Origin: Naegleria gruberi
Taxonomy: Eukaryota
DNA: 64,000 nt
Reading direction: 5' to 3' (one strand)
Assembly: GCA_000004985.1 (NCBI GenBank)
Contig: GG738858.1
This document shows positions 1 through 64,000 of this stretch, in pieces (positions within the stretch are counted from its first letter, which is position 1; the number at the start of each line of letters is the position of its first letter). The position numbers and the translations under genes were made by a program. The notes beneath the pieces were generated by a model. The model was not told where the DNA came from. It did not search any database and worked only from the letters and a program-made list of their open reading frames with translations.

Positions 1-982
1 TTCGGTTGAGTTGGATGGAAATATTTGTGATGAGAGAATAACTTCAATGATGAAGAGTCAATTTTTGGATAGTATTCAAAGTGTGAAAGTAAAAAGTGGT
101 AATAATAGTGGGTCAATTGGTTATTTATTGAATTCTCTGTGTTTAATGAGGAATTTACAAGAGTTGTATCTTGTTTCTAAAGAATTGGATTCGAATGATG
201 CACAAGTAATAAGTGAAATGAAGAGTTTGACGAAACTTGATCTGAATGGAAATAGAATTAGTGATGAGGGTGTTGATTTCATAAGTAAAATGAGCGGTTT
301 GACCTATCTTAGGATAGATTCAAATGCTGTTCATGATGAAGGAGCAAAATCAATTCAAGGAATGAAAGGATTAAGAACTTTAAAAGTTTCTAATAATTCT
401 TTTTTTGAAGTTGGATTTGAGGCAATAAGCCAAATGGGAAATTTAACAAAACTTGATATGAGTGAAAACTCATTGGGAATTGAGGGAACTAAATCGATAG
501 GTATAATGAAAAATTTAACATCCCTCAAGATTGACTATAATCATATTGGTTCAGAAGGAGTTAAATATCTCAATGAAATGAAACAATTAACAAAGCTTTC
601 AATTGTGGAAAATCAAATAGATGAAGAAGGAGCCAAGTACATTGGAGAGTTGAAACAATTGACAATACTTGACATTAGTTTCAATTATGTTGGGGAGAAA
701 GGAGCCAAATCAATTAGTACATTGAACAAGCTAACAATGCTTGATATTATTGAAAATAATATTGGTGAAAATGGAGCAATTTCATTAAGTAATCTTAATC
801 AATTAACCAAACTAGATATTAACTCTAATAATATTGGACATTTAGGAGCCAAATCACTTGTGAAATTGAATCAATTGAAAGAACTCAATATCAGCTATAA
901 TAATATTAATGACTTAGAAATTAACATAATAAGACAAATGAAAAACTTGAAGAGCTTAACAAATCATTCTCAAAATCGATAG
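1..982 (+). CDS. leucine-rich-repeat (ribonuclease-inhibitor-type LRR) protein, 5'-partial
   Basis: ORF 11..982; the frame is open back to the window edge. It contains ~12 tandem 24-aa units of LxxLxLxxNxIgdeGak type. Confidence 0.6.
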   Translation, partial: SVELDGNICDERITSMMKSQFLDSIQSVKVKSGNNSGSIGYLLNSLCLMRNLQELYLVSKELDSNDAQVISEMKSLTKLDLNGNRISDEGVDFISKMSGLTYLRIDSNAVHDEGAKSIQGMKGLRTLKVSNNSFFEVGFEAISQMGNLTKLDMSENSLGIEGTKSIGIMKNLTSLKIDYNHIGSEGVKYLNEMKQLTKLSIVENQIDEEGAKYIGELKQLTILDISFNYVGEKGAKSISTLNKLTMLDIIENNIGENGAISLSNLNQLTKLDINSNNIGHLGAKSLVKLNQLKELNISYNNINDLEINIIRQMKNLKSLTNHSQNR

Positions 983-1064
983 AAGAACGTATTGCATAAG
1001 TTTCAACCCAAATAAGAAAATTACAATTAATGATTTACCATCCCACACATAAAAACAAAAAAGT

Positions 1065-1137
1065 TATACCCTGTGGGACTCGAACCCACAACCCCCGGCT
1101 CCGTAGGCCGATGCTCTTCCAATTGAGCCAAGGGTAC
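1065..1137 (-). tRNA. tRNA-Arg (anticodon ACG), 73 nt
   Basis: Minus-strand cloverleaf GTACCCT-TG-GCTC-AATTGGAA-GAGC-A-TCGGC-CTACGGA-GCCGG-GGGTT-GTGGG-TTCGAGT-CCCAC-AGGGTAT-A. A GTTCGAGTCC T-arm is present. An A6 run lies on + immediately 3' of it (T6 pol III terminator on the gene strand). Confidence 0.85.
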
Positions 1138-1228
1138 TTATGTTCGAAGTAATTTGTATATTTCTTGTATATTATTTTTACCCATTTTGTGCGCTCTTGC
1201 TGTCCGTTTCTTGAACTATTTCCTATGA

Positions 1229-1582
1229 TTAATTCAACATTAGTTTATAATTCATTAATTGGAGGTGGTCGTCCTTTCCATTTGGATGGTAAGGAAGGAG
1301 GGATGACACTTTTTTCTTTTCATTTGTAACAAATAATGGCTCCTCCAATAACATGATAGCATGTTTAGATTTTGTATCATTTAAATGTTGCAAATAATTA
1401 GTAGAATTATATCCGAATATTCTTCTGATTTTTCCAATATTCATCACACTCAAAATATCCAACACTAGTTTCCATCTGTTTTTTGAATCCAAATTATTGG
1501 CAATCTTTGCTAACAACACCTTGTTTAAAAACAAAGTGCTTGCCAATAAAATCTGATAGAGAATTACGCCAGAAATAATCAT
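1229..1582 (-). CDS. hypothetical protein, 117 aa, ATG start
   Basis: ORF only; no recognisable domain. Confidence 0.2.
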   Translation of the reverse strand: MIISGVILYQILLASTLFLNKVLLAKIANNLDSKNRWKLVLDILSVMNIGKIRRIFGYNSTNYLQHLNDTKSKHAIMLLEEPLFVTNEKKKVSSLLPYHPNGKDDHLQLMNYKLMLN

Positions 1583-1837
1583 TCAATAAAATTCAATCAC
1601 AGTATGTAATCATTCGAATTAAAAGATTAGAAGCCTCTTCTGCAGCTTGTTGCAAACTTTAAAGTACAAGTGTGGAATATTTTTTAAATTGATTTTGGCG
1701 GTTTTTTGTCGTTTTTTAGTCTCTTTAGTTCGTCTCTGCATGTCCTTAATTATTATCTACGGTACGTTAAAACCAACATTTTTTAAAAAAGAAAACGAAC
1801 AATCATCATCACCCTTTAATTTTCATTCCTTAATTTT

Positions 1838-3752
1838 ATGACCGACGATATGAACCTTTCCTCGGGAGGAACCAACTCTCATTTAGATCATTCTGTAGTA
1901 AACGCTATGGATATTTCAAGGAACAGTGAGAGTGAGGGAGAACTTAGTAATGAGAGTGTAGATATGATTATGAATAATGCTACTGGAGACCCAACAATAG
2001 ATATGTGCGATGAAGGACACAGTGATGATGAGTTTGGAGAACAAGGACAACATTTTGACCAAGCACAATTCGAACGAATGTTGAGCCAAAGACACTATAA
2101 GGTTGTTAGAGAACGAGGCGAAGGAACTTTTTCTAAAGTACTTGAAGCAAAAAATCTCAAGACCAATCAGCGAGTGGCTATTAAGTGTATGAAAAGCAAA
2201 TTTAAGGATAGAGACAGAGTCAATAGGTTAAGGGAAATTCAAGCACTGAAGATTCTATCACCTCACGATAATGTCATTTCTCTATTAGAAGTTGTTTATG
2301 ATCCAAAGAATGGTAATCTTGCTCTTGTGTTTGAATTGATGGACATGAATATTTATGAACTTATCAAAAGAAGAAAAAAGTACTTTCCAGAACATCAATT
2401 GAAATCATATATGTATCAAGTTTTAAAGTCAATTGATCATATGCATAGACATAACATTTTCCATCGAGATGTCAAGGTAAGTTGGATTTGAATTGACTTG
2501 TTATTTACATTCTCAGCCTGAGAATATTCTTGTAATGAAAATCACAACACCTCCCTCAATACCAACATCGAGCAGTATGACTCAACCAAACCAAATACTA
2601 TCAACAAACTTTCTTTACTATTATTATCTCAACGGTACTGCACCAACAAGTGCTTCCCCTTCATCTAGTAGATCTGAAACACCAACAGATTCATTCAGTT
2701 ATCCGACTCTTAAATTGGCTGACTTTGGAAGTTGTCAAGGAACAAAAGGAAAGAGACCTTATACTGAATACATTTCTACGAGATGGTACAGAGCACCAGA
2801 GTGCCTGTTAACAGATGGTTTTTATGATCAAAAAATGGACATGTGGAGTATTGGATGTGTGTTTTATGAGCTAATTACTTTCGAACCATTATTCCCAGGA
2901 GAAAACGAATTGGATCAAATCCATCTTATTCACAAAGTTGTTGGAACACCAAGTGAAGACATTTTGAACAAATTCAGAAAACATGCAAGTAGATATTTGA
3001 GTAATGGTAAATTCCCAAAGCGAGCAGGAAAGGGTTTAAAAGCCATGATACCTAATGTTTCGAAAGATTGTCTAGATTTATTACAAAAACTTTTAATTTA
3101 CAACCCTGAAGAAAGAATTACTGCCAGTAAGGCTCTAAGACACCCTTATTTTAAAGAATTGTATGCTCTTGACCAAAGCTTTGGAGGAGGCCAGTCAATA
3201 CCTAGTCCATCTCCTCTCATGAACAACATTTCAACCAACGCTACTAATAGCCCCTCTAGCACACAAGGCCCAGGGCTCCAACAAGCACCTTTAATTCACC
3301 ACAATATTCAAAATCAAGCCCAGAATCATAACAATAATTCAAATATGGTTGTTTTACCAACAATATATGGTACCAAGCAAAAACCAACGAATAAGAAACC
3401 GGTTCAAAACCAACAAGGAATAACTTCATATGGAAAAAATATGAGCAATAGTAACCTTAATACCTCAAATCAAAGCAATGCAAGCGGTACAGGAGGTTCA
3501 CTGAATCAATTTTTCTCTTCTATGAAGAGGAATACCAATATGAAAACTGTAAACCTCTCTCCCTACATGAATGATCATCCTCCAGTTTCTAGCTCAATGA
3601 CCTACCAAACCACAACAACCTACAATAACTTCCAATCAAACAAAGCTCCTCCAATCTTCCAAAACAATGTACATGCGTCTCTTTCCAACTCCAATAAGAA
3701 TGAACCTATAGAAAAACAGCAGAAAAAGTATTCACTTCATTACATGATATAA
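1838..3752 (+). CDS. Ser/Thr protein kinase, CDK/MAPK-related RCK (MAK/ICK/MOK-like) family; join(1838..2476,2517..3752)
   Basis: The protein reads through the subdomain I-VIb motifs ...VAIKCMK...HRDVK in exon 1, then PENILV...DFGSC...WYRAPE...DMWSIGC in exon 2. A 40-nt intron (GTAAGT...CTCAG) at 2477..2516 joins the two ORF-track ORFs in frame. The activation segment carries an S/T/Y-rich insert. The C-terminal tail is N/Q-rich. Confidence 0.85.
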
Positions 3753-3890
3753 AGTTGTAAATTTATATAATCTCACAATATTTAAGCTCCCTAAAATTTG
3801 CACAACTAGATCAAAAACTTTGAAAAATTAATTATTAAATAATTTTTTAATTTTAAATTTTAAAATAATTTTTTTACAATAAATTTACAA

Positions 3891-4338
3891 TTATTCCTTC
3901 TTTTGTTGATTTTCGAAAAGAATACCAGCTTGATATTTCCTGCCCAATTGATATAAACCAGTACATCCAACGAAGAAGTTGACAGCAAACAAACCCCAGT
4001 TCTTTGGAATAATTTGAGTACTATATCTACTCCAAATAAATCCAGTAACAGTAAGAGCTACATTTTGGTTAGTGGAAACCAATTCAGGTGGCTTTGATAA
4101 ATCGGAAATACCAGCGATCACAAGACCCCACTTGAAAACCTGTTAACAATTAAAATTGAATTAAATTTTTTAAAGAATATTTTCTCAACATACTGGTGCC
4201 CAAAAGTGAACTGTAAAATGATTAAATAACAAAGATCACACAATGATGATGTATTAAATATTTACCTGTTCTAATACCAGCTTCTCCGTACCAAAGGTAA
4301 TGACGGAAGTTGGCAAACTTTTGTCCGAATGAAGCCAT
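3891..4338 (-). CDS. mitochondrial pyruvate carrier (MPC2-like); join(4338..4266,4210..4194,4139..3891)
   Basis: The translation ...GEAGIRT-VHFWAP-VFKWGLVIAG...GFIWSRYSTQIIPKNWGLFAVNFFVG matches the MPC2 core (FFWAPIMKWGL...GFIWSRYSLVIIPKNWSLFAVNFFVG). It needs a 17-nt micro-exon encoding (V)HFWAP. The introns are 55 nt (GTAAAT..TTTTACAG) and 54 nt (GTATGT..TTAACAG). Confidence 0.75.
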
Positions 4339-5207
4339 TTTTTTATTGTTGATGTATTGATGAGAGGCCGCCTCTATGTAAAATGGCGAATATTGCAGAA
4401 TGAAAAGCAAGTGACGAGATAAAGCGAAAAATTGATTCTTCTATGTGAACACCTCCATAGAATGGATCAAACATTTGAATTGCAACATTGATTTTGATCC
4501 TTGACTTTCTGCTTCAATGGTTTAGTTAAAATTTGAAGGAAACAATGTACTGTTAGTGCTTTTCAAATATAGACTGTTGTTTAAAGTTTGTTTGTTGGCA
4601 TACAAATTGTCAAGTGATAAAGATTTATGATTTGAAACATCTCAATTATTATATCTATCATTATAAATTCGGTCAAGACACCTCTATCACAAAAGATGAC
4701 AGAGAAATTGTTTCACGTTTTGGATGTCATTGTATATTTGAAAAGTTCTCTATTCTCTTAGTTTCGACCAAATTGAAGCACTTAGAGATTGCACACAATA
4801 CCACCAATACACGCATCTCGTTACCACTATTGGAGGATCAACAAAGAGCACGTTGGCCATTTCCCTGACCAGTGTTGCTCTTTGAGTCTGCAAGCTTCTC
4901 TTGTTGCTTGTTCAACAAGAAAAATTAAAACACTAACTGTTGTAAAGATATTCAGGCGCCATTTTCGAAAAAAATATTAGAGATCCAATTATTAGAGAGT
5001 GAAGTCATCAGCGCGTCGTTAAAATTCCACCACAATTCCCTCTTGCCCTTCACCACCATCCACTTCCTTTATTTCTTTTCGTGAATAACACACTACTTCC
5101 TGCCGCGGCTAATTCTTCATCTTATTGCTGCTCATCCTTCCTACCACAACAACAAAAATTAAATTCTTGAAAACTACAACAACTACTGCACCTCCTACAA
5201 CAACACG

Positions 5208-7919
5208 ATGAACAACATTCCAAACCCTTCTGTTCCACTCTCCAATTCAATCACCCCTAAAACTAACAATGGAACAACATCTTCTAATGTTGAACAAAAG
5301 AAGAAGCTTATTAGACACAATAGAACCACTTTAAGAAAGAAACCTTCTTCTTCTACCTCTCCTAATGGTACCAACCACAGCGTATCACCATCCAATGGTG
5401 GTAGTAACGCTTCGTCACCACCAAGAAATATGATTACATCTCCTTTAAATTTTGTTGCTATTAATCAAAACCAAGGTACTACACCATCTAAAGTTATCCA
5501 CTTTAGAAGAATTCCTATCGATACTACCCAAAATGATTTGATGAATATGTGCCAACCTTTTGGTACTGTAACAAACATTTTGCTTTTAAAGAATGGACAA
5601 GGATTGGTTCAATTTGCTGAAGTGGATGGAGCAATAAGTTTGATAGAATCTTTCAACAATAATCCTGATTCACCATCATTTGTTATAAGAGATACTAAAG
5701 TATACCCAAATTATAGCAGCCACACAGAATTATCAAAAGGATTAATTTCTAAATCTGATAATGGTCTTGCAAATAATGGAAAACAACAAGATCCAAACCA
5801 CATTCTATTAGTTACTATTAGCAAGTCTAAATCCACTGATGTTAACATTGATTCCCTCCATGAAATCTTCTCACTTAAAGGTTCTTGTTCAATTGAAAAG
5901 ATTGTAATGTTTAACAAGACAGCAGGTTTGCAAGCTTTAATTCAATACAAGAATGTTAATGATGCGCTAGAAGCAAGAAAAAAGCTTCAAGGAGAGACAC
6001 CATTCTCAACAAGTGAAAACTTGTTAATCCAATTTTCCAATCTAAAAGATCTTACCGTTCACCAAAACAGTGATAAAGCCAGAGATTACACAAAACCACC
6101 ACAACAACCCCAATCAAGCGTTTCCTCTCCAACAACTACCAACACTACAAATTCTACTAATACGGTCGCGGTTTCTTCAACCCTACCATCTACAAATAAT
6201 GCACCAACAACAGTAATGAAGAGAAGTGTAGCTGCTAACGTTCCAACTACAACAATTTCACCACAACAACCTCTTGTACAACAATTACAAGACCAACGTA
6301 GCCGCAGTAATTCTACTTCATCTGGAGCATTTGAACATGTTCAACATCAAGTTGTTATGCATCCAACACAACATGTTCCTCCAAACAATACTCCTATTTC
6401 CTTTATGAATAACCTTCCAACTTCTGCCATTAACAACTCACCTAATGTTACAAACACAAATAACTCAAATTCTCGTGTTTCAATGACTCATTTACCTGAT
6501 AATAATGCCAATCTCATGAGTGCTAGCTTCTTTTCATATGCACCTTTTGCTCCTCACAGAGAAACCTTTGGAGCATTCTCTCCTACAATACCATCTGCTC
6601 ATCATACGGCCCACTCTACAAATCATCAAAGTAATGGAAATCCTCACCATCCACATAATCATCATCATCACCATCATCCAACTAACTCGGTTCAAAATCA
6701 ATTTTTGAATCATTCTTTCCTATCTCCAACAACACTTAACCAAACATTCAATGATAAAATTGTAATGTCTCCTAATGGTGTTGTAGTTCAAATGCCAGAT
6801 AAGCTTGTTATGACTAATGTTGTTCAAAACCCAAGTTCCAACCCTAATGGTCAATATCACTTGTTGAATGGTGGATTTACTCATATGCAAAATTCCATCA
6901 GAAATGGTACTCCAAACACTGCCCCAAAGAATACTACTAATGGTACCCTTAATGGTATTATTTCTGCTCCATCATCTAGTTTATCAATTTCAAATGAAAA
7001 TGGTTCCTCTCACCAAATTCGTTTGAATTTGCAACCAAACAACCAACCTCCAACCAACCCTACTAGATCTCAACCTTCTTTGGGAACTATTGGTTCAAGT
7101 AGATTGCTTTCAAATCCTCAAACAACCTTACATACTCCAACTGAAGAAACAAATAGTATCGAAGAAGAAATGGCATCTGAAGAAAACATTGATGACCAAG
7201 AAGATGAAACTGCTGAAGAAGGTGATGATTCAAGGGATAATGGTGCTAATAATGAAAAATCATCAGTCCTTTTAGTTTCAAACTTTAATGATAAGAAGAT
7301 GAATTGTGATTTGTTATTCAATCTCTTCTCTTGTTATGGTTACATTCACAGAATCAAGATTTTCAAGACCAAGCCTGATCATGCTTTGGTTCAAATGGCA
7401 TCACACAAACAAGCACTTAATGCTATTAGCAGTTTGAAGGGTGTCCAAATATTTGGAAAAACATTATCAGTTAACTTTTCCAAGCACACTTTTATTAATA
7501 CCAATAAGAGTGATAACAATATGAAAGATTTTACAAAGACAAATCTTAATAGATTCCCAAGAGGTGCTTCTACTAGTCAAACCTCTCCTTCCTCCAACAA
7601 CTCACTCACAAATGGAAAGCAACACAATAAGCTTTATATGTGCCAACCAACTCATACCCTTCATATTTCAAATGTTCCATTTGAGAAAGATGAAAAAGGA
7701 AAGGAAATTCTTACAAACATTTTCTCACAATTTGGTGAAATTGAAGGTTTGAGAGTTTTCAGACATAATGACAAACCTATGGCCTTAATCAAATTCAAAA
7801 CAATCACTTCAGCTGCTGAAGCTCTTGCAACTCTTCATAACGAAACTATTTCTGGCAAACACATGAAGGTTGCCTTCTCCCTCAATTCTGTTATTCCTCA
7901 AAATAATAACAAGAAATAA
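5208..7919 (+). CDS. polypyrimidine-tract-binding protein (PTB/hnRNP-I/L family), four RRMs, single exon
   Basis: RRM1 is KVIHFRRIPIDTTQNDLMNMCQPFGTVTNILLLKNGQGLVQF. RRM3 is SVLLVSNFNDKKMNCDLLFNLFSCYGYIHRIKIF...ALVQMASHKQALNAISSLKG, near-colinear with PTB RRM3 ([55 protein letters not shown]). RRM4 is TLHISNVPF...MALIKF. Long low-complexity linkers lie between the RRMs, including a His run. Confidence 0.85.
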   Translation: MNNIPNPSVPLSNSITPKTNNGTTSSNVEQKKKLIRHNRTTLRKKPSSSTSPNGTNHSVSPSNGGSNASSPPRNMITSPLNFVAINQNQGTTPSKVIHFRRIPIDTTQNDLMNMCQPFGTVTNILLLKNGQGLVQFAEVDGAISLIESFNNNPDSPSFVIRDTKVYPNYSSHTELSKGLISKSDNGLANNGKQQDPNHILLVTISKSKSTDVNIDSLHEIFSLKGSCSIEKIVMFNKTAGLQALIQYKNVNDALEARKKLQGETPFSTSENLLIQFSNLKDLTVHQNSDKARDYTKPPQQPQSSVSSPTTTNTTNSTNTVAVSSTLPSTNNAPTTVMKRSVAANVPTTTISPQQPLVQQLQDQRSRSNSTSSGAFEHVQHQVVMHPTQHVPPNNTPISFMNNLPTSAINNSPNVTNTNNSNSRVSMTHLPDNNANLMSASFFSYAPFAPHRETFGAFSPTIPSAHHTAHSTNHQSNGNPHHPHNHHHHHHPTNSVQNQFLNHSFLSPTTLNQTFNDKIVMSPNGVVVQMPDKLVMTNVVQNPSSNPNGQYHLLNGGFTHMQNSIRNGTPNTAPKNTTNGTLNGIISAPSSSLSISNENGSSHQIRLNLQPNNQPPTNPTRSQPSLGTIGSSRLLSNPQTTLHTPTEETNSIEEEMASEENIDDQEDETAEEGDDSRDNGANNEKSSVLLVSNFNDKKMNCDLLFNLFSCYGYIHRIKIFKTKPDHALVQMASHKQALNAISSLKGVQIFGKTLSVNFSKHTFINTNKSDNNMKDFTKTNLNRFPRGASTSQTSPSSNNSLTNGKQHNKLYMCQPTHTLHISNVPFEKDEKGKEILTNIFSQFGEIEGLRVFRHNDKPMALIKFKTITSAAEALATLHNETISGKHMKVAFSLNSVIPQNNNKK

Positions 7920-8006
7920 TTTTCTTTCACAATTAATCATGACTGAAACATTATGTGGTGGTAATGTTTTCAGTCTTTTCAATAAAAATTTAAAATTTAA
8001 TTTTTA

Positions 8007-8804
8007 TTAATCAAATGTTATCTTCTTTCTTCCATATCTTGTGTAATGAGAATTAAAAGTTTCCAATGTTTGTCTTGAACCATATTCACCATTTGTTAGT
8101 TGATTCAAATCTTCTTTTGCCTTTCCATCTAACTTTCTTGTCATCATTGTATTAAAAGTTGTTTCAAATTGAGCATCATACTCATGTTCATGAGGAGTCG
8201 GTTTTGTTTTTGTTGCTTTAAAAGTTTCATCAATTTCCCTCTTTGTTTGAAGTTTCTTGTTATATAGATCCGATGTTTGAGCAGTTGTATAGGGATTAAG
8301 GGTATATTTCTTTCTATCTATTTCCTCTAATTGTGATTCATTCTTTTTCTTATCGACATGAAGGGTATTTGGATTAATTTTTTGGGGTGGTAAGGCATGA
8401 ACATAATAACTTTCTAACTTGGTTTTCTTTTTTGATGGAGATGGCACACGATTAAGAAGATGAGGTGGTTTAGGAAGTAATTCTTCGGAATTTAAAGCTC
8501 TCCTAACAGTTGCTGAATTTAAATGATCTCCTGTATAATTTAAATGTTGATGTTGTTTTTCGTGTGTCATTTCTGTTGCTCTATTCTCAAGTCGCTTATG
8601 CTCATCATCCACAAGGAAATCAAAATTCTGATTCCAAGCATTTCTACGAGATAATGAGTAAGATCCTACTCATCACAACACTTACCGAATGACTGATTCA
8701 TTCTTTATTGAATTTCTCCAAATTCTATCATTATTTACAATTAGTGAGGGATCCACATCTTTCCATCTCAAACCAAAGGTTCCATTTTCTTTATCCTTGC
8801 TCAT
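8007..8804 (-). CDS. hypothetical protein; join(8804..8686,8643..8007)
   Basis: An ATG exon (MSKDKENGTFGLRWKDVDPSLIVNNDRIWRNSIKNESVIR) is joined through a 42-nt GTAAGT..CGTAG intron to ORF 8007..8612. No domain recognised. Confidence 0.45.
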
Positions 8805-8930
8805 CTTTTTTTTTAATTGGTATTAGTGTTAAGCATCATCACTTCATTTTGATGTAACGGTCAGAGATGAAAAATCGCTGTAGATTTGTTTTGGCGGCTA
8901 AAATAAGATAACCCTTCTTGATTCGAGATA

Positions 8931-9386
8931 TTAAAGGGCAAGCTCTCTCTCAAGATTTTCCCCTTTTCCATTATAAAAGTATCCCTTCCATACTTTACCA
9001 TCATCACTTGTAAAACGACCTCTTCCGTGCATCTTATTATTCACCCAAGTTCCTTCATAACGTTGAGTCTTGTTTGGCCATGTATAAATTCCATTACCTT
9101 CCATCAATCCCTTTACAAAATCACCTTCATATTGAGATCCGTTTGCCCAAGACATCTTTCCTTTACCATGCATTAAATCATTCTCAAAGTGTCCTTCATA
9201 AACATTTGATCCATCTTTATAAATTCCGAATCCATGTTTTTGTTTTTGATTTGTTTCTTCATTAAGCATCCACTCTCCATCATAGATGATATCATCATTG
9301 TAGTAAAACAGTGCCTTGCCAGTTTTTTCTTCTTCTGGTACAACGTTCTTACCTGCAACAGGCTTCTTCTTTGGATCTTTGGACAT
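8931..9386 (-). CDS. MORN-repeat protein, 151 aa
   Basis: Five or more YxGxWxxGxxHGxG repeats (YDGEWMLNE..HGFG, YEGHFENDLMHGKG, YEGDFVKGLMEGNG, YEGTWVNNKMHGRG...). Confidence 0.8.
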   Translation of the reverse strand: MSKDPKKKPVAGKNVVPEEEKTGKALFYYNDDIIYDGEWMLNEETNQKQKHGFGIYKDGSNVYEGHFENDLMHGKGKMSWANGSQYEGDFVKGLMEGNGIYTWPNKTQRYEGTWVNNKMHGRGRFTSDDGKVWKGYFYNGKGENLERELAL

Positions 9387-9619
9387 TTTTCTTGGGTTTG
9401 TTTTTGGAGGTAAAATGCAAATACAATAATTTTTACATCACTTTCCATCATAACATCCAGGTGCACTGCGTATTCTCTTCATGTATTAACTATTGAAGAA
9501 TAGTATTAAAGAACATACTTTGGAAAATACTGTTATGATAACCTTCCTGATAAAGACCAACAAAGTAAATATTCTAATTTTTACTCAACTTAAAAAAAAT
9601 ATCAAAATTGTACAACAAC

Positions 9620-10371
9620 ATGTCATCATCTGAGGAGGAACCAATGAAAAAGTCCGTCAAGGGTATACTCAAGAAATATAAAGATAATAAGAGGAGGTAT
9701 GATTAAATAATAATAATATTATTGATGGATTAATATTTTCTAGTCAAATAACATTTCAATTTGATGAACAAAATCTTCAAGAGAATGAACATATCAAGAA
9801 ATTAATTAAAGAAAATTGTCAAACAATTAATGAAGCAAAAACACCATATAGATATAATTTTGATTCCGATTCGGAAGGAGAAAGTGATCCTAACATTCCT
9901 AGGAGAATGACTCCTGTTGAACATATGGATAGAATTAGTAGTGCTTTGGAACGAAAATTAGAAAATCTAAAATGTGGAAGTGATGAAGAAAGTAATGATC
10001 ATACTATGAATACAACAGATGATCATCATGTAACACCAACAAAATCAATTCCGATCAATAGACAGATTATTGAAGATAACGAATACGGAAGTTATTCACC
10101 AAAATTTGGAGAATTAATAATACCTAATGATCTTAATGGACATTCACCAAACAAACATATTGGATTTTCAATGGAAAACCCTTCACCATCATCATCTATG
10201 GAAACTAAACCTGAAGGGGATCATGAGCATGAAACCCCTGAATTCAAGCAAAAGAGAAAAGAACATTACAATGAATATTTAGTAATGAAGAGAGCAAGAG
10301 AAAGAAATCAACAATTTTTCAAAAATGGTGAAGTAAGCGAGGATGAAAGTGATAGCAGTGATGACGAATAA
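9620..10371 (+). CDS. protein phosphatase 1 inhibitor-2 (IPP-2) homologue; join(9620..9696,9744..10371)
   Basis: The N-terminus MSSSEEEPMKKSVKGILKKYKDNKRR matches the I-2 KGILKN motif. The C-terminal KRKEHYNEYLVMKRARE matches the I-2 KRKLHYNEG motif. The 47-nt intron runs GTATGA..TTCTAG and exon 2 is in frame with ORF 9907. Confidence 0.7.
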
Positions 10372-10589
10372 TTTTAGAATGAAGTTTCTAATAGATTCAA
10401 GATGTTTTTAATTTCAGATGATTTGATTTCTTTTGATTTTAAGCTGATACATTTAACAAATTCTTTTTGCAACAATTGGAATGGATTATCATTAGCAAAT
10501 CTATAAATTATCAATCTTAATGCGTTTAGTTTTTCATTTGGTGTTCATTAATATGTAAATCTTAAAATCTTATCTTTTTCATTATTAAT

Positions 10590-11510
10590 TTATATTGCAT
10601 CGATTTTGATATTTTCAAATAACTCATATCTTGCAATAACATCTTCTCTTTGTAATAATTTTGAAAAAAAGATAAATAATCTCTTAATATTCTCATTAAC
10701 TTCAAAGCAACACATCTTCAAAAGCTCATCACCTGTGTAGAGAAGGTCAATATGGTAGGGACGAACTATACCTTTATAACTAAGCTGAACAACAGTTCCT
10801 CCTTCCACGACTAATTGAGGAGCTTCTTTACCTTCTTTAGTCAACTGGCAGATGGTCCTAGATATACTTAATCTTAAATGAATTTGAGAAGCATTAATGG
10901 TGATTAATTTTAACTTTGGAAAAAGTGAAACATCAAATTCTTTAACATTCCAACAACCTTTCAATGAAATTTTCTCTAAATTTGGGTAATTGTAAATTAT
11001 TTTCATAAATGAATAATCATTCAATTTGTGAAAGCCATCCAAAATCAACACTTTCAAATTTTCAAATCCCTTATGTAAATTCAATGTCATATTGTTACAA
11101 ATCATATCTTGTCTTTCAAATTCAGCTTGTATTCCAGGATCATTCTCCAAAATCATTCCATCAGTCAACTCAATCCTTTGAAAGTTTGGATACTTTAAAA
11201 ATGCTCCCTTATTGATTCCTGTATTTATCTTTTGTATCTTTAGAACCAAACTTTCAGAAAATAAACAAGATAAATCCAAGATGGAAACTCCATATTTAAT
11301 TCCATCATGCAAGAGTCTGTTTTTACATCTTGTTTGTGTCCATTTCTTTCCTATTTCCTTTAACTGTTCTTTAGGATCCGAACTTTTAAAATAATGGATT
11401 ACAGTTGCTAACCATTTGGATTGATCAATCGAAGATAATTGAAAAGGTTCAAAGAAGGAGAAAATAAGAGCCCACACTTCAGATGGAAGCTGCAAAGCTC
11501 TTCTTGGCAT
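10590..11510 (-). CDS. F-box/LRR-repeat protein
   Basis: The N-terminal F-box reads LPSEVWALIFSFFEPFQLSSIDQ. LRR-like repeats lie downstream. ATG start. Confidence 0.65.
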   Translation of the reverse strand: MPRRALQLPSEVWALIFSFFEPFQLSSIDQSKWLATVIHYFKSSDPKEQLKEIGKKWTQTRCKNRLLHDGIKYGVSILDLSCLFSESLVLKIQKINTGINKGAFLKYPNFQRIELTDGMILENDPGIQAEFERQDMICNNMTLNLHKGFENLKVLILDGFHKLNDYSFMKIIYNYPNLEKISLKGCWNVKEFDVSLFPKLKLITINASQIHLRLSISRTICQLTKEGKEAPQLVVEGGTVVQLSYKGIVRPYHIDLLYTGDELLKMCCFEVNENIKRLFIFFSKLLQREDVIARYELFENIKIDAI

Positions 11511-11776
11511 TTTTTCAAAGGTTTTCGATCAGATTTAACTTGGATTGACTTTTAAACTCTAAAAGAATGTTGTAAAACTGTAACACATTATTTGTTGTAA
11601 AGTGTTTAGCAAGTTAACAGTTCCATAATTTCCTCTATTGATTCTGAAAGTTGAATGAATTCAGGTCCGTAATCTCTAGTTAAATTATCAATCCGCAACC
11701 TTACTCCTAATCCATCTAATCCATGAAGGCAACTTGTTGCCAATAATAAAAATTACATAAAGAATTAATTAAAAAA

Positions 11777-12226
11777 ATGATGAAATCAGTACTCAATAAG
11801 TTGAAGGGTCCAACTTCCGAGTTGATACACAACAAGACATTTCAAAATTCAAATATTATGATCACAAGAACATTTAAATGTAATTTAATTCAATTAAAAG
11901 TGGATAATCAAGGGAAGGAAAATAATTATTTTATTGCTTCAAGCCAACTGCGAATTTATCCCGATAATTTTTCATACCCTCTAGATGATAATGGAAATTA
12001 TGCAATTTTACAATTTTCCAAAGATTCAGAGAGTGGTGTGTATGAATTTTATCATGTTGAAGTACCAGTAGCTTTCAAAGGAAAGGGAATTGCAATGCCG
12101 TTTGCAAAGGCTTGTTTTGATCATGCACTGGAAAATAATTGGAAGGTCAAGGTAACTTGTACCTATTTGAAGTGGAAGTTTTTAGAGAAGTATTATGATA
12201 CTTACGAGAGAATTCTCGTAGACTAG
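11777..12226 (+). CDS. GNAT-fold N-acetyltransferase domain protein (NATD1/YjdJ-like)
   Basis: YHVEVPVAFKGKGIAMPFAKACFDHALENNWKVKVTCTY matches the NATD1 family core. 149 aa. Confidence 0.55.
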   Translation: MMKSVLNKLKGPTSELIHNKTFQNSNIMITRTFKCNLIQLKVDNQGKENNYFIASSQLRIYPDNFSYPLDDNGNYAILQFSKDSESGVYEFYHVEVPVAFKGKGIAMPFAKACFDHALENNWKVKVTCTYLKWKFLEKYYDTYERILVD

Positions 12227-12690
12227 GTGTTGAGAACTCATTTAACATCCTCTTCAATTACCACTTCGACTGGGCTAGAAAGAGATCAAAACAGTAGAAA
12301 TTTCAATTCAAGATACAAAAAGAATTGGGCTTGGGAACGATAATTATGAGAGCCGTTTCTATGATGGAAACGATGGAATATACAACACCACAATTTGGAT
12401 ATCCTAACTTTGTTAAATATTATCATTAAATATTGTTGTTACAATACTGTTAAACCAAGGTACCAACCAGCTGTTGTTTTTCCTGTTACGCGAAGAAAAG
12501 CGCTAAAAAACGCCGAAAACGTTACAAATTTATTCGACCAATCCAGCTGGGTTGTATTACAAAAAAATATTGTAACTGCCGTGTGCAGCCTATTGCTATC
12601 ATCATCCTCATCTAGTTACAACTCTTGTAACAAAACAAATAATTCCTGATTCAAAAGTAGTACACACAACATCAAAATAATTTAAACATC

Positions 12691-15406
12691 ATGAGTAGTA
12701 GTAAGGATAATTCATTACCTGTTCGGGAGGAAGAAGAAATGATGAACATGGACCACGAAGATGATGATGAAGAAGATGAAGAAGAAGAAATGATGGACCC
12801 TAACACTGCAGCCCAACATCACTTGTACCAAATGCAAGCTATGCAACAAGCAGGATATCCAATGCCAACACATGGAGAGATGGACCCTAACACTGCTGCA
12901 GCCTATGGTGTACATCCAGGATATTCGGGAATGGATTACTCAGCAGCTGCAGCCTACGGTGTTGATTATCAAATGCAACAATTATATTATCAACAGAGTA
13001 TGCAACGTTTCCTATCTTCTCTTCCTCCTTCACAACAACAACAATACCTTGCTCAAATGCAACAACAACAGAGAAATCCACAAATGATGAAAGCCTATGC
13101 AACTTCGGCCGCTACTCAACAAAAGTATTCCACAGCATCAACACCTTCCGGTTATGTTGCTTCATCAAGTGTTGATCCATCTGTTGCTCCTCCTTCACCT
13201 GAAAATTCATCACTCACTCCAGAGGATGGTGGAAAGAAGAAGAGAGGTAGAAAGAATAATGCTGATGGTGAAGGTAAAAAAGGTGAAAAGGCTAGACAAC
13301 GTGCCGTCAGACATAACTGGACTCAAGCTCAAGATGATGCTCTCAAGAAGGCCATTAATTCACAACAATACAGCGAAAATGGTCAAAAGATTCGATGGAC
13401 AAAGATTTCACAAGAAGTTTTCGGAAGCAAATTAACACCACANNNNNNNNNNNNNNNNNNNNNNNNNNNNNNNNNNNNNNNNNNNNNNNNNNGCTGCATC
13501 TGCAACAGGTGGAACAACTACAGGAAGTAGTAGTGCAACAACTCCAACACCAACCAAGTCAAAAAAGAAGAAGGAAGCTGCTTCTGAAGATGCTGTAGAA
13601 GGTGAAGATGGCAAGAAAAAGAAGAGTAAGAAAAAGGCAACAACCACTAAGAAGAAGAAAAAGAAAAAGGGTGAAGAAGAAAGTGAACCTGAAGAGGAAG
13701 AAAGTGCAAAGAGGAAGAAACTTGAAGATGATTCAAGTACTAGAGGAAAGAATTATAGTAGAAGAAAGAGTGCAAATCCAAGAAAGGGAAATGTCAGCGT
13801 TATTTTCTCTTCTGAAACAGTTAGTGTTAAACAAGAATCAGATGTATCCATTGACCCTATTTTAGGAGCTGCTTCAAGTATTGAACATACTGAAACAGCA
13901 CTTTTTGGAGAAAAGAAGAGACCTAAGGTTTATCTTTCAAGAAAAGTTCCAAAGAAAAATAGAAATGCTAAATATATTAATGTGGATGATGTCATGAATC
14001 ACATCTATGAAACTAATCCTCAAGAGAAATATGTTTCAATTAGTATTAAGAGTGCTGATATTTTCCGTAATTTCCAACCTATTCCAAACCACCCACTCAA
14101 AGTTGATTGCCTTCTTGGTTTATATTTCGGTACCAATGAAAGAAATATTTGTCTTTCATCTTATAGAACCATGGTAGAAAATGAACAATTTGGTCAATTG
14201 GATGTTAGCTTCCCAACTAATTTGGTTTCTTTCTTCTCAAAGTGTAGACTGAGAAGAAATACTAAGAATTCTCTTTTCCTTTGTGTTGCTCTTAGACAAG
14301 CTGCTTTAGTTCAATCTCTTGATGATGATCCTAGTAGTCAAACCATCCCTCTTTACTGGGATAAGCACAATTATGGAGCAACCGTTTTCTCCTCCCATGC
14401 CTTTGTTGGTTTCTTCTCTGGGCAATATCCTGTCCAATTAAGAACAGCAACTGGAATTTTACTTCAATCTCCACTGACCATCAATGTTAAATTCTCTGAC
14501 TCAACAGATAAGTTGAGTGATTATCCTCTTGAACTTTCTAAGGTTCACTATAGAGAAGTTTCCAATCAATCCAATCTTGCTTCCACCTCTAATACTCAAA
14601 TTAATCCATTAATACTAGGTAGTGAAACTCTGGATCAAAAAGATGATATTCTCCAACTTCACTATATGGTGTATAAGGTCAACTACATAAATACTCATAA
14701 CAGAGGTGTAGAAAGACTTTGGCTACGCTGGGATATGAATTGTCCATTAGAAGATGATTTTGAAGTCAACAATATGATGATTATGGGAACAAACACAGAT
14801 GAAGATACCTTCGCTCAACTCAAGAAACATCTTACAGAAAAACATGGTGATAGATTTGAGATTCAATTTGAAGGTAGAGAAGGTGAAGGAGAAACTGGAT
14901 CATACATTATCAGCATGAATCAATACAAGCACTGGTATCAAAATTATCAATACATGGACAGAAAGAGATTGATGCTTTTGGATCCATCAACAATGGATGT
15001 CAATCAACTTACTCATATTCAAAAACAATTTATGGATGTTTGGAATAGTTATCTATTGGAAAATTTCAAATTATTAATGACAGAAAACGAAGCTCATGAT
15101 GCTTGCCGTAATCTTTACATTAATGAAAGATCCAAGTTGGATGCTGATGAAATGAAAGAAATTCTTGCCCATCAATTCTTAAGATTGACCAGTTTGAATG
15201 TAATATCTATTGAACATTTTATGAATCTTTTGGGAGAAGCTAAGATTCCACTTACCTCAGCCCTAGAACAACAATTACAACATATTCAACAAATGCAACA
15301 AATACAACAACAAACTATCAATCAGAATATGCAATATGCTCAAATGGTAAATCAGTTAAGTGATCAACAACCTGAAGAAGAGGAAGAGGATGAAGAAGAT
15401 GAATAA
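12691..15406 (+). CDS. Myb/SANT-domain protein with Q/M-rich N-terminus and large C-terminal domain; one CDS spanning an assembly gap (N run 13443..13492)
   Basis: The SANT/Myb helix is RHNWTQAQDDALKKAINSQQYSENGQKIRWTKISQEVFG. After the N-gap the same strand stays open with no stop from 13493 into ORF 13982..15406. The apparent frame change is caused by the arbitrary gap length. Confidence 0.55.
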
Positions 15407-15493
15407 ACATTTTTGAAAAGTTCATAATTAATAGATATCAACAACTGTTCAGTTACATTTTATTGTTGCACCAATTTTTCTTTTTTGAAAAAA

Positions 15494-16720
15494 ATGACAT
15501 CAACAAGTGAACAAGTCCCACAACAACTTGCTGTTGTTGAAAGTGGAATCCCATTAATTAAAGAAGGAGATACAATTCTAGTAAAATTAAATAGTGGTTC
15601 AATGATTTTACAACAACATATTAAACCAGAAACAAATTTAAAAATCGGAAAGAAACAAACTTTTCCTTTAAAACTTTTAATAGGACAACCATATTATGCC
15701 TTCTATGAAATTTTGTCATCACAAAATGAAGGAGAGAAGCAACCATCAGTAGTTTTAAAACGTATGTTGTATGATCCTGATAGTGAGGAAGCTTCTGCTG
15801 TTATTCCTGGTGATGATGAAGCACCACAAGAAGAAATGCAAGATGAAGAAGGTGAAACTGTTGATGCTAATACAAAGAGATTAATTGATAATAACAAATC
15901 ACAAACTTTAACTCAAGATGAAATTTTAGAATTAAAAAAACAAGGAGTTGAAGGAAAGGAAATTATCAGCAAATTAATTGAAGGAAGTAAATCTTTCCAA
16001 GTTAGAACTCAATTTTCCCAACAAAAATACTTGAAGAGAAAGAAGAAGAAATATTTAACTTACTTTAAAGTTATTGATCCTTCTGCATATGATATTTGTG
16101 ATTTTTACTTTTCAAAGAATCCTGAGAAAATTAGTCATATGAGAGTTGATGGACTTGCTCAATTATTAACTTTAGGTTCTATTTATCCAAATAGAAAAGT
16201 AATGGTAATGGAAACTTGTATGGGTTTAGTTACTGCTGCTGTTTTTGAAAGAATGGGATGTTATGGTGAAATTATTCGTGTAGCTCCAGATGATATGCTT
16301 GGTAAACATGTTCATGCTGTTACCTATTTGAATATTAACAGAAATTTAGCTTCTAGTGTTGTTAGAGATGTTCCATTTGGAAAACTTGTATCTGGTGATA
16401 TGTCTGATGAAAATGCTACTGATGAAAATATGGTTGATTGTTTATTGATTGCTACTAATCAATATAGTCCAATCTCAGTTCTTACAAACTTGTATCCTTA
16501 TCTTAGAGAATCAGGATCATTTGCTATTTATTCTTCATACAGAGAACCATTAGAAGAATGTCACAACAAATTAAAGGATGACAAGTCAGCTGTTTTGGTT
16601 CAATTGACAGAAACATGGATGAGAGAATACCAAGTTCTTCCAAAGAGGACTCACCCAATGATGACAACGTCTAGTGCAAGCGGTTTCGTTTTGTCAGGTA
16701 TCAAAGTAAAGATTGATTAA
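15494..16720 (+). CDS. TRM6: tRNA (adenine58-N1)-methyltransferase non-catalytic subunit TRM6/GCD10
   Basis: DNNKSQTLTQDEILELKKQGVEGKEIISKLIEGSKSFQVRTQFSQQKYLKRKKKKY is colinear with human TRMT6 DDGKSQKLTQDDIKALKDKGIKGEEIVQQLIENSTTFRDKTEFAQDKYIKKKKKKY. The C-terminal ETWMREYQVLPKRTHPMM also matches (SETWLRNYQVLPDRSHPKL). Confidence 0.8.
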   Translation: MTSTSEQVPQQLAVVESGIPLIKEGDTILVKLNSGSMILQQHIKPETNLKIGKKQTFPLKLLIGQPYYAFYEILSSQNEGEKQPSVVLKRMLYDPDSEEASAVIPGDDEAPQEEMQDEEGETVDANTKRLIDNNKSQTLTQDEILELKKQGVEGKEIISKLIEGSKSFQVRTQFSQQKYLKRKKKKYLTYFKVIDPSAYDICDFYFSKNPEKISHMRVDGLAQLLTLGSIYPNRKVMVMETCMGLVTAAVFERMGCYGEIIRVAPDDMLGKHVHAVTYLNINRNLASSVVRDVPFGKLVSGDMSDENATDENMVDCLLIATNQYSPISVLTNLYPYLRESGSFAIYSSYREPLEECHNKLKDDKSAVLVQLTETWMREYQVLPKRTHPMMTTSSASGFVLSGIKVKID

Positions 16721-19683
16721 TCTGTGTCAATAATTTTCTTTGGAGATCCACCAAATGATTGTCTTCTTGTCAGTCTTCTCATGTTGGCTGAATCACTAAG
16801 ATTCTCACTTGTTGCAACTGGAGTTCTTGTTTGCTTAATAGGACTATTTCTTCTCTTGACTGTTTTTCTTATCTTTTTACCTTCGATTTTTTCTGCGGCA
16901 GGATCATTACTACTTGTGCTAGTGTCAACACTATCATCAGAATCAGCGTTTGGATTAAAGACAGATATTGGACTGATATCACTAATAGATCTTGGTGTTT
17001 CGTAAGCCTTCTTTTCCATGTCAGGAGTTTTGGTTTGTTGACTTGTGGTAGGTGGTTGTACTGGCTGAACCTTATCTTTAATTACACTACTTCCAGATGA
17101 AAGCAAAGGGGTATTCGTGTTGGTTTCAATATTTGGAGTTGATGGATTGGAAGTGCAAATCGTTAACTTTTCTGGTGTTGATTTGAAACTGTCAATAGTC
17201 GAGGTTCTAGATTCTATTTTTTTCTCCCTTACTTTATCTTTCAAGGACTTATTTTCTTCCATAACAGTTTTGTTAATCTCAAGAATTCTTCTGTTGGTAG
17301 TGTTCAAATGTTCTACTTGTTCTTCAAGCTCTTTAATTCTTTCTGAAGAGGAGAGTTGGGCTGAATTTTTGAGAGTTTGTCGCAACCTATCTTCACTGTC
17401 AGCAGCTTTTTCTTTTTCAAGCATCATCATTCTTTCGCTTGATTTTATCTTTGCATTCTTCGTTGATATTTCTCTTTCTAATTTTCTAATTGTTTCTTTT
17501 TGAGATTCCGTCTCAGTGTTCAAAAATGAAACTTGTTCCTGAAGCTTTTTCATCGAATCCTCAAGCTGTCGTTTTCTTTCAGTGGATGATTCCAAAACCT
17601 CAGTTGTTTGTTTAAGAGTTTCTTCTGTGTTTGAATTTTGTAATCTCACTTTGTTATAGTTATCCTTTAATTTGGCAATAACTTCTTGTAATTCACCAAT
17701 ATTTCTTTGCAATTCCGACTTATTTTCTTGTAAGATGGCTATTGTTCTTTGCAGGTTTGTGTTTTCTTCTTTAAGTGCATCATTTTCCAATCTTTCAGTG
17801 TGTAATTGATCTCCAAACTTATCTTTCTGCTCTTTTAGCTCTTGGAATGAGTTTTCCAAATCATTTCTGAGATTTTGAACGTCTTGCATCAATTTTGAGT
17901 TTTCTTGTTTGTAAACAACTATTTTGTCTGACTGCTCTTTAGTTAGAGTTTCTTGGGAGGTAAGATCTTTTTTGAGTTTCTTGATTGCATTACTTAAATT
18001 CAACATTTGGTCTTTCATTTTAGATTTTGAGTCAGACAGCTGCACAATCTCAAAGTTCATTTGCTCTTGTAATGACTGGAGTCTCTCCTCATAATTTTTG
18101 ATAATCTGTTCATTTTCCTTATTCTTTTCCATTATTAGTGATTCAATAAAATTGTTGTGATAGTGAGGCATTGTTTCATAAATCCAATTAGTCATTAAAT
18201 CCGCCAACAATGTGTTTTTATCTCCTTTTGCTTTTTCGTTATATGAATCCAAACACTCCCTAAATTTCAAATTCATTTCTTCAATATTTCGAAAACTTCC
18301 AGATGTTGAAATCTGTGAAAAGGAAGAGCTCAGAATCTTGCTGTTGTACTCATAATTTATACTCCTAACCTCCTCTCTCACTATTTTAAAAATTTGAACA
18401 ATTGAATCATGTAATTGTCCAACATGGAATTGAACATCTCTTACCACAAGCTTTGAATTTTCCAAGAAATAAGAAACTGCTTCTGATTCTGATTCGAAGT
18501 GAATGTTTTCCAACTCTGTTTGATCCACGTTCTGTCTTAACAGCTTTTGCATTTTTGTTTTGTAAATTTTGATAGATTCTGAATGAACAGCATCACATTC
18601 AGTTTTCACTACATTACTCCAACAAGAATCCACTATAATAGAGCCATCATTGATGGCATTACAATAGTTCTCACACAAACTTATGAACATCCTACCATTC
18701 AACATTCTTCCTCCCAGTTCTTTAGGAGCAACTGTGTCTAATATTTTTTGTTTGAGTTTTTCTATTTGATTCCTAAACTCTGGTCTTATTTCATAGGATT
18801 CCAATTTTGAGGCATTTTGTAATTTCTTTTCATCGTGAATAGGTCTTACCAGAGTGAAACAATCTCTATCTCGGAAATATTGTTTCAGAGAGGCCTTAAT
18901 TTGTTGCTTATTCCTTTCAGTTTCGGTGTATCTTTCCTCACTGGATAAGGCAAATTCAAGATAATTCTTTGGTGTAATTTGTAAATCCAACGAAAAGTCT
19001 CTCACAACCCATAAAAAAGATGGGAATATTGCTTGATTATCCAATCCTCCAAGTTTTGATTTAACATATTTTGAAAGTTCAGTTACCAACCTAATAGATT
19101 TAGAAACTAGTTCAAACCAACAACTTACCCTAATCTGGTTATTGCGTTGTCATCAATGCTTCCTTGACTATTATAAATAAACATTGAACTCATTAGTAAA
19201 GCAAGAGAGAACACCTAAAACTGTTGAAGAAATACAACCAATAACAACTTACTTGTGTATCATAGGTCTCATTTGCACTGAAGGATCCAATTCCCTCCGA
19301 ATCAACAATTAATAATCTAAAATCTGGATGGTTGTCATTGCTTACTTTCATCGGAACGCTCCAGACCCATAATCCTTTTGTGCAGGGTAAATGTGAGGGA
19401 CTGGTAGTAAAGCTGTATTATTATTTACTAATGAATATTATTGGTTTTTAAAAACATACCCATCATTCCTATCTAAAATTTGATTAAGTAAAAAGCTTTT
19501 CCCCGATCGATAAACTCCAGCTATCGAAAGTACAGCAACCGGTTCTTTAATTTTCGAAATCACAGAGATTGCTTTTTTATCCACTTGAAACTTTCCATCA
19601 ATGTATGATATCAAAGGAATTTGTTGTGGCTGCAGCGTTGACAGCGAGGGCGATGTTGAATAGTCTTGTAGTGATGGTTCCAT
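16717..19683 (-). CDS. guanylate-binding protein (GBP/atlastin-type dynamin-like large GTPase) with long coiled-coil tail; join(19683..19460,19412..19253,19214..19129,19090..16717)
   Basis: G1 is VLSIAGVYRSGKSFLLNQI and TKGLWVWSVP also matches. The stretch ...RLGLVTELSKYVKSK...FPSFLWVVRDFSLDL follows GBP1 AMDQLYYVTELTHRIRSK..FPDFVWTLRDFSLDL. There are three introns of 47, 38 and 38 nt with GTATGT/GTAAGT donors. The 3' end overlaps TRM6 convergently by 4 nt. Confidence 0.8.
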
Positions 19684-19949
19684 TTTTTACTAAGGATTGG
19701 TTCAAAAATATGGCGCCAAAACATGTATTTGCTTTTAGCGCCAAAAATAAATCAATATATTTGATGTATGGTGACATATTCTGAGGAGTGAATAAGAGTT
19801 AATACTATTAATATTAATTATTCTGAACAACAACATCATGAGATTGATTATTTATCTTTTTAATAGACTTAAAACAAACTATTTTGTAAAAATTCAAAAA
19901 GGTATTGTAATATCAATAGAATTTGTTATTTACATTTAGTGCCAAAAAA

Positions 19950-22900
19950 ATGCAACCAGCCAATCGAAAGCCAATCAAGGTCAAACCATCGAAAGGTTCT
20001 AGCACACAACAACCTGTAATTATAACAACCTCATCATCTAATCATCAACAAAATAATTCCGAATCACATTCTCCATCACCTCTAATTTTATCACCCACAA
20101 CCACTGGCACAAATAATTATGTATTTGAAAATGAAGGAGAACAAAACGAACAAAAAACCAACAAGAAAATCAGAGCAAAAAGAACAGGAGGGATATTGGG
20201 AAACTTTTTCGACGTTTCTAAAAATTTAAATGAAAATACACTAAATCAAATGGAATCCAAGATGAAAGAAATTATTGAATCGAGAAATTTGTTTAAAGAA
20301 AATAACTTGGAGTTGTGTGAAATGATCATGTCTGCTGATGTGGAATCGAAGAATGAATCAATTTCTCAACAAGAAATTCTCAAAATTGATTTGATAAATA
20401 GGCAAATGGCCGAATTGGAATCATTTGAAACAAATCTGAATAACTTTATTCAATCAAATGGCTCTTCTGGAATTACAAATCATCTTGTAAACGCTGTTAA
20501 TACAAGAAATGCTATGAGAAATGAGTGTATGAATAATCTTAACGAAGTTACTAACTTGTTGGGTGAAACATTGGAATCAATGAAAAATGACATCCCCGTA
20601 GAAAGGATTCAAAAAATAGATGAAATTCATTCAAAAATTCTTTTAGAAGAAGATGTTTTATCAGTTTCTGGTTCTGGTGAGTCTTTCAATATGTATGAGT
20701 TTAATAGGAGATCAAAGGAATACTTTGAGTGGGTTAAAAAATCCAGTCCAAAACTGATTATTCAATACAAGGAAACAAAGGCTGTTTTCAAGAAGTTTCT
20801 AGAAGCAATGGAAAAAGAGCTAAATCTTATGAAAGAGGTTAAAGAGGAGGAGAAGAAAATGATGGATAATTTTGAGTATATAATTACCTACACTCCTGAA
20901 TATTTGGAGGCAAAGCGACAAACAACTGCTGAGCCAAGTGAAAGAAAGACTCATATCAAGGAGTTACATAGCTACTATTTGAAACGTAAAATTGAAATGG
21001 AATCCAAAACACAACTACCACTTAAACCAGACCTTGAAAGCGTCAATCTATTTTACAATCAGCTTAACTCTTTGAAAACAGACTTGAGAGAGGCTAAAAG
21101 AAATCATCTAAAATTGAAATTTGAAAAAGAAAATCATGAGTTGGATGGAGTTTCTCAGTCTATTCTACAAATTTCAACACAAAAAGTTCAAGAAGCATCT
21201 GAGGTAGTTCATAGAATCGAAGAAAAGATTCAGCTATTTGAATCTAATCTAGAAAAATCCATCAAATTGCATCCAGAAATTTTAATTTACATTAACAGTT
21301 TCTCTAAGAATGATGATCTTATTCCTATATCAATTAAGGATACAAAGTTGGAGGTGAAGAGATCTATCAAAGATTATGAAATATTGAAAATAATCAATCC
21401 AAGGGTTTGCAAAGCAAAATTTGCTAACCAAATATCAATAATCAAACAGTACTCTTTTTCAGATAGCAAATCAAGAAAAGAGTTTATGAAGGAGGTTCAA
21501 ATTTTACACAAAATGAATCATCCTTGTATTGTAAAGATAGAAGCGTACTTTTGTGAGAATGACTTTGTATTTATTCAAATGGAACACAAAGGAGATTTAA
21601 CTCTAGCTGATTGGCTCCTTAAATCTCCTTCAGAATATGAAAAACGAAATGTATTTCACTCTGTGGCACAAACTTTGAAATATGTGCACGACTTTAATAT
21701 TATTCACTGTGACATCAAACCAGAGAATATAATAATGTCACCAATCGGTTCTAAATCAATTGGATCCGTACAGGAGATATATGAATCATATAGACCTATT
21801 CTTATTGACTTTGATATATCAGTTGACAAGAATTCCTTACAAAATTCTTTAGCAATCCGATCCACTTTAACTTACTTGGCTCCAGAAGTTGTTCATGCAG
21901 CTTCTACAGGTGCAGATTTCAAGAGTGTTTTGAATACATCAATAGATGTTTGGTCATTTGGTGTTATGATGTTTAAGGCATACTATCCAAATGATGAGGT
22001 GTTGCTTCTTCCAAACGAACACTCAGTAAGAATACCAGAACATGAAAATCAATATTTGCAAGATCTTTTATCAAATATTTTACAAAGAGACGCAAAAGAT
22101 AGACCTTGTGCTGAAGATATTTACTCTCATATCTATTTCAACTCGTCCATCATGAATGAACTAGTATCTCAAAAACAAATAGTTAGTACAGAAGACAAGA
22201 TGCAATCATTCAATAGATTTCTGCATCACTACAAGAAAAGAATGCAAAGGAACACTTCAGATGTTATTCAAATACGTATGAGAAGAGATGCAATAGTAGG
22301 TCACACATTACAAGCATTTTCATCTATGGAAATCAATGACTTACTTTTGAGACTTCAAGTGCAATTTGTTGGTGAAATTGGAATGGATTTGGGAGGAATT
22401 ACATCTAATATGTATACAGAGTTCTTCAGACAATCAATACAAAATGATCATAACATTTTTGAATGTGGTTCAAGCTCTAAAACTGGAGGTTACCTACCAA
22501 AGGCAGATGCACCAGTTGAGGTTTGTGAAAGTATTGGAAAAATTTTAATCAAAACAATTTACGATCAAAGAGTTATTCCAGAAGTGCTTTCTCCTTTCAT
22601 ATTCAAGTTTCTTTCACACAAATATTCATCAAGCGATCCTGATTACAATTCTTTGCAAGTAACTTTCAGAGATTTGGAACAATTTGATGAATCTATGGCA
22701 AGATCTTTGAGAATGCTCCTTACTCATGAAGGAGTGCACGAATGGGAAATTTCTTTTGATGGCCTGGGACAAGACTCTAATAGAATGGTAAATGATCAAA
22801 ATAAGCACGATTATGTTAAAATGAAAATGAGAAATGTTCTCTTACTCTCAAGATTAGAACAATTGAAAGCTATTAGGAAAGGTTTTAATTCGCTTGTTGA

Positions 22901-23309
22901 GCTTCAGCCTCAGCTGGCATTATTTAGTTGGAAAGAGCTAATGCTGCTTTGTTGTGGAAAGGATTATATTGATGTAAAATCAGTGATTGACCTATTGAAG
23001 TTCAAAGATTTCCCTACTAATAGTAGGACTCCTTTATTTTTCACTCAATTTATTTCTTCACTCTCTAGCATTCAGTTAAGGCAATTTATTGAATTCTCCA
23101 CTGGTCAATGTGGAATTTCCTACGGATGGCAATCCAAGGCTCTGAGCATCACTGTACAATACTCTTCCTCTTCAGTTGATTCATTACCTGTTTCTCATAT
23201 TTGCTCATTCATATTAGACCTTCCTGACTATAACAATTATCAACTTTTAGAAACGAAAATTAAGCAAGCTTTCGAATTTACCTCATCCTCCGGCTTTTAC
23301 ATTGCTTAG
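19950..23309 (+). CDS. protein kinase domain fused to C-terminal HECT E3 ubiquitin-ligase domain (coiled-coil N-terminus)
   Basis: The kinase core is HPCIVKI...IIHCDIKPENIIM...IDFDIS...LTYLAPEV...DVWSFGVMM. The HECT start is LRLQVQFVGEIGMDLGGITSNMYTEFFRQ. The HECT end is LPVSHICSFILDLPDYNNYQLLETKIKQAF...SSGFYIA*, with the catalytic Cys context. The first in-frame ATG is at 19950; the ORF-track start 19923 is a TTG. Confidence 0.75.
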   Translation: MQPANRKPIKVKPSKGSSTQQPVIITTSSSNHQQNNSESHSPSPLILSPTTTGTNNYVFENEGEQNEQKTNKKIRAKRTGGILGNFFDVSKNLNENTLNQMESKMKEIIESRNLFKENNLELCEMIMSADVESKNESISQQEILKIDLINRQMAELESFETNLNNFIQSNGSSGITNHLVNAVNTRNAMRNECMNNLNEVTNLLGETLESMKNDIPVERIQKIDEIHSKILLEEDVLSVSGSGESFNMYEFNRRSKEYFEWVKKSSPKLIIQYKETKAVFKKFLEAMEKELNLMKEVKEEEKKMMDNFEYIITYTPEYLEAKRQTTAEPSERKTHIKELHSYYLKRKIEMESKTQLPLKPDLESVNLFYNQLNSLKTDLREAKRNHLKLKFEKENHELDGVSQSILQISTQKVQEASEVVHRIEEKIQLFESNLEKSIKLHPEILIYINSFSKNDDLIPISIKDTKLEVKRSIKDYEILKIINPRVCKAKFANQISIIKQYSFSDSKSRKEFMKEVQILHKMNHPCIVKIEAYFCENDFVFIQMEHKGDLTLADWLLKSPSEYEKRNVFHSVAQTLKYVHDFNIIHCDIKPENIIMSPIGSKSIGSVQEIYESYRPILIDFDISVDKNSLQNSLAIRSTLTYLAPEVVHAASTGADFKSVLNTSIDVWSFGVMMFKAYYPNDEVLLLPNEHSVRIPEHENQYLQDLLSNILQRDAKDRPCAEDIYSHIYFNSSIMNELVSQKQIVSTEDKMQSFNRFLHHYKKRMQRNTSDVIQIRMRRDAIVGHTLQAFSSMEINDLLLRLQVQFVGEIGMDLGGITSNMYTEFFRQSIQNDHNIFECGSSSKTGGYLPKADAPVEVCESIGKILIKTIYDQRVIPEVLSPFIFKFLSHKYSSSDPDYNSLQVTFRDLEQFDESMARSLRMLLTHEGVHEWEISFDGLGQDSNRMVNDQNKHDYVKMKMRNVLLLSRLEQLKAIRKGFNSLVELQPQLALFSWKELMLLCCGKDYIDVKSVIDLLKFKDFPTNSRTPLFFTQFISSLSSIQLRQFIEFSTGQCGISYGWQSKALSITVQYSSSSVDSLPVSHICSFILDLPDYNNYQLLETKIKQAFEFTSSSGFYIA

Positions 23310-23867
23310 AGAGATATTATTTACAGCCAAGCCTGTATCTATTAAGGAAATAGATTTCGTTGATTTTACTGCCGCCGTTTTTATGCAATTGGAGGTAGCA
23401 CTTCATGGGCGCCAAGTTCCATTCAAAACAGTAGTAGATTGCACAGTAAAAACCAACAACAGCAGCAACTTTTGAAATTATTTTGATCAAAGAGGCCATG
23501 ATATTTAGTTTATTGCTACTGAAATATTCATGACACAACAACATTTCAAGGTTAGTTGTTTCCGTTGAGAGTTGACGTTCAACATTGTATTCCCCAACCT
23601 GTTTCTAAAAAGGTGAAAGACAAACCCGATCTTTTTCCCTCTCATCATAAATCTCCTCACAGAAAAAAATATTTCAACTCTGTAATCAAACTCTTTATTT
23701 CCTCGGTTAAAGAGAAAATTGTTACCCAGAGTTTCATTTGAAATCTTTTGGATTTCATCATCAAGTTGTATTATTATTAAAATATAAAAAGATCAACGTT
23801 TGATCCTAGAGTTTCATCATCAACACCATTTGTAAAATATATAGTAAAATAGTAAATATTGTGGACG

Positions 23868-26240
23868 ATGAGTGGCAATCCTTTTAACTTGTTGAGTATT
23901 TCTATTGCGGAATTTGATAAACTAAGTGGAAATAGTTTAACTCACACATACCCGACAGATGTTCACTTGGAAAAGTATTACCCTACCAGTAATATTGCTG
24001 ATAAATGTATTCCTGATGGAGCTCATATTTACCATGAAGATCAAACCGGAATAATATTACCAATAACCGAGGATAACACAGAATTAATTCAAGTGCTTCA
24101 CAAGTACATTTCTTCCTTTAAATTCACAACTTCACCTACACCACCCAAACCAATACCATCATCACCATCATCTAATATACCAAATAATAATGATAATGGT
24201 TTTCAAAATTCACAATACTTATATGGAAGTGTTTTCTTCAGGAACAAACTTGATGACAGAGTGCGAAGAGGAGCAATTCAAAAGAGTATTCTTGTTGTAA
24301 CAACAAAGCCACTCTTCACTCTCTTTATTCCTCTTATGAGGGATGCAATTGATAGGTTAGTATATTCATACATTGTTCAATGTTCATCATTTGATTAGAA
24401 TTATAAGTATTGAGGAAGCACACATAGAGAAATCTGAAAAGGAAGTAAGGGAAGTTTGCCGAGATCAAGTTACACTAGTGTTAAAAGATCTTTATGATAG
24501 CTTAAAGGAATCTATAGATGTTGCCTCAATGAACGCAACAAGAAAATTATCGATATCCTTCTCCGATAAGATTTATAATTTAAAAGTACCAAAGTAAGTT
24601 TATTTTAATATTTCCTTGTTAACACAGGAACTAGATGTAAAGAAGAGAATTTTAATGGTGCTTCTCTGATAGACCTTTTAACAATATTTGAAAAACACAT
24701 TTGTTATATTTGGGAAGCATTGCTCTTCTCGCGAAGAATTGTATTTGTAGGATCGCCAGCTAAAGTTGTGACGATGTGCTGTCTCTCTTGTCCTTTATTA
24801 ATTTCTCCTCTTAAAGGAATAACCAATAGGTAAGTTTTTGATTATTTTAAATGTGGAAACGAATTATATTTTAGGATTTCGCCCTATGTGACTATTGGAG
24901 ATCAAAAATTGAGTGAACATGTCTATGTGTGTGGAATGACTAATCCATTACTAGAAAATTCTAAATATGGATGGGATTACTATGCCAGTATTGCTGCTGG
25001 TAAAGTACAATACAAAAGACAAAAAATCTCATTAATTTCAAAATCAGATTTTAAAGATTTTATCAAACAAGTACTTTCTGGAATTAAAAAAGGAAAAAAG
25101 GAAAATTGGGTTCGTGAACAATTCACACAATTCAATTTAAATTTCCTCAAACACGTTCCAAACTCTAAGAAGAAAAGTATCACTCAAAATTTTATTCATA
25201 GTCATGTATATAAGAGATTTTGTAGTACAAATGTGTTGTCTAGCTCTCCACCCTCTCCAATTGCAGATAACACTCTTTCGGTGGGCAGTGTTAGATTTCC
25301 AAAGATTTCATTTGAGGGCTCTGACTCTCCTTTAAGAATATTCCCTCCAAAACTTGTGAAAAGCAAACATTCACAAAGTTATAGTGGTGAATTGAGATTA
25401 TCACCCAAAAAAACACCCACTTCTATTAAGAGTATATACAGGAAGCTTAACCCATTCATTTCATCCAAAAATGAATCACAATTTTCTCAAAAGGATCTCA
25501 TTTCTCAAGTCGTATCTGATGGAGAACTGGAGTTCCTTTGGCCATATATAATGCCTAACAGTGAATCCATGTTAGATTGGACTGTAACAGGGCATGTTAC
25601 ATTGTACAAAATGACATTATGTATCAAAGATGGTTTAAATACCTTTTATTCAAGACATAGTGGACCTTTGAGCCACAAATATGAAAAAGTGCTAGCAAAT
25701 ATTCATTTCATATTAGGAAAACTTTTTAAAGAAAACGAAGAAGTAATTTATTCACAGGAACAACTTGCTTATTTGGATAGAAAATCACTCGATGAAAAGG
25801 AAAAAATACTGAATGAACAAACAGCTAAAAACAAGAGAGATAGTTCATTCCTACATATCAAATTGCAAAAACCATTAGAACAAGAATATATGGTGATCAA
25901 CTCAGAAGTTAAGCAAACATCTCAAAGATCTTTGTTTGTACATAAGGTTGTTCGTCTTCAACTTGATTCTAACAAGCAATATACCTTTTTGGAGAACCCA
26001 GAATATTTTGTTTACGTTGTGAATCGAGTTAGTGAAGAACAAACTGAGCTCACACAAGTTCATGTAATAAGAGCAACTAATCTTAGTGAAAAACGAGACA
26101 AGTATACATACTTTAGTTCAGCTTTAGAAACTAGAAAATTACTAATCGAAAGATTGGATAAAGATGCAACAGATTATAGCAACATTGTAGTGAGTGATTC
26201 AGATTCGAGTGAGGATGAGGATTTAGGATCAAGTGAATAA
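23868..26240 (+). CDS. DENND6/FAM116-type DENN-domain protein; exons approx 23868..24354, 24398..24593, ~24627..24820, 24875..26240
   Basis: YLYGSVFFRNKLDDRVRRGAIQKSILVVTTKPLFTLFIPLMRDAI matches DENND6A [44 protein letters not shown]. ...IFEKHICYIWEALLFSRRIVFVGSPAKVVTMCCLSCPLLISPLK and ISPYVTIGDQKL...VCGMTNPLL also match. Introns of 43 and 54 nt are verified. The exon 2/3 junction cannot be made in frame with canonical sites. Confidence 0.6.
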
Positions 26241-26342
26241 AATTGTTTTCTTTATTTCCATAGCAATTGTTGAGTACCACATTCTCTCAACTTTTTTTCA
26301 TCATGATTTTTGAAAATATTTATTTTTTGAATTTTTGAAAAA

Positions 26343-27811
26343 ATGGGTGAGCGAACTGACAAACTCAAGGAATGGGCAAAGGGAGCCTGTTCTGTTGGAA
26401 ATTTCTACACACTTTTTCTGGCTTTGGCCATGTTGATCACCGGTACCGTCAACACTATTGGTATGTAGGAAATTTATGCGTAGGAAATATTCATTGTGGA
26501 ATGTTGATCAAATTATATATCGCTTGTTATTATGTAAAATTCTTCTTGTTGATTCTATTAAATAGCCACTAAATTACAGGATGTTAGTAATGCTAAGGGT
26601 ATTGGTGATGGGCCACCAACCGCTTTCCAACATGCCTTGTAGGTTTAATTTTTGTTATTGTTGTTAATTAATTAATTAATTTTCATATGATGATTTTAAT
26701 ATTACTAATTATGATGAAATTTTCGTTTTCAATAGTTTCCAAACTGCAGCAATGTTTTTGGGTGAATTGCTCTGTCTCATTCCACACAATCTTCAATTAT
26801 TATATAACAAAATCCGTGGTAGAGGAAAAGCTAAAGAAGAGGAATCAGACTCTTTGATGGATTCCGAAAAACCAAAACCAAAGCCATTCACAAATCCACT
26901 CATCTTTTGGATTCCTGCTTGTTGCGATTTGGGAGGTTCAACTTTGCTCAGTAAGTATTTTGGAAATTCATTTTGCATGATGAAATTCAATTATGTCACA
27001 AACAGATTTTGGTCTCTTCTATACTGATGCTTCTGTTTATCAAATGTTGAGAGGTATCTTGGTCGTTTTTACTGGTTTATTCTCAGTAATTTTCCTTAAA
27101 GCTAGATTGTACTATCACCACTGGTTTGGTTTATTATTAATCCTTGTTGGTTGTGTTATTGTCGGTTTGAGTTCATATTTGTATGCTGAAGATTCTGGAG
27201 CTTCTAGAAATGCTTGGTTGGGTGATCTTTTCGTTGTTTTGGCTCAAATTTTGGCTGCTACTCAATTCATTGTTGAAGAAAAGTTCTTCAGTAGATATGA
27301 TGTTGCTCCATTGCAAGCTGTTGGTTGGGAAGGATACTGGGGTTTGTCAATGACAACTATTGTTTTGTTTGTCTTGTATTGGATTCCAGGTAGCGATTAT
27401 GGAAGTGCTGAAAATGCTGTTTATGCATTTGCTCAATGTTTGAATAATTGGAAGATTGCTGTTTCTACTTTGGGTTCAATTTTCTCAATTGCTTTCTTCA
27501 ACTTCTTTGGTGTTTCTATCACTAAGAGAATCAGTTCTACCACTAGATCAACTATTGACTCTTGTCGTACTATTTTCATTTGGGCTATTTCCCTTATTAT
27601 TGGTTGGGAAGAATTCCATTGGCTCCAAGTTGGTGGTTTCGTCGTTTTGTTGTTGGGTACCTCTCTTTACAATGAAATTATTAAGGTTCCATATTACCAC
27701 AAGTGGTATTTGGGCAGAAAGGAACTTTATTTGCAAGAAAAGGAAAGAAAGGAAGCTGAAAAGAAAGCTTTGGCTGAAGAAAAGAAGAATAGAAAGAGAA
27801 ATATTCAATAA
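26343..27811 (+). CDS. solute carrier family 35 member F6 (SLC35F6/ANT2BP-like DMT-superfamily transporter); join(26343..26460,26566..26638,26736..26950,27006..27811)
   Basis: The spliced product ...GTVNTIATKLQDVSNAKGIGDGPPTAFQHAFFQTAAMFLGELLCL...VYQMLRGILVVFTGLFSVIFL is colinear with human SLC35F6 GSINTLSAKWADNFMAEG..SFQHPFLQAVGMFLGEFSCL..SFQMLRGAVIIFTGLFSVAFL. The introns are 105, 97 and 55 nt. Confidence 0.8.
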
Positions 27812-27885
27812 ATTAATTGTAAACTTATTCTAAATTATTTTCTGGAAATAATCTAATAATCACCATATTTAAACATTGAAAAAAA

Positions 27886-30668
27886 ATGAGTGAACATCAA
27901 ATCTCCCTCAACAAAGAGACAGACATGGCTGTTGTTCGTTTGGATCAAATAAATGATCATTATTACAAGCTTTTCAATCTTAATGTTCCGAAGGATTTGG
28001 TGAATAACATCAAGAAGGCAATCGTTTCTCAAGATTTAGTTTGGATCATTGATAATGACGGAAAATTGTACGAGTGCAAATTTTCTGGTACCATGTCACC
28101 TTGTTATTGCAAGTTGTTTGATACTAGGGAAATTAATGAGCCAATTTTAGATATTGTTGGAAATGACAATCATTTATTTCTCACCACCAAATCACAAATG
28201 TATGGATTGGGGGTATGTTTTATGATCTATTGATATTAATTATTGATTTAGGGAAATGGATTTGGACAATTAGGATTAGGTAGTACAAAATTTAAAGAGT
28301 CTACTTGTCAACCAATAACCTTTTTCGATAGAATTAATGTAAATAGTAGCAAATATAAGGATAGAGTTGTGAAGATTGCTTGTGGAGAGGCATTTACTTT
28401 ATTCTTGACAAATACTAATAAGGTTTACAGTTGTGGAAGGTAAGAATTGAATATTTAACAACATAAGTCATTTTGAAAAGTAATTATTATGGACAACAGA
28501 CATTCCCTATGGAATCAGCTTTTCTTCCAACTCCTCAAAGAATTACTGAAATTTTCAAAGAAAATCAAAAAGTTGTTAACATTCATTGTGGCCAAACATA
28601 TTCTTTATTTGAGTTGGATGATGGATCATTTCTTTGCTATGGAAGATTGGGTAGTTTTTTGGTGAAAGATCCTAAAATTGTTCCAAAATTGCAAGAATTT
28701 GACAGGTTTGTGCTATTGAATTGATTTATTAACCATTTCAGTATTGAGTCTGTGTATTGTTTATCAGAACGGATTATTTTCATAACTAAATTCATGAAAA
28801 GAATTGATGTGGTGATTAAGACAATCTCTAAAGCAAATCAAGACAATTTTTTTGTTGTCCATTCTGTCAAGGAAGGTTCATTTCAATGTGTGGAGAAAAA
28901 CTCTCAAGAAATTATTTTGAACTGTAACGAGCAACACTTTAAATTATTTCACATTCAATATAAAGCTACCAATTCAGTTAAAGTCTACCAAGGTGATAAA
29001 TTAATCAGAACAATAACTATTAATTCAGATCCAAGTAGATTGAGGGTTTGTTTTACTTCTGGCGAAAACATTCTCATTTATATGAGCAACAGCACTTCAC
29101 AACGTAAAAAAACAATTCATGAATTGATTTTGGGAAAATCTAAAGAGTTCAAACTACCTTCTGATACAATTAATGTTGGATCCTCACCTGTTTATGCATT
29201 CCTTCCATTCATTCAAATTAGAAATCCTCAATTTTATGATTTACTTAGAACAGGTGATTTATTCACTTCGGATAGATCGCCAACCATTATTCAAGATTTG
29301 ATTGATTACTGTTTTTCACAAGACTGTTCATTCTTGAGAAGTTACACATCACCAATGGTTGCTGAGTTAATATACTTATTAGAGAAAATGGGTGTTATCT
29401 ACAATGAATTCACTGCTCCATTAATTTTTCAATCATCAGTACAAATTTCAGCTAGTGAAGATTTTGCTCCAAATGCTGATGCATACGTTGTGAAGCTAAA
29501 ACAAGAGGGAATTACCCCAAAGCTATTTGGTAATTCTCAATTTTTCAATAATCAAACGCCAGCTTATCTACCACCAATTGGTTCAGTTTTGGGTAAACTT
29601 TTTAACTCTGAATCATCAGCAGATACTTCTATAGTCATTGACCAGTTTGGATTGGAAAAAGTCAAATGCCACAGAAGTGTATTGATTGCACAAAGCACCT
29701 TTTTTGAGGCGTTCTATACTGGACATTTTGCTTCAAATGAAATCAATCTCTTCAATGACGAAGATACAGGAGAATTGGATATCAACACTGAGGATATGAG
29801 CGAAGAGGAGAGACAAATGCTGATAGACCCTGAATCTCAAATCAAAACCAGAGCATTGAGAAATATTTTAATGATGTTTTATGAAATTGAGCCAACTGTT
29901 GAGTATGAATTGGTAATTCCAATGCTAGACATGGCTCACAAATTAGATTCTGAGAATTTGGTTATGAAATGCTTGAATATGTTTGAAAATAATTTGGATG
30001 ATGAAAGCTATCAAGTTGTTAATCAGTGGCTGGGAGGTCTTGAACAAAAGACCGATATTCAAAATATGATTTTGAAGACTGCAGATACTTGGGCAAGTCA
30101 AGTATCTCAAAAAATAATACTATTCGAAAATTATGAATTGGAAGAAGAATTTGGTAAATATATTAGAAAACTTAATAATTTCGAAATTTGCCAAGAATTC
30201 ATTCCAAATTTTACAACTCACTATGTTGCAACTAAGCTTGACAAGAAGGATTACAATTTCCTATGTGCAGTAGCTGGTAATTGTAGTATTGTTAAACCTG
30301 AATATTTAAGAAAATGTGGAGAAGAGCAATGTTGGATTGAGGAAGGGCCATATCTTTTAAATAATTGTGCTAATGAATTTGAAAAAAAGGTTCAACTTCT
30401 CTTAAAGGTAAACATGGATAACAAGTTATTGAAGAAATTTGCCTTCTCTTCATATTGTGCACATATATTTTTNNNNNNNNNNNNNNNNNNNNNNNNNNNN
30501 NNNNNNNNNNNNNNNNNNNNNNATGTTGGTGTAAAATGTGAAAAGTATTACATTATTGACTACCACAATTTGGTGGATGTTTTACTTGGCAGTCAAGCAT
30601 CAAAATTCCATTTTGAAAAGAAACGTAAAAGAGAAGATCAAGATCAAAATAGATTTCATTTTTATTAG
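27886..30668 (+). CDS. RCC1-repeat plus BTB/POZ domain protein (RCBTB-like); join(27886..28212,28252..28439,28481..28705,28742..30668); contains N run 30473..30522
   Basis: The RCC1 blades read MYGLG|GNGFGQLGLGS...KIACGEAFTLFLTNTNKVYSCGR and NIHCGQTYSLFELDDGSFLCYGRLG. The BTB core is SIVIDQFGLEKVKCHRSVLIAQSTFFEAFYTGHF...LRNILMMFYEIE. The introns are 39, 41 and 36 nt, and all exons join in frame. Confidence 0.75.
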
Positions 30669-32608
30669 TTAAATACTGATGATTTGGTAGGAATATTTGG
30701 GTTGGTAGATTTGGCGGTAATTGTTTGAGAAGTTAAGGTTGATGTTACAAGTGACTTTTCTCTTCGTAAAGCCATTTGTTTTCGTTGACTTATTGTTGGG
30801 CTGTGTTTCCTTGATACTGTCTGAGACAATGATACAGGATCTTTCCTAATGTGGAGTGAGTTTACATTAATAAATGTGAGATTATCAATTAATTGATAAA
30901 ATAAGCTCTGACTCATCATTGATAATGATGAAGTATAGCTGAAATAATAATGACAAGATGGTGACTTTACAAAAACGCAAATTTGTCCAATTTTGAAATT
31001 CTCCAACTTGTAAGTAAAAAATAATCTCTTTCCTGGATATTTCAAATTTCCAATTTCTATGTCTTCTGATGTAACAAGGGTACCTTCTGGTGATTGTAAA
31101 ATTTCCTTTACAACTGTGTTAACTTGTTCTTCAAAATTGAGTGGTAGTAATATTTTGGCATTGAAATTTTCTCGTTCTGAATTATTTGATAATATTTGTA
31201 CAGGGTGAAATAAAAATACATATCCATCTTGGACTTCCATGTGCATAATGGATGGGAATGACATTGATAACTCTTTTGAAAGTTTAACTTCTTTTGTATC
31301 TATTTCTAATAAAGACCTTGTGTAAAGTCCTTCTCTTATCATTTTGTCAAAAACTTGTTCATTTCTTTCCTCAGGATTGATATTAGTGGTATATTTGATT
31401 TGATGCATCAAGCCCATTCCATCTTGGATGATAACTATCTTTTGATAGATTGTCATCTTTACAGTATTGGTCTTGTTGATTGGTAATAACTGATCAAATT
31501 GTAAAGTACAAAATGCACACTGTTTTTCTGGTTGAATATTTCTCTCATTTGTAATACTTGTCATGGATTGTAAAACTTTGAAATTTGAAACCTTGGTGCT
31601 TCCTCTCTCCAATCTTTTAAATTGTTCTTCCAGAGAGGAATTTTTCGTGAATAATTGTGTACACAGTATATCTTCTTTGAGTTTGCCATTATCGAGTGGG
31701 GATGTGAATATTGGAGCTCCACTAGGAAGAGCCATTCCTTTTTTCCAAGTCGTTGGTAAATGCATTTCATAAAAATCCTCTCTGTGAATTACTTCACCCA
31801 CTGAATCATATTCAGTAGGAATAGATGGAAAGGATGATTTCTGTGAAATTTCAGTGGGTGAAATAGAATTCCCTGAAACTAATGACCGTGTCCCAACTGG
31901 TGATGAGGAAATTGAATTGGTTGGCGAACGAGGACTTGGTTTAATAAAATTGGGAGTGTTAGGTGAGGATGAGAGTGAGGGAGAATTAGGTGATGAAGAA
32001 AATTGAAATTCATTCTTGAAACTTTCAATACTATCTGCAAATAACTCCTTCTAAACATTTAAAATTCATTATTGGAAATTTCAAGAATTTACAAAATCAT
32101 GAAAATGCACAAAAAACACAAAACTTACCCACACATAAGTATTAAAATTCTCCAAATATTTAAAAAACTGTTCCTCACTAACGAGACCATCACCATCACC
32201 ATCCAAATCTTTCATCAATTCTGGGAGTTTACTCTTATACAATTCAGTGAGCATGAAAATCTCTTGAAATCTTGTCTGATACCTTTTTTGAAGAGAAGGA
32301 TCAATGGATCCTGCCCTCGTCTTTCTCAATCTTTTCTGATTTTCCAAATCTTCAATACTCCTATTATGAATTGCATTAATCAAATCGAGAAGAAATTGTT
32401 TAATTTCAACATCTTGCAAATAATTGTCTCCATCAACATCATATTTTCTCCATAATGTTTCAATTCCCTTCCTCGATATGAACAAGTCTCCTTCTCTATA
32501 TTTACCATTCTCCACTGCATGATTTTTTAATTGTTCATCATCCTTCTCCACAAATTGTCTCATCTCCTCCGAGGTTGACAGTGTTACTATTGATGATGAA
32601 TTTCCCAT
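30665..32608 (-). CDS. N-myristoylated EF-hand protein with ~460-aa C-terminal domain of unknown function; join(32608..32129,32050..30665)
   Basis: Exon 1 starts MGNSSS and carries EF-hand loops DVDGDNYLQDVE and DLDGDGDGLVSEEQF. It ends at ...NTYVW, followed by a GTAAGT donor. A 78-nt intron ends TGTTTAG and joins in phase 0 to an open frame running continuously into ORF 30665..31801. The ORF track splits this gene in two. Confidence 0.65.
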
Positions 32609-33298
32609 CTTTGTTGTGATTTTTCGGTTAGTTGTTGTTCTTCTTCTTGTGATTTTGAAAACTCTTAGGCTAGGAGTTAAAAAAGATCAATCGTTAATGA
32701 TGATGCAACCAACACACTAAAATTAGAAGTGGAGAGGAGAATTAAAGCTTCTTTTTTTTCTGTTGTGGATTTCTAGTTGGAGGAGTTTTTAATCGGTTTA
32801 ACAAAATATCTGTTCGCACTAACTTGTGGATGTTGTTGATAGATCTGGATTTTGTTAAAATTGGGATTTGAATTTATCGTATTGTTCAAGAGTGTGAATG
32901 GCACCAGTGAAGGTAGAATGGATTCAAAACGTGGTTGGTAGTTTTGGTTTGAAGGTGGTGGATGAACTGGATTGGTTTTTTTGGGATCGTTTCTAGATTG
33001 TACAGGTGGCTTTGGTTGCTTAGTGTGAGTTCTTGTTGTTGGCCTTGTTTATGGGTCTTTTAGCCAAAGTGAAATAATCCTTCCATAATTATTCTTCTTT
33101 ATTTGTTCATTGGCTTTACGGTGAAAGGGGCACCAAACTTTTTGAAAATGCAATTATTAAGGCCATGATAGTCACGTTGAAAGAGGTCTTATTTTGTTCA
33201 TTAGAATATTTGTTTGTAATTGTAAAGAATTTCAAAAAAGTGATAGAATTATCAGATAAATACAAGAGTTTTATGAGGAAGGTTGTGTACAAGTGGAT

Positions 33299-34066
33299 TT
33301 AATCTCTTTCAGCGAGAGCATTCAAAACAGTGTCAATTTCCTCAGATGACAATACTTTGAATTTACGATCTTCTCCAGAAACAATACAAACTTCAATATC
33401 AGCAGATTTGAGTTCAGAACTCAAAACACTTTGCAAACTACTGACAGTAAGTTGAACAGTTTCTTGAGTTGATAAGGCACATTCACTACCATCTTCGTTT
33501 TGTTTGATATCCTTCAACTTCTTTTCCAAAAAGTTTTGAGCTTCAGTTTCCTTTTGTCCAGCACTTGTTGCAAAATATCCAGCATAATAACCTGCAGGAT
33601 CGATCTTATACAATTGTGGTTCCTTTGTTTCTTCGTCAACACCAATTAACATCATGACAACACCTTGTGGTCTGATACCAGCATATTGAGTAAATAATTG
33701 AGCATTATCGGCCATTCTCTTGGCAAGGTAAGACACTGGAATTTCATATCCGAATTTGAAATGGAAAGAAGCAGCTTCATATCTGGCTCTTTGAACATTA
33801 ACTCTGGCATCAGCAATTCTACCAGTCATTACACATCCAATACGATCAGTGATTTTAAATACATGTGTTACGGATTCAGCTTTCAAGAGTTTATCAGGAA
33901 CTTTCTTTTGAGTAACAATACAACAAGAGTCTTTACCACGGACACCAATAGTAGTAATACCAGGTGTCTTTACGGCCTTAAAGGCATATTCAACTTGATA
34001 AAGTCTTCCTTCAGGAGAAAAGACAGTGATAAAACGATCGTAACCTGATGATGATCCACGAGACAT
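33299..34066 (-). CDS. 20S proteasome alpha subunit (alpha-1/PSMA6-type)
   Basis: MSRGSSSGYDRFITVFSPEGRLYQVEYAFKAV... carries the alpha-subunit N-terminal signature. 255 aa, ATG start. Confidence 0.85.
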   Translation of the reverse strand: MSRGSSSGYDRFITVFSPEGRLYQVEYAFKAVKTPGITTIGVRGKDSCCIVTQKKVPDKLLKAESVTHVFKITDRIGCVMTGRIADARVNVQRARYEAASFHFKFGYEIPVSYLAKRMADNAQLFTQYAGIRPQGVVMMLIGVDEETKEPQLYKIDPAGYYAGYFATSAGQKETEAQNFLEKKLKDIKQNEDGSECALSTQETVQLTVSSLQSVLSSELKSADIEVCIVSGEDRKFKVLSSEEIDTVLNALAERD

Positions 34067-34292
34067 TTTTTTATATTGTTTTCTATTGATAATCTATTTT
34101 TAATTCATCATTTCCAGCTTTAAATTTTTTGATCCAAGTCAAATACAACCATCATCAAATGAATTAAACTTGTTAATCCATTACGTAAGTATAGAAGATT
34201 AACAATATCAAAGAATAGTTGATAATTTTCAGTACGATGGGATGAGAGGAAAATTGTTTAAATCCTCATCTTATTTATTATTTTAAAAGAAA

Positions 34293-35606
34293 ATGCTCAA
34301 CACGAAATTTCGTATTAAATTTTCCACGATCAAACAATCAATAATAACCTCTAACAATAATGTTCTTTTAAATTATATTCTTCATAGTAATAATAATAAT
34401 AACCAAATTAGATGTAATCATCACAGATCTGTTCAATCTCCACCTTGGACAAAACAATTTTCAAAGGAATGGATAGTGGATATGAAAACTCCATGTTTTG
34501 TTGTGGATTTGGAGAGATTTGAGAGAAATTGTCAAAATATGATCAAGAAGGCTTCTGATTGTGGGATTTCATTGAGACCACATGTTAAAACTCACAAAAC
34601 ATTGGAAGGAGCAAGGCTACAAACAAAAGATATGCTAGAGAGAAAGATTGTTGTTTCAACATTGGCAGAGGCTGAATTTTATGGTTCCGATATGTTCAAT
34701 GATATTCATTATGCTGTACCTATTTCTTCTAAAAGTAAATTGGAACAAGTTGCAAAATTAACACAAAATCTCAAAGCTTTTCATATTGAGGTTGATAATG
34801 AAGATTCCTTGGATTTAATTGAGGATTATGCTAAATTGAATAAGGTTAAATTTTCACTGTTTGTTCAAGTTGACTCTGGACAACATAGAATTGGTGTAGA
34901 TCCAAATAGTGAGGCATCTGTTGAATTAGTGAAGAGAATACATAATTCTCCATATCTCTCATTTGCAGGACTCTACACACATGCTGGACATTCATATGGA
35001 TGCCAAGGGGTTGAGGAAATTAAAGTAGTAGCAAGGGATGAAGCAAAAATTATCTCAGATTTTGCAAGAAAGCTCATTAGTGTCGGAATTAAACCAAAGA
35101 CTGTTGCTGTGGGATCAACACCAACTTGTTCGATTGGTTCAAGAGATGAATGGAAGACTAGTGATAGTTTGGTAAATGAGCTTCATCCTGGAAATTATGT
35201 ATTCTTTGATTATATGCAAACAAAGATTGGAAGTTGCAGTGTTGACGATTGTTCTGCATATTTAGTTTCGAGTGTTATTAGTACTAGACCAAGTAAGAAT
35301 CAATTAGCTATTGACTGTGGAGCATTGTCTCTCAGTAAGGATGTTGGAGTTTCATCATCAGGAAACGCATCATATGGACTGATAATGGAAGATGAATCAT
35401 TACAACTAACAGGTCTCACTCAAGAAATTGGCATTGTGACAGGTGATAAACCAATCGATTTTAACAAATTTAAGGTTGGCACTAAGATTACAATCATTCC
35501 TAATCACAGTTGCCTTGCCGCTGCTTTATTTGACAAGTATTATGTTGTGGATAATTCTACAGATTTGAATTTGGTTGCTATATGGAAAAATGTTAGGGGA
35601 TGGTAG
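34293..35606 (+). CDS. eukaryotic D-serine dehydratase (alanine-racemase-N fold, PLP-dependent; Dsd1-like)
   Basis: The PLP lysine context is ISLRPHVKTHKTLEGARLQ. ...YTHAGHSYG and the C-terminal D-serine-dehydratase-like region are present. Confidence 0.75.
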   Translation: MLNTKFRIKFSTIKQSIITSNNNVLLNYILHSNNNNNQIRCNHHRSVQSPPWTKQFSKEWIVDMKTPCFVVDLERFERNCQNMIKKASDCGISLRPHVKTHKTLEGARLQTKDMLERKIVVSTLAEAEFYGSDMFNDIHYAVPISSKSKLEQVAKLTQNLKAFHIEVDNEDSLDLIEDYAKLNKVKFSLFVQVDSGQHRIGVDPNSEASVELVKRIHNSPYLSFAGLYTHAGHSYGCQGVEEIKVVARDEAKIISDFARKLISVGIKPKTVAVGSTPTCSIGSRDEWKTSDSLVNELHPGNYVFFDYMQTKIGSCSVDDCSAYLVSSVISTRPSKNQLAIDCGALSLSKDVGVSSSGNASYGLIMEDESLQLTGLTQEIGIVTGDKPIDFNKFKVGTKITIIPNHSCLAAALFDKYYVVDNSTDLNLVAIWKNVRGW

Positions 35607-35869
35607 ATGATAATTCTTTCACAAAGTTTCTAATAATGAACTTGTTCCTTCTCTTTGTCAGGCATTTACTTGTTAATTAAATCCCTTCATTCTCTTTAAA
35701 TATAATTCAATATTATTTTGGATTGGAAACGAACTGGTCCATCTGCACAAACTATAATGCATTCCCCTTAATTATGTTGTACATTTGCACTTTTTCTGGA
35801 AAGCGTGTAACATTTTAATGACAGCATTCAAGGTATGAATAAACTCTTGGGTTGATAAATTAATATTTT

Positions 35870-37400
35870 TTAATTGCTTTTAATAGGTCTAACAGACGAC
35901 AGTGAATCATAATCAATTTCCAAATCATCTTGATCATTTCTGAATACACACGATGTGAATTCATGATCTAGTAAAACATCATTCATAGTGTAAGAAAATC
36001 GTGCTTGGACATTTGCTGACGTAGCTTCATCAACAGCTTCCAAGCAGGCAATAATTTCAGTATTCTTACTAGTTTTCAATTTTCCATTTACCAAGTAAGG
36101 GTAAAGTGGTGATTCAATGGTAATAAAATGTACAACAGTGTACGGTAAACACAACAGTGGAGTTGATAAATCAATATCCATAGACTTTCCTGCTTGGTTA
36201 TTGATTTGGAAGTAGAGTTCTGAAACAACAGGATAAGTACCAACTCTCTTCTTTCTTCTCCAAAATGTGCTTAAAGCTGTAGTTTCTTGATCTTCGGAAT
36301 TTCTGTATAATTCAGCTTCCTCTACAACTGTTTCATTACTGTCAGCTATCTTGGGTTTCATTCCTGAAGATAATTCAACAAACTGCTGAACAACTCCCAC
36401 ATTAGATCTTTTAAGATCTAAGTTTTGGTGTTCCATAATCCGTTTAGCATGGTTTGTATTTACCCTTTCATGCTCATGTCTTTCATCTTCATTCTTCCAT
36501 TCAATGAATAGTAATCTCAGTTTGGTCGCAATAAATTGAGTTTTTCTCGAGTTAATAAATCTGAAAATCAAATACATTGGCAGAGTTTCCTTAAACGGTT
36601 GTGGTGGTATTATTGCTTGTTGAGCTCTTTGATTTACATCATTAAATATATCTTGTTTTGAAAAATATCCAATATGATTAATTACAGCATTCTTGCTGAA
36701 TAAAATTCTTTTCCTTAGTTTAGTAGGTCTAGAAAATTTAGCGACACTCAATGTAACGACAATTGTCGAAGTAAAAAGTCCTAAAAATGATTGTAAAACA
36801 ACCAAAACATTAGCATAGATGGATTTTGGATAGAGACCTCCATAACCAATTGTAAACATTGTTTGAACTGAAAAGAAAAAACATTGTAAAAAAGCATATG
36901 CTGTATAATCTCCTTCATCAAAATCAGGATTCAATCCACCAATAGTATCTTTACCAGCAACAAAATATGCCAATGCAAATACCAAATGGAGAATTAAATG
37001 AGACAAAATTATTAAAATTAGTAATTTCCACCAAGACCTATATATTGAATTTCATCATAAATTAACAATTCCACAAATGTTTCTTCATTAAAACATACCA
37101 AGATATCAAAAGGTGATACACTGATGTCAGATTCAATAAACTGCTCCTAATAACGTGTTGATTTTTTCTTCTCACTCTGTAGTGATTGGTTTTTCTTGAT
37201 ACTAATCTCGGTAAATCACGAACAAACGTTGGATAAGAAGACAAATGAACAGGACCTGTTCCTCCACTACTATTGTGATGAATATCTTCATTAGTCTTTG
37301 ATGTACTCAATTCAACCTTCTCCTCTCGAACATCATCCACATCCTCATAATCATCATCCTCTTTAAATTTACGGAATGCTTCTTTAATTCGTTTTATCAT
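35870..37400 (-). CDS. inward-rectifier-type (Kir-like) potassium channel; join(37400..37099,37037..35870)
   Basis: The selectivity filter is TIGYGG, preceded by an M1/pore-helix pattern (FLQCFFFSVQTMFTIGYGG) and followed by a Kir cytoplasmic domain. The 61-nt intron runs GTATGT..ATATAG. Confidence 0.65.
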
Positions 37401-37848
37401 TTTGTCTCTACTCTCTCAATATATTTTCCAACAAGTAAATTGGTGCAACGCAATTTTGAGAAGAGTGAATAAAGGATTTCTCTCGAAAAGTGTTGATGTA
37501 TTTTTTTATATGAAAGGCTTCTGGTATGATGAACAGACCAAACAAAAAGAAGGTTTTCCAAATTAGAACGAGTTTAATATTTCAAATATAATTTAAATAA
37601 AATTTAATGATATTTAATAAATATTAATTATTATTATTTTGTTATTATTTACAAGGAAAGTTAACCAATTTTGAAATTATTTACAAAAATAATTCACTGT
37701 AGCGAGATGATGAAAGAAGAGAGCAAACAACAAACCCTAGAATGTAGTTATTACTTCGTTACTAATAAAAACGTTTTTTAAATTGGTGATGATGAATTAT
37801 TAATCAACATCAATTAACGAATATTTAGTGTACTGATGAAGATAAAAA

Positions 37849-38208
37849 TTACAAGCCTAGAGAAGCGTTTGGAAAGGAAGAACCCGATCTAATACGATGT
37901 CTAATACGTGATGGAATAAACGTTGCGCTCTTTCCTCTCGATTTTACTGATGATTTTGTATTAGTGTTATTGTTATTGTTGTTGTTATTACTCTTATTCA
38001 TCAATAAGGATTGTTTTTTAATATTGGCAATAATTTCGTGTGCTTGGAGCGGATTTATTTCCTCACTTTCATCATGAAGAAGAGAAGGACGGATGAAGGT
38101 AGAATAATTAGCAAATTGATGATGGTGATGATTAAATAATTGTTTGGTGGTTGAGGTTGTACAACTGTTGAATTGCACTCGAAGCGAAAGCTTTCCAGAT
38201 TTGAACAT
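37849..38208 (-). CDS. hypothetical small protein with poly-N/H tracts
   Basis: ORF only. ATG at 38208. Confidence 0.2.
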   Translation of the reverse strand: MFKSGKLSLRVQFNSCTTSTTKQLFNHHHHQFANYSTFIRPSLLHDESEEINPLQAHEIIANIKKQSLLMNKSNNNNNNNNTNTKSSVKSRGKSATFIPSRIRHRIRSGSSFPNASLGL

Positions 38209-38370
38209 TTTTTTGTAATAATGCAATAAAAATATCTTTAGCTGGTTTTTGATTGAGGATCAACGATAAGGTTCAACCCTATTGAATTGAATTGGAATTT
38301 GTCTTTTATAATTAATTACTTTGAATGGAAGTTTATTTTTTAAATTTTACACTAATCTCATAATTGAAAC

Positions 38371-41300
38371 TTATTGAATCTTGTTGGTGACAATGAATTT
38401 GAATAAATCGCTGGCAAATGATTCGAAATGAGAACCAAAATCAATGACTTCTCTATATTCCTCTTCCAATTGTTCCAAATTATTCATGAGCATCATGTAA
38501 TTATTGTTACAGAGACGTGCAAGTTTTACAATGTGAACCATATTGTGCACATTGACAAATTCATCATTAGTAATGAGGAAAGGATACTTTTCTCTGATAA
38601 TTTGAAGGAATGGCAATGATTTGGCAATTAATTTGCTTTCACTTTCCTTTTCCTTCTTGAGAGTGTCTTCGTGTTGATCGACGTAGTGTTTCTCTGCTCT
38701 CCAAACTGGGAAACCACTCTTGAATTCTTTTGGTTCGAGTCCTCGTTCAACTTCATAAACTACAACTGATCTTGGGAATCGTGGAATTTCAGGAGCTGTT
38801 TCTTCACCTTCATACTTGTTAAGAGATTGAATGGTCTTGTTGTTAATTTCGAGTTCTTCTTCGGTTGGTTCTTCACCTTCTTGTGGTTTTGATTTTTCGT
38901 CTTCTTCAATTTCTTCATTCAAATCTTCTTGTAAAAGTGTGGCAACACCCTTGAGAACTAGTTGTCTCAAGGCAGTAGATGGAGTACATGGATACCAAAT
39001 AAAGATAACCTCAGAATAGTCGACAATCAAGATTTGATGTGAATTATTCAAATCTTGTTGTAAGAATTGTTGACCAACTTCACCAACACTCATTAATCTG
39101 AATTCATTATTTTGAATAATGGAACATTCCATGACTATACCTCTTGGATAGTTCAATCTTTCAGTAACATAATCAACATATTGATTATCGGATTCAGGGA
39201 ACAATTCCCAGAATTCTTCTGGTTCGAAACCTTCATCAATGGCAGAGACATCTCTGTTTCCAATTAAAGATTGGGCAAGTTTGAAGGCAATTTCCTTCTT
39301 CTTACCACTCGAGTAAATACCAACCCACAAATAGGCAGTTCTCAAGCCCAACAAGATATAGACATCATTTGAATTCAAATTGGTTCTCTTCTTTTCAACT
39401 TGAATGGCCTTTGAATTTCTAACAGTCTTACAATAGATTCTGTAGAGGGCAGAAACTGAACGCTTATTAGACATAGAACCATTGTGAATGGTCATGATAT
39501 GTTCAAAGATCTTCATAAAGTGATCGTTTTCTTTACCTTCCTTTTGAGTAACAATCTTAGCTGGATTGATTGGATCAGAGGCAAAGTTTTGGAAGTTTCT
39601 CTTCAAAATACGAGCACTGACAACTTGCTTACTTTCAGAACCTTCCCAACAATAGAGAATTCTTCTTGGAAGATAGAAAATCTTCTTCTTCTTAATATTG
39701 AGTGGTTTAACAATGAGTTGTTCCTCTTGTTCTTCTTGTTCTTCTGGTTCTTCTTGCTTCTTAATTTCATACTTTTTCTTTGGAACAACAACAGGTGCTT
39801 CAGCTTCAGAAACCTTAACACCCATACCATCAATGAGTTTCATTCTAGCTTCCAATGAATCGGAATCATCAGATTCATATCCCTTATATTTAGGTTCTGG
39901 ATAGTAATCATCTTCTGGTACTTCTTCTTCAGGTGGGGCTTCTCCTTCCTCTTCTTCATCTTCATCAGCGAATTGATCAGAACGATTCCATTCATAGAGA
40001 ATCAAGTAACAATCTTCAGAGTAAAAGTTACCCAATTCTTCTTCTGGAACTGGTTCAGCATAGTTGGCATCGACAACTCTCCAAATTTGAACAGTACCTG
40101 TACCTTCATCATCAGGATCAACATAATCCAATTTTTCCTTATAATCAAAGTCTTCAACCTTGATATCAATTTCTTGCTTATCAAATTCATCATCACAAAT
40201 TGTTGCCAATTCTCTTCTCTTCTTTTCATAAATTTCTGGGGTATCATACAAGTAGAAACCAAGTAAGAATCTCTCTCTGAATAAAACAGGTTCAGAATCA
40301 GAGAAACAACTGTGAGTTTCAAAAATATCAGGTGTGGATTCTTGAATGGTTTTAGCCAAAGCTTCACCACACTTTCTATCAACATATTTGGATTTCTTAC
40401 CAAACCATATATAAAGTTCACTCTTTGTTTCCAACAAGTAAACCTTTTCTTCGTCCAACATGTCACGTTTCAATTCACCAGCAGCAACTTTGGCAATATC
40501 ATACTTTTTATCTTCGACTGAGAGAACAGAAACACTGAAAAGGGTTGCAGCATCTTGTGAAGCATCAGTCTTTTCATGAACAATACCATATTCAGTGAAA
40601 GTTTGAATAATATCAGGATATTCAGATTCTTGACCTTGTGAAATAATTTTAACTTCACCTTTTCCTTTTCTATCATCGTGAATAATGTTACGAGCAACAT
40701 CGACACCTTTCAATTGTTCAAGCTTACTTGCTTCACTTCCAATCCAAACATAGACATTTTCTTCATTTTCAATAATAAAAACATCCTTATTGGATGATTC
40801 TGATTGAATTTCCTTGAGTGAAAGTGGAACTCTCTTTACAAGTAAACGACGTTTGTGATCGGCATCAACTTTCATTAAACGTGGTTTGAAAGCAGGTTTT
40901 GTAACTTTGAGCAAAGTTTCTTCAGTTGTGTTCATATCTCTATATTCAATGTGATGATCAAAATATTCGAGGAAATCCTCAGATTCATCTCTTTCTTCTT
41001 CTCTATAGAGAGAAGCTTTAATTCTCTTTGCCAATTCATCAGCCAAGAAGGCACAAACAGCTTGTTTCATAGTATTGGCATTCTTACCAATCCAATAGTG
41101 AATCCTCTTTAAACGATGTTCATCATCTTGAGCTTCAAAAGCATAAACACAAATATAACAATCAGATGAATTGAATTTTCCATGTTCTTCTTCAGGTACT
41201 TGAATTGGAATCATTTTCACAAGATGATAAATAGTTAAACCAGCACTTTCACCTGCACCCTCAAATAATTCATCCTGATTCAAGATAATATCTGGAGTTT

Positions 41301-41715
41301 CCAATGCTTTATCTAAATCCATCTTTTCTGCAACATCATCAACCAAAATTGATACACGTGAGTGCATTTCCTTTATCGAACGCATCACACGAATGGCTGT
41401 GGAAAATTTAGTAGCAGCTGGTTTCTCTTCAGAAGAAGAAGAAGTTTCTTTACCAGCAAATGTACTCATTGATTTCTTCAAATTTTTCATGGCTCCTCCA
41501 AAAAGTTGTTTTCTAGCTGCTGATCGATTGACAAGAGGTGAAGTGGTTGAAGTGGCAGCTGCAGCTGTGGCGACCACTTGAGGTGATTTATCATTTGTTG
41601 TTGGTTTCTCTTCTTCATCATCTGATGAGGAAGGGTTATTGTTATCTGTTTCTTCCTCATCACCTCCGTAGATGGCTGCCAATCTTTTACGTTCAAGTTC
41701 TTGTACGGATGACAT
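38371..41715 (-). CDS. gelsolin-repeat (villin/gelsolin-family) actin-binding protein with acidic inserts
   Basis: Several gelsolin segments are present: SDCYICVY...IHYWIGKNA, EKVYLLETKSELYIWFGKKS and TVQIWRV...YSEDCYLILY. The first ATG (MSSVQELERK) is at 41715; the ORF-track start 41775 is a GTG. Confidence 0.7.
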   Translation of the reverse strand: MSSVQELERKRLAAIYGGDEEETDNNNPSSSDDEEEKPTTNDKSPQVVATAAAATSTTSPLVNRSAARKQLFGGAMKNLKKSMSTFAGKETSSSSEEKPAATKFSTAIRVMRSIKEMHSRVSILVDDVAEKMDLDKALETPDIILNQDELFEGAGESAGLTIYHLVKMIPIQVPEEEHGKFNSSDCYICVYAFEAQDDEHRLKRIHYWIGKNANTMKQAVCAFLADELAKRIKASLYREEERDESEDFLEYFDHHIEYRDMNTTEETLLKVTKPAFKPRLMKVDADHKRRLLVKRVPLSLKEIQSESSNKDVFIIENEENVYVWIGSEASKLEQLKGVDVARNIIHDDRKGKGEVKIISQGQESEYPDIIQTFTEYGIVHEKTDASQDAATLFSVSVLSVEDKKYDIAKVAAGELKRDMLDEEKVYLLETKSELYIWFGKKSKYVDRKCGEALAKTIQESTPDIFETHSCFSDSEPVLFRERFLLGFYLYDTPEIYEKKRRELATICDDEFDKQEIDIKVEDFDYKEKLDYVDPDDEGTGTVQIWRVVDANYAEPVPEEELGNFYSEDCYLILYEWNRSDQFADEDEEEEGEAPPEEEVPEDDYYPEPKYKGYESDDSDSLEARMKLIDGMGVKVSEAEAPVVVPKKKYEIKKQEEPEEQEEQEEQLIVKPLNIKKKKIFYLPRRILYCWEGSESKQVVSARILKRNFQNFASDPINPAKIVTQKEGKENDHFMKIFEHIMTIHNGSMSNKRSVSALYRIYCKTVRNSKAIQVEKKRTNLNSNDVYILLGLRTAYLWVGIYSSGKKKEIAFKLAQSLIGNRDVSAIDEGFEPEEFWELFPESDNQYVDYVTERLNYPRGIVMECSIIQNNEFRLMSVGEVGQQFLQQDLNNSHQILIVDYSEVIFIWYPCTPSTALRQLVLKGVATLLQEDLNEEIEEDEKSKPQEGEEPTEEELEINNKTIQSLNKYEGEETAPEIPRFPRSVVVYEVERGLEPKEFKSGFPVWRAEKHYVDQHEDTLKKEKESESKLIAKSLPFLQIIREKYPFLITNDEFVNVHNMVHIVKLARLCNNNYMMLMNNLEQLEEEYREVIDFGSHFESFASDLFKFIVTNKIQ

Positions 41716-41891
41716 TTGGTTTGATGACTTTTTTTTGTGATTGTGATGGACAGTTGATTGGAGAAACCCAAGCACAGCAGTGAAGATGTTGAAACAGAAG
41801 GGTTAATTGACTGAAGAAACTCAAGTGAAAGTATTAGAAACATGTCAAATACAAATTTTAATGGATTAGTAAGGGTGTTCAAAATTTCTTC

Positions 41892-43569
41892 CTAAATAAG
41901 CAAATATGATATGGAAACTATCAGTAGAATAATTAAATAAACATTATTCGAAACAAACGAAAGTGAGGCCGAATTACAATTACAAATATTAATTCCCTTA
42001 CAATCTGGATCCATAACTTTTCCACATTGACAATCACATCCATCATTAGCATTCCAAAAAGATTTATCACAAGTCCACTCATCTGGTGCATCAGAGTATT
42101 CGTATTGACAAACGCCAGTGACATTATGACATCCACTCACAAACTTTCCTCTCACCTTTGGACAATTATTAATTTCAAAGAGTTTAGCATTGTCACAATC
42201 TGGATCATATGCTCCACATCCACAATGACATGATTTACCATCTAAATATTGAGAGGGTGGACATGTCCACTCTGACGGAACAGTTACCAATTGATTTTCA
42301 ATATTTCTTGAGGATTTTCTTGCAAGATTTTCTTCAGAGTAGAGAAAGGTTGTGTTAATTGACTCAATTAGTTGTGGAGAGGTTGTATTGTATTGGTATC
42401 TTTCAACTAGATAGGCAACTTCTTCACCAATTGACTCTTCATATCTGTAATAAATTTTCACATAATCATAAGATGATCCATCAATCCATGCACCTGTATT
42501 GACATGTAAAAATTGAGCACCTGATTTGCTTTCCAGTAATTTTAAAAGTGGTTTATGCGTATGACCCATCACCACAATCTTATCTTGTTTTGGATCGGTT
42601 ATTCTGGTCAGAATTGGTGAATAATCATCACAACTAGCTCTGACCATATCATTCACTTCACCACTTGTATAATTAGCTGTATATCTAGTTCTCAAATATG
42701 AGTATTTTCTATTGGCCAACTCAACTGTAACATCACAATTATCACAATTACCCCAAAAACAACCTCCCTTAAAGACAGTTGTACTATTGTAGGGATAATC
42801 TCCAAATGCCTTCTTAATGGCAGAAACATGAAGAACATCACCCCAAGTACCAGTTGCAAAGTTTCCAATGAAATAGGCCAAGAGTGAACAAAAGTTTTTC
42901 AATACACCTGGAGCTGATGTTACACCACTTGTTATGGAAGCTCTGGCAATGTAATAACCTATATCAAGTTATGTGAAATTGTTGTTACAAGGATGTCTCG
43001 AAGGACTTACCTAGTGGACGAATATTATCTGGATGTGGTGCATTGAAGAAATCACGTTTGTGTCCATGTTCAAATCTTACACCTGTATCTGAATATTCAG
43101 TCTTATAGAATAATCTATCAAATGCATATTCATTTCGTAACATTTCCAAATCAGAATTGGATATTTCCATATCGTGATTTCCTTGAGTAAGAACTACTCT
43201 TGCTTGATTGAAATCTGAGGCAGCTCTTAGTGCTTGAAGGATTTTCTTAATATCTGCTCCGAATCTTTCCGTACTCACAAAGAGTTCTGTATTTTTAATT
43301 GGCATTTCGTCTACTTTATCCAACCAAAATTCAAAGAAATCACCATTAATAACAATATTAGTAAGAGGAGGACCATTCTCTCCTCTTACCTTTGATTCCG
43401 TTCTTGCCAAATCATAGAGGAATTGCTTTAAATTATGTCTCGACTGTTTAGTTTGAAACCAAGGTCCTCCTATATGCAAATCACTCACAACAATAGTTTG
43501 CCTGTGTGCATGAATAATGATGACATGGATGACAAACAAAATGAAGAATAGGATAGCTCGTAATATCAT
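41892..43569 (-). CDS. secreted/membrane calcineurin-like metallophosphoesterase with C-terminal Cys-rich repeats and hydrophobic tail; join(43569..43011,42958..41892)
   Basis: A signal peptide (MILRAILFFILFVIHVIIIHA) leads. MPP motifs are present: VVSDLHIG, INGDFFEFW, LTQGNHD, VVMGHTHKP. The 52-nt GTAAGT..ATATAG intron joins the two ORFs in frame. Confidence 0.65.
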
Positions 43570-43694
43570 CGTGATGAAGTTGATGTTGTTTTTTTCAAAG
43601 TCTTCTTCATAAAATATTTAACATGTGACATTTTCAATTTAAAATAACATTAAAATTCTTTGGCGGGAAATTTTCCGTTAAAAAGTTGAAAAAA

Positions 43695-44672
43695 ATGAAG
43701 CAAAGTGTAAGGCAAGCACTTTTTGTTCGCTTCACATCAAAACATCATCAGGGTTTTATCGGAGCAGCATCATCAGGATTATCGGAAGGTGTTGTTGGTA
43801 ATACTTTTAATGCATTTGTGAGGAATGAATTATTTCCCAAATTTGTAGACAAGTATCAATTAAAATATGGAAATCAAGTGGATGATAATGCATCACCATT
43901 ATTTATTTTAAATGTTGAATCGGGTGATGATGTAAAAATGACACCTCTTTTATCAATTGTTCCAATGTTTGATTTACAAAAAATTCAGAATGGAATTATT
44001 GAAAAATCCAAGTTGAACAAACCCTTGAGCATTGATTTTATGAATGAGAATTCTAATAATTTGGCCAATCGAGGAATTTCAAAATCTAGTGCCTTGTTTA
44101 AAGCTTGTAGTGTAAAGAATAGAAAAGCTGAACAAGTGACAGTGTTGGATGCAACCACAGGTTTAGGAAAGGATACCAACATTTTATCTCAGTTAGGATT
44201 CAACTTGATTTCATGCGAAAGACATCCACTCATGTCTCTAATGTTGAGGAGTTCAATCAGTAGAGCAAAGGAAGAGGGTTATTGTAAAAATATTCTACAC
44301 TTATTTACAGAAACAGATTCCAGATTATTAACAAGTGAATCATTCAAAGAAACAGCGTTGCCTGATGTCATTTATATTGATCCAATGTTTACTCATACTG
44401 GTACAGCCCTCCCAAAATATGATTTACAAGTTTTGAGACAAATAATGACTCTAATAGATTTTGAAGAAATACATAATCCAGACTTTACAGTTATAGATTC
44501 TGCTAATTATGAGAAATCTATGGTTGAGTGGGCTTTAAATCTTCATCCTGGAATTAAGAGAGTAGTTCTTAAACGACCAAAGAAATCACCAACTATAATG
44601 GAAGACAAAATTGTTCATAGCTATTCTGACGGCCCAAAAGGTGATATTAGATATGATCTTTATATTTCGTAG
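43695..44672 (+). CDS. RsmJ-like (bacterial-type rRNA m2G) SAM-dependent methyltransferase with N-terminal presequence-like extension
   Basis: VLDATTGLGKDTNILSQLGFNLISCERHPLMSLML...DVIYIDPMF matches the RsmJ core [35 protein letters not shown]...VVYLDPMFP. Confidence 0.55.
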   Translation: MKQSVRQALFVRFTSKHHQGFIGAASSGLSEGVVGNTFNAFVRNELFPKFVDKYQLKYGNQVDDNASPLFILNVESGDDVKMTPLLSIVPMFDLQKIQNGIIEKSKLNKPLSIDFMNENSNNLANRGISKSSALFKACSVKNRKAEQVTVLDATTGLGKDTNILSQLGFNLISCERHPLMSLMLRSSISRAKEEGYCKNILHLFTETDSRLLTSESFKETALPDVIYIDPMFTHTGTALPKYDLQVLRQIMTLIDFEEIHNPDFTVIDSANYEKSMVEWALNLHPGIKRVVLKRPKKSPTIMEDKIVHSYSDGPKGDIRYDLYIS

Positions 44673-45080
44673 ATAACATTTTCCATTTCTTCATATGGAT
44701 TTGTTCTTGCTCTCCAATGGCAACATGGTTCTTTGGCTAGATAATGAACTTTTAGTACTCATCTACAATAAGAATAACATTCATTATCAGATCATGGTTG
44801 GAATTGAATCAATATCTTCTTCCATACAACAAGATTTCTTATCTCCAATGAAATCCTCAAGTAATAGAGATAATATATTGAAATCACATGTTCAGTTACA
44901 TTTGTATTAAGGTTCATCAGCAACAAAACTTAAAAAAAAAACAATTAACGCACCAAAAGTCCCGAAGGTGTCGATATCTTTTTTGATCATACTCTTGTAT
45001 TTCAAAATCATCAATTGATTTAAGTTTAAGGATCACAAAATAATTTGTAAATTACACCTTTGAAGGTTAAATAATACAAT

Positions 45081-48000
45081 ATGGGAGCATCAGGATCAGT
45101 ACCCTCAAAAAACAGAATTCAAAGCTCGGATCAACCACCAACCTCAGCAAGGGTTACTGGTAAAATTACAAACACTGTAACACAAGTAGAACAAAATCGT
45201 TCTGAGATTCCAATCATTCCCGAAGCTGTTCTTCAACACACCAAAACATCTTCACTCCGTAGATTCAATATTAAAAGTTATGAAAAACATGATGAAGAGA
45301 TTTTGAATGATTGGTCGAACATATTGCATAAAGGTCATAAGGCAAATATAATTCCTGGAGATGGTCTTGATTATAGTGCAAATACGTTAGAACCACACAT
45401 TCTATTTTCTGATCTTGTTCAATCTGTTGATGAGCATGACATATTAAAGGGTGTAAGAGTGAGGGAACACCAGGTTGTACTTATAACAGTTAAGGGATAC
45501 GCAAGTCCTATTGCAAGTTGTTTGAGAATGGAGAGATATTGCGATGGAAGTGATAATGAAACTACTACAGTCTTTTCAAAGGTGCAAACACTTGCTTGCA
45601 TTGCACACGACCAAAAACTGTCATCAATTTTACAAAACTCTATTCTCCCATCTATTACTATTGATCAAACCAAGCTACCTTCAAACAGAGTTAGCGATAC
45701 TTCTAAGCCAATAGTAAGCATTCCAACTGTTGGAGAATTTGAAAAGATTATGACTTTTACTGAAGAGTGCTTGATAAAAATTGAAGCTGGTATGGAATTT
45801 TCAATAGAAAATATCAGTACATATATGTGGACATCTCTTGGTATTCCTTTGCTTCATTTTGCAGTCTCAGTCGATAATATTGCTGCCGTTAAAAAACTAT
45901 TGGATTGTGGGGCAAGAATTGAAAATAAGGACTGCTTTGGGAGAAACGCCCTTTTCTATATTAGAAGTCACAATGTTGCAACAATATTGATCCAAAAGCT
46001 AACTGAATTGGATTTGCTTGAGAGCGAAATATGCTCTGTAGATACAAATTCACAATTGATATCACATGTGTTGGTCTCTAATTATTACACCAATCCTGGA
46101 TTGACCAAATCAGTGTTATTAGAAATTTCAAAGAGTATTTCAAAAGAAATGTGCATTAGTCTTTTTAATTCTCTAAATGGTAGCTCAAAAACAGCAATTG
46201 ATGTTTTGAATTCTCAAGTTTATAATTATGCCAAAAAGTTCAAAAATACTTCTCATCACACCCTAATGACTTATTTATTTGAAGAAATCAAATGGCAAAT
46301 AGAAAACAAGATGAATTTTCACCAATTACTTCAAACCAAATTGATTACTGGAGGATCGTTGTCCTTCTTTTCAGAGGCTGCTAGCGAAGAGAACATAGCA
46401 CTTTTGCACTACTTACTTGAAAACAGAATAATTGATAATGATATTGACATTTCTGAATACATTACTAGTGTACATGTAGCTAAAATGGTTGTTCAATTGG
46501 TCCCTGAGATTTTTGATAGATATATACATGATAATACTGAAAATACTTCTTCAAGTAGTGCCTTGTCGAGAGTAATTCTTAATATGCGATCAGGAAATAT
46601 TCCTCTAATCAATTTTATAATTGAGCAATATGACTACAAGCTTTTGCCCCAAGAAATTAATCAAATTATTGAACTTGCAATCAATAAGAGGACACAAACC
46701 AAGATGATGCCTGTACTTGAAAAGTGTATCAGTAATGTAACTGATTCGTCATTAATAGTTCAAACCAATAGCAAAGGAGAGATTTTTTCCAAACTGAAAA
46801 AAGCAAATACTTTCACCCTTTGTTCTCCATTTGAGTTCATTTTGTCTTTGGATAGATCAGTTTCAGATGGTGTAGCAAAGATTGAGAAAGTAATGTGGGA
46901 TAGAATCAAATCGATAGCAGCAACAGATGATTCTACTCGCTCTTTGCTACTAAACTCGTGCGGATGCATACTTTCTGTATTAATCAAAAACAAGAAGCTT
47001 GATATGATAGAGGATGTTGTTGCTTACTTGCTCAAATTTGGATTAACAGTAGGAAATCTATCTTCTAATACTGGCCACCACAAATGGTCTCAAGAGGATA
47101 TGATTTATAATTCAATTAGTTCATTATTTCACAGAAAAGAAGATGTAATTTCCGGTCTCACCTTACCGCTCTTAAAATCCTTGATATCAGTTACCAGAAA
47201 CAGAGAGGATCTTCAAACTCATATTCTTATTTTAGCTCTTTACATTAAGAAAGCTGATATTTCGACATTGAAAAAGCTTCTGACTTTAACCCTTTCATTC
47301 CCTTGTTTTGGCAATGAATTCGAAATAACTGACGATTTGAAGGTACAATTTCTTGATTTTGATGACCTCAAATTGAAAAAGTTTGTTCAGCCATGTACTA
47401 GACTTGAAAATCTTCCTCCAGTATGTGAATCTGTTCATATTGAGTTGAGTCTAGACAAATCAAGAAAATCAGAAGTTTATCCTCTATTAATTAAGGATGG
47501 AGTGGTTCAAAAAGACTACGATATTTTCATAGAAAAATGTGATATCACATTCTTCAAGAAAATGGCTGACAATATCTATACTGAATATTATTGGACTGAC
47601 TTAGTTCAGGATTTTTGTACTTTGGTTCTAGAGAAAAATTTTAAAGATGTCACTAAATTGGAGTATTTAATTAAGAAAGATCCCGAATGTATCAATGACA
47701 CAATGAAATTGTGTATTATTAAGGATTATTTGGGACAAAATATTCCAATTGATATATACACAGAGATCGCATCTCTTGGTGAGGTAAATGAAAGCTCTTT
47801 CGAGATGTGGAAAAAGTGCTATGCAAAAAATAAGAATATTAGTTGGAATTCTGTTAAAACTCTGCTGTTAAAAGGTAATATCCCCTGTGCAATAGCCACT
47901 GGATTGTATAGATTGGATCTTTTGGAAAAGATAATCCCTGATATCAAATTGTTAAAACAATCAGAATTGATGGATATTTGTCAATATTTAATACTTTCCA

Positions 48001-49739
48001 TCAAACCAAATACAGAAATTAAGAGGCGGCAAATTGAAACACTTACTGATACCATAGTGCAAACACTTACAGAAGAGTCAATTTTAAATTTACTTCCAGA
48101 TGCAATCAAGAAAGCCAATTGTGATGCCCTTCAAAAAATAATTCACAGGATTGAAGAAATAGGGTTGACTATTAATTGGGAAGATACTGGAATTATAGAG
48201 GGAATTCTAAACTCTCTTAGAAGTGGTTGCGACAACTTACTGTTTACTCTTCTCTCAAGTAAGAGTTTGACTTTGGAGAGATTGCTTAACCTTAAAAGCC
48301 AAGAAAATATGGCTGAGCAACCGATTCATGCAATTTGCTTTGGTGGGTGTGTAAAATCGCTACAATATATTTATGAAACACTCCCCAAAGATTTGTTGGT
48401 GCCATATTTTTTCAGTGTACTAGAGTTATATCCTCAATCATCTAATCAAAGTGGTCAGGATGATGAATTTGAAGACTATGAACACCTGCCATTCAGAGAA
48501 CTATCTGTGCCAACATTTTCCCTTCTTAGTTCAAATGTAAAAATGAACAATTTAGTGTTTGAGATTATGAGGGATATTGCTATGACAACACCTATTCCAA
48601 AATCAATTTTTGGAAATTGGGATTACGACCAAAACATTTTCCAAAGATTGATGACCTCTAAGAATCAAGTTGTTTTTAATACATTCAGACCATATACAAT
48701 TGGAAAATCTTGTAAGTTATAGTCTTGCTGTAATATTTACATTATATTAGTGTGGATGCAACATTTGGTTGATCATGAAGAAATTTACCTTAAATCTGTT
48801 GAAGAATATGGAGAAAACGCGAAGGTCTTTATTAGAATGATTATAGTTAATCTAATATTTGGAGATGAAACCTCATTTAAAGGATCACCTGAAGACAAGA
48901 AATTATGGGTTGATTTCTTTAGATGCTATTTCAGGTTAAAGTGTTTCAGAGATGGCGATTTTAATATTTTCTTGCAAGGTTTTAAGAACTTAACAGAAAA
49001 GGAAGTTCTCTTTGCTTTGCAAGATTATTTCTATGATATGGAAAAATCAAAGATAGCCACCGAATTATTAGAAATTATGAAATTCAACCCTAAAGGTAGT
49101 TCAGAAGAAGTACCAAGATCTTACTATTTAGTGGATATAATTGTAAAAGAATGGGACAACCTTCTTAGATATATTTTAGATGTAGTGAATGAGAGTGAGG
49201 AAATAGAAAATCAATTCTGGACAATGAGAGAAGATTTAGAACTCTCTGTAAAATATCTTAATCCAAAATATGAGAACAAATGTGTAGAATTATTGTTTGG
49301 AAAGTGTAAATTTTTGGGAGAGGAAACTCATGATTTACTTTATTGTGAGAATCAAAGCAGAATTGTAACAGTTAGTGATGAAATAAGAATTGCTGAGTTG
49401 CGAGGAAAAGTATTAAGAGGCAAGGTTTGGAGCTACAGAAAAGCTGAACGAGATGTTGGTCAATATGTTTATCAAAAAGTTAAATTTGAACCTCCTCTTC
49501 CTAAATTCTCTGAAGAGCAAGCTAAAATTCTCACAAGTATTAGTGTATTTGGAGATGTTGAAAATATGATTGGGCACGACAATGACATTACTGAAATACA
49601 TGTCATTGTTACAAATTCAGCACAAAATCTAAAGAGCAGTATTGAAAATGGCATCTTATTACTAAGAGTTTATTTAGAAAAGGAAACCATCCAAGTAGGA
49701 GAATTAGAAGGTGGTAACAAATACCATGGTTTTAATTAA
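45081..49739 (+). CDS. large N-myristoylated (MGASGS) ankyrin-repeat protein; join(45081..48711,48751..49739)
   Basis: An ankyrin motif reads LLHFAVSVDNIAAVKKLLDCGARIENKDCFGRNALFY. The 39-nt GTAAGT..TATTAG intron joins ORF 45081..48722 to ORF 48750..49739 in frame (...K S [C/L] W M Q H L...). Confidence 0.6.
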
Positions 49740-49778
49740 TTTCAATTAAAGTTAAATAAATTTCCAAATTACACAAAA

Positions 49779-50545
49779 ATGCTTTTAAACAACGATAGTG
49801 GTTGCATTTCCCATCAACAAAACGGATTGAAAGGATACTTTAATTTAGAAACATCAAAGGGAACTATAAGAATTGTTGAAGATTATAACGTCGGAACTTG
49901 TGGTTCGAGGCTTTGGTCATCAGCACCTGTTCTTTGCAAATATTTAGAAAAACAAGCCAACAAATTAAAACTCCAATCTAAAAACATATTGGAAGTAGGA
50001 GCAGGATGTGGCATATCATCAATTTTACTTGCAAAATTAGGATGTAAAAAAGTTGTTACTACCGATAGAGAAATTGTTCTTCCGATTTTAAAACAAAATG
50101 TTTCTTATAATTGTAGTGATTTATCAATTTGTCAAAATATTTCAGTTGAAGAGCTTGAATGGGAATGGGCTAATGAAGATCAAGTGGATAGAATGAAAGA
50201 ATTTAAAAAGAAAATGTTGGGTGATGAAGAAGGAGTTTTTGATATGATTATTGGATCTGATGTTGTCTATGAAGAATTATGCATTGAGCCATTGTTAAAA
50301 TTATTGAATGCACTTGCAGGAATGTCAACAACCATTTTGATTGCCTATGAAAGTAAGTAGTTGAGTTTTTATTGGAATACAAGATTCAATTTATTTCACT
50401 GAAATCAGTCCGTAATGATACAGCTCATGAAATGTTTGTTGAAAAAGCTTCCAAACAATTTTCAATGAAAAAACTTCCAACCAAACAACAAAATCCAGAA
50501 TGTTCAGATGACAGAGTATTTATTTATCAATTAAAGAAAGAATAA
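49779..50545 (+). CDS. METTL21/FAM86-type protein-lysine methyltransferase (Methyltransf_16); join(49779..50352,50409..50545)
   Basis: The SAM motif is LEVGAGCGISSILLAKLGCKKVVTTD, followed by GSDVVYEE. The intron is 56 nt, GTAAGT..AATCAG. Confidence 0.65.
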
Positions 50546-50668
50546 TTATATGGACCTTCCAGAATTTTCTATTACATGTTAATAATGGTATTATGGACAA
50601 CCATATCAATATCATTTTCTCCATAACTCATATAGATACCCCACAATCCATTGGATTGTTGGGCGATT

Positions 50669-51455
50669 CTAATTTCTCCTAGTTGTTTGAGGTGAATCTG
50701 ATTTAATGATAATATCTTGAGCGTTTAAATAAGTAGACATTAACTTCTCAATGGATTCAGATTTGATATTTGCCACAATCTCATCAAACTCCAACTCGGG
50801 GCATACTTCTCCAAAATTTGCAAACCATGCAAGTATCCATTTATCTTCATCTTCTTTCCTATACAATACACTCTTCTCCGAAACATCAAAATTCAAATTT
50901 CCAATGTAATATTCATCAAGAATGAATAACTCTACAGAATTATCTCCAAATGGATATTCAATTGAATACTTTTCCATATTATTAATTTCCTTAGCAAGAT
51001 AACTCTCATATCTGTACTTGATTGTTATTGTTCCAGAAGTTGCCTCCTTTAATTGTATCGTTTTTTCATAGTCTCGAGATGTCTTTAATTCTTCTGCTTT
51101 TAATTTCAAACTTGCTTTTCCAATAGTATCCTTAATATTTAAGAATTAAATATATTATATAAATAATTCTTACATTCTTTGTGAATTTATCAAAATCAAA
51201 TACTGTAAATTTAATCTTAATTCCCTTTCCGTAATCATCAATCTTCGCCAACTCACTCTCAAAATCACAATTCCAGGTTGGATTAAGGCTCTTCATCACG
51301 ACTGGAGTTTTCCCTGAGAAGGCCAAAGCCTTGCAATCTCTTCCAATGATAGACACTTCCACAAATCCATCACTTGTTCCTCCTACATCCGATACCATCA
51401 AATTATTTCCTCTAATAACGGTCAAATGGAATGTGTCTTTACGATGAAATGGCAT
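50669..51455 (-). CDS. C2-domain protein; join(51455..51174,51130..50669)
   Basis: The C2 signature is HLTVIRGNNLMVSDVGGTSDGFVEVSI...LNPTWNCDFE...IKFTVFDFDKFTKN. The intron is 43 nt, GTAAGA..TATTAAG. Confidence 0.7.
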
Positions 51456-51537
51456 TTTTGTTTTTTAATTCTATTGTAATTATGTACATTATATTTAATA
51501 ATTTTGAAAACTTAATAGGAAAACAAATAGATCTCCA

Positions 51538-53166
51538 CTAATTTGATGTTCTCAATTTAAAATCACTAAAGTCAATACCCATAACACTATATCTAATCTT
51601 CTTAATGGTATCTTGATCTTTTGCTCCGTTAAGTGAGAAGAAACAATTATCCCTCAATCGACCATTCTCCTCAATTACTTCAACCTCTGTATCGCCAATC
51701 ACAACAAATGATCTGTCGAATGCTTTCAATAGCCAAAAATCTTGATTACCTTCAACAGTTTTGAAATATTCGAGTGAGTCGATAAAATTGCAAAATATGT
51801 TGAGTGATTTTCTATTCTTAAAAGTAGAGGAGTTCTTGTTGGTGTAATCATTGGAAATATTAGTCTTACTAATCATATCTCTCAAAATTTCAGAGAAATA
51901 GAATGTTCGGTCAACTTTTCCATTCCTTAAATTATCAAAATACTTGTCAAAGCATTCACTCTTTGGAAGTTGCAAATTCAAAGCAGATAGTACCTCAGAT
52001 GTGAAATGTTGGCAATTGGCTTTGAATTGGTGATATTGAACTGATCCATTATATTTACAAATAATTTCAGTCAACTTTCTAAATGTTTGCTTAACATTCT
52101 CAGCACCACGTATTTCTCCAATGTCAATTGCTGCAATTGTCTTGTCAGATTTGATTTGTTGAATAGAGTCACTCCTTACAATAACAGTTGATGAGTTGAA
52201 CCATTCAATCTTCCATTCACCAATTAAAAGGCCAGTATGAACAATTCCCATATCAGCATTTGAAAAGTAGCTCATTAACTTGGTCATAAAAGGACTATTA
52301 CCTAAATCAGAAATCAACAACTTGACTCGCAGAAATGGTTCACAATTAAGCTTCTTTGAATTTTGCTTAACAATAGAACTCATAAATTCCCTATTCAATA
52401 ATCTATCTTCACACACCAAGTTTTGAGCATCCACTTCCAAATCGCCTGTCATTCTAGCATCTTTGGGAGTTCTATTATTCTTTCTCAAGAAATCATAATA
52501 TTTCTCTAACTTTTTCTTGGCCATTCCAACTCGATCCTTTTCTAAAAGAGTTAATCTGTTTGCACTATATTGGACATCGGTTGTGGTTGGGTACGCAGTA
52601 GCATCAATAATAGCAGGTGTTGGAGAAATACTTGGCTTTGAGAAAAGTGTTTCATTGATTGATTCAAAAGTTTTGTTGGGTTTGTTCACTGGGTTGACAG
52701 AGGTAGAATTCTGGCCAGCTTGACCATCTGATTCCAAAGTATCTTCCGAGACATTTAGTACTAATCTATTCGAATCATCTTCAAACTTGACTCTTCCACT
52801 CTTTTCATCATCAATTTTCTTCTTCATGATAACTTGTTCCAAAAACACAATTGCAGAAATATTATCAATCTTGTACTTGGACATCTTTTGTTGCAACAGT
52901 TCCTTTTCTTGTTGAATTTTGGCATAATTAGTTTCCTTTGCCAACCCTTCGAATAACTTTCCATTAAAATCATTGTTCATTGTTACAGCATTTATGACAG
53001 TATCGTTCTTGAAATTGTAATGAATACATAAACAAAACAAGTCCCTATTGCTACATTCTCGAAGAGGTTTTGCCTCTGCCTCTTCAATCTCATCACTGGG
53101 TGGACTGATTTCTTCAGAGAATCTAATAATACTTGACGTGTTGCCCATTTTTTTAAATTGTATCAT
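51538..53166 (-). CDS. PPPDE/DeSI-type (Peptidase_C97) cysteine peptidase domain protein with ~170-aa conserved C-terminal extension
   Basis: The His motif is VHTGLLIGEWKIEW and the Cys motif is KANCQHFTSEVLSALNLQLP, matching DeSI-1 WHTGIVVH and [21 protein letters not shown]. A second ATG (MGNTSS, 53148) is a possible myristoylated start. Confidence 0.6.
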   Translation of the reverse strand: MIQFKKMGNTSSIIRFSEEISPPSDEIEEAEAKPLRECSNRDLFCLCIHYNFKNDTVINAVTMNNDFNGKLFEGLAKETNYAKIQQEKELLQQKMSKYKIDNISAIVFLEQVIMKKKIDDEKSGRVKFEDDSNRLVLNVSEDTLESDGQAGQNSTSVNPVNKPNKTFESINETLFSKPSISPTPAIIDATAYPTTTDVQYSANRLTLLEKDRVGMAKKKLEKYYDFLRKNNRTPKDARMTGDLEVDAQNLVCEDRLLNREFMSSIVKQNSKKLNCEPFLRVKLLISDLGNSPFMTKLMSYFSNADMGIVHTGLLIGEWKIEWFNSSTVIVRSDSIQQIKSDKTIAAIDIGEIRGAENVKQTFRKLTEIICKYNGSVQYHQFKANCQHFTSEVLSALNLQLPKSECFDKYFDNLRNGKVDRTFYFSEILRDMISKTNISNDYTNKNSSTFKNRKSLNIFCNFIDSLEYFKTVEGNQDFWLLKAFDRSFVVIGDTEVEVIEENGRLRDNCFFSLNGAKDQDTIKKIRYSVMGIDFSDFKLRTSN

Positions 53167-53317
53167 GTATTTTGATCATCTGCTGTCTTTTTCACGTTTT
53201 GGAAACGTGATCGGACCTTTTGAAGCATTGTAATGAACAATTTTGTCTGATAAGAAGAAAATTCCAATCGAGAAGTTTGGGACTCAATTCTTTAATGGCA
53301 TGGTTAAGTAATTGAAT

Positions 53318-53322
53318 AAAAA
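53318..53322 (-). terminator. pol III T5 terminator immediately 3' of the 5S gene
   Basis: AAAAA on +, that is TTTTT on the gene strand, directly after the 5S 3' end. Confidence 0.6.
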
Positions 53323-53440
53323 GACTACAGCACCACAGGTTCCCAAGTTGTCTCCAACCTCAGTACTGATGTGGCTCGACGATGCTTAACTTCTCAAATC
53401 GGACGGGATGAGGTGCATTCATCGTGATATGGCCGTAGCC
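53323..53440 (-). rRNA. 5S ribosomal RNA, 118 nt
   Basis: The minus-strand sequence is GGCTACGGCCATATCACGATGAATGCACCTCATCCCGTCCGATTTGAGAAGTTAAGCATCGTCGAGCCACATCAGTACTGAGGTTGGAGACAACTTGGGAACCTGTGGTGCTGTAGTC. The universal eukaryotic 5S blocks are present, and helix I closes with 9 bp. It is followed by T5. Confidence 0.85.
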
Positions 53441-53553
53441 ATTCACATTCTTAAAAAGTTATTCATAAACAACTACCTTAATGATTAAATTAAGAAATTG
53501 GTTAAATCAATGCAAAAGGAATATAAGTTGAAAACGATTTCAATTGTTAATTT

Positions 53554-53599
53554 GGACGGGAAGCCTGCCAGGAATATGGCGACAATCCCGCTACAGTCT
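53554..53599 (-). pseudogene. degenerate 5S-like remnant upstream of the 5S gene
   Basis: The minus-strand GACTGTAGC-GGGATTGTC-GCCATAT-TCCTGGCAGGC-TTCCCGTCCA resembles a 5S 3' end (GCTGTAG) abutting a 5S 5' portion (GCCATAT..TCCCGTCCGA). Confidence 0.35.
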
Positions 53600-54187
53600 T
53601 TGACTGTATGAACAGTGAAGTCAAGAGTTCTTGGACGAATCTTGTTTGTTCAGGTTATTGAAGAAAGTAAAAAGGTCGATCACTCTTCTACTTATTGATC
53701 ATTTGATATGATGAATTGTTCCATGAAAATTGTTGAATTAAATAGAGGTCACTATTTTCCCTTCCATTTATATATTCTTCATCATGATCCTTAATAAAAT
53801 CTATTAAACCGTCACGAATGTTTAAAAATACATCTGCCTCATACCATGATAAGCAAATATTTCCATGTTGTTTTTCAATATAATATGATATTTGATTTGA
53901 AATTATTTCAAATTGATAAAGAAATACAAGCATATCAATATTTTAATCTTTAACTTGACATGATAAAATAGACTTGTTAAAAAAATCAAATCATATATTG
54001 GCGAAGGTTCTTCCTCATCAATATATTTTATTAACAAAGATTCAACTTTAATTTGTAATATTGTAAGTCTTATCACCTTAATATCTGAATGAGAAATATT
54101 ATTATCTATAACAAATTCTTAATACAATTATTCTTTTATCACCAAAGTAATTGAGCAATTGTTGAAAGAGTAAATAACAATCATTTA

Positions 54188-54670
54188 TTACCTCTTTAAT
54201 ACACAATCACTGAAATCAACATCTTTAACACTGTACTTGATATGAGTGATGGAATCTTGATCTCTTCCTCCATTAGTTGTGAAGAATCCATTCTCTTTGA
54301 CTCCTGTAGAATCAAAAGTAAGACAAATTTCATCCTCCCCAACCAAAACAAATGACCTATCAAATGCCTTCAAAAGCCAAAAATCACTTTGACCTGCCTC
54401 AATGTCAAAATATTTGATATGTTCAAGAAAATGACAAAATTCATCCAATGATTTTCTATTCTCGAATCTAATGTTCTTCAAACCAATATAAGGGTTTGTA
54501 ATGTTGCATGTTTTAAATAATGTTGCCAAATTTTCATTCACAAAGAAAGTTCTGTCAGTTTCTCCTCTTTTCAATTTGTCAAAATAAATTTTGAAAGATT
54601 CACTCACTGGAAGTGTCAAATTCAATGCCTCTAATAAATCTGAAACGAAATGTTGGCAATTAGCCCCCAA
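54188..54670 (-). pseudogene. N-terminally truncated paralogue of the PPPDE-domain gene (Cys-motif half plus conserved C-terminal extension only)
   Basis: ANCQHFVSDLLEALNLTLP...FWLLKAFDRSFV...IKYSVKDVDFSD aligns along the last ~160 aa of 51538..53166. An in-frame TAA lies directly upstream, and no plausible intron is found. Confidence 0.5.
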
Positions 54671-54782
54671 TAATGAATAATCTTAGTAATACCGTTTCAG
54701 TTTTACCTAGTTGTAATAAACACCGGAAATTTATTTATGATTTTAACAATAAAAGCTGAAAGTAGTTAAATGATGATATTTG

Positions 54783-54784
<2 letters not shown>

Positions 54785-54818
<34 letters not shown>
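54785..54818. repeat. (AT)17 microsatellite
   Basis: atatat... run. Confidence 0.9.
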
Positions 54819-54821
<3 letters not shown>

Positions 54822-54962
54822 AATTGATGTTAGATATTAGTTGTTCCATTTATTTTTAAACTACTCCATCAACCTCCATGAATCTAGTTGTCTATTTCTT
54901 GTTGTAAGAGTTTTTCTTTGTTTTAATTAACAACTATCACAACTCTACTTTTACTACTTCTA

Positions 54963-55067
54963 ATGTTCTTATCGAAGTTTACTGAGATAAAGTAGTGTTT
55001 CTTGAAAACAACAATTGAATAAACTAATAATAGAAAGTATGCTCAAAAAAATTGTCATACTATGGTC
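54963..55067 (+). repeat. split direct repeat A1 (105 bp; contains gag ATG at 55062)
   Basis: Identical copy at 58999..59103. Confidence 0.85.
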
Positions 55068-56189
55068 GCTAAGAAGCCTCAAGATATTGACTCCTCTTCA
55101 TCTGATGAAGATCTCCCAGCAGTTGAAGTAGAATACCCCACAACACCAGTGAAAGCAAGAAAACAACAAGCTGCTAAGAAGCTTAGAAAGTTAAAGGCCA
55201 TGTCACCTGTAGCTAATAGAAATAAGCGCAAACAATCTACTTCAGTTTCATCATCTAACAGTGCCTTAGATGATGGTATTTCAACTGTTGTTTCCAGTTC
55301 GTTGCTAAGCAATTCAACTTTGTTGGATAGTTCTTCAACTGCACCCTCTTCGTCAAACAATTCGTCTTCTTCCAATTCAGGTAGAGATAGTTTTGCCAGT
55401 AGTTCATCTGAACATGATATCATGGCGATCAAAGCCCAAATGCAAGAAATGATTGGAGTTTTGAGAACCGTAACAGGAAATATCTCTGAACTTACTAAGA
55501 AAGTTCAGGAGAGAGAAGAAGAATCAGATGATGATTTTGTTAATCCAGAAGCTATATCTCCAGAAGTTTGGTTACGTCAAACTTATAGAGACCTTAGAAG
55601 TTCTTACAATGTTCCTTCATCTATTGGAGATGATTTATTACTTTCTGCAGTATCCTCCGAGATACTTAAAGACCGTAAACAAGAGGAGACCAAGAGAAGA
55701 ATTCAATATTTGCTCCTTAAATACAAGGATGTGATTTCCAAGTTTGCCCCAGACATTAGATTGGATGAGATTAACAGTATTGGTTATTCTAAACTAGTAG
55801 AGTTAACTCAAATCAAAATTGAATTGTTGGAATATGCATTGAATTCTCCACTTGATTTTACAGTCATGACAGAGATTACAGAACTTTGTAGAATGATTTG
55901 CAAAGTTGAAGCCCTCTTCCTTAAAGAAGGTTTACAAGTTTCCACTTTCGATGTTGGTAGAGAATTCCTTAACAGATACATTTCTACTAATAGTTTCGAA
56001 ACTGCTGCCGAAAGTGAACTTCATAATATTAGAACAACATATCATTACTACAAAGCAACCAAGCAGCAACAAGGTCCAAAGGGAATTACCAAGAAGTATT
56101 CTAAGAAGAAACCGTTTCAAAAGAAAAACAATAAGGGTCAAGGAAACGGTGGTAAATTCCAAGGAAAAGATAAGGATAAGTCAGAATGA
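55062..56189 (+). CDS. retroelement ORF1, gag-like (S-rich N-terminus, basic KKNNKGQGNGGKFQGKDKDK tail)
   Basis: The first ORF after A1 starts on the ATG inside the repeat. It overlaps the pol frame by ~280 nt. Confidence 0.65.
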   Translation: MVAKKPQDIDSSSSDEDLPAVEVEYPTTPVKARKQQAAKKLRKLKAMSPVANRNKRKQSTSVSSSNSALDDGISTVVSSSLLSNSTLLDSSSTAPSSSNNSSSSNSGRDSFASSSSEHDIMAIKAQMQEMIGVLRTVTGNISELTKKVQEREEESDDDFVNPEAISPEVWLRQTYRDLRSSYNVPSSIGDDLLLSAVSSEILKDRKQEETKRRIQYLLLKYKDVISKFAPDIRLDEINSIGYSKLVELTQIKIELLEYALNSPLDFTVMTEITELCRMICKVEALFLKEGLQVSTFDVGREFLNRYISTNSFETAAESELHNIRTTYHYYKATKQQQGPKGITKKYSKKKPFQKKNNKGQGNGGKFQGKDKDKSE

Positions 56190-58062
56190 CTCTTCCACTC
56201 CCTCCTTCCAAGGAGGAAGATTACAACAGTTTTGGAAAAAGTGGCAAATCTTCCCCAAAACTGTTGCAGAATGGATAAGAGAGGGTATTCCAATCCATTC
56301 AGAAAAAGAAAAATGGATCGATATTCCACTAAGATCTCATTTTTCAGAAAAGGAAGATTCATGGTTAAAGAGCGAAATCTCAGATTTACTCAAAACCAAT
56401 ATTATAGAAATTGGAAACAAGGACACTGTCATAAATCCGATTCACGTGGTTCCGAAGAAAGGCAAAGACCAGTTTCGTCTAATCCTAGATTTGAGATCCA
56501 TAAATGCTGGTATAAACAACGACTCATTCAAAATGGATCATATTCACAAAACTCTAAAGTTTCTATCAAAAGACATGTTAGGAATCAAAATAGATTTGAT
56601 GAAAGGTTATCATCACGTTCCAGTGAAGGAAACAGATCGAAAGTTATTGGGATTCAGGTACAACGGCCAGATTTACCATTACAAGTGCCTACCATTCGGT
56701 CTGAACATTGCTCCAAGATTATTCTCCAAGATAATGAAGGTCTTAGTTCAAAGATGGAGAGTAAGAGGAATCTCGGTATTCATTTATTTAGACGATATCT
56801 TAGTGGTAAATCATTCAAAAGATCAGTTGATCTTAGACAGAGATATAGTTCTAAAGGATTTAGAAGAGTTTGGATTCCTCATTCAAAAAGACAAATGTTG
56901 TTTAAATCCAACTCAATTAATAGAATACCTAGGAGTTTTGTTAGACTTTCATCAAGGTTTGGTAAAAATTCCAGAAGACAAAAGGATTACAGCTTTAGAA
57001 TTCATAGAGGAGCTACTCAATGCTTCCCAGAAACGGCTTTATGTTCCATGCAAGAGAGTTGCCAAGTTCCTAGGAAAGTTGGAATTTCTAACAATTGCCA
57101 ACAAGTACCTTTCACCATTCATGTGTCGTCTTCGAAAGAACATGGTTTCAGTAGTATCAGGAAGAGGTTGGCACGCATCAATGCAAATTCACAAAGGCGC
57201 ATTCAAGGATTTATTGATTCTAAGGGAGTTAATTCAAAAGAACGATGGTCATCCGTTCGAATTGGATTGGATTCTCCCAGTGATTGTGAATTCAGATGCA
57301 ACACCTCAAGGTTTCGGCATTCACTCAGGTTCAATCGTTACTGTTGGAAAGTTCAATGGAGAAGAGCACATCAATGTCAAGGAACTAAGAGCCTTACTGC
57401 TTTATTTCAAACAAGCAGACGAATTAAATCTTTATCCAGATTTCACAAATTTCGAATTGAGAGTAGACAACATGGTAGCCGTGGCATATCTAAAGAAGGG
57501 TTATGGATCAAAAGACGATCTCGCAAAGATAGCAAGAGACATCTCAAAGATTCTAATGAGAAGAAATTGGTGGATTTGCAAAGTGATTTACATCCCATCC
57601 AAACAGAATTTCCTAGCAGACAGGTTGAGTCGATTGATGGATTGGGGATCCACCAAGGAACTAATCGAATTAGTCAACCAAGAATTTGGAATACACCATG
57701 TGGACAGATTTGCAACAACGAGTTCGGCAACTACCCTTGTATTCAATTCATGGAAAGAGAACGACGCGTTCAAAAGTCTTTGGGAAAAAGAACTAGTGAG
57801 TTATTGTGTTCCTCCAATAGGATTGATCAGTCAAGCTCTCATTCATCTTATCAAATCCAGATCAATAGCGACATTTGTAATTCCAGAATGGAGCTCCTCG
57901 ATTTGGTGGCCTCTACTCTTAAAGCTATTAAAGAAGAGAAAAAGTATCACAAGAAGGATGCTTTTAATCAAACTATTATCCGAATTATGGATCAAATTCG
58001 AAGGAACGACGTTCATAATTGCTCATCTGGATGGAAACTTATACTTCAAACCAGAGATTTAG
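55906..58062 (+). CDS. retroelement ORF2, reverse transcriptase/RNase H (pol)
   Basis: The RT motifs are LDLRSIN, FGLNIAPRLF and VFIYLDDILVV. The RNase H end reads IPSKQNFLADRLSR. The frame overlaps the end of gag, so the true pol start is probably upstream of the first ATG, via frameshift. Confidence 0.75.
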   Translation: MKPSSLKKVYKFPLSMLVENSLTDTFLLIVSKLLPKVNFIILEQHIITTKQPSSNKVQRELPRSILRRNRFKRKTIRVKETVVNSKEKIRISQNDSSTPSFQGGRLQQFWKKWQIFPKTVAEWIREGIPIHSEKEKWIDIPLRSHFSEKEDSWLKSEISDLLKTNIIEIGNKDTVINPIHVVPKKGKDQFRLILDLRSINAGINNDSFKMDHIHKTLKFLSKDMLGIKIDLMKGYHHVPVKETDRKLLGFRYNGQIYHYKCLPFGLNIAPRLFSKIMKVLVQRWRVRGISVFIYLDDILVVNHSKDQLILDRDIVLKDLEEFGFLIQKDKCCLNPTQLIEYLGVLLDFHQGLVKIPEDKRITALEFIEELLNASQKRLYVPCKRVAKFLGKLEFLTIANKYLSPFMCRLRKNMVSVVSGRGWHASMQIHKGAFKDLLILRELIQKNDGHPFELDWILPVIVNSDATPQGFGIHSGSIVTVGKFNGEEHINVKELRALLLYFKQADELNLYPDFTNFELRVDNMVAVAYLKKGYGSKDDLAKIARDISKILMRRNWWICKVIYIPSKQNFLADRLSRLMDWGSTKELIELVNQEFGIHHVDRFATTSSATTLVFNSWKENDAFKSLWEKELVSYCVPPIGLISQALIHLIKSRSIATFVIPEWSSSIWWPLLLKLLKKRKSITRRMLLIKLLSELWIKFEGTTFIIAHLDGNLYFKPEI

Positions 58063-58967
58063 GGATGTTGGTTTCGATTAAGGAAGAAACCTTCAAACTT
58101 TACACTAGAAACTATAATGGTTTCTTATGGTTTATTACTGCATTCAATATTTCAATGGATGACCCTTATGCTATTGAGTATTATGCAGCTTATCTTACAA
58201 TTCAAGGTCAAACATCTCGTGTTGAAGCCTTGAGACCATCCCTTCAATTTTGGGCCAATATTGAGAGAAGAGTTTTTCCAATTTCATGGTCTTATGATAA
58301 GATTAAAAGAGGAATTACTCTTATTTGGTCCTTGATTGATAGAAAAGCTTTGAAACGTGATCCAATTTTCTATCATCATATTGAAGGTTTCATTCAGAGA
58401 AAAGATCATTATGATCCTTTCATTTTCAAACTCACTAGTGCCATGTTAGTCATTGGTTTCAGACTTTTCGCTAGACCAGGTGAATTAGCTAGACTCAAGT
58501 GGGGTTATGTTACAAAGCTTAGAAATGGTAACATCAAATTAGATCTCAGTGGTCACAAAACAGATTTCTTTCTACTAGAAAAGCCGATTACTATTGACAA
58601 GCATCTTGAAAATCCTTCAGTGTGTCCAGTGAAATTGCTTTTTGATTACATAGACACTGTACAGCATTTCAAAAAAGCAGATTCACCATTGTTTTCATTG
58701 CAGGACAATATTTTCTTCAACACTGAAGATGTTTCTCAACTTATCAAGAATGCTATGTTCTCTGTTGATTCAGAAATCACTGTTTCTGGTCACAGTTTAC
58801 GTATTGGTGCAACTACTGAGAGTATTATCAAGGGAATTCCTACTCAGGATATTATTATGGGGACTAGACATAAGGATGTGAAATCTTTACAACCTTATCA
58901 AAGACAAGAAGCTCTTGCAGCTCGCCACTTGTCTACTACTCTCCTTTCTCGGGACAATATCCATTAG
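56232..58967 (+). CDS. retroelement ORF3: 911-codon frame overlapping pol, C-terminal 300 aa (58065..58967) is the tyrosine recombinase
   Basis: The YR box I/II reads ARPGELARLKWGYV...GHKTD...HSLRIGATTE...GTRHKDVKSLQPYQR. The upstream ~610 codons are a basic R/S/K-rich frame with no stop, although they overlap pol in AT-rich DNA. Confidence 0.6.
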   Translation: MEKVANLPQNCCRMDKRGYSNPFRKRKMDRYSTKISFFRKGRFMVKERNLRFTQNQYYRNWKQGHCHKSDSRGSEERQRPVSSNPRFEIHKCWYKQRLIQNGSYSQNSKVSIKRHVRNQNRFDERLSSRSSEGNRSKVIGIQVQRPDLPLQVPTIRSEHCSKIILQDNEGLSSKMESKRNLGIHLFRRYLSGKSFKRSVDLRQRYSSKGFRRVWIPHSKRQMLFKSNSINRIPRSFVRLSSRFGKNSRRQKDYSFRIHRGATQCFPETALCSMQESCQVPRKVGISNNCQQVPFTIHVSSSKEHGFSSIRKRLARINANSQRRIQGFIDSKGVNSKERWSSVRIGLDSPSDCEFRCNTSRFRHSLRFNRYCWKVQWRRAHQCQGTKSLTALFQTSRRIKSLSRFHKFRIESRQHGSRGISKEGLWIKRRSRKDSKRHLKDSNEKKLVDLQSDLHPIQTEFPSRQVESIDGLGIHQGTNRISQPRIWNTPCGQICNNEFGNYPCIQFMERERRVQKSLGKRTSELLCSSNRIDQSSSHSSYQIQINSDICNSRMELLDLVASTLKAIKEEKKYHKKDAFNQTIIRIMDQIRRNDVHNCSSGWKLILQTRDLGMLVSIKEETFKLYTRNYNGFLWFITAFNISMDDPYAIEYYAAYLTIQGQTSRVEALRPSLQFWANIERRVFPISWSYDKIKRGITLIWSLIDRKALKRDPIFYHHIEGFIQRKDHYDPFIFKLTSAMLVIGFRLFARPGELARLKWGYVTKLRNGNIKLDLSGHKTDFFLLEKPITIDKHLENPSVCPVKLLFDYIDTVQHFKKADSPLFSLQDNIFFNTEDVSQLIKNAMFSVDSEITVSGHSLRIGATTESIIKGIPTQDIIMGTRHKDVKSLQPYQRQEALAARHLSTTLLSRDNIH

Positions 58968-59000
58968 TTTATTTATTGTTGGTTTTCTTTTAAGAAACAT
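58957..59000 (+). repeat. split direct repeat B1 (44 bp)
   Basis: Identical copy at 59778..59821. Confidence 0.8.
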
Positions 59001-59103
59001 GTTCTTATCGAAGTTTACTGAGATAAAGTAGTGTTTCTTGAAAACAACAATTGAATAAACTAATAATAGAAAGTATGCTCAAAAAAATTGTCATACTATG
59101 GTC
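58999..59103 (+). repeat. split direct repeat A2
   Basis: Identical to A1. Confidence 0.85.
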
Positions 59104-59777
59104 CCACCCTTGCCCACCCTCTATTATTATTAGTTTATTCAAATCAAAGGTTCTAACCTTTGTCCTTAATACTTTGGAATGTGATTTTTTAACCAATCCT
59201 CAAATATTTTCTCAATTGATTGAAAGATTTCACTCTATTTGTATTATTGAAAGATGATTGTTATCATCTTTTTATCTTTGTATTATTATTTGATATTTGA
59301 CATCATTTATTGATGTTTTTTATCATGATTGGTGATCTAAAACCAATTGTTGGTGATCTAAAACCGACAGATCAACTTTATGTTGATTAGAAGGTATCTG
59401 ATACCTTTCCCTTACTATTAGTAAGGCAATATGTACTGAACATACCTCTTTTCTCATTCTCGTTTTGATTCGTAAGTGTCAAGACGGTTGAGTAGGTTTT
59501 TTAATTCTTAACTTTTTAGTTTTTACCGATTTTTTTTTTTTTTCCTACAAGAGTAGGTTTTTTTATATGGGAGTTGTTTCTCCAAAAAACAACTTGGTTT
59601 ATTGTCAGATTGCTTTAATTTAGTTTAGTTTTTGCTTTTTGTTAAGAAATCATAGTATGATTGTATTGATTAGTTTATTTAATTTCTGGACCTGCTGAAT
59701 AAAGCTTAATGCCTAAAAACAGCAGTAACCAGGCTACAAACTACCTAAGAATAGGTAGAAGTTGTAGTGTGAGCTTT

Positions 59778-59821
59778 ATATCCATTAGTTTATTTATTGT
59801 TGGTTTTCTTTTAAGAAACAT
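59778..59821 (+). repeat. split direct repeat B2
   Basis: Identical to B1. Confidence 0.8.
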
Positions 59822-59878
59822 ATCAACTGATGGGTAAAAACCACAAACAAACCAACTAGCTGTGACCTTTCAAAAAAA

Positions 59879-61813
59879 ATGCAAAGACCAAACATTTCAC
59901 AGGATTTAGAGTCTCACATTTCCAGCAGCACATCAACAGCTTCATTTTCCAACTTACCTTACGTTAATTCAGAGAAACATCTAATCAAGTCAAATGTCAA
60001 TGGCAAGTCAAGATGTAATTTACCTACAATTCTCTTACTATTATTCATCCTCACAAGTTTGGTGATGATTTTTTATTTGACGTCCAAGCGAGGAGTAAGA
60101 GGAGAAGCCAGAGTATTCCCTGTCACTTATCTAGATGTCGATTTCACAAATTCTGAAAATTTAAAACTCAACCGAGTGAGAGGTCTTTGTAAAATATTCT
60201 TATCAACCTATTATTTGTTTAATTATAATGAAAAATCACCTAATTATGTTCCACCAACAGTTATTGGTGCTGACGGTGCTCCTGAAGCAAAATATAGTAA
60301 GTTTGATGGTTGGCATTTAATTAGTGAAAATTGACATGTGAAATGTAAAGCTCATTGGAAGAAGATTGAGAGGACTTTTCAATTTTTATCGGGTGGAGAG
60401 TCTAACTATATTGATGATCATGATATTATTGTTTTCAGTGATGCAACAGATGTTTTATTCATCAATAATATTGAAAATGTCAAGAAAGTATACGAAACTT
60501 ACTATATCAAGGAAATTGCTAATATTGATTTGAAAGATAGTGAGAGAGATTGGCCTATTGTGTTTATTGCTGAAAAGAATAAGTGGCCACCAAATGATTT
60601 CATTCAAAATATGTTTACAGTAAGTGTTTCTAATAGAATTTACTAATTTTCTCGATTCATACTCTAGGAAGATTGTCATAATTATGTGGGGGTGGGTGGG
60701 TCGTGAAAAAAGGATGTCCATAATTACGTGGTCCAGAGTGGGTCAGAAAGTAGAGCAGAGCAAAAAACAAAAATTGGCAAAAGTAGAGCCGAAGGTTTAT
60801 TAGCCAAGAGTGAGACAGTGTTCAAAGTATCAATTATCACTTGTTCTGCTAGCAACAAGTACTTCTGGGTTCTTGATTGTTTGTGTACCAACAACTTTGG
60901 GCAGGCATTCATCTAGATTGTTATGGTTGAATGTGCTATGGCTGATGTGGAAGGAAGCAAAGGGAGAACTCTCCTCCTGGTACTGATGAAGGTTGGTAGT
61001 TAGCAGGGTGATGAAATCATGAGTAATTGTTGTTTGTTGTTTTTTTTTGTTGAATATAACGGTCAGAACATTCAACTTTCAGCGGTAACATGTTTGGTAG
61101 TGTGAAAAAACTCACATGCAGTGGCCAGGATTTGTTGGGACGATCTTACAGTGAGGTTGGGTGGGTCAAAAAGTGAGGGTCGTAATGACAATCTTCCCTA
61201 TTAGAAAACACCTGAGGAGGAGAATATGGTCGAAAAATACTACTATGACATTAATGGCTATAGAGTTAAGAGAAATTGTGCATCAGCAAATGATAGAATT
61301 TATTTAAATAGTGGACTTTACGTTGGAAGAAAACGTGATATTAGAAAGGCACTTTCCATTGGATTGAATGTGAAAAGAGGTGAACCAAAGGAAAGAATTG
61401 AAGATCAAGCGCTATTCCAATACATTTATGCCACCAATAAGTATCCAATTCTTATGGATTGTGAAAAGAAAATGTTTTACAGTCCATTCTCAGCTTGTGA
61501 TACAATTGTTAGTGAGGAAGAGAAGAAGTGGTCGTGTTCTATTCGTGATGGTCAGGAGGAGACACCAGATAGTGTTGTCTACGTTCATTCAAATGGTGGA
61601 TTTTGTTATTCACTTTGTAATTGTTTCACTTCAATGAAACAAAAAGGAATGTTCAAGAATTTAATGGAACAGTATCAGGACAAGTTGAGTTTCAAGTCGT
61701 ATGATATTAATTCTAGAAAAGTGAGAAGTGTTTTGATGAAATATGCTTGTGGACACTTTGTTGATGAAGATTTCGCTTTGGATTCATGTAATACTCAACC
61801 TCCTCCTGCTTAG
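59879..61813 (+). CDS. type-II membrane GT-A glycosyltransferase, PLOD/LH3-GT-like; join(59879..60619,61205..61813) with an in-frame TGA at 60335..60337
   Basis: The TM anchor is LPTILLLLFILTSLVMIFYL. KAHWKKIERTF..HDIIVFSDATDVLF..PIVFIAEKNKWP..RIYLNSGLYVG..VVYVHSNGG is colinear with the PLOD3 GT domain QKVRWLKKEM..DMIIMFVDSYDVIL..RLLFSAESFCWP..RFLNSGGFIGF..VVHGNG. The 585-nt intron 60620..61204 contains the MITE-like element. Confidence 0.65.
60667..61197. mobile_element. 531-bp non-autonomous TIR element (MITE-like) with 13-bp terminal inverted repeats and 3-bp CTA target-site duplication
   Basis: The left end is GGAAGATTGTCAT (60667..60679). The right end is ATGACAATCTTCC (61185..61197). 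CTA flanks both sides (60664..60666 and 61198..61200). Internally GGGTGGGTC/AAAAAG motifs repeat, and there is no coding capacity. Confidence 0.6.
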
Positions 61814-61839
61814 ATAAAAAGATTTGTTTGATAAAAGGA

Positions 61840-61928
61840 AGGGTGGTACGTGGATCGAACACGTGACCATCGGATGTCTCCTGCAATTAACTTTGCAATC
61901 CGGTGCTCTACCGCTGAGCTAACCGCCC
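61840..61928 (-). tRNA. tRNA-Cys (anticodon GCA) with 17-nt intron after position 37
   Basis: The minus-strand sequence is GGGCGGT-TA-GCTC-AGCGGTA-GAGC-A-CCGGA-TTGCAA[AGTTAATTGCAGGAGAC]A-TCCGA-TGGTC-ACGTG-TTCGATC-CACGT-ACCACCC-T. The intron contains AATTGCA complementary to the anticodon loop. There are C4-A69 and C27-A43 mismatches. Confidence 0.7.
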
Positions 61929-62242
61929 TTGTGTTGCAGTCATAAAATATTAACTTATTGCTGTTAGCATTTATTAAGGTTAAATTGTATTGATGAACAA
62001 TTTATTGTGCTCCCTATGATTTTTCTTCTTGTTAACCATCATTCTCACTATTTTCCCAATCATATTGAGCTAGTAATTCTGTAATCTTTTCGTGTAATTA
62101 AAAAATTAGGAAAAGCTATCATCACACCATGCCATGGATGGCTGGCCTGTTTATCAGGAGGAATCAGTAATTCCTTTATTCACAGAGGCACCACTCTGGT
62201 CCAACTCTGCTGATAGTAATAAAGAATAAGAAAAAAGGTTAG

Positions 62243-62315
62243 CTCCCCCTGGTGGGCTCGAACCACCGACCTGCAGATTAACAGTCTGACGCTCTACCGA
62301 CTGAGCTAAGGGGGA
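62243..62315 (-). tRNA. tRNA-Asn (anticodon GTT), 73 nt
   Basis: The minus-strand sequence is TCCCCCT-TA-GCTC-AGTCGGTA-GAGC-G-TCAGA-CTGTTAA-TCTGC-AGGTC-GGTGG-TTCGAGC-CCACC-AGGGGGA-G. A T6 run lies directly downstream on the gene strand. Confidence 0.85.
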
Positions 62316-62375
62316 TATATCGTTCCAAAAAATTTTATCATTAAAAGCCAAATTATATTAAGGAACCTTTTTTAT

Positions 62376-62750
62376 TCACAACAAGGAAGCCAAACAAGCC
62401 CTATTAATTCTCTGATTATTTCTAGCAAATGTTGATTCTTCATAAAGCTTGCTATTCTTATCAGCTCCACTCAACGTAAAATCAGATTGTTTAGCTAAAA
62501 ATTCAACAAAAGCTTCCTCACTAGCAAACTTTTCAATCGGATCAAAATCACATCCATCATTACAATAAGCCAATACATATTCCGAATTTTCATAAAACAA
62601 CGCCAATCCACAATAATCACGATGATTATTAACAATGTTCTTTCCGGAAACCAAAGCTTTTGCAACTTTAAGAGCAAATTCACTTCCGTATTCAACATTG
62701 GAGAGTTGGGCAATTCTCTCATCAGAGCACCAAGCATGTTCGTTCGTCAT
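62376..62750 (-). CDS. hypothetical protein, 124 aa, ATG start
   Basis: ORF only (MTNEHAWCSDERIAQLSNVEYGSE...). No domain recognised. Confidence 0.3.
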   Translation of the reverse strand: MTNEHAWCSDERIAQLSNVEYGSEFALKVAKALVSGKNIVNNHRDYCGLALFYENSEYVLAYCNDGCDFDPIEKFASEEAFVEFLAKQSDFTLSGADKNSKLYEESTFARNNQRINRACLASLL

Positions 62751-63854
62751 TTTTTTTCTTTAATTGAAGTGGTTGTAAGTACTAAATGTTGATGTATTTT
62801 TTTTAAAGTTCCTAAGGTAAAGTTGCGCAAACATTTTAAATACCTTTTTAAGGTGAGAAGTTCAAATATAGAATTTTTATTGGGAAAGGAAAATTTAATG
62901 AGAAGTGAAATTGGTTGATGATTTATGTAACTTTGAGAAGAATTTTTTCTCAACGAGTAAACTATCTTTTAGACCCTTTATGTTACAGGAAGAGTTCCAA
63001 AAGTTCCAAGAATTTCATCCATGTGCTTTTTTACAATTTGATATATGTCAACAAGAGCTGAAATTACCAATTCGACTGTTTTCGTACAAAGCAAAATGGG
63101 GGGTTCCAGAACCTTCTATTGGTGGTTCCAATGTAAAGTTTTGAATTCTGGAAATCTCTTAATAAAACCTCTCAATTTCTTAAAATCTTACAACCAAACT
63201 TTGCTTTTCGTTTATTATCATGCATGAGATTGAAGGATAGAATACCAGAATTTCATTAATTAATCATGATTACACTCACGATCACAAATTCGTTCAATAC
63301 AATCAGATGTTGATCATGTGTTAGCCATGATGGTGATTAATCATGCCCGATCTCGATTCTTTAATCAAAATTCTGACCCGTATCATGTTAGTAAGGTTAT
63401 GCTGTGGTGTTGAATAGTAACCATTACCTGCTGTTGAGGAATCGAATCGTGTATAATAAGGTATAGAAAGCCACAAGAGAAGTTATGTTGAATTCATTAG
63501 TAATATTACTAATAATAATATTAATGTATTGTCAAGTTGTAACTCTTTGATTTGTTTCATTATTGGAAACTCTCTAGAATTAATAAAAGGTCCTTGATTC
63601 TACTTCTTCAGTAAACTCAATAGGGAAATAATGGCCTTATTTGTTTTGGTTGTTGGACCCAAATTTCAATTCATCAATAACATTAGTAGGAACCAACATC
63701 TTGGAGAAGAATTTCAACAATATGAAAGCATGAAAGTTCTGAATTGAAAATATGAGATCTTATCGGATAGATAATGCAGAACTTTACTGAACTCGTTCAT
63801 TTCAAGTAACGAAACTGACTGTTGACAGGGTTTAGTCTGTTAAAAAAAAAGAAC

Positions 63855-63951
63855 ATGCTCAAGAATACATTGGCTCTATCAGGCGTTGAATTTGATGATG
63901 AAGATCCAGTGTTAGATAGTGAGAACCCTAAAATTCTCTTGTTGGGATCAA
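63855..63951 (+). CDS. first exon of a gene running off the window (MLKNTLALSGVEFDDEDPVLDSENPKILLLGSS, then GTAAGT donor)
   Basis: ATG plus a 32-codon ORF ending at a consensus GTAAGT. A possible P-loop GTPase start (KILLLGSS). Confidence 0.3.
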
Positions 63952-64000
63952 GTAAGTTCTTGTACATTCGCATACAATAAACGAAAGTTCAGATGATTGT

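What the first reader, a model, noticed from the sequence alone, without database searches (positions are those of the whole stretch)
19950..23309. Single polypeptide combining a protein-kinase domain and a HECT E3 ubiquitin-ligase domain
One uninterrupted 3.4-kb ORF encodes a coiled-coil N-terminus. It also encodes a kinase catalytic core (HCDIKPEN, DFD, APE, DxWSxG). Finally it encodes a complete HECT domain, from LRLQVQFVGEIGMDLGG to the catalytic-Cys tail SHICSF...LPDY. A kinase fused directly to a HECT ligase is not an architecture I know from standard model proteomes. The kinase has HCD and DFD variants, so it may be atypical.
Basis: partly seen in the sequence, partly recalled or inferred. 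Interest (0 to 1): 0.6.

Follow-up and report, generated by a model that had tools for sequence, protein, structure and literature searches.

The report
Naegleria kinase–HECT ubiquitin ligase gene
This is a real single gene of the amoeboflagellate Naegleria gruberi encoding a protein kinase fused directly to a HECT ubiquitin ligase; the design was noted in a 2013 survey, occurs in many protist lineages, and no paper in the searched library describes its function.

Summary
Window 19950-23309 (+) is one uninterrupted 1119-codon ORF. It encodes a helical, E/K/L-rich N-terminus, a Pkinase domain (aa 487-730, E 5e-32) and a complete C-terminal HECT domain (aa 772-1114, E 2e-41).

The organism is Naegleria gruberi (Heterolobosea), not a dictyostelid. 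The protein is identical to NAEGRDRAFT_65394 / XP_002679180.1.

It is not a merged gene model:
- Orthologues in N. lovaniensis (syntenic) and N. fowleri keep the same layout.
- Three homologues from transcript-derived records carry both domains in one ORF.
- At least 86 of 278 proteins collected here have kinase then HECT, with a median 41-aa gap and HECT near the C-terminus.

N-terminal modules vary across the family: RCC1, ankyrin, LRR, TPR, Kelch or coiled coil.

The catalytic residues of both domains are conserved. These are the kinase K, E, D, N and D, the HECT Cys, and the Phe four residues from the C-terminus. No member has a glycine-rich loop at the canonical position, so the kinase is atypical.

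Grau-Bové et al. [quoted passage not shown]

Verdict: real and already catalogued, with no functional study found. Most likely it is a bifunctional phosphorylation-ubiquitination cassette. Interest is moderate to low.

The parts
19950..23309 (+). Complete intron-less coding sequence of the kinase-HECT protein (1119 aa plus stop). It equals NAEGRDRAFT_65394 / XP_002679180.1 / UniProt D2V9C7.
   Evidence: ORF. 100% identity and coverage to the N. gruberi predicted protein. Only the terminal stop in frame.
19950..20195 (+). N-terminal low-complexity stretch (about aa 1-82), rich in N, S, T and Q. Poorly conserved.
   Evidence: Composition. Weak alignment to the orthologues. The orthologues instead carry an extra N-terminal extension of about 90-100 aa that N. 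gruberi lacks.
20196..21302 (+). Helical, E/K/L-rich region (aa 83-451), probably coiled coil. No Pfam family. Shared with P0009, P0011 (Pharyngomonas) and P0013.
   Evidence: Composition. Long helices in the AF2 model at low pLDDT. No Pfam hit. Matched by phmmer in P0009, P0011 and P0013.
21369..22148 (+). Ser/Thr-type protein kinase domain (aa 474-733). Key residues are K499, E515, H586-C-D588-I-K-P-E-N593, D620-F-D622, A644-P-E646, D666xWxxG671 and R718. There is no glycine-rich loop: 'IINPRVCKA' stands in its place.
   Evidence: Pfam Pkinase E 5e-32. Motifs. Family-wide conservation. Confident AF2 kinase fold, with blocks mostly above pLDDT 87.
22188..22253 (+). Helix (aa 747-768) joining the kinase C-lobe to the HECT N-lobe. 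It aligns with the residues that precede the core HECT domain in the HUWE1 and Tom1 structures.
   Evidence: PDB alignments start at query 744-750 for HUWE1 and TOM1. Helix H287-308 of the model has pLDDT about 69-83. Column occupancy is 0.88-0.98 across 44 family members.
22263..23291 (+). Complete HECT domain (aa 772-1114, N-lobe plus C-lobe) with catalytic Cys1085 (nt 23202-23204).
   Evidence: Pfam HECT E 2e-41. E6AP alignment places C1085 opposite the E6AP Cys. Foldseek top hits are HUWE1, NEDD4, Rsp5 and WWP1 HECT domains at E 1e-19 to 1e-21. Cys conserved in 42 of 44.
23295..23297 (+). Phe1116, four residues from the C-terminus (the '-4 Phe' of HECT ligases).
   Evidence: C-terminus ...SSGFYIA*. 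Phe at this column in 40 of 44 family members.
19713..19746 (+). Two GCGCCAAAA motifs (reverse complement of an E2F-type TTTTGGCGC site) in the divergent promoter region shared with the upstream GBP-like gene. Possible regulatory element; whether it belongs to this gene is not shown.
   Evidence: These are the only 2 matches in 64 kb, against 0.08 expected. The syntenic N. lovaniensis intergenic region has TTTGGCGCCAAA.

Best explanation
Window 19950-23309 is the single-exon N. gruberi gene NAEGRDRAFT_65394. It encodes a member of a conserved protist family in which a Ser/Thr-type protein kinase domain is fused, through one short helix, to a C-terminal HECT ubiquitin-ligase domain.

Shown here:
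- Both domains are complete.
- The kinase keeps the ATP-anchoring Lys499 and Glu515, the catalytic Asp588 and Asn593, and the metal-binding Asp620.
- The HECT domain keeps the thioester Cys1085 and the -4 Phe.
- The kinase-HECT order, the short gap and the C-terminal position of HECT recur across the family, while the N-termini vary.

Inferred:
- The N-terminal coiled coil (RCC1, ankyrin, LRR, TPR or Kelch in relatives) recruits or localises substrates or partners.
- The kinase-HECT cassette is one bifunctional output module. Either the kinase phosphorylates the recruited substrate so that the adjacent HECT ubiquitinates it, or, equally possible, the kinase phosphorylates the ligase in cis to switch it on. 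The second case would replace the trans-acting kinases that relieve autoinhibition of NEDD4-type HECT ligases.
- The kinase is probably active despite lacking a glycine-rich loop.
For: Single gene:
- Uninterrupted ORF, identical to the deposited N. gruberi protein.
- N. lovaniensis and N. fowleri orthologues have 49% identity, 94% coverage and both Pfam domains.
- Conserved synteny Gcd10p - GBP - kinase-HECT in N. lovaniensis.
- The only N. lovaniensis intron lies inside the kinase catalytic loop, not between the domains.
- Transcript-derived homologues from Pharyngomonas, Gloeochaete and Gefionella carry both domains in one ORF.

Family:
- 105 representative clusters at E<=1e-30, many aligned in one stretch across query 465-1118.
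- 86-95 proteins have kinase then HECT, with a median gap of 41 aa and HECT ending a median 6.5 residues from the C-terminus.
- Kinase and HECT pairwise identities are correlated, r=0.69, or 0.46 without close pairs.
- Variable N-terminal modules.

Catalytic residues, counted in 44 members: Lys 43, alphaC Glu 39, catalytic Asp 39, Asn 40, DFG Asp 39, HECT Cys 42, -4 Phe 40.

Fold: AF2 model of aa 461-1119 has pLDDT 87 and pTM 0.75, and its HECT part matches solved HECT domains.
Against: - No biochemical, genetic or expression data for any family member were found in the searched literature.
- No canonical GxGxxG stands at the P-loop position in any of 44 members. The one regex hit lies in an insertion. 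In the five closest relatives and the query (Naegleria, Willaertia, Pharyngomonas and two unnamed P0009, P0010) the loop is about 4 residues shorter than in most other members, as read from the segments. Degenerate G-loops are typical of pseudokinases (established knowledge).
- Grau-Bové et al. place kinase-bearing N. gruberi HECTs with the very divergent G2E3-like class, and mammalian G2E3's HECT domain is reported to be non-functional.
- No N. gruberi transcript could be retrieved.
- The substrate-coupling and cis-activation steps are pure inference.
Confidence: 0.6

Rival explanations
1. It is a HECT ligase with a pseudokinase module. The kinase-like domain no longer transfers phosphate and serves as a substrate-binding, nucleotide-sensing or allosteric scaffold next to the HECT domain.
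For: No glycine-rich loop at the canonical position in 44 of 44 family members, and the loop is shortened in the closest relatives. HRD is HCD and DFG is DFD here. The Pfam match starts only at profile position 18.
Against: Conservation in 44 members: VAIK Lys 43, alphaC Glu 39, catalytic Asp 39, Asn 40, DFG Asp 39, APE Pro 44, plus the Ser/Thr-type D-x-K-P-x-N loop. Pseudokinases usually lose at least one of these (established knowledge). Non-RD kinases and G-to-D variants of DFG can be active (established knowledge).
Confidence: 0.25
2. It is a kinase with a dead HECT-derived domain. The HECT domain has lost ligase activity, as reported for mammalian G2E3, and works only as a binding or regulatory domain of a signalling kinase.
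For: The survey groups kinase-bearing N. gruberi HECTs with the fast-evolving G2E3-like class, and G2E3's HECT domain is reported to be non-functional. Identity to solved HECT domains is only about 20%.
Against: The catalytic Cys (42 of 44), the preceding His (38 of 44), the -4 Phe (40 of 44) and the GExGxDxGG motif glycines (G815 42 of 44; G816 34 of 44) are conserved. The match covers the full HECT length with both lobes. HECT is always at the C-terminus.
Confidence: 0.1
3. It is an annotation artefact: two adjacent genes, a kinase and a HECT ligase, read through as one ORF.
For: No N. gruberi transcript evidence could be obtained here.
Against: There is no stop anywhere in 3357 nt. The junction is conserved and alignable across the family. 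Only about 13 residues separate the kinase end from the helix that precedes the HECT N-lobe. The layout is the same in four heterolobosean genomes and in three transcript-derived ORFs.
Confidence: 0.02

Closest known systems
Kinase-bearing 'GL-Bikonta' (G2E3-like, class IV) HECT proteins of N. gruberi and Ectocarpus siliculosus (Grau-Bové et al. 2013, PMC3673628)
   Same: Same organism and same architecture: a divergent HECT domain plus an 'unusual protein kinase domain of unknown function'. This gene is very probably one of those proteins or a paralogue of them.
   Different: The paper gives one sentence and no accession that I could check, because no supplements are held. It does not describe the breadth of the family, the fixed kinase-HECT cassette, the variable N-termini or the missing G-loop.
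Canonical HECT E3 ligases (E6AP/UBE3A, NEDD4/Rsp5/WWP/ITCH, HUWE1/Tom1)
   Same: Full bilobed HECT fold at the extreme C-terminus, with the catalytic Cys, the -4 Phe and a preceding N-terminal helix. The plan of substrate-recognition modules at the N-terminus and the catalytic domain at the C-terminus is also shared.
   Different: About 20% identity. A protein kinase domain sits immediately upstream, where other HECTs have WW, C2, RLD and similar domains. No solved structure contains both domains; the best TM-score normalised to the query is 0.38.
Kinase plus RING or U-box E3 proteins: plant kinase-U-box PUBs, Arabidopsis KEG (RING plus kinase), mammalian MEKK1 (PHD/RING-like plus kinase). Named from my own knowledge, not tested here.
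   Same: One polypeptide unites a protein kinase with a ubiquitin ligase, coupling phosphorylation and ubiquitination.
   Different: Those E3 modules are RING-type adaptors with no thioester intermediate. Here the E3 is a HECT enzyme with its own catalytic Cys. The domain order and kinase family are unrelated.
PINK1-Parkin, and JNK-ITCH or Src-NEDD4 regulation (from my own knowledge)
   Same: A kinase switches on a thioester-forming E3 by phosphorylating the ligase or ubiquitin. This is the functional analogy for the cis-activation model.
   Different: Those act in trans between separate proteins, and Parkin is an RBR ligase, not a HECT. No evidence here shows that this kinase targets the ligase or ubiquitin.

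Membership tests
HECT E3 ubiquitin ligases | Matches the HECT profile and fold over both the N-lobe and the C-lobe | tested here: met
   Pfam PF00632 E 2e-41, profile positions 13-300 of 306. E6AP HECT residues 5-355 aligned. Foldseek hits to HUWE1, NEDD4 and Rsp5 HECT at E about 1e-20 over 380-400 columns.
HECT E3 ubiquitin ligases | Catalytic cysteine in the C-lobe that accepts ubiquitin as a thioester | tested here: met
   C1085 in 'LPVSHICSF' aligns with E6AP 'LPTSHTCFN'. Cys in 42 of 44 family members.
HECT E3 ubiquitin ligases | HECT domain at the extreme C-terminus, with a conserved Phe four residues from the end | tested here: met
   The protein ends ...GFYIA*, so F1116 is at -4. Phe in 40 of 44. 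The family median is 6.5 residues after the HECT alignment.
HECT E3 ubiquitin ligases | E2-dependent ubiquitin thioester formation and ligation activity | not testable with these tools
   Needs a biochemical assay.
Eukaryotic protein kinase (ePK) superfamily, active Ser/Thr kinases | Pkinase profile and bilobal fold | tested here: met
   PF00069 E 5e-32, 111.8 bits against a 31.7 cut-off. AF2 model shows the beta-rich N-lobe, the alphaC helix and a helical C-lobe at high pLDDT.
Eukaryotic protein kinase (ePK) superfamily, active Ser/Thr kinases | Beta3 Lys (VAIK) and alphaC Glu | tested here: met
   K499 and E515. Conserved in 43 of 44 and 39 of 44.
Eukaryotic protein kinase (ePK) superfamily, active Ser/Thr kinases | Catalytic loop HRDxKxxN with the catalytic Asp and Asn | tested here: met
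   HCDIKPEN. D588 is conserved in 39 of 44 and N593 in 40 of 44. The Arg is replaced by Cys (a non-RD kinase); Arg is present in only 15 of 44.
Eukaryotic protein kinase (ePK) superfamily, active Ser/Thr kinases | DFG motif with the metal-binding Asp | tested here: met
   DFD. D620 is conserved in 39 of 44. The Gly position is Asp in 21 and Gly in 15 of 44.
Eukaryotic protein kinase (ePK) superfamily, active Ser/Thr kinases | Glycine-rich loop GxGxxG between beta1 and beta2 | tested here: not met
   No GxGxxG in the protein. 'IINPRVCKA' stands in its place. No member of 44 has it at the canonical position; the single regex hit lies in a beta2-beta3 insertion.
Eukaryotic protein kinase (ePK) superfamily, active Ser/Thr kinases | Phosphotransfer activity | not testable with these tools
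   Needs a kinase assay.
GL-Bikonta (G2E3-like, class IV) HECT family of Grau-Bové et al. 2013 | Phylogenetic placement of the HECT domain inside that clade | not tested
   Only the verbal description fits (an N. gruberi HECT protein with a kinase domain). No tree was built and the paper's accession list is not held.
Kinase-HECT cassette family (delimited here) | Kinase directly N-terminal to a C-terminal HECT, joined by a short conserved helix, with the two domains co-varying | tested here: met
   Single-stretch alignments across both domains. 86-95 members with the same order and a median gap of 41 aa. Identity correlation r=0.69.

The most novel reading that the evidence does not exclude
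The kinase-HECT cassette may be an ancient, possibly LECA-age, self-contained phospho-ubiquitin signalling enzyme. Its glycine-loop-less kinase would phosphorylate ubiquitin, the E2 or its own HECT domain, giving a one-chain analogue of PINK1-Parkin. Interchangeable N-terminal sensor domains (RCC1, ankyrin, LRR, TPR, Kelch, coiled coil) would plug different inputs into the same output. Named members come from Discoba, Amoebozoa, Metamonada, malawimonads and glaucophytes, plus stramenopiles according to the literature. That spread is compatible with such an age, but no rooted phylogeny was made.
Probability: 0.1. Interest if true: 0.8.

Novelty: already known. Interest (0 to 1): 0.35.

Why it matters
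Phosphorylation and ubiquitination are usually coupled between separate proteins. Here both catalysts sit about 13 residues apart in one chain, and the arrangement is kept across many eukaryotic lineages. That makes it a natural system for asking how a kinase can gate a HECT ligase.

The kinase also keeps every catalytic residue while lacking a glycine-rich loop. That bears on what an active kinase minimally needs.

The value is as an unstudied family, not as a discovery of a new architecture. The gene is annotated in public databases, and the architecture was noted in 2013.

Tried and rejected
- Exact-sequence contig look-ups for the N. gruberi and N. fowleri proteins found nothing, so no transcript or extra genomic context was obtained.
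- A word-index search with the HECT part alone returned one fragment.
- A word-index search with the 44-sequence family profile was swamped by generic kinases. Family breadth therefore rests on the exhaustive representative search.
- AF2 on the full length with 3 sequences failed, pLDDT 36. Only the kinase-HECT part could be modelled.
- The afdb50 fold library was unavailable, so no named AlphaFold-database relatives were obtained.
- I guessed that the N-terminal helical segment within the extension of the N. fowleri and N. lovaniensis orthologues is a CUE/UBA-like ubiquitin-binding domain. Pfam gave no hit, and N. gruberi has no such sequence in the window, so the guess was dropped.
- I half-remembered a Dictyostelium 'hectPK' gene. 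No paper contains the term and the Dictyostelium kinome paper never mentions HECT, so it is not used.
- Searches for the locus tag and for 'kinase-HECT' phrases found no paper.
- There is no paralogue of either domain elsewhere in the window.
- The merged-gene hypothesis was rejected (see rival explanations).
Full report
**Observation.** The window holds one uninterrupted ORF on the + strand, from 19923 (TTG) to 23309. Its first ATG is at 19950, giving 1119 aa and a stop at 23307-23309. The coding frame has only the terminal stop, while the other two forward frames have 73 and 115 stops.

**Domains.** Pfam gives Pkinase (aa 487-730, E 5e-32, 111.8 bits against a cut-off of 31.7) and HECT (aa 824-1111, E 2e-41, 143.1 bits against 23.9). 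The PDB sequence search aligns aa 772-1114 with the whole crystallised E6AP HECT domain. C1085 lies opposite the Cys of E6AP's 'tshtC' motif, the catalytic residue by established knowledge. HUWE1 and Tom1 alignments start already at aa 744-750. The N-terminal 470 residues have no Pfam family. They are E/K/L-rich and predicted as long helices, but at low confidence. 'Coiled coil' is therefore plausible, not proven.

**Source organism.** The protein is 100% identical over its full length to 'predicted protein [Naegleria gruberi]' (EFC46436.1 / XP_002679180.1 / NAEGRDRAFT_65394 / UniProt D2V9C7). Naegleria is a heterolobosean (Discoba), not a dictyostelid. The window's GC content of 30-37% does not argue against this. 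The deposited gene model is exactly the ORF found here.

**Not a merged gene model.**
- N. lovaniensis and N. fowleri orthologues (49% identity, 94% coverage) carry both Pfam domains.
- The alignment is strongest across the kinase, the junction and the HECT domain.
- The N. lovaniensis locus is syntenic: Gcd10p, then a GBP-like gene on the opposite strand, then the kinase-HECT gene.
- Its single 101-nt intron splits the codons of HCD|IKP inside the kinase. It does not lie between the domains.
- Three homologues come from transcript-derived records: Pharyngomonas kirbyi GECH01011195 (labelled a complete ORF), a Gloeochaete wittrockiana MMETSP record and a Gefionella okellyi Trinity contig. Each has both domains in one ORF.
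- I could not retrieve an N. gruberi transcript.

**A family, not a one-off.** An exhaustive phmmer search of 1.84 billion cluster representatives gave 105 clusters at E<=1e-30. Many aligned in a single stretch from about query residue 465 to 1118, that is, across kinase, junction and HECT. Re-scoring with the separate domains gave the following:
- 86-95 of the collected proteins have kinase then HECT in that order.
- The median gap between the two alignments is 41 aa.
- HECT ends a median 6.5 residues from the C-terminus.
- The median length of sequence before the kinase is 460 aa.

Most 'HECT-only' hits are short fragments. Kinase and HECT pairwise identities are correlated across 44 members (r=0.69, or 0.46 after removing close pairs). 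That fits the two domains evolving together as one unit, but it is not a phylogenetic proof of a single fusion.

Named members are:
- Naegleria (three species), Willaertia magna and Pharyngomonas (Heterolobosea)
- Tieghemostelium lacteum (a dictyostelid)
- Gloeochaete (a glaucophyte)
- Anaeramoeba ignava (Metamonada)
- Gefionella (a malawimonad)

Many others come from Logan, ENA or JGI records without an organism name. The literature adds Ectocarpus.

**Variable N-termini.** Pfam finds different modules in front of the cassette:
- RCC1-like repeats (T. lacteum)
- Ankyrin repeats (P0022, Gefionella)
- LRR plus filamin repeats (Anaeramoeba)
- TPR (P0047)
- Kelch (P0063)

P0009, P0011 (Pharyngomonas) and P0013 share the helical N-terminus of the query. 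This is the usual HECT plan of recognition modules at the N-terminus and the catalytic domain at the C-terminus. The difference is that a kinase always sits directly upstream of the HECT domain.

**Junction.** The kinase fold ends near aa 733. A helix (aa 747-768, pLDDT about 69-83) follows and leads straight into the first HECT strand. This helix aligns with the residues preceding the HECT core in the HUWE1 and Tom1 structures. It is alignable across the family, with column occupancy 0.88-0.98. Only about 13 residues therefore separate the two catalytic domains.

**Catalytic competence.** The table gives conservation in a 44-member alignment.

| Residue | Members conserved (of 44) |
|---|---|
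| VAIK Lys | 43 |
| alphaC Glu | 39 |
| HxD His | 44 |
| Catalytic Asp | 39 |
| Catalytic-loop Asn | 40 |
| DFG Asp | 39 |
| APE Pro | 44 |
| Subdomain XI Arg | 44 |
| HECT Cys | 42 |
| His two residues before the HECT Cys | 38 |
| -4 Phe | 40 |

The D-x-K-P-x-N loop and the Thr in the P+1 loop indicate Ser/Thr specificity (established knowledge).

The real anomaly is the glycine-rich loop. No member has GxGxxG at the canonical position, and the single regex hit lies in an insertion. In the query and its five closest relatives the beta1-beta2 turn ('IINPRV', 'LSSRVF') is about four residues shorter than in most other members, as read from the segments. Retention of all other catalytic residues argues for an active but atypical kinase. 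A nucleotide-binding pseudokinase cannot be excluded.

**Structure.** AF2 with three sequences failed for the full length, pLDDT 36. With 44 sequences, aa 461-1119 gave pLDDT 87 and pTM 0.75. Foldseek against the PDB returns HECT domains (HUWE1, NEDD4, Rsp5, WWP1, E6AP) at E 1e-19 to 1e-21 over 380-400 columns. No solved chain covers both domains; the best query-normalised TM-score is 0.38. The AlphaFold-database library was not available.

**Literature.** Grau-Bové et al. [quoted passage not shown] They place them in a weakly supported, fast-evolving class IV together with G2E3, whose HECT domain is reported to be non-functional. I could not check their accession list. No paper in the library mentions the locus tag, 'hectPK' or any kinase-HECT phrase. 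The Dictyostelium kinome paper does not mention HECT. The architecture is thus catalogued, and no functional study was found.

**Mechanism (inferred).** The variable N-terminal module, here a probable coiled coil, recruits or localises partners. The invariant kinase-HECT cassette is the output.

Two non-exclusive models fit the data:
1. The kinase phosphorylates the recruited substrate and the neighbouring HECT ubiquitinates it.
2. The kinase phosphorylates the ligase in cis to release it. This is analogous to trans-acting kinases on NEDD4-family ligases or to PINK1 on Parkin (established knowledge, not tested here).

Confidence is about 0.95 that this is a genuine single-chain kinase-HECT family member, about 0.65 that both domains are catalytically active, and about 0.4 for functional coupling as described.

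**Verdict.** The taxon guess was wrong, and the architecture is already on record and widespread in protists. The novelty category is 'already known'. What this analysis adds is the extent of the family, the fixed cassette, the variable N-termini and the family-wide missing G-loop. Interest is 0.35.

Noticed in passing
window 19713-19721 and 19738-19746; L001 5838-5849: The 266-bp divergent intergenic region between the GBP-like gene (-) and the kinase-HECT gene (+) holds two GCGCCAAAA motifs (reverse complement of an E2F-type TTTTGGCGC site). They are the only two in the 64-kb window, against 0.08 expected. The syntenic N. lovaniensis spacer has the palindrome TTTGGCGCCAAA, the only site in 15.8 kb. 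This may be a conserved cell-cycle-type promoter element. Which gene it serves is unknown.
   Followed up: partly
L001 6001-9821 (N. lovaniensis orthologue), intron at about L001 8077-8180: The N. lovaniensis orthologue has a 101-nt GT..AG intron that splits the kinase catalytic-loop codons HCD|IKP. N. gruberi has no intron there. This is an intron gain or loss within the genus.
   Followed up: yes
P0002 aa 1-110 and P0003 aa 1-120, compared with window 19684-19950: The N. lovaniensis and N. fowleri orthologues have an extra N-terminal extension of about 90-100 aa that includes a conserved segment (IPTSML.VVDAICLGYPSISRERIIVLLKKYHYSEQKVREYLDQW) that looks helical. N. gruberi lacks it, with no tblastn hit in the window. 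It has no Pfam match, so my CUE/UBA-like guess is unsupported.
   Followed up: partly
window 16717-19683 (-): The upstream neighbour is a guanylate-binding-protein-like GTPase split by at least one intron. The GBP N-terminal domain is divided between ORFs 19438-19683 and 16717-19089. It carries a long coiled-coil tail with a weak ATG17-like match. The gene order is conserved in N. lovaniensis.
   Followed up: no
window 15485-16720 (+), 23859-24398 (+), 26993-27811 (+), 28752-30668 (+): Other neighbours by Pfam are a Gcd10p-family tRNA m1A methyltransferase subunit, an Avl9/Afi1-like N-terminal fragment (probably one exon of a larger gene), an EamA/SLC35-type transporter and a BTB-domain protein.
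   Followed up: no
P0014, P0022, P0035, P0046, P0047, P0063 (family members from other organisms): The same kinase-HECT cassette is preceded by RCC1-like, ankyrin, LRR plus filamin, TPR or Kelch modules in different lineages. Some full-length 'HECT-only' hits (for example P0081 and P0085) align from about query aa 660-705 onward. They may retain a remnant of the kinase C-lobe.
   Followed up: partly

Follow-up and report, generated by a model that had tools for sequence, protein, structure and literature searches.

A stretch of 64,000 nucleotides from Naegleria gruberi (contig GG738858.1; hereafter the window) holds two PPPDE-fold paralogues on the same strand, the second of which is cut down to the Cys half of the catalytic domain plus the C-terminal tail. 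This arrangement had been proposed in the original prediction, and both reading frames were located on the minus strand where it had placed them. Considered jointly, it is quite probable that the first gene (copy 1) encodes a functional member of a heterolobosean family of PPPDE-fold cysteine hydrolases and that the second (copy 2) is a non-functional 3' fragment.

Introduction

PPPDE-fold enzymes are poorly understood, and for the human ones it is disputed whether they act as deSUMOylases or as S-depalmitoylases. The genus Naegleria includes the pathogen N. fowleri. The large, diversified set of such proteins in Naegleria, Willaertia and Acrasis, which have a conserved extra lobe in common and bear signs of membrane targeting in their MG starts and their PX, SAM and kinase partners, provides a natural setting in which to ask what sets substrate choice in this fold. 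The truncated copy matters only as a marker, either of a recent structural change or of an assembly problem at the locus. In addition, three of the reference gene models call for correction: two fusions and the copy 2 fragment, each described below.

Gene structure of copy 1

The reading frame of copy 1 occupies 51538..53166 (-) and counts 542 aa from the upstream ATG at 53166; this count is used for the residue numbers below. The probable start lies at 53148, which matches the start position in homologues, and gives an intact, intronless coding sequence at 51538..53148 (-) that encodes 536 aa beginning with MGNTSS. Homologues in N. fowleri and N. lovaniensis (P0003 and P0004) align with copy 1 over its whole length, start with MGQS and end at the same stop. 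Residues 1 to ~471 of P0001, deposited as 'predicted protein [Naegleria gruberi]', are identical to copy 1. The N. gruberi reference model that fuses copy 1 to a C2-domain gene needs correction. In N. lovaniensis the closest homologue is likewise a single uninterrupted ORF; it is located among unrelated genes (D123, BBE, pentapeptide), and no match to the other ORFs of the window was found there.

Rfam RF00001 matched a full-length 5S rRNA gene at 53322..53440 (-), covering model positions 1-120 with 105.4 bits where the gathering score is 38. This gene, previously noticed beside copy 2, is real; it is situated between the two copies, with 174 bp between it and the downstream start codon of copy 1.

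Domain layout and predicted structure

An MG start of the myristoylation type opens the copy 1 protein; a helical, variable N-terminal region comes next, and the remainder is a conserved globular unit of ~340 aa. With AlphaFold2, residues 200-542 were modelled as a single compact unit (pLDDT 92.6, pTM 0.91), the core of which matches DeSI/PPPDE structures. The unit opens with an N-terminal helical layer (aa ~205-277; 52336..52554, minus strand), delimited by the AlphaFold2 helices (H8-30, H35-38, H44-52 and H54-69; pLDDT of the block 92-98) and by conservation, including an AQNxVCxDRF motif; this layer is conserved in the closest subfamily of copy 1. It is followed by the permuted papain (PPPDE) core, aa 278-395 at 51982..52335 (-), in which the catalytic centre is formed by His310 (52237-52239), Tyr378 (52033-52035) and Cys385 (52012-52014), all on the minus strand. 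The two motifs from which a PPPDE dyad had originally been recognised, HTGLLIGEW (aa 310-318) and ANCQHF (aa 383-388), were both found.

The assignment of copy 1 to the PPPDE fold rests mainly on the fold and on the triad. The Pfam match to Peptidase_C97 (PF05903), with 24.8 bits (E 2e-5), falls short of the gathering score of 29.2; among the family relatives searched with the same profile, P0007 reached 19.8 bits and most gave no match at all. The PDB sequence match to 2wp7 had an E-value of only 0.48. The profile alignment to 2wp7 places GlfHT over GIWHT and tY...NCqhF over AYNLFEHNCNTF, so that H310, Y378 and C385 are in register, with the Tyr seven residues ahead of the Cys. Over ~145 family sequences, H310 is conserved in 97%, Y378 in 99%, N384 in 99% and C385 in 95%. 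Copy 1 has the circularly permuted papain-like (NlpC/P60) fold, with the His strand ahead of the Cys helix, and PPPDE structures were the top match in both fold searches.

The LRAT family carries an NCEHF motif, to which the NCxHF of the present family can be likened, and in principle the family could function not like PPPDE proteins but like LRAT/PLAAT, as a lipid acyltransferase or a phospholipase with membrane lipids as substrates. Weak matches to the Pfam LRAT profile (copy 1, E 0.07; P0010, E 0.006) and the membrane-targeting features of the family, its MG starts and PX partners, agree with such a reading. We nevertheless regard it as unlikely: PPPDE structures came ahead in both fold searches, the Pfam match to PPPDE is the better one, the spacing of seven residues from Tyr to Cys is that of PPPDE1, and LRAT/PLAAT (PF04970) yielded neither a significant profile match nor the best structural match.

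The C-terminal extension and its family

The original prediction described a C-terminal extension of ~170 aa that matched no recognised domain. Beyond the Pfam PPPDE match, the tail comprises ~146 aa (397-542), encoded at 51541..51978 (-) and delimited by secondary structure, pLDDT and conservation. Its elements are, in order, a helix, a strand, a helix, a strand, two helices, a beta-hairpin and a tail. Both copies in the window carry FWLLKAFDRSFV, and the near-invariant residues F449, L480, K481, D484, R485 and F487 are 95-99% conserved over ~145 sequences; in conservation, the extension equals the active site.

Searches with the extension against Pfam, PDB sequences and PDB folds returned no match, in agreement with the view of it as a module that resembles nothing recognised. 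It does not occur as a free-standing domain, since the catalytic half accompanies it wherever length allows. A profile built from the Cys motif and the tail alone recovered 142 representatives of 50%-identity clusters (counted at E<=1e-3), and the His half was also matched in every sufficiently long member of these. Because of this constant association, and because the model forms one predicted globule (pTM 0.91), the tail appears to be an extension of the catalytic domain and not a separable module; as modelled, it is a family-specific part of that domain.

The family is large and expanded in Heterolobosea (Naegleria, Willaertia and Acrasis), and it varies a known enzyme fold in a lineage-specific way. 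All named members belong to Naegleria, Willaertia (W. magna) or Acrasis (A. kona). The N-terminal partner domains include SAM, PX and kinase plus SAM, and 38 family sequences have an MG start. Members from N. gruberi, N. fowleri and N. lovaniensis already bear the UniProt label 'PPPDE domain-containing protein'.

We tentatively suggest, with somewhat less than even confidence, that the helices, PPPDE core and extension together define a distinct, undescribed enzyme family, largely restricted to Heterolobosea and uncultured relatives, in which the extension with its LLKAFDRxF motif would be a substrate-binding lobe that gives membrane-anchored enzymes a specificity unseen in DeSI or CLN5. Were this true, the family might represent, for example, a lineage-specific system for protein deacylation or Ubl removal tied to SAM, PX or kinase modules.

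The truncated second copy

Copy 2 consists of 164 codons and a stop at 54188..54682 (-), corresponding to P0002, a full-length paralogue, over its residues 730-893 (tblastn, 98.8% over 54682-54191; BLASTP, 159/160 identical to the C-terminus of P0002). Its tail had been thought to repeat that of copy 1 almost residue for residue; compared with the last 157 residues of copy 1, the identity is 49% (77/157; BLASTP E 5e-52, tblastn E 6e-45). The homology begins at the triad Tyr, and the fragment retains this Tyr, the Cys motif and the whole tail, while the catalytic His strand of the PPPDE fold is missing from it. Its frame contains no Met codon and is preceded directly by an in-frame TAA, as previously noted; lacking a start codon, it would not be translatable on its own. 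The fragment carries no annotation, and the reference gene model is to be corrected.

Neither tblastn (queries copy 1, P0005 and P0002) nor the family HMM (--max, six frames) located a His half of the second copy in the 64-kb window; an overlooked upstream exon with the His motif, the case that the original prediction had named as fatal to it, is therefore not present anywhere in the window. The accompanying statement that no usable splice site exists was too strong, as an AG (ctaAG|AT) is located exactly at the homology boundary, although the window offers no exon upstream to which it could be spliced. The phase would allow an intron at this point, but the idea was rejected for the same reason.

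It seems highly improbable that the fragment serves as the terminal exon of a working gene, with its other exons outside the window or supplied in trans, or that it encodes a regulatory protein made of the Cys half only. Such readings can point to the open frame of 164 codons and to the AG at the boundary, in a phase that rebuilds an Asn codon. Against them, the fragment has no Met codon, no homologous exon occurs in any frame within 9.3 kb upstream, and the retroelement, other ORFs and tRNA genes intervene there; the open frame is accounted for by the 99% identity to an intact paralogue, and the full-length relatives that were found (copy 1 and the N. lovaniensis gene) are single uninterrupted ORFs. 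Judged from its sequence, copy 2 would be a non-functional, ordinary 3' gene fragment.

The retroelement and the adjoining spacer

The tyrosine-recombinase retroelement reported earlier was confirmed by domain matches (RVT_1, 4.8e-26; Dam-like, 9e-4; Phage_integrase, 2e-4) and by split direct repeats. It is DIRS-like and extends over 54963..59821 (+), with repeats of 100% identity: A1 (54963-55067) equals A2 (58999-59103) over 105 nt, and B1 (58957-59000) equals B2 (59778-59821) over 44 nt, B1 and A2 being contiguous. Reverse transcriptase, a methyltransferase-like region, tyrosine recombinase and joined terminal-repeat ends copied internally are all present, as in DIRS elements.

Between the homology break and the retroelement lies an AT-rich stretch of 280 bp (54683..54962), which includes the (AT)17 repeat already noticed, at 54785..54818. 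It is unique within the window, where blastn-short found only chance 11-14-mers, and a repeat search for a terminal inverted repeat or a partner of the 280 bp returned only the retroelement's own repeats and an AT palindrome. The far flank (59822-64000) contains unrelated ORFs and tRNAs.

According to the original prediction, the (AT)17 repeat and the retroelement now occupy the place of the missing 5' part. This is not borne out: the split direct repeats fix the ends of the element at 54963 and 59821, 280 bp separate the nearer end from the break (~54683), and the sequence beyond the other end is unrelated. Given this distance, and with the missing half absent from the far side of the element, a simple insertion is unsupported. 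The broader idea that the retroelement truncated copy 2, by inserting or through an associated deletion or recombination that removed the 5' half, is quite unlikely in our estimation. It draws on the element being the nearest large insertion to the break and on its fully identical repeats, which suggest that it is young, as is the fragment; yet its termini, exact by the B1A2 junction, are not contiguous with the fragment, the sequence past its other end shows nothing of the 5' half, and the 280 bp in between belong neither to the gene nor to the element.

An intact paralogue elsewhere and the origin of the break

P0002, the full-length version of copy 2, is encoded on another N. gruberi scaffold (10 kb) of the same assembly, in the gene order kinase, copy 1', copy 2, with copy 2 last. 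The reference model that fuses the kinase, copy 1' and copy 2 needs correction. On a 2.2-kb contig, P0005 is a 5' half that ends in ...NATKNY, at the codon where the homology in the window starts; its divergent tail, LSSTVWWF, is absent from the window in all six frames. The breakpoint was compared with the other N. gruberi scaffolds at the protein level. P0005 is 94% identical to P0002 and the fragment 99% (Fisher p = 0.03), so that P0005 and the fragment may not represent complementary halves of a single allele. Neither a target-site duplication nor a reciprocal half of copy 2 could be demonstrated in the window.

Since an intact paralogue has a nearly identical 3' end, the truncation would be very recent, allelic, or the product of rearrangement or assembly at that point. 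One form of the last option is an artefact of assembly or haplotype: the real copy 2 beside the 5S gene and copy 1 would be intact, the 10-kb scaffold and the 2.2-kb contig would be unplaced or alternative-haplotype pieces of the locus, and the join at ~54683 would be a mis-join or a structural variant of one haplotype. The gene order fits, with copy 2 last on the P0002 scaffold and, in the window, the 5S gene and copy 1 coming after the copy 2 tail. Between these two places the tail agrees at 159/160 residues. The 2.2-kb contig stops no more than 8 codons from the same break, a pattern typically seen where assemblies break at repeats or heterozygous indels, and a low-complexity (AT)17 repeat and a multi-copy retroelement are found just past the break. 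On the other hand, there is no N gap near the break (the only N runs of the window are at 13443-13492 and 30473-30522), the adjoining 280 bp are unique in the window, the scaffold runs on through the retroelement into unique genes, and the 6% difference between P0005 and P0002 implies that the 5' half exists in two or more versions. We consider an artefact a sizeable minority possibility and retain the reading of copy 2 as a 3' gene fragment.

Proposed function of copy 1

The MGNTSS start and the MG starts of the 38 family sequences suggest N-myristoylation of the copy 1 protein, from the MGxxx(S/T) pattern alone. The putative enzyme would then act at a membrane, either as a thioesterase or deacylase (S-depalmitoylase-like, as PPPDE1/2 and CLN5) or as an isopeptidase of ubiquitin-like proteins. 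In the AlphaFold2 model, its core is wrapped by the four N-terminal helices and the ~146-aa C-terminal alpha/beta extension. Cys385 is predicted to attack the thioester or isopeptide bond of the substrate, with His310 as the probable general base and Tyr378 as the polar third residue, and the extension may form a substrate-binding or regulatory lobe. For the substrate class (acyl-thioester, SUMO/Ubl or lipid), which is taken from relatives only, and for the role of the extension, suggested by its conservation and predicted compactness, we place the likelihood in each case at even or a little below.

Comparison with known systems

Copy 2 resembles other truncated paralogue fragments near transposable elements in combining a partial ORF, a near-identical intact paralogue and a repeat-rich spot, and differs from them in that the retroelement does not abut the break.

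LRAT/PLAAT proteins (H-RAS-like suppressor) and bacterial NlpC/P60 proteins such as TseH (6v98) match copy 1 more poorly than PPPDE proteins do; they give no significant sequence matches, and their accessory elements differ from those of the Naegleria unit.

CLN5 (PDB 6r99) is a lysosomal luminal glycoprotein that is not known to be N-myristoylated. It shares 12% identity with copy 1 and has no sequence-level match to it, and a fold search with the extension modelled alone did not match CLN5. As in copy 1, its PPPDE-like core is set inside a larger protein with extra elements, and this cysteine-based S-depalmitoylase is a precedent for a PPPDE-fold enzyme acting on acyl thioesters (PMC9012467).

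DeSI-1 and DeSI-2 (PPPDE2 and PPPDE1; MEROPS C97; PDB 2wp7 and 3ebq) have the same His-Tyr-Cys centre with an identical Tyr-to-Cys spacing, the triad of PPPDE1 being H38/Y101/C108 (PMC9012467), and their HTG and NC-x-HF motifs are in register with copy 1; ~110-140 residues superpose at 18-22% identity. S-depalmitoylase activity has been described for PPPDE1/2 as well as for CLN5 (PMC9012467). The Naegleria unit measures ~340 aa against ~150 in DeSI, the additional residues being the four N-terminal helices and the 146-aa C-terminal extension, and unlike DeSI the Naegleria protein has a near-invariant LLKAFDRxF motif of its own in that extension, a myristoylation-type N-terminus and a long variable leader.

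Gene structure of copy 1

In this AT-rich Naegleria gruberi window (G+C ~33%) the PPPDE-type reading frame at 51538..53166(-), copy 1, is uninterrupted. Homologues encoded by single ORFs in N. fowleri (P0003, 544 aa) and N. lovaniensis (P0004, 519 aa) begin with MGQS, align with it over the full length and share its stop position. On this alignment, translation of copy 1 most likely begins at the second ATG (53148). The database protein P0001, listed as 'predicted protein [Naegleria gruberi]', matches copy 1 residue for residue from MGNTSS onward across the portion used by the model. This model (679 aa; window 50669-53148(-)) tracks copy 1 to about residue 471, leaves out the final ~65 codons together with the natural stop, and is then spliced into the neighbouring C2-domain gene (ORFs 51132-51455 and 50669-51109; C2 E 1e-13). 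Judged from these alignments, the reference model looks chimeric, and since the N. fowleri and N. lovaniensis homologues finish at the copy 1 stop, copy 1 and the C2-domain gene are probably two genes, with 82 bp between them.

Predicted structure and active site

Residues 200-542 of copy 1, with a 35-sequence alignment, were modelled by AlphaFold2 as a single compact body (pLDDT 92.6, pTM 0.91) of three parts: four N-terminal helices (residues ~205-270), a core of beta-sheet plus Cys-helix (278-395) and a C-terminal extension, the tail, consisting of helix, strand, helix, strand, two helices and a hairpin (397-542). A Foldseek search of the PDB with the model retrieved human PPPDE1 (3ebq) and 2wp7 only, at prob 1.00 each. 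The family profile aligned to 2wp7 with GlfHT over GIWHT and tY..kcNCqhF over AYNLFEHNCNTF, which identifies H310, Y378 and C385 as the triad; the catalytic centre of PPPDE1 is H38/Y101/C108 (PMC9012467). Over ~145 family sequences these residues are conserved at 97%, 99% and 95%, respectively, and tail positions F449 (98%), L480 (99%), K481 (95%), D484 (98%), R485 (97%) and F487 (95%) are equally conserved. Model and alignments together show copy 1 as a PPPDE-fold core with an intact predicted catalytic centre and a co-conserved extension.

In the proposed mechanism Cys385 would serve as nucleophile, His310 as base and Tyr378 as polar third residue, while a myristate would anchor the enzyme at the membrane. 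S-depalmitoylase activity has been reported for PPPDE1/2 and CLN5 (PMC9012467); by analogy the substrate may be an acyl thioester, or else a Ubl isopeptide. The tail would form a putative substrate-binding or regulatory lobe.

Distribution of the tail

A profile of the Cys motif and tail alone, built from five relatives, found 142 cluster representatives (50%-identity clusters), all at E<=1e-3 and 30 of them at 1e-10; ~25 of the 142 cover the whole tail and the remainder profile positions 1-110, from NCQHF to LLKAFDRSF. When all representatives were re-scored with a catalytic+tail profile, every sufficiently long sequence also carried the His half; hence, among the recovered sequences, the tail is never alone and never on another domain. 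Together with the compact predicted body, this argues against the separable module of the original prediction. The tail is nevertheless uncharacterised, as was proposed, with no consistent match in Pfam and none to PDB sequences.

The named members of the family are all from N. gruberi, N. fowleri, N. lovaniensis, Willaertia magna or Acrasis kona; metagenome, Logan or MMETSP sequences make up the rest. Their N-terminal partners differ (MG-start helical leader, SAM, PX, kinase+SAM); the MG start occurs in 38 sequences, mostly with Ser/Thr near position 6, the N-myristoylation pattern. In a few members (P0014 and P0020) the catalytic Cys is missing (NNQKF, NSIHF) and the tail motif is kept; on this sequence criterion they are possible pseudoenzymes. 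A second, more diverged N. lovaniensis paralogue lies 6 kb upstream of P0004 (contig PYSW02000036.1, 2740-3723(+); tblastn E 9e-30 to copy 1), so the family is also present as nearby duplicates in that species. The gene model around it carries a chromate-transporter domain annotation and may likewise be a merger.

The truncated copy 2

Copy 2, ORF 54188..54682(-), lies 1 kb upstream of copy 1 in the same orientation. BLASTP aligns it with the C-terminal 157 residues of copy 1 at 77/157 identities (49%, E 5e-52), so that the paralogy is genuine and the extension recurs far less closely than the 'almost residue-for-residue' first described. Between the copies are a full-length 5S rRNA gene (53322..53440(-), 105 bits) and, between this and copy 2, two short ORFs of 81 and 57 aa that overlap (53688-54076(-)) and have no Pfam match.

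The truncation itself was confirmed. Homology to a full-length relative starts at codon GAT TAT (54682), triad tyrosine included, directly preceded by an in-frame TAA, and the frame contains zero Met codons, the listed 'TTG start' being an ORF-tool convention. Tblastn with copy 1, P0005 and P0002 (two further N. gruberi proteins) across the 64-kb window matched only the two known loci, as did the family HMM run with --max on all stop-to-stop frames, and no missed upstream His exon was found. The claim of 'no usable splice site' was too strong, because an AG (ctaAG|AT) stands at the homology boundary in a phase that would restore an Asn codon; the window holds no exon for it to join.

A complete copy 2 is present in P0002, an 893-aa model on a 10,074-bp scaffold, run together with a kinase domain and a copy-1-like unit that shares 84% identity with copy 1 across aa 205-448 and is cut off after GKVDR. 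The last 160 residues of this copy 2 are identical to the window fragment at 159/160. P0002 is probably two or three adjacent genes merged; the fusion could be partly genuine, since another member, P0115, has a kinase+SAM+PPPDE-like architecture. P0005, an incomplete model of 370 aa from a 2,199-bp contig, holds a copy-2-type 5' half (MG start, leader, His strand) and ends in NATKNY, the exact codon where window homology begins, followed by 8 diverging residues. In a protein-level comparison, identity to P0002 was 94% for the P0005 half vs 99% for the window fragment (Fisher p = 0.03).

The retroelement and the break

A DIRS-like element follows on the + strand, with matches to reverse transcriptase, Dam-like and tyrosine recombinase proteins. 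Its split direct repeats are 100% identical (A1 54963-55067 and A2 58999-59103; B1 58957-59000 and B2 59778-59821), and B1 and A2 are contiguous, forming a copy of the element's joined ends that sets its limits at 54963..59821. Long open frames cover a gag-like product (55062-56189), the RT and Dam-like region (55906-58062) and the tyrosine recombinase (to 58967). From these repeats and frames the element looks young and is possibly active.

The original prediction placed the missing 5' part of copy 2 where this element and the (AT)17 repeat (54785-54818) now sit, which proved unsupported. The exactly defined element end is 280 bp from the break at ~54683, these 280 bp occur nowhere else in the window, and the far flank lacks the missing half, holding unrelated ORFs and tRNA genes; a simple insertion into copy 2 is not supported. 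The ORFs there (59879-60646 and 61226-61813(+)) include a weak GT_PLOD-like glycosyltransferase match (E 1e-3) and are probably one intron-containing gene unrelated to the PPPDE copies. An 89-nt tRNA (61840-61928(-); Rfam 50.4 bits), absent from the ARAGORN calls, may contain an intron; it adjoins a tRNA-Asn (62242-62315), and a tRNA-Arg lies at 1065-1137.

What remains for the break is a rearrangement or deletion with its breakpoint inside copy 2, heterozygosity for a structural variant, or a mis-join in the assembly. No assembly gap lies near it; the sole Ns in the window are two 50-N runs marking scaffold gaps (13443-13492 and 30473-30522). The fragment itself is either a dead gene piece of an ordinary kind or a variant of structural or assembly origin. 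The original observation largely stands, and its interpretation holds for the truncation and the uncharacterised tail; it is wrong on the separable module and unsupported on the role of the retroelement.

Comparison with known families

The family is modestly relevant to researchers on PPPDE/NlpC-P60 enzymes and Naegleria biology. Copy 1 shares with PPPDE1 a Tyr-to-Cys spacing of seven and by fold and triad groups with PPPDE/DeSI. It scores under the Pfam threshold (24.8 vs 29.2 bits), although several relatives are already 'PPPDE domain-containing protein' in UniProt. It is predicted, from sequence and model, to operate as a PPPDE/DeSI-type enzyme. LRAT/PLAAT and CLN5 belong to the same superfamily and are more distant. 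Since the N-terminal helices and tail are absent from PPPDE/DeSI, LRAT/PLAAT and CLN5, and the fold and triad agree with the first of these, this is a lineage-specific, elaborated PPPDE family deserving its own family model.

Follow-up and report, generated by a model that had tools for sequence, protein, structure and literature searches.

A probable member of the dispersed nuclear family of 5S rRNA genes in Naegleria gruberi, located in a compact, recently rearranged intergenic region

5S rRNA genes in Naegleria and in other organisms

Solitary 5S rRNA genes are found in large numbers among the RNA polymerase II genes of Neurospora crassa and Schizosaccharomyces pombe, where each copy has unique flanks and homology is confined to the transcribed region. 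These dispersed fungal genes may serve as an analogy for Naegleria, which belongs to another lineage and would differ in promoter architecture and copy number.

The closest described system is that of N. gruberi itself. For the JGI assembly of this organism 279 putative 5S genes have been listed, unlinked to the rDNA unit and distributed over many scaffolds (PMC3369914, PLoS One 2012, Tables 1 and S1). The genes have ICR-like interior sequences together with an upstream TATA box, and both TFIIIB and TFIIIC could be identified in the organism, but no TFIIIA (PMC3369914). In Table S1 of the same paper the entries cover scores of scaffolds; judged by eye, most are separated by tens to hundreds of kb, and roughly a dozen pairs are spaced at 1.5-5 kb. 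The authors term this arrangement 'tandem', whereas their coordinates, again by eye, describe mostly solitary copies (PMC3369914).

The large rRNAs of Naegleria are encoded elsewhere. The closed circular extrachromosomal rDNA element (CERE) is a circle of ~14 kb, present in thousands of copies, with one 18S-5.8S-28S unit, and no 5S gene is reported on it (PMC5805870). A different arrangement is seen in Dictyostelium discoideum, where the 5S gene is located on the 88-kb extrachromosomal rDNA palindrome (PMC5391098), as an earlier note on the present DNA had correctly stated. Both organisms are amoeboid protists with extrachromosomal rDNA and a 5S gene transcribed by RNA polymerase III. However, the 5S gene of D. 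discoideum sits on the palindrome whereas those of Naegleria are chromosomal and multi-copy, and the two lineages are unrelated (Amoebozoa against Heterolobosea/Discoba).

The 5S rRNA gene in its genomic setting

We analyzed one stretch of 64 kb, referred to below as the window. The features of the 5S gene in it are as follows.

53323-53440, minus strand: body of the 5S rRNA gene, 118 nt (the Rfam span adds the first T of the terminator)
53318-53322, minus strand: T5 run as read from the sequence, abutting the gene body directly; presumed RNA polymerase III terminator
53459-53469, minus strand: TATA-like A/T-rich element TTTATGAATAA at -29 to -19; putative upstream promoter element

A complete 118-nt gene on the minus strand, ending in a T5 terminator, had been claimed from the letters alone, and the covariance model scan fully agrees. 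With cmscan the Rfam model RF00001 (5S_rRNA) matches 53322-53440 (-) at 105.4 bits, far above the gathering score of 38 (E = 4.4e-22), and TTTTT is present at 53318-53322. The alignment runs over model positions 1-120, which is the full length, and zero non-canonical pairs are flagged. In the minimum free energy (MFE) structure predicted by RNAfold the canonical three-way junction is formed with helices I-V intact. We also built a custom Naegleria 5S covariance model (R1) from two Naegleria-type 5S sequences and ran it over the whole window with filters off and E<=10; it scores the gene at 148.4 bits. According to both the Rfam and the Naegleria-specific model the 64-kb window holds one 5S copy.

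Inside the gene, GTTAAGC agrees by eye with box A as given in PMC3369914. Two mismatches to the pattern of that paper occur in the box C region, and these are mutually paired in helix IV (U-A for G-C). RNA polymerase III would transcribe the gene from about 53440 on the minus strand, as expected from general knowledge of 5S genes and from PMC3369914. The internal box A/IE/box C-like sequences would direct transcription through TFIIIC and TFIIIB, possibly helped by the TATA-like element near -29 to -19, and transcription would end at the T5 run at 53318-53322.

Two metagenome contigs allow a comparison with other copies. The first, L002, is a JGI metagenome contig of 1964 bp and the sole match in a metagenome scan with a Naegleria-specific 22-mer from 5S helix IV/V; the same 22-mer had no match in the viral contigs or genome contigs scanned. 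Its 5S gene scores 106.3 bits and differs from the window gene at 1 of 119 positions, with T4 where the window gene has T5. The flanks of the two loci are unrelated: similarity begins at +1 and ends at the T-run. Upstream they have only one feature in common, a motif that is A/T-rich and resembles TTAT(A)GAAT(T)AAC: L002 carries TTATAGAATTAAC at -23 to -11, similar to the window element listed above. A divergently oriented ORF starts ~190 nt from the L002 gene, which suggests that the gene-dense context is general. The second contig, L003, comes from ENA metagenome data and was reached via an 81-aa ORF in the window (53688-53933). Positions 1345-2093 of L003 align to window 54078-53329 with an identity of about 97-98.4%, and the 5S sequences are identical over the 112 nt that L003 covers.

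The 5S gene is flanked by protein-coding sequence on both sides.

51538-53166, minus strand: PPPDE-like gene (542-aa ORF), downstream neighbour of the 5S gene; PF05903 match below threshold
54188-54682, minus strand: truncated PPPDE paralogue, C-terminal fragment (160-aa ORF at 54188-54670), upstream neighbour; located by tblastn with P0002

The position that the earlier note had assigned to the gene, between a PPPDE-domain gene and its truncated paralogue, is thereby confirmed. For the 542-aa ORF the PF05903 (PPPDE) match reaches 24.8 bits against a cutoff of 29.2, and its homologues are named or annotated as PPPDE. The annotated N. gruberi gene model P0001 begins at an ATG at 53148 and is spliced on to C2-domain exons. 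Residues 1-466 of P0001 are 100% identical to window 53148-51751; its overall identity of 87% to the window ORF is due to the spliced gene model alone. From the T-run of the 5S gene to the annotated ATG of the PPPDE-like gene the distance is 174 nt, on one strand. On the other side, the 160-aa fragment (54191-54682) is 98.8% identical to amino acids 730-893 of P0002, which are its last 164 residues (tblastn). The N-terminal two thirds of the domain of this truncated paralogue were not found in the window when P0002 was used as tblastn query.

P0002 is an N. gruberi protein of 893 aa on a 10-kb contig and represents a fused gene model of kinase, PPPDE and PPPDE. The PPPDE gene of the window matches the middle part of P0002 at 78% identity, and the truncated fragment, as stated, matches its end at 98.8%. 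From these matches, either the PPPDE paralogues make up a duplicated region of variable structure or the 10-kb contig is an alternative haplotype.

The 100% identity to P0001 shows that the window is N. gruberi nuclear DNA. The dictyostelid-like host that had been deduced from GGTTGGAGACAAC is therefore wrong, since the DNA belongs to Naegleria gruberi (Heterolobosea). The claim that the 5S gene is chromosomal and located among protein-coding genes did prove right: P0001 is recorded on a contig of 782,252 bp, and Rfam models for 18S, 5.8S and 28S found none of these genes in the 64 kb, either at gathering thresholds or at E<=1. Besides protein-coding genes the window contains 3 tRNA genes and a retroelement, at a GC content of about 33%. 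One tRNA, at 61840-61928 (-), was missed by ARAGORN and scores 50.4 bits with Rfam; its anticodon-loop region contains, after UUGCA, an insert of ~19 nt, and it is apparently an intron-containing tRNA-Cys(GCA). A tRNA-Asn(GTT) lies at 62243-62315, 315 nt from this candidate and on the same strand.

Could the contig instead be an extrachromosomal rDNA element? That Naegleria possesses a high-copy rDNA circle is the one point in favor, and set against the content of the window the idea is practically out of the question. The CERE measures ~14 kb and carries 18S, 5.8S and 28S, whereas the window extends over 64 kb without large rRNA genes, contains many protein-coding genes and includes P0001, which is placed on the 782-kb contig. 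An element of either known type, the Naegleria CERE or the Dictyostelium palindrome, is refuted by this content. The window gene and the CERE thus belong to one organism in which the circle supplies the other rRNAs and this 5S gene resides on a nuclear scaffold. The CERE papers (PMC5805870, PMC10586121) sometimes say loosely that no rRNA genes are nuclear, which is untrue for 5S according to the window and PMC3369914.

Compared with the N. gruberi 5S family of PMC3369914 we see no material difference: the window gene shares with it the length of ~118 nt, the T-run end and the lack of linkage to rDNA, and the window has one copy in 64 kb; an ICR-like interior and an upstream TATA-like element are described for the family in that paper. 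We are therefore confident that it is an intact, solitary nuclear 5S gene of the described dispersed family. The assignment is by family and not by a row of Table S1, and 'solitary with unique flanks' refers to the window, to L002 and to the published table of coordinates. That the 5S gene might belong to a repeated or mobile unit was also considered and rejected, as within the window the intergenic sequence occurs once. The normal, documented state of 5S genes in N. gruberi is a chromosomal position among protein-coding genes. The earlier note had considered such a copy notable if the lineage were related to Dictyostelium; with Naegleria as host, where dispersed nuclear 5S genes are already catalogued (PMC3369914) and 279 of them are on record, that argument does not apply.

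Rearrangement around the locus

The 5S gene sits in a compact, recently rearranged intergenic region, which also contains the truncated PPPDE paralogue, an aldo-keto reductase relic and a retroelement of DIRS/PAT-like type. The relic forms the edge of the sequence shared with L003.

54048-54078, minus strand: aldo-keto reductase relic, consisting of the last ~9 codons and the stop; edge of the L003-shared block 53329-54078

Upstream of the shared block, L003 contains at 84-1375 a complete multi-exon aldo-keto reductase gene (four ORF segments). The full gene in L003 and the relic in the window together indicate that in the sequenced strain the aldo-keto reductase was replaced by the PPPDE fragment. 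When the last exon of the aldo-keto reductase gene in L003 was used as query, no close homologue was returned besides the protein of L003 itself. The block common to both sequences was also considered as a mobile unit; this was rejected in favor of a locus that is allelic or orthologous, with the end of the aldo-keto reductase gene as its left edge.

Between the relic and the GC-rich segment discussed in the next section lies the 81-aa ORF (53688-53933, minus strand). Its copy in L003 is 94% identical, with 5 non-synonymous and 3 synonymous differences, and this copy is its sole homologue in 5.8 billion proteins. On both grounds, the 5:3 ratio and the restriction to L003, a constrained gene is probably to be rejected here.

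Beyond the PPPDE fragment a DIRS/PAT-like tyrosine-recombinase retroelement occupies 54963-59821 (+), starting ~1.5 kb from the 5S gene. Its ORFs are gag-like (55062-56189), reverse transcriptase (55906-58062) and tyrosine recombinase (56232-58967); the reverse transcriptase ORF also gives a weak Dam-methyltransferase-like match. The element has split direct repeats, of which A1 (54963-55067) equals A2 (58999-59103) over 105 nt at 100%, and B1 (58957-59000) equals B2 (59778-59821) over 44 nt at 100%. Such perfect repeats suggest that the insertion is young.

In surroundings of this kind the 5S copy might look intact and nonetheless be a silent pseudogene. The truncated PPPDE paralogue, the aldo-keto reductase relic and the DIRS/PAT-like element ~1.5 kb away show a clearly rearranged neighborhood, and a family of about 279 copies could include inactive ones. 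The gene itself, however, argues otherwise: every helix pairs, disruptive changes are absent, the sequence equals that of L003 and is 1 nt off that of L002, and both the T-run and the A/T-rich upstream element are present. We consider silence of this copy improbable and retain the reading as an intact member of the dispersed family.

In a second species of the genus, the N. lovaniensis locus with the PPPDE homologue (L001, 21.5 kb) is without a 5S gene, so positional conservation at that distance is unsupported.

The GC-rich segment and spacer upstream of the gene

The sequence immediately upstream of the 5S gene contains two overlapping features.

53441-53689, minus strand: 249-nt spacer upstream of the 5S gene, with 0 differences to L003
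53556-53608, minus strand: GC-rich double hairpin (hairpin 1 at 53592-53608, hairpin 2 at 53556-53591), ~115 nt upstream of the 5S gene

In this segment the earlier note had proposed a ~46-nt decayed 5S remnant, ~110 bp upstream of the gene, in which a 5S 3' end would be fused to a 5' portion like a collapsed tandem-repeat junction. The words on which this was based do exist: CTGTAG, GCCATAT and TCCCGTCC (6, 7 and 8 nt) are collinear within 53551-53598 (-), in the orientation of the gene. Nonetheless, they occur at chance-level P and find no covariance-model match, and the junction likewise is without statistical or covariance-model support.

How strong the resemblance appears depends on the alignment. 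A strict BLAST-like alignment to a head-to-tail 5S dimer consists of one 8-mer and falls at the 90th percentile of 71-nt window tiles, whereas a permissive gapped alignment chains the three words and falls in the top 1-5% of such tiles. When composition is controlled, using either shuffles of the segment or natural tiles with matching GC, four scoring schemes yield P values of 0.17, 0.08-0.09, 0.016-0.029 and 0.09-0.10 (overall range 0.016-0.19). Allowing for the choice of scoring scheme and neighborhood, none of these is significant. No Rfam match to a partial 5S is present at E<=10 over 53000-54000 (1 kb), and the Naegleria-specific model (whole window, filters off, E<=10) reports nothing at the segment and four chance sites elsewhere. 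Upstream of the L002 5S gene nothing comparable to the supposed remnant or to the hairpin is found. Moreover, the segment folds with GCCAUAU and UCCCGUC as strands of stems, whereas in 5S both belong to loops A and C, so that their structural contexts are unrelated.

Most likely, judging from the sequence, the segment is not a 5S relic. A genuine decayed 5S fragment at 53551-53598, perhaps a very old one, left where a tandem pair once collapsed, would account for three collinear, gene-oriented words, for the best permissive result (top 1%, P = 0.016-0.029) and for a GC island resembling that of the 5S gene itself; partial or low-similarity 5S entries and loosely linked pairs 1.5-5 kb apart are moreover on record in Table S1 (PMC3369914). 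We nevertheless regard it as very unlikely. With the three other scoring schemes P rises to 0.08-0.19, and under strict scoring one 8-mer is left. The value of 0.016 is itself lost when scheme and neighborhood are considered. The segment is absent from the Rfam output at E<=10 and is outscored by four random sites in the Naegleria-specific model, the spacing between the words is off from 5S by 6 nt, and the words occupy stems of an unrelated fold.

The fold itself is more pronounced. The double hairpin has an MFE of -25.4 kcal/mol (z = -5.66), a stability reached by 0 of 200 shuffles, and the MFE structure makes up 61% of the ensemble. On the plus strand it is weaker (-22.0, z = -3.0) because two of the stems use G-U pairs. 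The segment has 54% GC within a spacer of 18-30% GC, and T4 runs follow it on its own strand. Across 12,788 tiles of 68 nt, covering both strands of the window, 4 fold below -25.4 kcal/mol, namely the tRNA-Arg, both strands of a retroelement hairpin and one spot in a long ORF; over the element itself the best two tiles are both at -25.4 kcal/mol. Further stable folds in the window were noted at 41520-41645 (+), inside the long ORF 38371-41775 (z = -4.9), at 56195-56275 (-), in the retroelement near the gag/RT overlap (z = -4.9), and at 24130-24225 (-), where a 20-bp perfect hairpin lies in repetitive coding-like sequence (z = -4.1).

The spacer around the hairpin is also unusual in its comparison with L003. 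Whereas 12 differences are counted in the adjoining 389 nt (54078-53690, 3.1%), the 249-nt spacer has 0 (Fisher p = 0.0045). The switch is sharp, with the last difference at 53691, one base before the stop of the 81-aa ORF. For the 68-nt element alone the probability of 0 differences is 0.12. Constraint, a conversion tract or a mosaic of haplotypes could each account for the invariance. Together, a stable hairpin and an invariant spacer may indicate something beyond neutral spacer, and the account of an ordinary 5S gene leaves them unexplained.

One explanation would be that the double hairpin, possibly with the whole 249-nt spacer, is functional, be it as a structured small RNA, as a 3'-end or terminator element of an upstream transcript, or as an extended 5S control region. 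Such a role would agree with the low z-score, the dominance of one structure in the ensemble and the advantage of the minus strand through G-U pairs, as well as with a stability that ranks about third among window loci, after the tRNA-Arg and the hairpin of the DIRS-like element. The T4 runs 3' of the hairpin and the contrast of 0/249 with 12/389 differences point in the same direction. On the other hand, the comparator is a single, nearly identical contig (n=1, L003), against which the 68-nt element alone gives P = 0.12, and an equal pattern would arise from a mosaic of haplotype blocks, some identical and others diverged. In addition, z values of -4 to -5 occur in coding sequence and in the retroelement of the window as well, no Rfam family is matched, and the hairpin has neither a counterpart upstream of the L002 5S gene nor a second copy in the window. 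Taken together we think a functional role unlikely.

As to particular RNA classes, a tRNA, an H/ACA RNA and an SL-like RNA were considered and rejected, since ARAGORN and Rfam return nothing at the site and no box or Sm-site pattern is convincing by eye. Small-RNA genes can be linked to 5S genes in Euglenozoa, which are the sister group of Heterolobosea, as is the case for SL RNA; a small RNA encoded by the hairpin would resemble this linkage loosely. That the double hairpin in its invariant spacer is an unrecognised structured small RNA or a locus-specific control element ~115 nt upstream of the 5S gene is, in our estimate, distinctly doubtful. Proof that the hairpin is transcribed as an RNA or acts as a control element would lend it modest interest.

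Summarizing, the value of these results is in part corrective: the window is Naegleria and not dictyostelid, and 53551-53598 should not be annotated as a 5S pseudogene. For the organism itself the picture is that published since 2012, in which the 5S genes of Naegleria are nuclear and scattered among protein-coding genes and the large rRNAs are encoded on an extrachromosomal circle.

Follow-up and report, generated by a model that had tools for sequence, protein, structure and literature searches.

A DIRS-order tyrosine recombinase retrotransposon of Naegleria gruberi with split direct repeats, overprinted reading frames and a 674-bp hairpin-rich spacer

The window analysed here is a 64,000-nt stretch of contig GG738858.1 of Naegleria gruberi (GenBank assembly GCA_000004985.1), and it contains a single copy of a retroelement bounded by two different direct repeats, A and B (Table 1). 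The first-pass annotation had placed a 105-bp A repeat at the 5′ end and again after the tyrosine recombinase (YR) ORF, and a 44-bp B repeat just before the second A and again further downstream. This layout holds to the nucleotide: both repeat pairs are direct and 100% identical, B1 and A2 overlap by the 2 nt AT, the A2-to-B2 gap is exactly 674 bp, and the gag ATG (55062) lies inside A1. Neither repeat occurs again in the window; in 100 shuffles, two matches never arose. The AT of the B/A overlap is the only sequence common to both ends of the element, where we found neither LTR-like long terminal direct repeats nor a flanking duplication.

Table 1. Features of the element, with positions numbered from the first letter of the window
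Feature	Position	Strand	Description
Whole element	54963..59821	+	A1 - gag - pol/X - YR - B1A2 - spacer - B2; 4,859 bp; from repeats and ORFs
A1	54963..55067	+	Left terminal repeat, 105 bp; holds gag 5′ leader and first two gag codons
ORF1, gag-like	55062..56189	+	375 aa, Ser/Lys-rich, without zinc knuckle; terminates in TGA
pol reading frame	55906..58062	+	+1 relative to gag; RT-RNase H-MT-like
AATGAC	56185..56190	+	gag stop TGA (56187-56189), then C; candidate recoding site
X	56190..58064	+	625-codon open frame 0, overprinted on pol, continuous with YR; from stop count and relatives
RT	about 56449-56937	+	YLDD at 56785; Pfam RVT_1, E=3.8e-26
RNase H	about 57289-57630	+	D-E-D-D
MT-like domain	about 57643-58059	+	DRFA at 57700; VPPI at 57808 replaces N/DPPF
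YR ORF	58065..58967	+	300 aa; conserved ATG 3 nt past pol stop
B1	58957..59000	+	Internal copy of right terminus, 44 bp; begins in last three YR codons
B1/A2 junction	58963..59064	.	Imperfect hairpin/inverted repeat around palindrome AACATGTT (58996-59003)
A2	58999..59103	+	Internal copy of left terminus; AT overlap with B1
Spacer	59104..59777	+	Non-coding module between A2 and B2; 674 bp, hairpin-rich
Extra ATTAGTTTATT motifs	59129, 59669		Two in spacer; from 11-mer count
Tandem 16-mers	59329, 59350		In spacer
Degenerate A-like segment	59575-59596		In spacer
Degenerate B-like segment	59615-59653		In spacer
AATAAA	59698		In spacer, 80 nt upstream of B2
B2	59778..59821	+	Right terminal repeat; next host ORF lies 57 nt downstream

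The ORF1 protein corresponds to EFC46443/EFC35641 of N. gruberi. It has no homology in Pfam or PDB, profile search included, and the label 'gag' reflects its position alone. In pol, the YLDD motif and the D-E-D-D columns of RNase H are invariant across an 18-sequence alignment. Pol residues 489-582 match Pfam Dam (PF05869) at E=7.8e-4, under the gathering score; the same family is matched in 18/18 aligned relatives, window included (best E=5.5e-9), and PCIF1_WW in 2 of the 18. DxFA, PP and PxWPS..W.P motifs are common to the MT domains of these relatives. Because the catalytic N/DPPF is replaced by VPPI, the degenerate MT domain is probably inactive. Pfam finds no integrase or protease domain in any ORF of the element.

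The YR carries the catalytic residues R137 (ARPGE), K165 (GHKTD), H243-x-x-R246, H269 and Y278. The R-K-H-R-H/W-Y residues are invariant in the YR family, PF00589 is matched by 4/4 family members (best E=4.7e-10), and matches in PDB are weak, to XerA/Cre. The domain order first proposed, gag, RT, RNase H and YR without an integrase, therefore stands in outline and is amended in two places: the YR does not form a C-terminal part of pol, being encoded by its own ORF in a different frame, and an MT-like domain missing from that order sits between RNase H and YR. The possibility raised at the same time, that the YR belongs to a Crypton, a type without a reverse transcriptase, is not borne out; RT adjoins YR inside one repeat-bounded unit here and in three related metagenome loci (L001, L002 and L003), and since the two stay together the element is not a Crypton.

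Gag and YR form one frame interrupted by a single UGA-C, the only frame 0 stop from the gag ATG to the YR stop. Between them lies X, a basic (pI 10.8), Ser/Arg-rich frame that contains 0 stops, where 2000 synonymous shuffles of pol average 41 and have no fewer than 26. Relatives at ~50% identity (L002, L003 and L004) likewise have an open X frame, a single TGA-C and the AATGAC motif. We regard UGA-C as a candidate recoding site, at which readthrough and/or a +1 shift may occur. RNA structure 3′ of the UGA, sought as a recoding stimulator, is not conserved: the fold in the window is weak (z=-2.6) and that in relatives is unstable.

The B1/A2 junction contains inverted repeats I3-I6, and its DNA fold scores z=-6.0. 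In the junctions of L002 and L005, relatives at 52% identity, the arm sequences differ and the hairpin and its ACATGT core are kept, the hairpins of the window and L002 having been compared through separate folds. B1A2 repeats B2 and A1 in direct orientation, is self-complementary in part only, and is presumed to be a copy of the circle junction as well as the recombination site.

The spacer contains about ten short perfect hairpins, the top perfect-hairpin density of the window, and its RNA fold scores z=-6.7. The 64 kb contain the 11-mer ATTAGTTTATT 6 times, compared with 0.26 expected; all six lie in the element, two of them in the spacer and the others confined to A and B. On the basis of these terminal 11-mer copies and the densest hairpins, the spacer is element-related. 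A tandem duplication reported in it at first reading is confirmed as the 16-mer TTGGTGATCTAAAACC, present twice. The accompanying remark, that the spacer was not recognised from any described element, is tempered by a small precedent in VIPER/SIRE, A2 - about 30 bp - B2 (PMC6681497). Two further readings were tried. That the spacer derives from the internal region by deletion is rejected, as blastn and tblastx detect no similarity between them; and the 16-mer (TGGTGATC...), taken as a site for priming by a tRNA, has no match among the 3′ ends of the window's two tRNAs. No Rfam family matches in 54000-61000. The AATAAA of the spacer, if it is a poly(A) signal, would end a transcript before B2, a point at odds with the simplest model of the element.

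The gag-pol-YR-B-A layout is repeated in four related metagenome loci. L001, at 99% identity, is the only close relative with sequence running past A2, and there a second gag, 2–3% diverged, takes the place of the spacer. The spacer is therefore not obligatory in every copy, an observation that runs against an integral module. Scanning with the YR alignment recovered one short locus (L005) from metagenomes and no locus from a viral collection, and outside the family even the nearest relatives in the databases have ≤31% identity.

Several observations bear on the boundaries and age of the copy. First, L001 is an independent insertion in which the left boundary of A is equal within 1 nt and the flank is unrelated; A is thus not host DNA, which also sets aside the initial concern that A and B might be host flank or part of a nested insertion. 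Second, the identity of A1 with A2 and of B1 with B2, at 100%, together with the integrity of every ORF, indicates an intact, young copy. Third, N. gruberi has at least five further copies of gag, with multiple gag copies at ≥90% identity, and at least four further proteins related to that of ORF1; the element is probably still mobile. A second N. gruberi scaffold (P0138) carries the same locus with the gag-to-host-gene arrangement unchanged. We recovered no empty site proving the right boundary among L006, L008 and P0138; L006, from a sample shared with L001, begins 346 nt past B2, and L008 is too divergent and lacks upstream synteny.

Taken together, these features uphold the core of the first-pass annotation, a DIRS-order YR retrotransposon with split direct repeats instead of the inverted repeats of the DIRS1 type. 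The traits of the order are all present: RT and RNase H, a YR replacing DDE integrase and protease, and neither LTRs nor a target-site duplication. The proposed PAT/Ngaro affinity is retained for PAT and withdrawn for Ngaro, since the MT domain and the 625-codon pol/YR overlap exclude Ngaro and place the element in the DIRS1/PAT group. This placement, with PAT-type split direct repeats, is supported by the described traits. DIRS-like sequences of N. gruberi were known before, only from degraded hits lacking termini and any structural description (PMC3266345).

PAT-like elements (Pat1 of Panagrellus/Caenorhabditis, kangaroo and TOC3) share with the element the set of gag, RT-RNase H-MT and YR, with the MT-like domain 3′ of RNase H, split direct repeats in which A opens the 5′ end and B-A-...-B closes the 3′ one, and the lack of both DDE integrase and LTRs. 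By description, the element is set apart from them by the 674-bp hairpin-rich module that keeps A2 and B2 apart, by a YR that is co-oriented with pol and whose frame overprints all of it, and by its heterolobosean host. VIPER of Trypanosoma cruzi, whose host also belongs to Discoba, likewise has split direct repeats and a unique stretch from A2 to B2, a block that also exists as a separate dispersed repeat, SIRE. Unlike the element, with its gag - RT/RH/MT - YR order and Naegleria host, VIPER has the order gag-YR-RT/RH, no MT domain, a unique stretch of about 30 bp instead of 674 bp and kinetoplastid hosts.

The explanation that on balance best accounts for the whole locus is that of an autonomous DIRS/PAT-type element that carries the 674-bp stretch as its own 3′ module. 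We infer its transcript, circle, recombination and recoding steps after the established split-direct-repeat model, which, like the family definitions used here, is taken from the literature (PMC4157794, PMC3266345, PMC7192593, PMC9210276). The transcript would start inside A1 and end in the 3′ region. The RT would copy it, with internal B1A2 acting as a splint or template through which the lost ends are regained and B2 is joined to A1 to give circular DNA. The YR would then recombine the B2/A1 joint (core AACATGTT) with a target having the same AT crossover dinucleotide, and recombination at AT would leave no target-site duplication. The A2-B2 stretch would travel in the element as a non-coding module, with its terminal 11-mer probably serving as a recognition motif of the recombinase or RT. 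Gag-Pol would probably come from a +1 shift no later than the UGA, and YR would arise either in a Gag-X-YR product, when the UGA is read through, or when translation reinitiates at the YR ATG.

The most serious alternative, which we consider possible though unlikely, is a head-to-tail composite of an autonomous [A-ORFs-B] unit (54963-59000) and a non-autonomous, SIRE-like [A-674 bp-B] unit (58999-59821), formed through integration of a circular copy at the edge of a unit already in place, or through unit-to-unit recombination. The split-direct-repeat appearance would then be a by-product of the tandem, with each unit mobile via a B/A joint. L001, with B-A followed by another gag-containing unit that differs by 2–3% from the first, is a tandem of two distinct units. 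The spacer is unlike the internal region yet bears the terminal 11-mer together with degenerate pieces resembling A and B. Circumstantially, past the YR of a JGI contig (P0002) there is an antisense ORF at the place expected for that of gag. Known systems offer parallels: the A2-30 bp-B2 part of T. cruzi VIPER is the dispersed repeat SIRE (PMC6681497), solo AB units are known for Cafeteria Ngaro elements (PMC8547959), and DIRS-1 prefers DIRS-1 as an insertion target (PMC7192593). By contrast, the complete identity of the A copies and of the B copies fits one replication event and is less readily expected of two independent units; a free-standing A-674-B unit is absent from the window; and the canonical split-direct-repeat model requires an internal B-A copy regardless.

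We consider it improbable that the element is strictly DIRS1-like, bearing inverted repeats at its termini as well as a complementary region inside, the direct repeats being secondary. An MT domain and a long pol/YR overlap are described as typically DIRS1-like (PMC3266345), and the element has both, the catalytic part of YR lying in the 3′ end that is free of overlap; Piednoel et al. placed N. gruberi elements in DIRS1-like via TBLASTX; and in L009, a relative at 28% identity, YR is closely followed by an inverted repeat of 79 nt that is perfect. DIRS1-like elements (DIRS-1 of Dictyostelium and relatives) further resemble the element in the degenerate Dam/PCIF1-like type of their MT, in a circle-junction copy directly after YR and in insertion without target-site duplication. 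The termini of the element are also partly inverted copies of each other, positions 33-66 of A being an imperfect inverted copy of B (55004-55028 against 59784-59808, a 25-nt match, 80% complementary, extending to ~38 nt in the fold). This 25–38-nt match is the only link between the two ends, however; it is short and imperfect, and its left arm is subterminal, 32–41 nt from the end. The long inverted terminal repeats of DIRS1-like elements are absent, and B1A2 copies the joined termini directly, not as the reverse complement that forms their internal region.

A Ngaro-type element is highly improbable, and so is an origin of the spacer and B2 as host DNA, by nested insertion or through an artefact of assembly: Ngaro elements share the A1-[ORFs]-B1A2B2 repeats and the gag - RT/RH - YR order (PMC9210276), and the right boundary has no empty site to prove it, but Ngaro elements by definition lack an MT domain and usually lack ORF overlaps (PMC3266345), the spacer has element-specific motifs with exact element repeats on either side, the units are adjacent and none is nested, and the second scaffold repeats the arrangement.

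Returning to the autonomous element, a bolder version seems doubtful to us and is offered as speculation: the one AA-UGA-C site would yield Gag, Gag-Pol by a +1 shift and Gag-X-YR by readthrough, with X translated, and A2-674 bp-B2 would be separately mobilizable. X would then be a 625-residue basic protein, possibly a nucleic-acid binder that replaces the zinc-knuckle role gag lacks. A2-674 bp-B2 would be a promoter-bearing unit encoding a highly structured non-coding RNA, and would parasitize or assist the autonomous unit in a SIRE-like way. The family as a whole would consist of [A-x-B] cassettes that can replace one another and are linked through a palindromic recombination site.

Transposable elements are very few in N. 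gruberi, at about 0.28% of the genome (bioRxiv 10.64898/2026.06.24.734286). The kind of element described here is already known, and what is unusual is its 674-bp structured tail and very long double-read coding stretch; the gain is a better understanding of a known class, not a new class. An intact copy whose repeat pairs are identical, together with several near-identical paralogues, offers a YR retrotransposon that is tractable and probably active, in a protist that can be cultured. In this element DIRS1-like coding traits (MT and long overlap) occur alongside split direct repeats as in PAT-like elements and a junction that is quasi-palindromic, a mix that bears on how inverted-repeat and split-direct-repeat architectures interconvert (PMC4157794). 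Finally, with a conserved single-stop gag/X/YR frame, the 'long ORF overlap' of DIRS elements, long unexplained, becomes directly testable.

The element is bounded by two different direct repeats, as the first-pass annotation had described: the positions and order given there for A and B are exact, the gag ATG (55062) does lie inside A1, and the tandem duplication seen in the spacer is a 16-mer, TTGGTGATCTAAAACC, at 59329 and 59350. B1 and A2 overlap by the dinucleotide AT, and 674 bp separate A2 from B2. Neither repeat occurs anywhere else in the 64-kb window, and two matches were obtained in 0 of 100 dinucleotide shuffles.

Repeats, reading frames and shared motif of the element, with positions in the window
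Feature	Position	Strand	Remark
A1 / A2	54963-55067 / 58999-59103	+	105 nt, 100% identical
ORF1, gag-like	55062-56189	+	called by position alone
X frame	56190-58064	+	625 codons
YR ORF	58065-58967	+	conserved ATG, 3 nt past pol stop
B1 / B2	58957-59000 / 59778-59821	+	44 nt, 100% identical
A2-to-B2 gap (spacer)	59104-59777		674 bp
11-mer ATTAGTTTATT	A1, B1, A2, B2; spacer 59129 and 59669	A1 and A2 -; B1 and B2 +	

The left end can be placed by comparison with L001, a 99% relative from ENA sample ERZ929261. Contig L006, also from that sample, shows it to be genomic DNA from a near relative of N. gruberi. The L001 element sits at another site, where a 60-nt 5′ flank unlike that of the window gives way to identity from position 2 of A; the left end of A is thus a true element boundary. 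The AT common to B1 and A2 is also present at both outer ends (TTCTA/AT... on the left, ...CAT/ATCAAC on the right), and the element flanks carry no target-site duplication. This outer pattern is what a recombinase crossover within the shared dinucleotide would leave, in which case the element-free site would read ...ACTTCTA-AT-ATCAACTG.... The next host ORF lies 57 nt beyond the end of B2, and an (AT)17 microsatellite (54785-54818) lies 145 nt upstream of the left end.

The gag-like ORF gave no Pfam or PDB match, even with a four-member profile. Its Ser-rich 5′ part holds an antisense ORF of 117 codons (55079-55432, minus strand), open in L001 too, which is probably a low-complexity by-product. 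Pol lies in the +1 frame relative to gag and encodes a reverse transcriptase (RT; Pfam E=3.8e-26, YLDD at 56785), an RNase H in which the D-E-D-D columns are invariant, and a C-terminal methyltransferase-like (MT) domain. In the window element the MT domain has a weak Pfam Dam match (E=7.8e-4); among aligned relatives, 18 of 18 match PF05869 (best E=5.5e-9) and 2 match PCIF1_WW, and the motifs DxFA, PP and PxWPS..W.P align. The catalytic N/DPPF reads VPPI in the window element, which fits the published view of DIRS MT domains as inactive (PMC4738411). In the tyrosine recombinase (YR), the residues R, K, H-x-x-R, H/W and Y are all kept; PF00589 is matched by the YR of 4 of 4 family members, and comparison with the PDB returned XerA and Cre as weak matches. 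The element lacks integrase and protease domains.

These Pfam matches and conserved residues uphold the proposed set of RT, RNase H and YR without an integrase, and RT, YR and termini together bear out a DIRS-order tyrosine-recombinase retrotransposon with split direct repeats; the main interpretation in the first-pass annotation was correct. Within the order, the element has both the MT domain and the split direct repeats of PAT-like elements and is a candidate member of that group. It shares coding traits with DIRS1-like elements; a strict DIRS1-like identity is rejected on the termini, which the internal copy repeats in direct orientation instead of as a reverse complement, and which lack long inverted repeats. 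This mixture agrees with the homoplasy reported for these features (PMC4157794). Ngaro is ruled out by two defining features, the MT domain and the overlapping ORFs, VIPER by gene order, and Crypton by an RT that belongs to the unit in five loci. L009, a pol relative at 28% identity on a 30-kb ENA contig, carries two perfectly inverted 79-nt copies directly downstream of its YR ORF (8761-8839 and 9060-9138). This is an internal complementary region of the DIRS1 type, whereas B1A2 of the window element is a direct copy; an ACATGTG-bearing tandem array lies at 10258-10482 of that contig.

YR and gag share one frame, and the 1,301 codons that run from the ATG of gag as far as the stop of YR are interrupted once, by the gag TGA at 56187. 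From this TGA to the YR ATG, the X frame wholly overlies pol, whereas synonymous shuffles of pol (n=2,000) average 41 stops there, with a minimum of 26. Three metagenome loci of the family with pol 47-52% identical (L002, L003 and L004) likewise have one gag-YR stop each, in every case a TGA with C after it within a conserved AATGAC. L001 has acquired two TAA codons in X (at 1749 and 2106) through C-to-T changes that are silent in pol, showing how readily the frame would close without selection. Together with the loss of a gag ATG at 4183-4185 of L001, these changes give a transition bias that might reflect deamination of methylated transposon DNA, although from a very small number of sites. 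X, 26-36% identical between relatives, is basic (pI 10.8) and rich in Ser and Arg. The X/pol overlap is an instance of the ‘long ORF overlap’, a trait described before for half of DIRS1-like elements (PMC3266345); in the accessible literature we found no statement of in-frame gag/X/YR continuity with one UGA-C. No RNA structure is conserved after the gag UGA. Pol could be expressed by a +1 shift at a hungry UGA, with GAA then GAC read, giving the junction peptide ...KDKSE/DSSTPSF, or by a start at the pol-frame ATG (55951). YR could be expressed by reinitiation at its own ATG or by UGA readthrough, which would give ...KDKSE-x-LFHSLLPRRKITT, x being the residue put in at UGA.

The B1/A2 junction, identical in L001, is quasi-palindromic: B pairs with A positions 33-66, the 8-nt palindrome AACATGTT straddles the joint, and the single-strand fold has z=-6.0. 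L002 and L005 belong to a different subfamily in which the arm sequences differ and the layout is the same: after the YR stop come a 5′ arm with AACATGT at its end, a loop of ~30 nt, and a 3′ arm that complements the first (L002 fold, z=-4.0). The hairpin displays compensatory conservation.

The spacer resembles neither the internal region nor the relatives nor the remainder of the window, and has no ORF exceeding 51 codons. It is related to the element all the same. The 11-mer ATTAGTTTATT occurs 6 times in 64 kb against 0.26 expected, always within the element; positions 59125-59142 match part of A perfectly over 18 nt in inverted orientation; and near the spacer 3′ end lie two degenerate segments with borderline scores, one A-like (59575-59596) and one B-like (59615-59653). 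The spacer RNA fold has z=-6.7, perfect short hairpins are the densest in the window (6 per 700 nt; mean, 1.0), and AATAAA is found at 59698. A spacer 16-mer starting with TGG does not match the 3′ ends of the tRNA-Asn(GTT) or tRNA-Arg(ACG) of the window (62242-62315, 2.4 kb downstream of the element, and 1065-1137, both minus strand).

In L001, A2 is followed instead by a second gag, 2-3% diverged from the first and with its ATG changed to ATA (4183-4185). Since the assembly k was 127 and B plus A span 147 nt, we infer that the DNA of that sample must contain B, A and gag physically joined. Copies therefore differ in what lies between A2 and the next B. The window copy is probably a canonical split-direct-repeat element with a non-coding module in its 3′ part, and the complete identity of both repeat pairs favours this. 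The order in L001 speaks for a more tentative view, that the family consists of [A-x-B] cassettes arrayed head to tail at the recombination site, x being the ORFs or the 674-bp module; this would parallel T. cruzi, in which the A2-30 bp-B2 of VIPER is SIRE (PMC6681497). As weak evidence on what follows A2, the JGI contig of P0002 (77% identical) has an antisense ORF after YR where that of gag would lie.

Applying the established class model (PMC4157794, PMC7192593, PMC3266345) to the anatomy observed here, we infer that a transcript would start within A1 and be reverse transcribed; internal B1A2 would restore the ends and bring them together in a circle, the B2/A1 joint of which is the same as B1/A2; and YR would recombine this joint with the target.

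ORFs beside the element are identical to N. gruberi proteins EFC46567, EFC46570 and EFC46440. The gag-like ORF is EFC46443, with an identical EFC35641 on another contig, and its 90% cluster also holds EFC43433, EFC36891, EFC35816 and one fragment; with multiple gag copies at 90% or more, the family is multi-copy and young in this genome, for which a transposable-element content of ~0.28% is reported (bioRxiv 10.64898/2026.06.24.734286). Two public models are chimeric: EFC35816 (P0131) fuses gag residues 1-344 to YR residues 83-300 across a predicted GT-AG intron (window 56093-58309) that takes out pol, and P0138 fuses gag residues 1-178 to a downstream host gene. Both are probably gene-finder artefacts exploiting the common gag/YR frame. 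Separately, a 531-bp insertion (60667-61197) between host ORFs EFC46445 and EFC46446 is missing from L006, the orthologous contig of a 99.2-99.8% identical relative, and from L008, which is more distant. The insertion ends in perfect inverted repeats of 13 nt (GGAAGATTGTCAT...ATGACAATCTTCC) and has CTA on either side against a single CTA in L006; it is a polymorphic MITE-like DNA transposon that duplicated 3 bp of its target site.

Piednoel et al. reported seven DIRS-like N. gruberi sequences, placed in DIRS1-like by TBLASTX only, too degraded for phylogeny and with termini not described (PMC3266345). The element thus belongs to a known class, with DIRS-like sequences already reported in this organism. 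Unusual are its large structured A2-B2 module, a single-stop gag/X/YR frame conserved across ~50% divergence, the conserved junction hairpin and the intactness of the copy.

What the first reader, a model, noticed from the sequence alone, without database searches (positions are those of the whole stretch)
56232..58967. 911-codon open frame overlapping pol in a second frame, ending in the tyrosine recombinase
The frame carrying the YR domain stays open for ~610 codons upstream of the recombinase. Over that whole stretch it overlaps the RT/RNase H frame, which has YLDD at ~56790 and RNase H ending near 57620. At the local ~35% GC, stops occur at roughly 0.07 per random codon, so 600 stop-free codons by chance is effectively impossible. 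The overlap frame must therefore be under selection. Either it is a genuinely overlapping gene encoding an R/S/K-rich N-terminal extension of the recombinase, or it is constrained in some other way. As far as I recall, DIRS1 itself has an overlapping YR/pol arrangement, but here the recombinase is 3' of RT/RH.
Basis: seen in the sequence. Interest (0 to 1): 0.6.

Follow-up and report, generated by a model that had tools for sequence, protein, structure and literature searches.

The report
Retrotransposon's stop-free bridge frame to recombinase
An intact tyrosine-recombinase retrotransposon in a Naegleria-like genome keeps a second reading frame free of stop codons across its whole polymerase gene; this overlap is real and selected but is a known hallmark of DIRS-type elements, and only its openness, not its protein sequence, is conserved.

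Summary
The frame holding the recombinase is open from 56190 to 58967. Over about 623 codons it overlaps pol (RT, RNase H, methyltransferase-like domain) in the -1 frame.

Synonymous reshuffling of pol predicts 40 +/- 4 stops in that frame; there are none. Four diverged relatives (25-52% pol identity) also have none (20-33 expected) and a fifth, decayed one has 1 (17 expected). Five relatives without the overlap sit at expectation.

The overlap product is no more conserved between lineages than a non-coding control frame. Selection therefore keeps the frame open, not its sequence. The 300 residues after pol's stop already form a complete Cre-like recombinase.

The open frame is gag's own frame and starts at gag's stop. 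That stop is TGA-C in all five overlap elements where it is visible.

My best reading, which is inferred: ribosomes cross pol in this frame to reach the recombinase, probably by reading through gag's leaky UGA.

Extensive pol/recombinase overlap is already described for DIRS-type elements. This is a new, intact PAT-like member from a Naegleria-like host, not a new kind of system.

The parts
54964..55067 (+). 5' terminal repeat A1 (5' UTR plus the gag ATG)
   Evidence: It is 100% identical to 58999-59103. The same left boundary is seen in the independent copy L001.
55062..56189 (+). gag-like ORF1, 375 aa, with a K/G/N/Q-rich tail
   Evidence: ORF. It has no Pfam family. Its position and basic tail match the gag ORFs of relatives L002-L005 and L008.
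56185..56190 (+). AATGAC: gag stop TGA (56187-56189) followed by C. This is the candidate recoding site. In pol's frame it reads Asn-Asp.
   Evidence: AATGAC is invariant in the four lineages of this clade, although the surrounding sequence is not alignable. TGA-C is also the gag stop in the distant overlap element L008. Four of five non-overlap relatives use a different stop context (TAA-T, TAA-A, TAA-A, TAG-G); the fifth (L060) also has TGA-C.
55897..58062 (+). pol open frame, +1 relative to gag: RT (YLDD at 56785), RNase H (ends about 57630) and a Dam-like methyltransferase-like domain. The conserved part begins just after gag's stop (GGRL at about 56217).
   Evidence: Pfam RVT_1 E=4.8e-26, Dam E=9e-4 and RVT_3 E=0.02. 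The motifs are located. Openness upstream of gag's stop is explained by the composition of the gag tail.
56190..58064 (+). Overlap frame 'X', 625 codons, -1 relative to pol and in gag's frame. It is stop-free and its predicted product is R/S/K-rich.
   Evidence: There are 0 stops against 40 +/- 4 expected. It has no Pfam or PDB match. Its sequence is no more conserved than the non-coding control frame, and its K+R content equals the value expected from pol's codons.
58065..58967 (+). Complete tyrosine recombinase, 300 aa from an ATG 2 nt past pol's TAG stop, in frame with X
   Evidence: Pfam Phage_integrase E=1.4e-4. A profile of 8 homologues matches Cre residues 19-313 at E about 1e-17. The catalytic Arg (ARPGEL), Lys (HKTD), HSLR and Tyr are aligned.
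58957..59000 (+). Internal repeat B1. It overlaps the recombinase stop.
   Evidence: It is 100% identical to 59778-59821.
59001..59103 (+). Internal repeat A2. The B1|A2 boundary is the presumed circle junction.
   Evidence: It is 100% identical to A1. In L001 the sequence after B1-A2 runs on into gag.
59104..59777 (+). Unique AT-rich non-coding stretch of 674 nt between A2 and B2
   Evidence: It has no similarity to the rest of the element (sequence). It is unusual for split direct repeats, where A2 and B2 normally abut (PMC6681497).
59778..59821 (+). 3' terminal repeat B2
   Evidence: It is 100% identical to B1.

Best explanation
The locus is one young, intact tyrosine-recombinase (YR) retrotransposon of the DIRS order. 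It runs from 54964 to 59821, has split direct repeats and so is PAT-like, and sits in a Naegleria-like genome.

The 911-codon ORF has two parts. One is a complete Cre-like recombinase of about 300 aa. The other is a 625-codon stretch, X, which is the -1 frame of pol.

Shown here: X is kept free of stop codons by strong purifying selection in every lineage of this clade and in two distant overlap lineages. Its amino-acid sequence and composition are not selected.

Inferred mechanism: X is a translated bridge. Ribosomes must cross the pol region in this alternative frame to reach the recombinase, so any stop is lethal to that route while the residues are irrelevant.

The most likely entry point is gag's own stop codon.
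- X is in gag's frame and starts at that stop.
- The stop is always UGA followed by C and preceded by A, which to my knowledge is a leaky context in eukaryotes.
- Termination there would give Gag and readthrough would give Gag-X-YR.
- A +1 shift at the same A-AU-GAC site, or initiation in the gag/pol overlap, would give Pol.

The element has no protease. A Gag-X-YR fusion would be a way to make the third ORF from one mRNA and to carry the recombinase along with Gag.

The ATG conserved at pol's stop may additionally yield free recombinase by termination-reinitiation.
For: Selection for openness:
- Stops in the overlap frame, observed/expected: window 0/40, L002 0/33, L003 0/29, L004 0/29, L007 0/20 and L008 1/17.
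- Relatives without the overlap sit at expectation: L005 66/67; L059 77/71, L060 44/48, L061 64/60 and L062 38/36.
- The lineages are old: pol identity is 47-59% and gag identity 15-32%.

Openness only:
- X identity is 0.26-0.35 against a null of 0.23-0.31.
- The excess (z -0.1 to 3.7) matches that of the stop-filled +1 frame (z -0.8 to 3.1), and the K+R content equals the null.
- Synonymous-site identity is flat along pol.

X is an extra, not part of the enzyme:
- The recombinase profile starting at the ATG by pol's stop covers all of Cre.
- Most homologues in 1.84 billion representative proteins are about 300 aa and start there.

Entry at gag's stop:
- The same frame holds gag and X with a single stop between them.
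- There is no stop between gag's stop and the first frame-0 ATG, which lies 28, 20, 43 and 40 codons downstream in the four lineages. My estimate of the joint chance is about 1e-3.
- The gag stop is TGA-C in 5/5 overlap elements, including the distant L008, against 1/5 non-overlap elements.
- AATGAC is invariant within otherwise unalignable sequence.
- No conserved pol-frame ATG lies near gag's stop.

Supporting case from L007:
- There gag and pol share one frame, and X starts a few codons before a C9 run that forms a C_CCC_CCC slippery motif in pol phase.
- This fits ribosomes switching frame at the gag/pol junction.
Against: - No translation data exist; the fusion product is purely inferred.
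- No conserved RNA structure follows gag's stop (consensus -3 kcal/mol).
- An ATG at the start of the recombinase is conserved at pol's stop: ATGA in L002, L003, L004 and L007, and TAG-GG-ATG here. This points to an independent route, termination-reinitiation, that does not need X.
- Four of the five TGA-C cases belong to one clade, so the association (Fisher p about 0.02) is weaker than it looks. One non-overlap element (L060) also has TGA-C.
- In L007 the X frame has several stops upstream, so readthrough from gag cannot be the universal entry.
- A 625-residue unconstrained linker is costly and unusual.
- A 99% identical copy (L001) carries two X-frame stops, although this looks like neutral decay.
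Confidence: 0.45

Rival explanations
1. X-YR is a free-standing 900-aa recombinase whose translation starts inside the element, at an AUG or near-cognate codon shortly after gag's stop. X would be a functional but sequence-tolerant, disordered, basic N-terminal extension, for example for nuclear import or non-specific nucleic-acid binding. Only its length, openness and charge would matter.
For: - The frame is selected open.
- The product is basic: K+R is about 21% and net charge about +0.13 per residue.
- Frame-0 ATGs lie 20-43 codons after gag's stop in every lineage.
- Gene callers in many metagenomes predict 870-1064 aa ORFs with similar extensions.
- In Dictyostelium, ORF II-GFP expressed on its own gives a detectable protein (PMC3950715).
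Against: - X shows no residue-level conservation above the non-coding control, and its basic composition is what pol's codons give for free.
- The frame-0 ATGs are not positionally conserved.
- The frame is open upstream of the first ATG in all four lineages (joint P about 1e-3).
- Scanning ribosomes would have to pass all of gag to start there.
- Half of DIRS-like elements do without any extension (PMC3266345).
Confidence: 0.25
2. The recombinase is made only as the 300-aa protein from the ATG at pol's stop, by termination-reinitiation or a similar coupling. The open frame upstream would then be kept for a reason unrelated to producing the recombinase, such as tolerance of ribosomes that slip into the -1 frame.
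For: - An ATG overlaps pol's stop as ATGA in L002, L003, L004 and L007, and lies 2 nt after it here.
- Non-overlap relatives also have tight stop/start spacing between ORFs, e.g. L005 gag TAA-TC-ATG pol.
- The enzyme is complete from that ATG.
Against: - It leaves unexplained the strongest signal in the data: 0 stops where 20-40 are expected, in five of the six overlap lineages examined (the sixth, decayed, has 1 against 17 expected).
- In L008 the recombinase's N-terminal domain starts upstream of pol's stop, so there is no stop-start there.
- To my knowledge, reinitiation after a roughly 700-1000-codon ORF is normally very inefficient in eukaryotes.
Confidence: 0.15
3. The open frame is a by-product of pol's codon and amino-acid composition, or of dinucleotide bias, and is not selected.
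For: - T before A-starting codons is generally low in this clade: about 14% before AC/AT codons.
- Long overlapping ORFs can arise by chance, as in the gypsy elements L009 and L042 (0 stops against 4.4 and 1.9 expected).
Against: - Synonymous shuffles never gave fewer than 22 stops in 2000 trials.
- Pooled over the four lineages of this clade, T precedes AA/AG codons in 0/437 cases against 51/377 before AC/AT codons, and GA codons in 0/268 cases.
- Five non-overlap relatives sit at expectation.
- A neutral copy gained 2 stops in only 6 substitutions.
Confidence: 0.01

Closest known systems
DIRS1-like retrotransposons (Dictyostelium DIRS-1 and relatives): long pol/YR ORF overlap
   Same: - ORF order is gag, then RT/RNase H/methyltransferase-like pol, then the tyrosine recombinase (YR).
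- There is no protease or DDE integrase.
- The YR ORF overlaps pol extensively, and its catalytic domain lies in the non-overlapping 3' end. This was reported in half of 28 annotated elements (PMC3266345) and called 'frequently extensively overlapped' (PMC6681497).
   Different: - The termini here are split direct repeats, not inverted terminal repeats with an internal complementary region.
- The host is a heterolobosean, where DIRS1-like elements were previously rated uncertain (PMC3266345).
- The papers I could read give no mechanism for the overlap. They do not report that only openness is conserved, nor the link between gag's frame and a UGA-C stop.
PAT-like elements (PAT, kangaroo, TOC): DIRS-order elements with split direct repeats
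   Same: - The repeat order is A1 at the 5' end and B1-A2-B2 at the 3' end, with 100% identical pairs, as described for the PAT, Ngaro and VIPER groups (PMC6681497).
- A methyltransferase-like domain is present, as in the DIRS1/PAT groups.
   Different: - A2 and B2 are separated by 674 nt of unique sequence.
- I did not place the element on an RT phylogeny with reference PAT elements.
Retroviral and alphaviral programmed stop-codon readthrough (MLV gag-UAG-pol; Sindbis UGA-C) and +1 frameshifting at stop or hungry codons (antizyme, Ty1/Ty3)
   Same: - A single stop ends gag and an in-frame open frame leads to a downstream enzyme.
- The stop context is UGA followed by C and preceded by A.
- A second product lies in the +1 frame at the same site.
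The resemblance rests on my own knowledge of these systems.
   Different: - No conserved downstream stem-loop or pseudoknot was found.
- The readthrough product would contain 625 unconstrained residues encoded in the alternative frame of another gene. I know of no precedent for this.
- Nothing has been tested experimentally.
Overprinted (dual-coding) viral genes
   Same: Two frames are open over about 1.9 kb, and the newer frame's product is basic and probably disordered.
   Different: Overprinted genes normally depress synonymous change in the older frame. No such signal is seen here.

Membership tests
DIRS order (tyrosine-recombinase retrotransposons) | Reverse transcriptase plus RNase H pol | tested here: met
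   Pfam RVT_1 E=4.8e-26 and a weak RVT_3 match. The motifs YLDD, NSDAT and ADRLSR are present. The closest homologues are DIRS-type pol proteins.
DIRS order (tyrosine-recombinase retrotransposons) | Tyrosine recombinase in place of a DDE integrase, and no aspartic protease | tested here: met
   A recombinase profile matches Cre, Tre, XerA and XerD, with Cre at E about 1e-17 over residues 19-313. The catalytic R, K, HxxR and Y are aligned. No rve or protease families appear in any ORF.
DIRS1-like superfamily, strict sense | Inverted terminal repeats plus an internal complementary region | tested here: not met
   The repeat search finds direct pairs A1/A2 (105 nt) and B1/B2 (44 nt). The only inverted match is 25 nt at 80% between part of A and part of B.
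DIRS1-like / PAT-like | Methyltransferase-like domain after RNase H | tested here: inconclusive
   Pfam Dam E=9e-4 at 19.4 bits, below the 28.1-bit cut-off, over residues 580-673. Homologues P0006, P0007, P0011 and P0016 carry a PF05869 annotation. The motifs DRFA...F.SW...DAF...PP...P.W are conserved.
DIRS1-like / PAT-like | Long overlap of the recombinase ORF with pol, with the catalytic domain in the non-overlapping 3' end | tested here: met
   The feature is described in PMC3266345.
PAT-like superfamily | Split direct repeats: A1 at the 5' end and B1-A2-B2 at the 3' end | tested here: met
   The order A1...B1|A2...B2 is found, with both pairs 100% identical. One caveat: 674 nt lie between A2 and B2.
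Ngaro-like superfamily | No methyltransferase domain and usually no ORF overlaps | tested here: not met
   A methyltransferase-like region and a 1.9-kb overlap are both present. The criteria are from PMC3266345.
Programmed stop-codon readthrough sites | Leaky stop context with an in-frame downstream ORF | tested here: met
   The contexts are GAA-TGA-C here and CAA/AAA/AAA/GGG-TGA-C in L002, L003, L004 and L008. In each case the downstream frame is open through to the recombinase.
Programmed stop-codon readthrough sites | Conserved stimulatory RNA structure 3' of the stop | tested here: not met
   RNAalifold consensus energy is -2.97 kcal/mol with 7 pairs. Single-sequence z-scores range from -3.5 to +0.5.
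Programmed stop-codon readthrough sites | Measured readthrough product | not testable with these tools
   This needs reporter assays, ribosome profiling or mass spectrometry.
Dual-coding (overprinted) genes | Purifying selection on both protein sequences, seen as reduced synonymous change in the older frame | tested here: not met
   The excess identity in X equals that of the non-coding +1 frame. Third-position identity in pol is 0.42-0.52, against 0.35-0.59 in gag and the recombinase.

The most novel reading that the evidence does not exclude
Gag's stop in this clade would be a three-way recoding site: termination gives Gag, a +1 shift gives Gag-Pol, and UGA readthrough gives Gag-X-YR. X would be a 625-codon 'sequence-free' bridge, written in the spare frame of pol and selected only to lack stop codons. 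That would be a protease-less element's way of expressing its third gene and tethering it to Gag. It would also be a general explanation for the long-noted but unexplained ORF overlaps of DIRS-type elements.
Probability: 0.3. Interest if true: 0.7.

Novelty: new member of a known kind. Interest (0 to 1): 0.4.

Why it matters
The pol/recombinase overlap has been part of the description of DIRS elements since DIRS-1 was sequenced. None of the papers I could read says what it is for.

This window and its relatives make the question sharper.
- Selection is very strong: 0 stops where 20-40 are expected, held across lineages whose gag proteins are only 15-32% identical.
- Selection is blind to the encoded residues.
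- The open frame is tied to gag's frame and to a UGA-C stop.

Together these give a concrete model that a few reporter or retrotransposition experiments could test. A genetically tagged DIRS-1 retrotransposition assay already exists in Dictyostelium (PMC7192593).

The window also documents an intact, evidently recent DIRS-order element in a heterolobosean. An earlier survey rated the presence of such elements in Naegleria as uncertain (PMC3266345).

Tried and rejected
- **Compositional artefact.** Rejected by synonymous shuffles and by context-specific avoidance of T. Gypsy elements L009 and L042 served as examples of chance long ORFs.
- **Dual coding with a conserved X protein.** Rejected: there is no excess conservation over the non-coding control frame, and no local peak apart from a mild rise in the last 40 or so pol codons.
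- **X as a known domain.** X has no Pfam match above noise and no PDB match. A word-indexed search with the 911-aa ORF found nothing.
- **A conserved -1 slippery heptamer in pol leading into X.** No shared position exists. Nothing canonical lies at 58040-58065.
- **A conserved RNA structure after gag's stop.** None was found.
- **Selection for pol-frame openness upstream of gag's stop.** This is explained by the amino-acid composition of the gag tail, with P(0 stops) of 0.5-1.
- **Other copies in the window.** There are none.
- **L001's two X-frame stops as a refutation.** The sample is too small, and the syn:nonsyn ratio of 5:8 together with the C>T bias fits neutral decay.
- **Exact-match look-up of the window's gag.** It is not on record. 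P0002 (77% identity) has no retrievable DNA.
- **Metagenome scan.** It returned only distant relatives.
- **Key reviews.** Goodwin & Poulter 2001, Poulter & Goodwin 2005 and Poulter & Butler 2015 are not held. I cannot exclude that they discuss a mechanism.
Full report
**1. Observation**

The ORF at 56232..58967 (+, 911 aa) exists and overlaps the pol ORF 55906..58062.

- The frame with position mod 3 = 0 is open from 55023 to 58965 except for one stop at 56187.
- That stop ends gag (55062-56189). The open overlap frame, which I call X, therefore begins at 56190 and is gag's own frame.
- Pol lies in the +1 frame relative to gag, and X is the -1 frame of pol.
- The third frame has 70 stops across the overlap.

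**2. Is it chance or codon bias?**

No.
- I shuffled synonymous codons of pol, keeping the protein and codon usage. The shuffles gave 39.9 +/- 4.3 stops in X, with a minimum of 22 in 2000 trials. The observed number is 0.
- The means of avoidance is visible. None of the 188 pol codons that precede an AA-, AG- or GA-starting codon ends in T, against 149/434 elsewhere.
- T is still used before AC, AT, GC, GG and GT codons, so the avoidance is stop-specific and not a TpA or TpG effect.

**3. What the element is**

- Pfam finds RVT_1 (E=4.8e-26), a weak RNase H-like match and a weak Dam-like match in pol. It finds Phage_integrase (E=1.4e-4) in the last 300 residues of the long ORF, and nothing in X or gag.
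- A profile of eight homologous recombinases, each starting at the ATG next to pol's stop, matches Cre over residues 19-313 at E about 1e-17. The catalytic Arg, Lys, His-x-x-Arg and Tyr are aligned. The non-overlapping 300 aa are therefore already a complete two-domain recombinase, and X is an extra.
- The termini are split direct repeats: A1 54964-55067 = A2 59001-59103, and B1 58957-59000 = B2 59778-59821. Both pairs are 100% identical, which indicates recent insertion.
- There are no inverted terminal repeats. By its termini the element is PAT-like rather than DIRS1-like in the strict sense (criteria from PMC6681497 and PMC3266345).
- One oddity: 674 nt of unique AT-rich sequence lie between A2 and B2.
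- The host is a Naegleria-like heterolobosean. A flanking RRM protein is 58% identical to a Naegleria lovaniensis protein, and the next named match is from Acrasis kona.

**4. Relatives**

A search with pol found relatives at 99, 77, 52, 49 and 47% identity, and many at 25-30%. I retrieved DNA for twelve DIRS-like loci.

Stops in the -1 frame of pol, observed against expected from shuffles:

| Element | Long overlap? | Observed | Expected |
|---|---|---|---|
| window | yes | 0 | 40 |
| L002 | yes | 0 | 33 |
| L003 | yes | 0 | 29 |
| L004 | yes | 0 | 29 |
| L007 (28% identity, GC 49%) | yes | 0 | 20 |
| L008 (25% identity, GC 55%, decayed) | yes | 1 | 17 |
| L005 | no | 66 | 67 |
| L059 | no | 77 | 71 |
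| L060 | no | 44 | 48 |
| L061 | no | 64 | 60 |
| L062 | no | 38 | 36 |

- Two gypsy elements with long overlapping ORFs (L009, L042) are at chance level (0 against 4.4 and 1.9). The test therefore discriminates.
- The four lineages of the window's clade are old. Pol identity among them is 47-59% and gag identity 15-32%.
- The open frame is thus a conserved, selected trait. It is present in some DIRS-order lineages and absent in others, as the literature says: half of 28 elements (PMC3266345).

**5. What is selected**

Only openness is selected.
- Third-position identity at codons with the same pol residue is 0.42-0.52 in pol, against 0.35-0.59 in gag and the recombinase.
- The X products of different lineages are 26-35% identical. 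The null distribution gives 23-31%. That null comes from synonymous shuffles that keep pol and keep X open.
- The small excess in X (z -0.1 to 3.7) equals the excess in the +1 frame (z -0.8 to 3.1). The +1 frame is full of stops and cannot be coding.
- X's basic character (K+R about 21%) equals the null. Only Ser is somewhat enriched.
- A sliding window shows no conserved sub-domain apart from a mild rise over the last 40 or so pol codons.
- X has no Pfam or PDB match.

X is therefore not a classical overprinted gene.

**6. The nearly identical copy**

L001 is 99.2% identical to the window's element. It has two C>T changes, at window positions 56661 and 57018. Each turns CAA into TAA in X and is synonymous in pol. 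Pol and the recombinase stay intact.

- The 13 coding substitutions split 5 synonymous to 8 non-synonymous, which is close to neutral.
- 16.5% of all C>T changes in the overlap create X stops.
- Copies of a transposon diverge mainly after insertion.

If anything, the copy shows how quickly X fills with stops once selection is lifted.

**7. How ribosomes could enter X**

Four observations point to gag's stop.
- X is in gag's frame and begins at gag's stop in the window, L002, L003, L004 and L008.
- The first frame-0 ATG lies 28, 20, 43 and 40 codons downstream, yet no stop intervenes. My estimate of the joint probability, at the shuffled stop rates, is about 1e-3.
- The gag stop is TGA followed by C in all five overlap elements. 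The hexamer AATGAC is invariant in the four clade members, although the neighbouring sequence cannot be aligned. Non-overlap relatives have TAA-T, TAA-A, TGA-C, TAA-A and TAG-G.
- To my knowledge, UGA followed by C is among the leakiest termination contexts in eukaryotes.

Pol has no conserved ATG near its conserved N-terminus (GGRL..F..W, about 10 codons after gag's stop). Its openness upstream of gag's stop is explained by the composition of the gag tail. Pol may therefore be reached by a +1 shift at the same site, where U-GAC reads Asp in pol's frame.

In L007, gag and pol are one frame. There X starts a few codons before a C9 run that forms a C_CCC_CCC slippery motif in phase. This fits a frame switch at the same junction.

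Negative results:
- no conserved RNA structure after the stop;
- no shared -1 slippery site inside pol.

**8. A competing signal**

The recombinase's first Met is conserved at pol's stop. It appears as ATGA in L002, L003, L004 and L007, and as TAG-GG-ATG here. Most database homologues are about 300 aa proteins that start there. This suggests termination-reinitiation as a route to free recombinase.

That route does not explain why X is open. It is also not universal: in L008 the recombinase's N-terminal domain begins upstream of pol's stop. The two routes could coexist.

**9. Best explanation and its status**

Shown:
- the element's identity;
- selection for an open frame in several old lineages;
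- the absence of sequence-level selection on X;
- the shared frame with gag, and the TGA-C stop.

Inferred: X is a translated bridge that lets ribosomes cross pol to make the recombinase, most likely as a Gag-X-YR readthrough fusion. The element has no protease, so such a fusion would also tether the recombinase to Gag.

My confidence in this mechanism is about 0.45. The rivals are:
- an internally initiated X-YR protein with a sequence-tolerant basic extension (0.25);
- reinitiation only, with X kept open for some other reason (0.15);
- a compositional artefact (refuted).

**10. Comparison with what is known**

- Extensive pol/recombinase overlap, with the catalytic domain in the non-overlapping 3' end, is a stated feature of DIRS1-like elements (PMC3266345; also PMC6681497, PMC3783388, PMC9210276, PMC3950715).
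- About ten clusters of 870-1064 aa predicted proteins have the same junk-like extension in front of a recombinase. They show that the arrangement is widespread.
- None of the papers I could read explains the overlap, reports that only openness is conserved, or notes the link between gag's frame and UGA-C. The three key reviews are not in the library, so I cannot claim priority for those points.

**11. Verdict**

This is a real, strongly selected feature that is already part of the description of its family. It is seen here in a new, intact PAT-like member from a Naegleria-like host. Interest is moderate: the phenomenon is known, but its purpose is open, and these data make it directly testable.

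Noticed in passing
window 59104-59777: 674 nt of unique, AT-rich, non-coding sequence, including a T14 run at 59530, lie between repeat A2 and terminal repeat B2. In published split-direct-repeat elements, A2 and B2 abut. In the near-identical copy L001 the sequence after B1-A2 runs into gag instead, which suggests a tandem or circular junction.
   Followed up: partly
window 58963-58987 and 59040-59064: A 25-nt imperfect inverted repeat (80%) brackets the B1|A2 junction at 59000/59001. The same A segment also occurs at 55004-55028. It may be a recombinase binding site or a structure used in circle formation.
   Followed up: no
L007 379-387: A C9 homopolymer lies a few codons after the start of the overlap frame in a distant DIRS-like element whose gag and pol share one frame. 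It could be a -1 slippage site or a sequencing or assembly artefact.
   Followed up: partly
L061 3744-3750 and L062 6303-6309: In two non-overlap DIRS-like relatives, pol and the recombinase are in the same frame and separated by a single stop (TGA-C and TAA-G). In L061 the stop is followed by a sequence resembling a 3' splice site. Readthrough or splicing may link the two ORFs there.
   Followed up: no
L009 1747-3045 and L042 4173-6521: Two Ty3/gypsy elements from metagenomes have 432- and 782-codon ORFs overlapping pol in the +1 frame. Shuffling shows these are expected by chance at their composition (0 stops against 4.4 and 1.9 expected).
   Followed up: yes
window 51538-53166 (-) and 54188-54670 (-): Two tandem paralogous host ORFs share a C-terminal region containing an 'ANCQHF' motif. 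Pfam finds nothing in the longer one at E<=1e-5. The shorter one looks truncated and lies just upstream of the element.
   Followed up: no
window 54776-54837: A (TA)n microsatellite lies about 130 nt upstream of the element's 5' end.
   Followed up: no
window 19923-23309 (+): A host ORF of 1128 aa combines a protein kinase domain with a C-terminal HECT ubiquitin-ligase domain, which is an unusual fusion.
   Followed up: no
window 55821-55829 and 58310-58318 (versus L001): The only two indels between the window copy and L001 are both 9 nt and in frame, one in gag and one in the recombinase. This hints that the two copies descend from distinct active sub-lineages rather than differing purely through decay.
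   Followed up: partly
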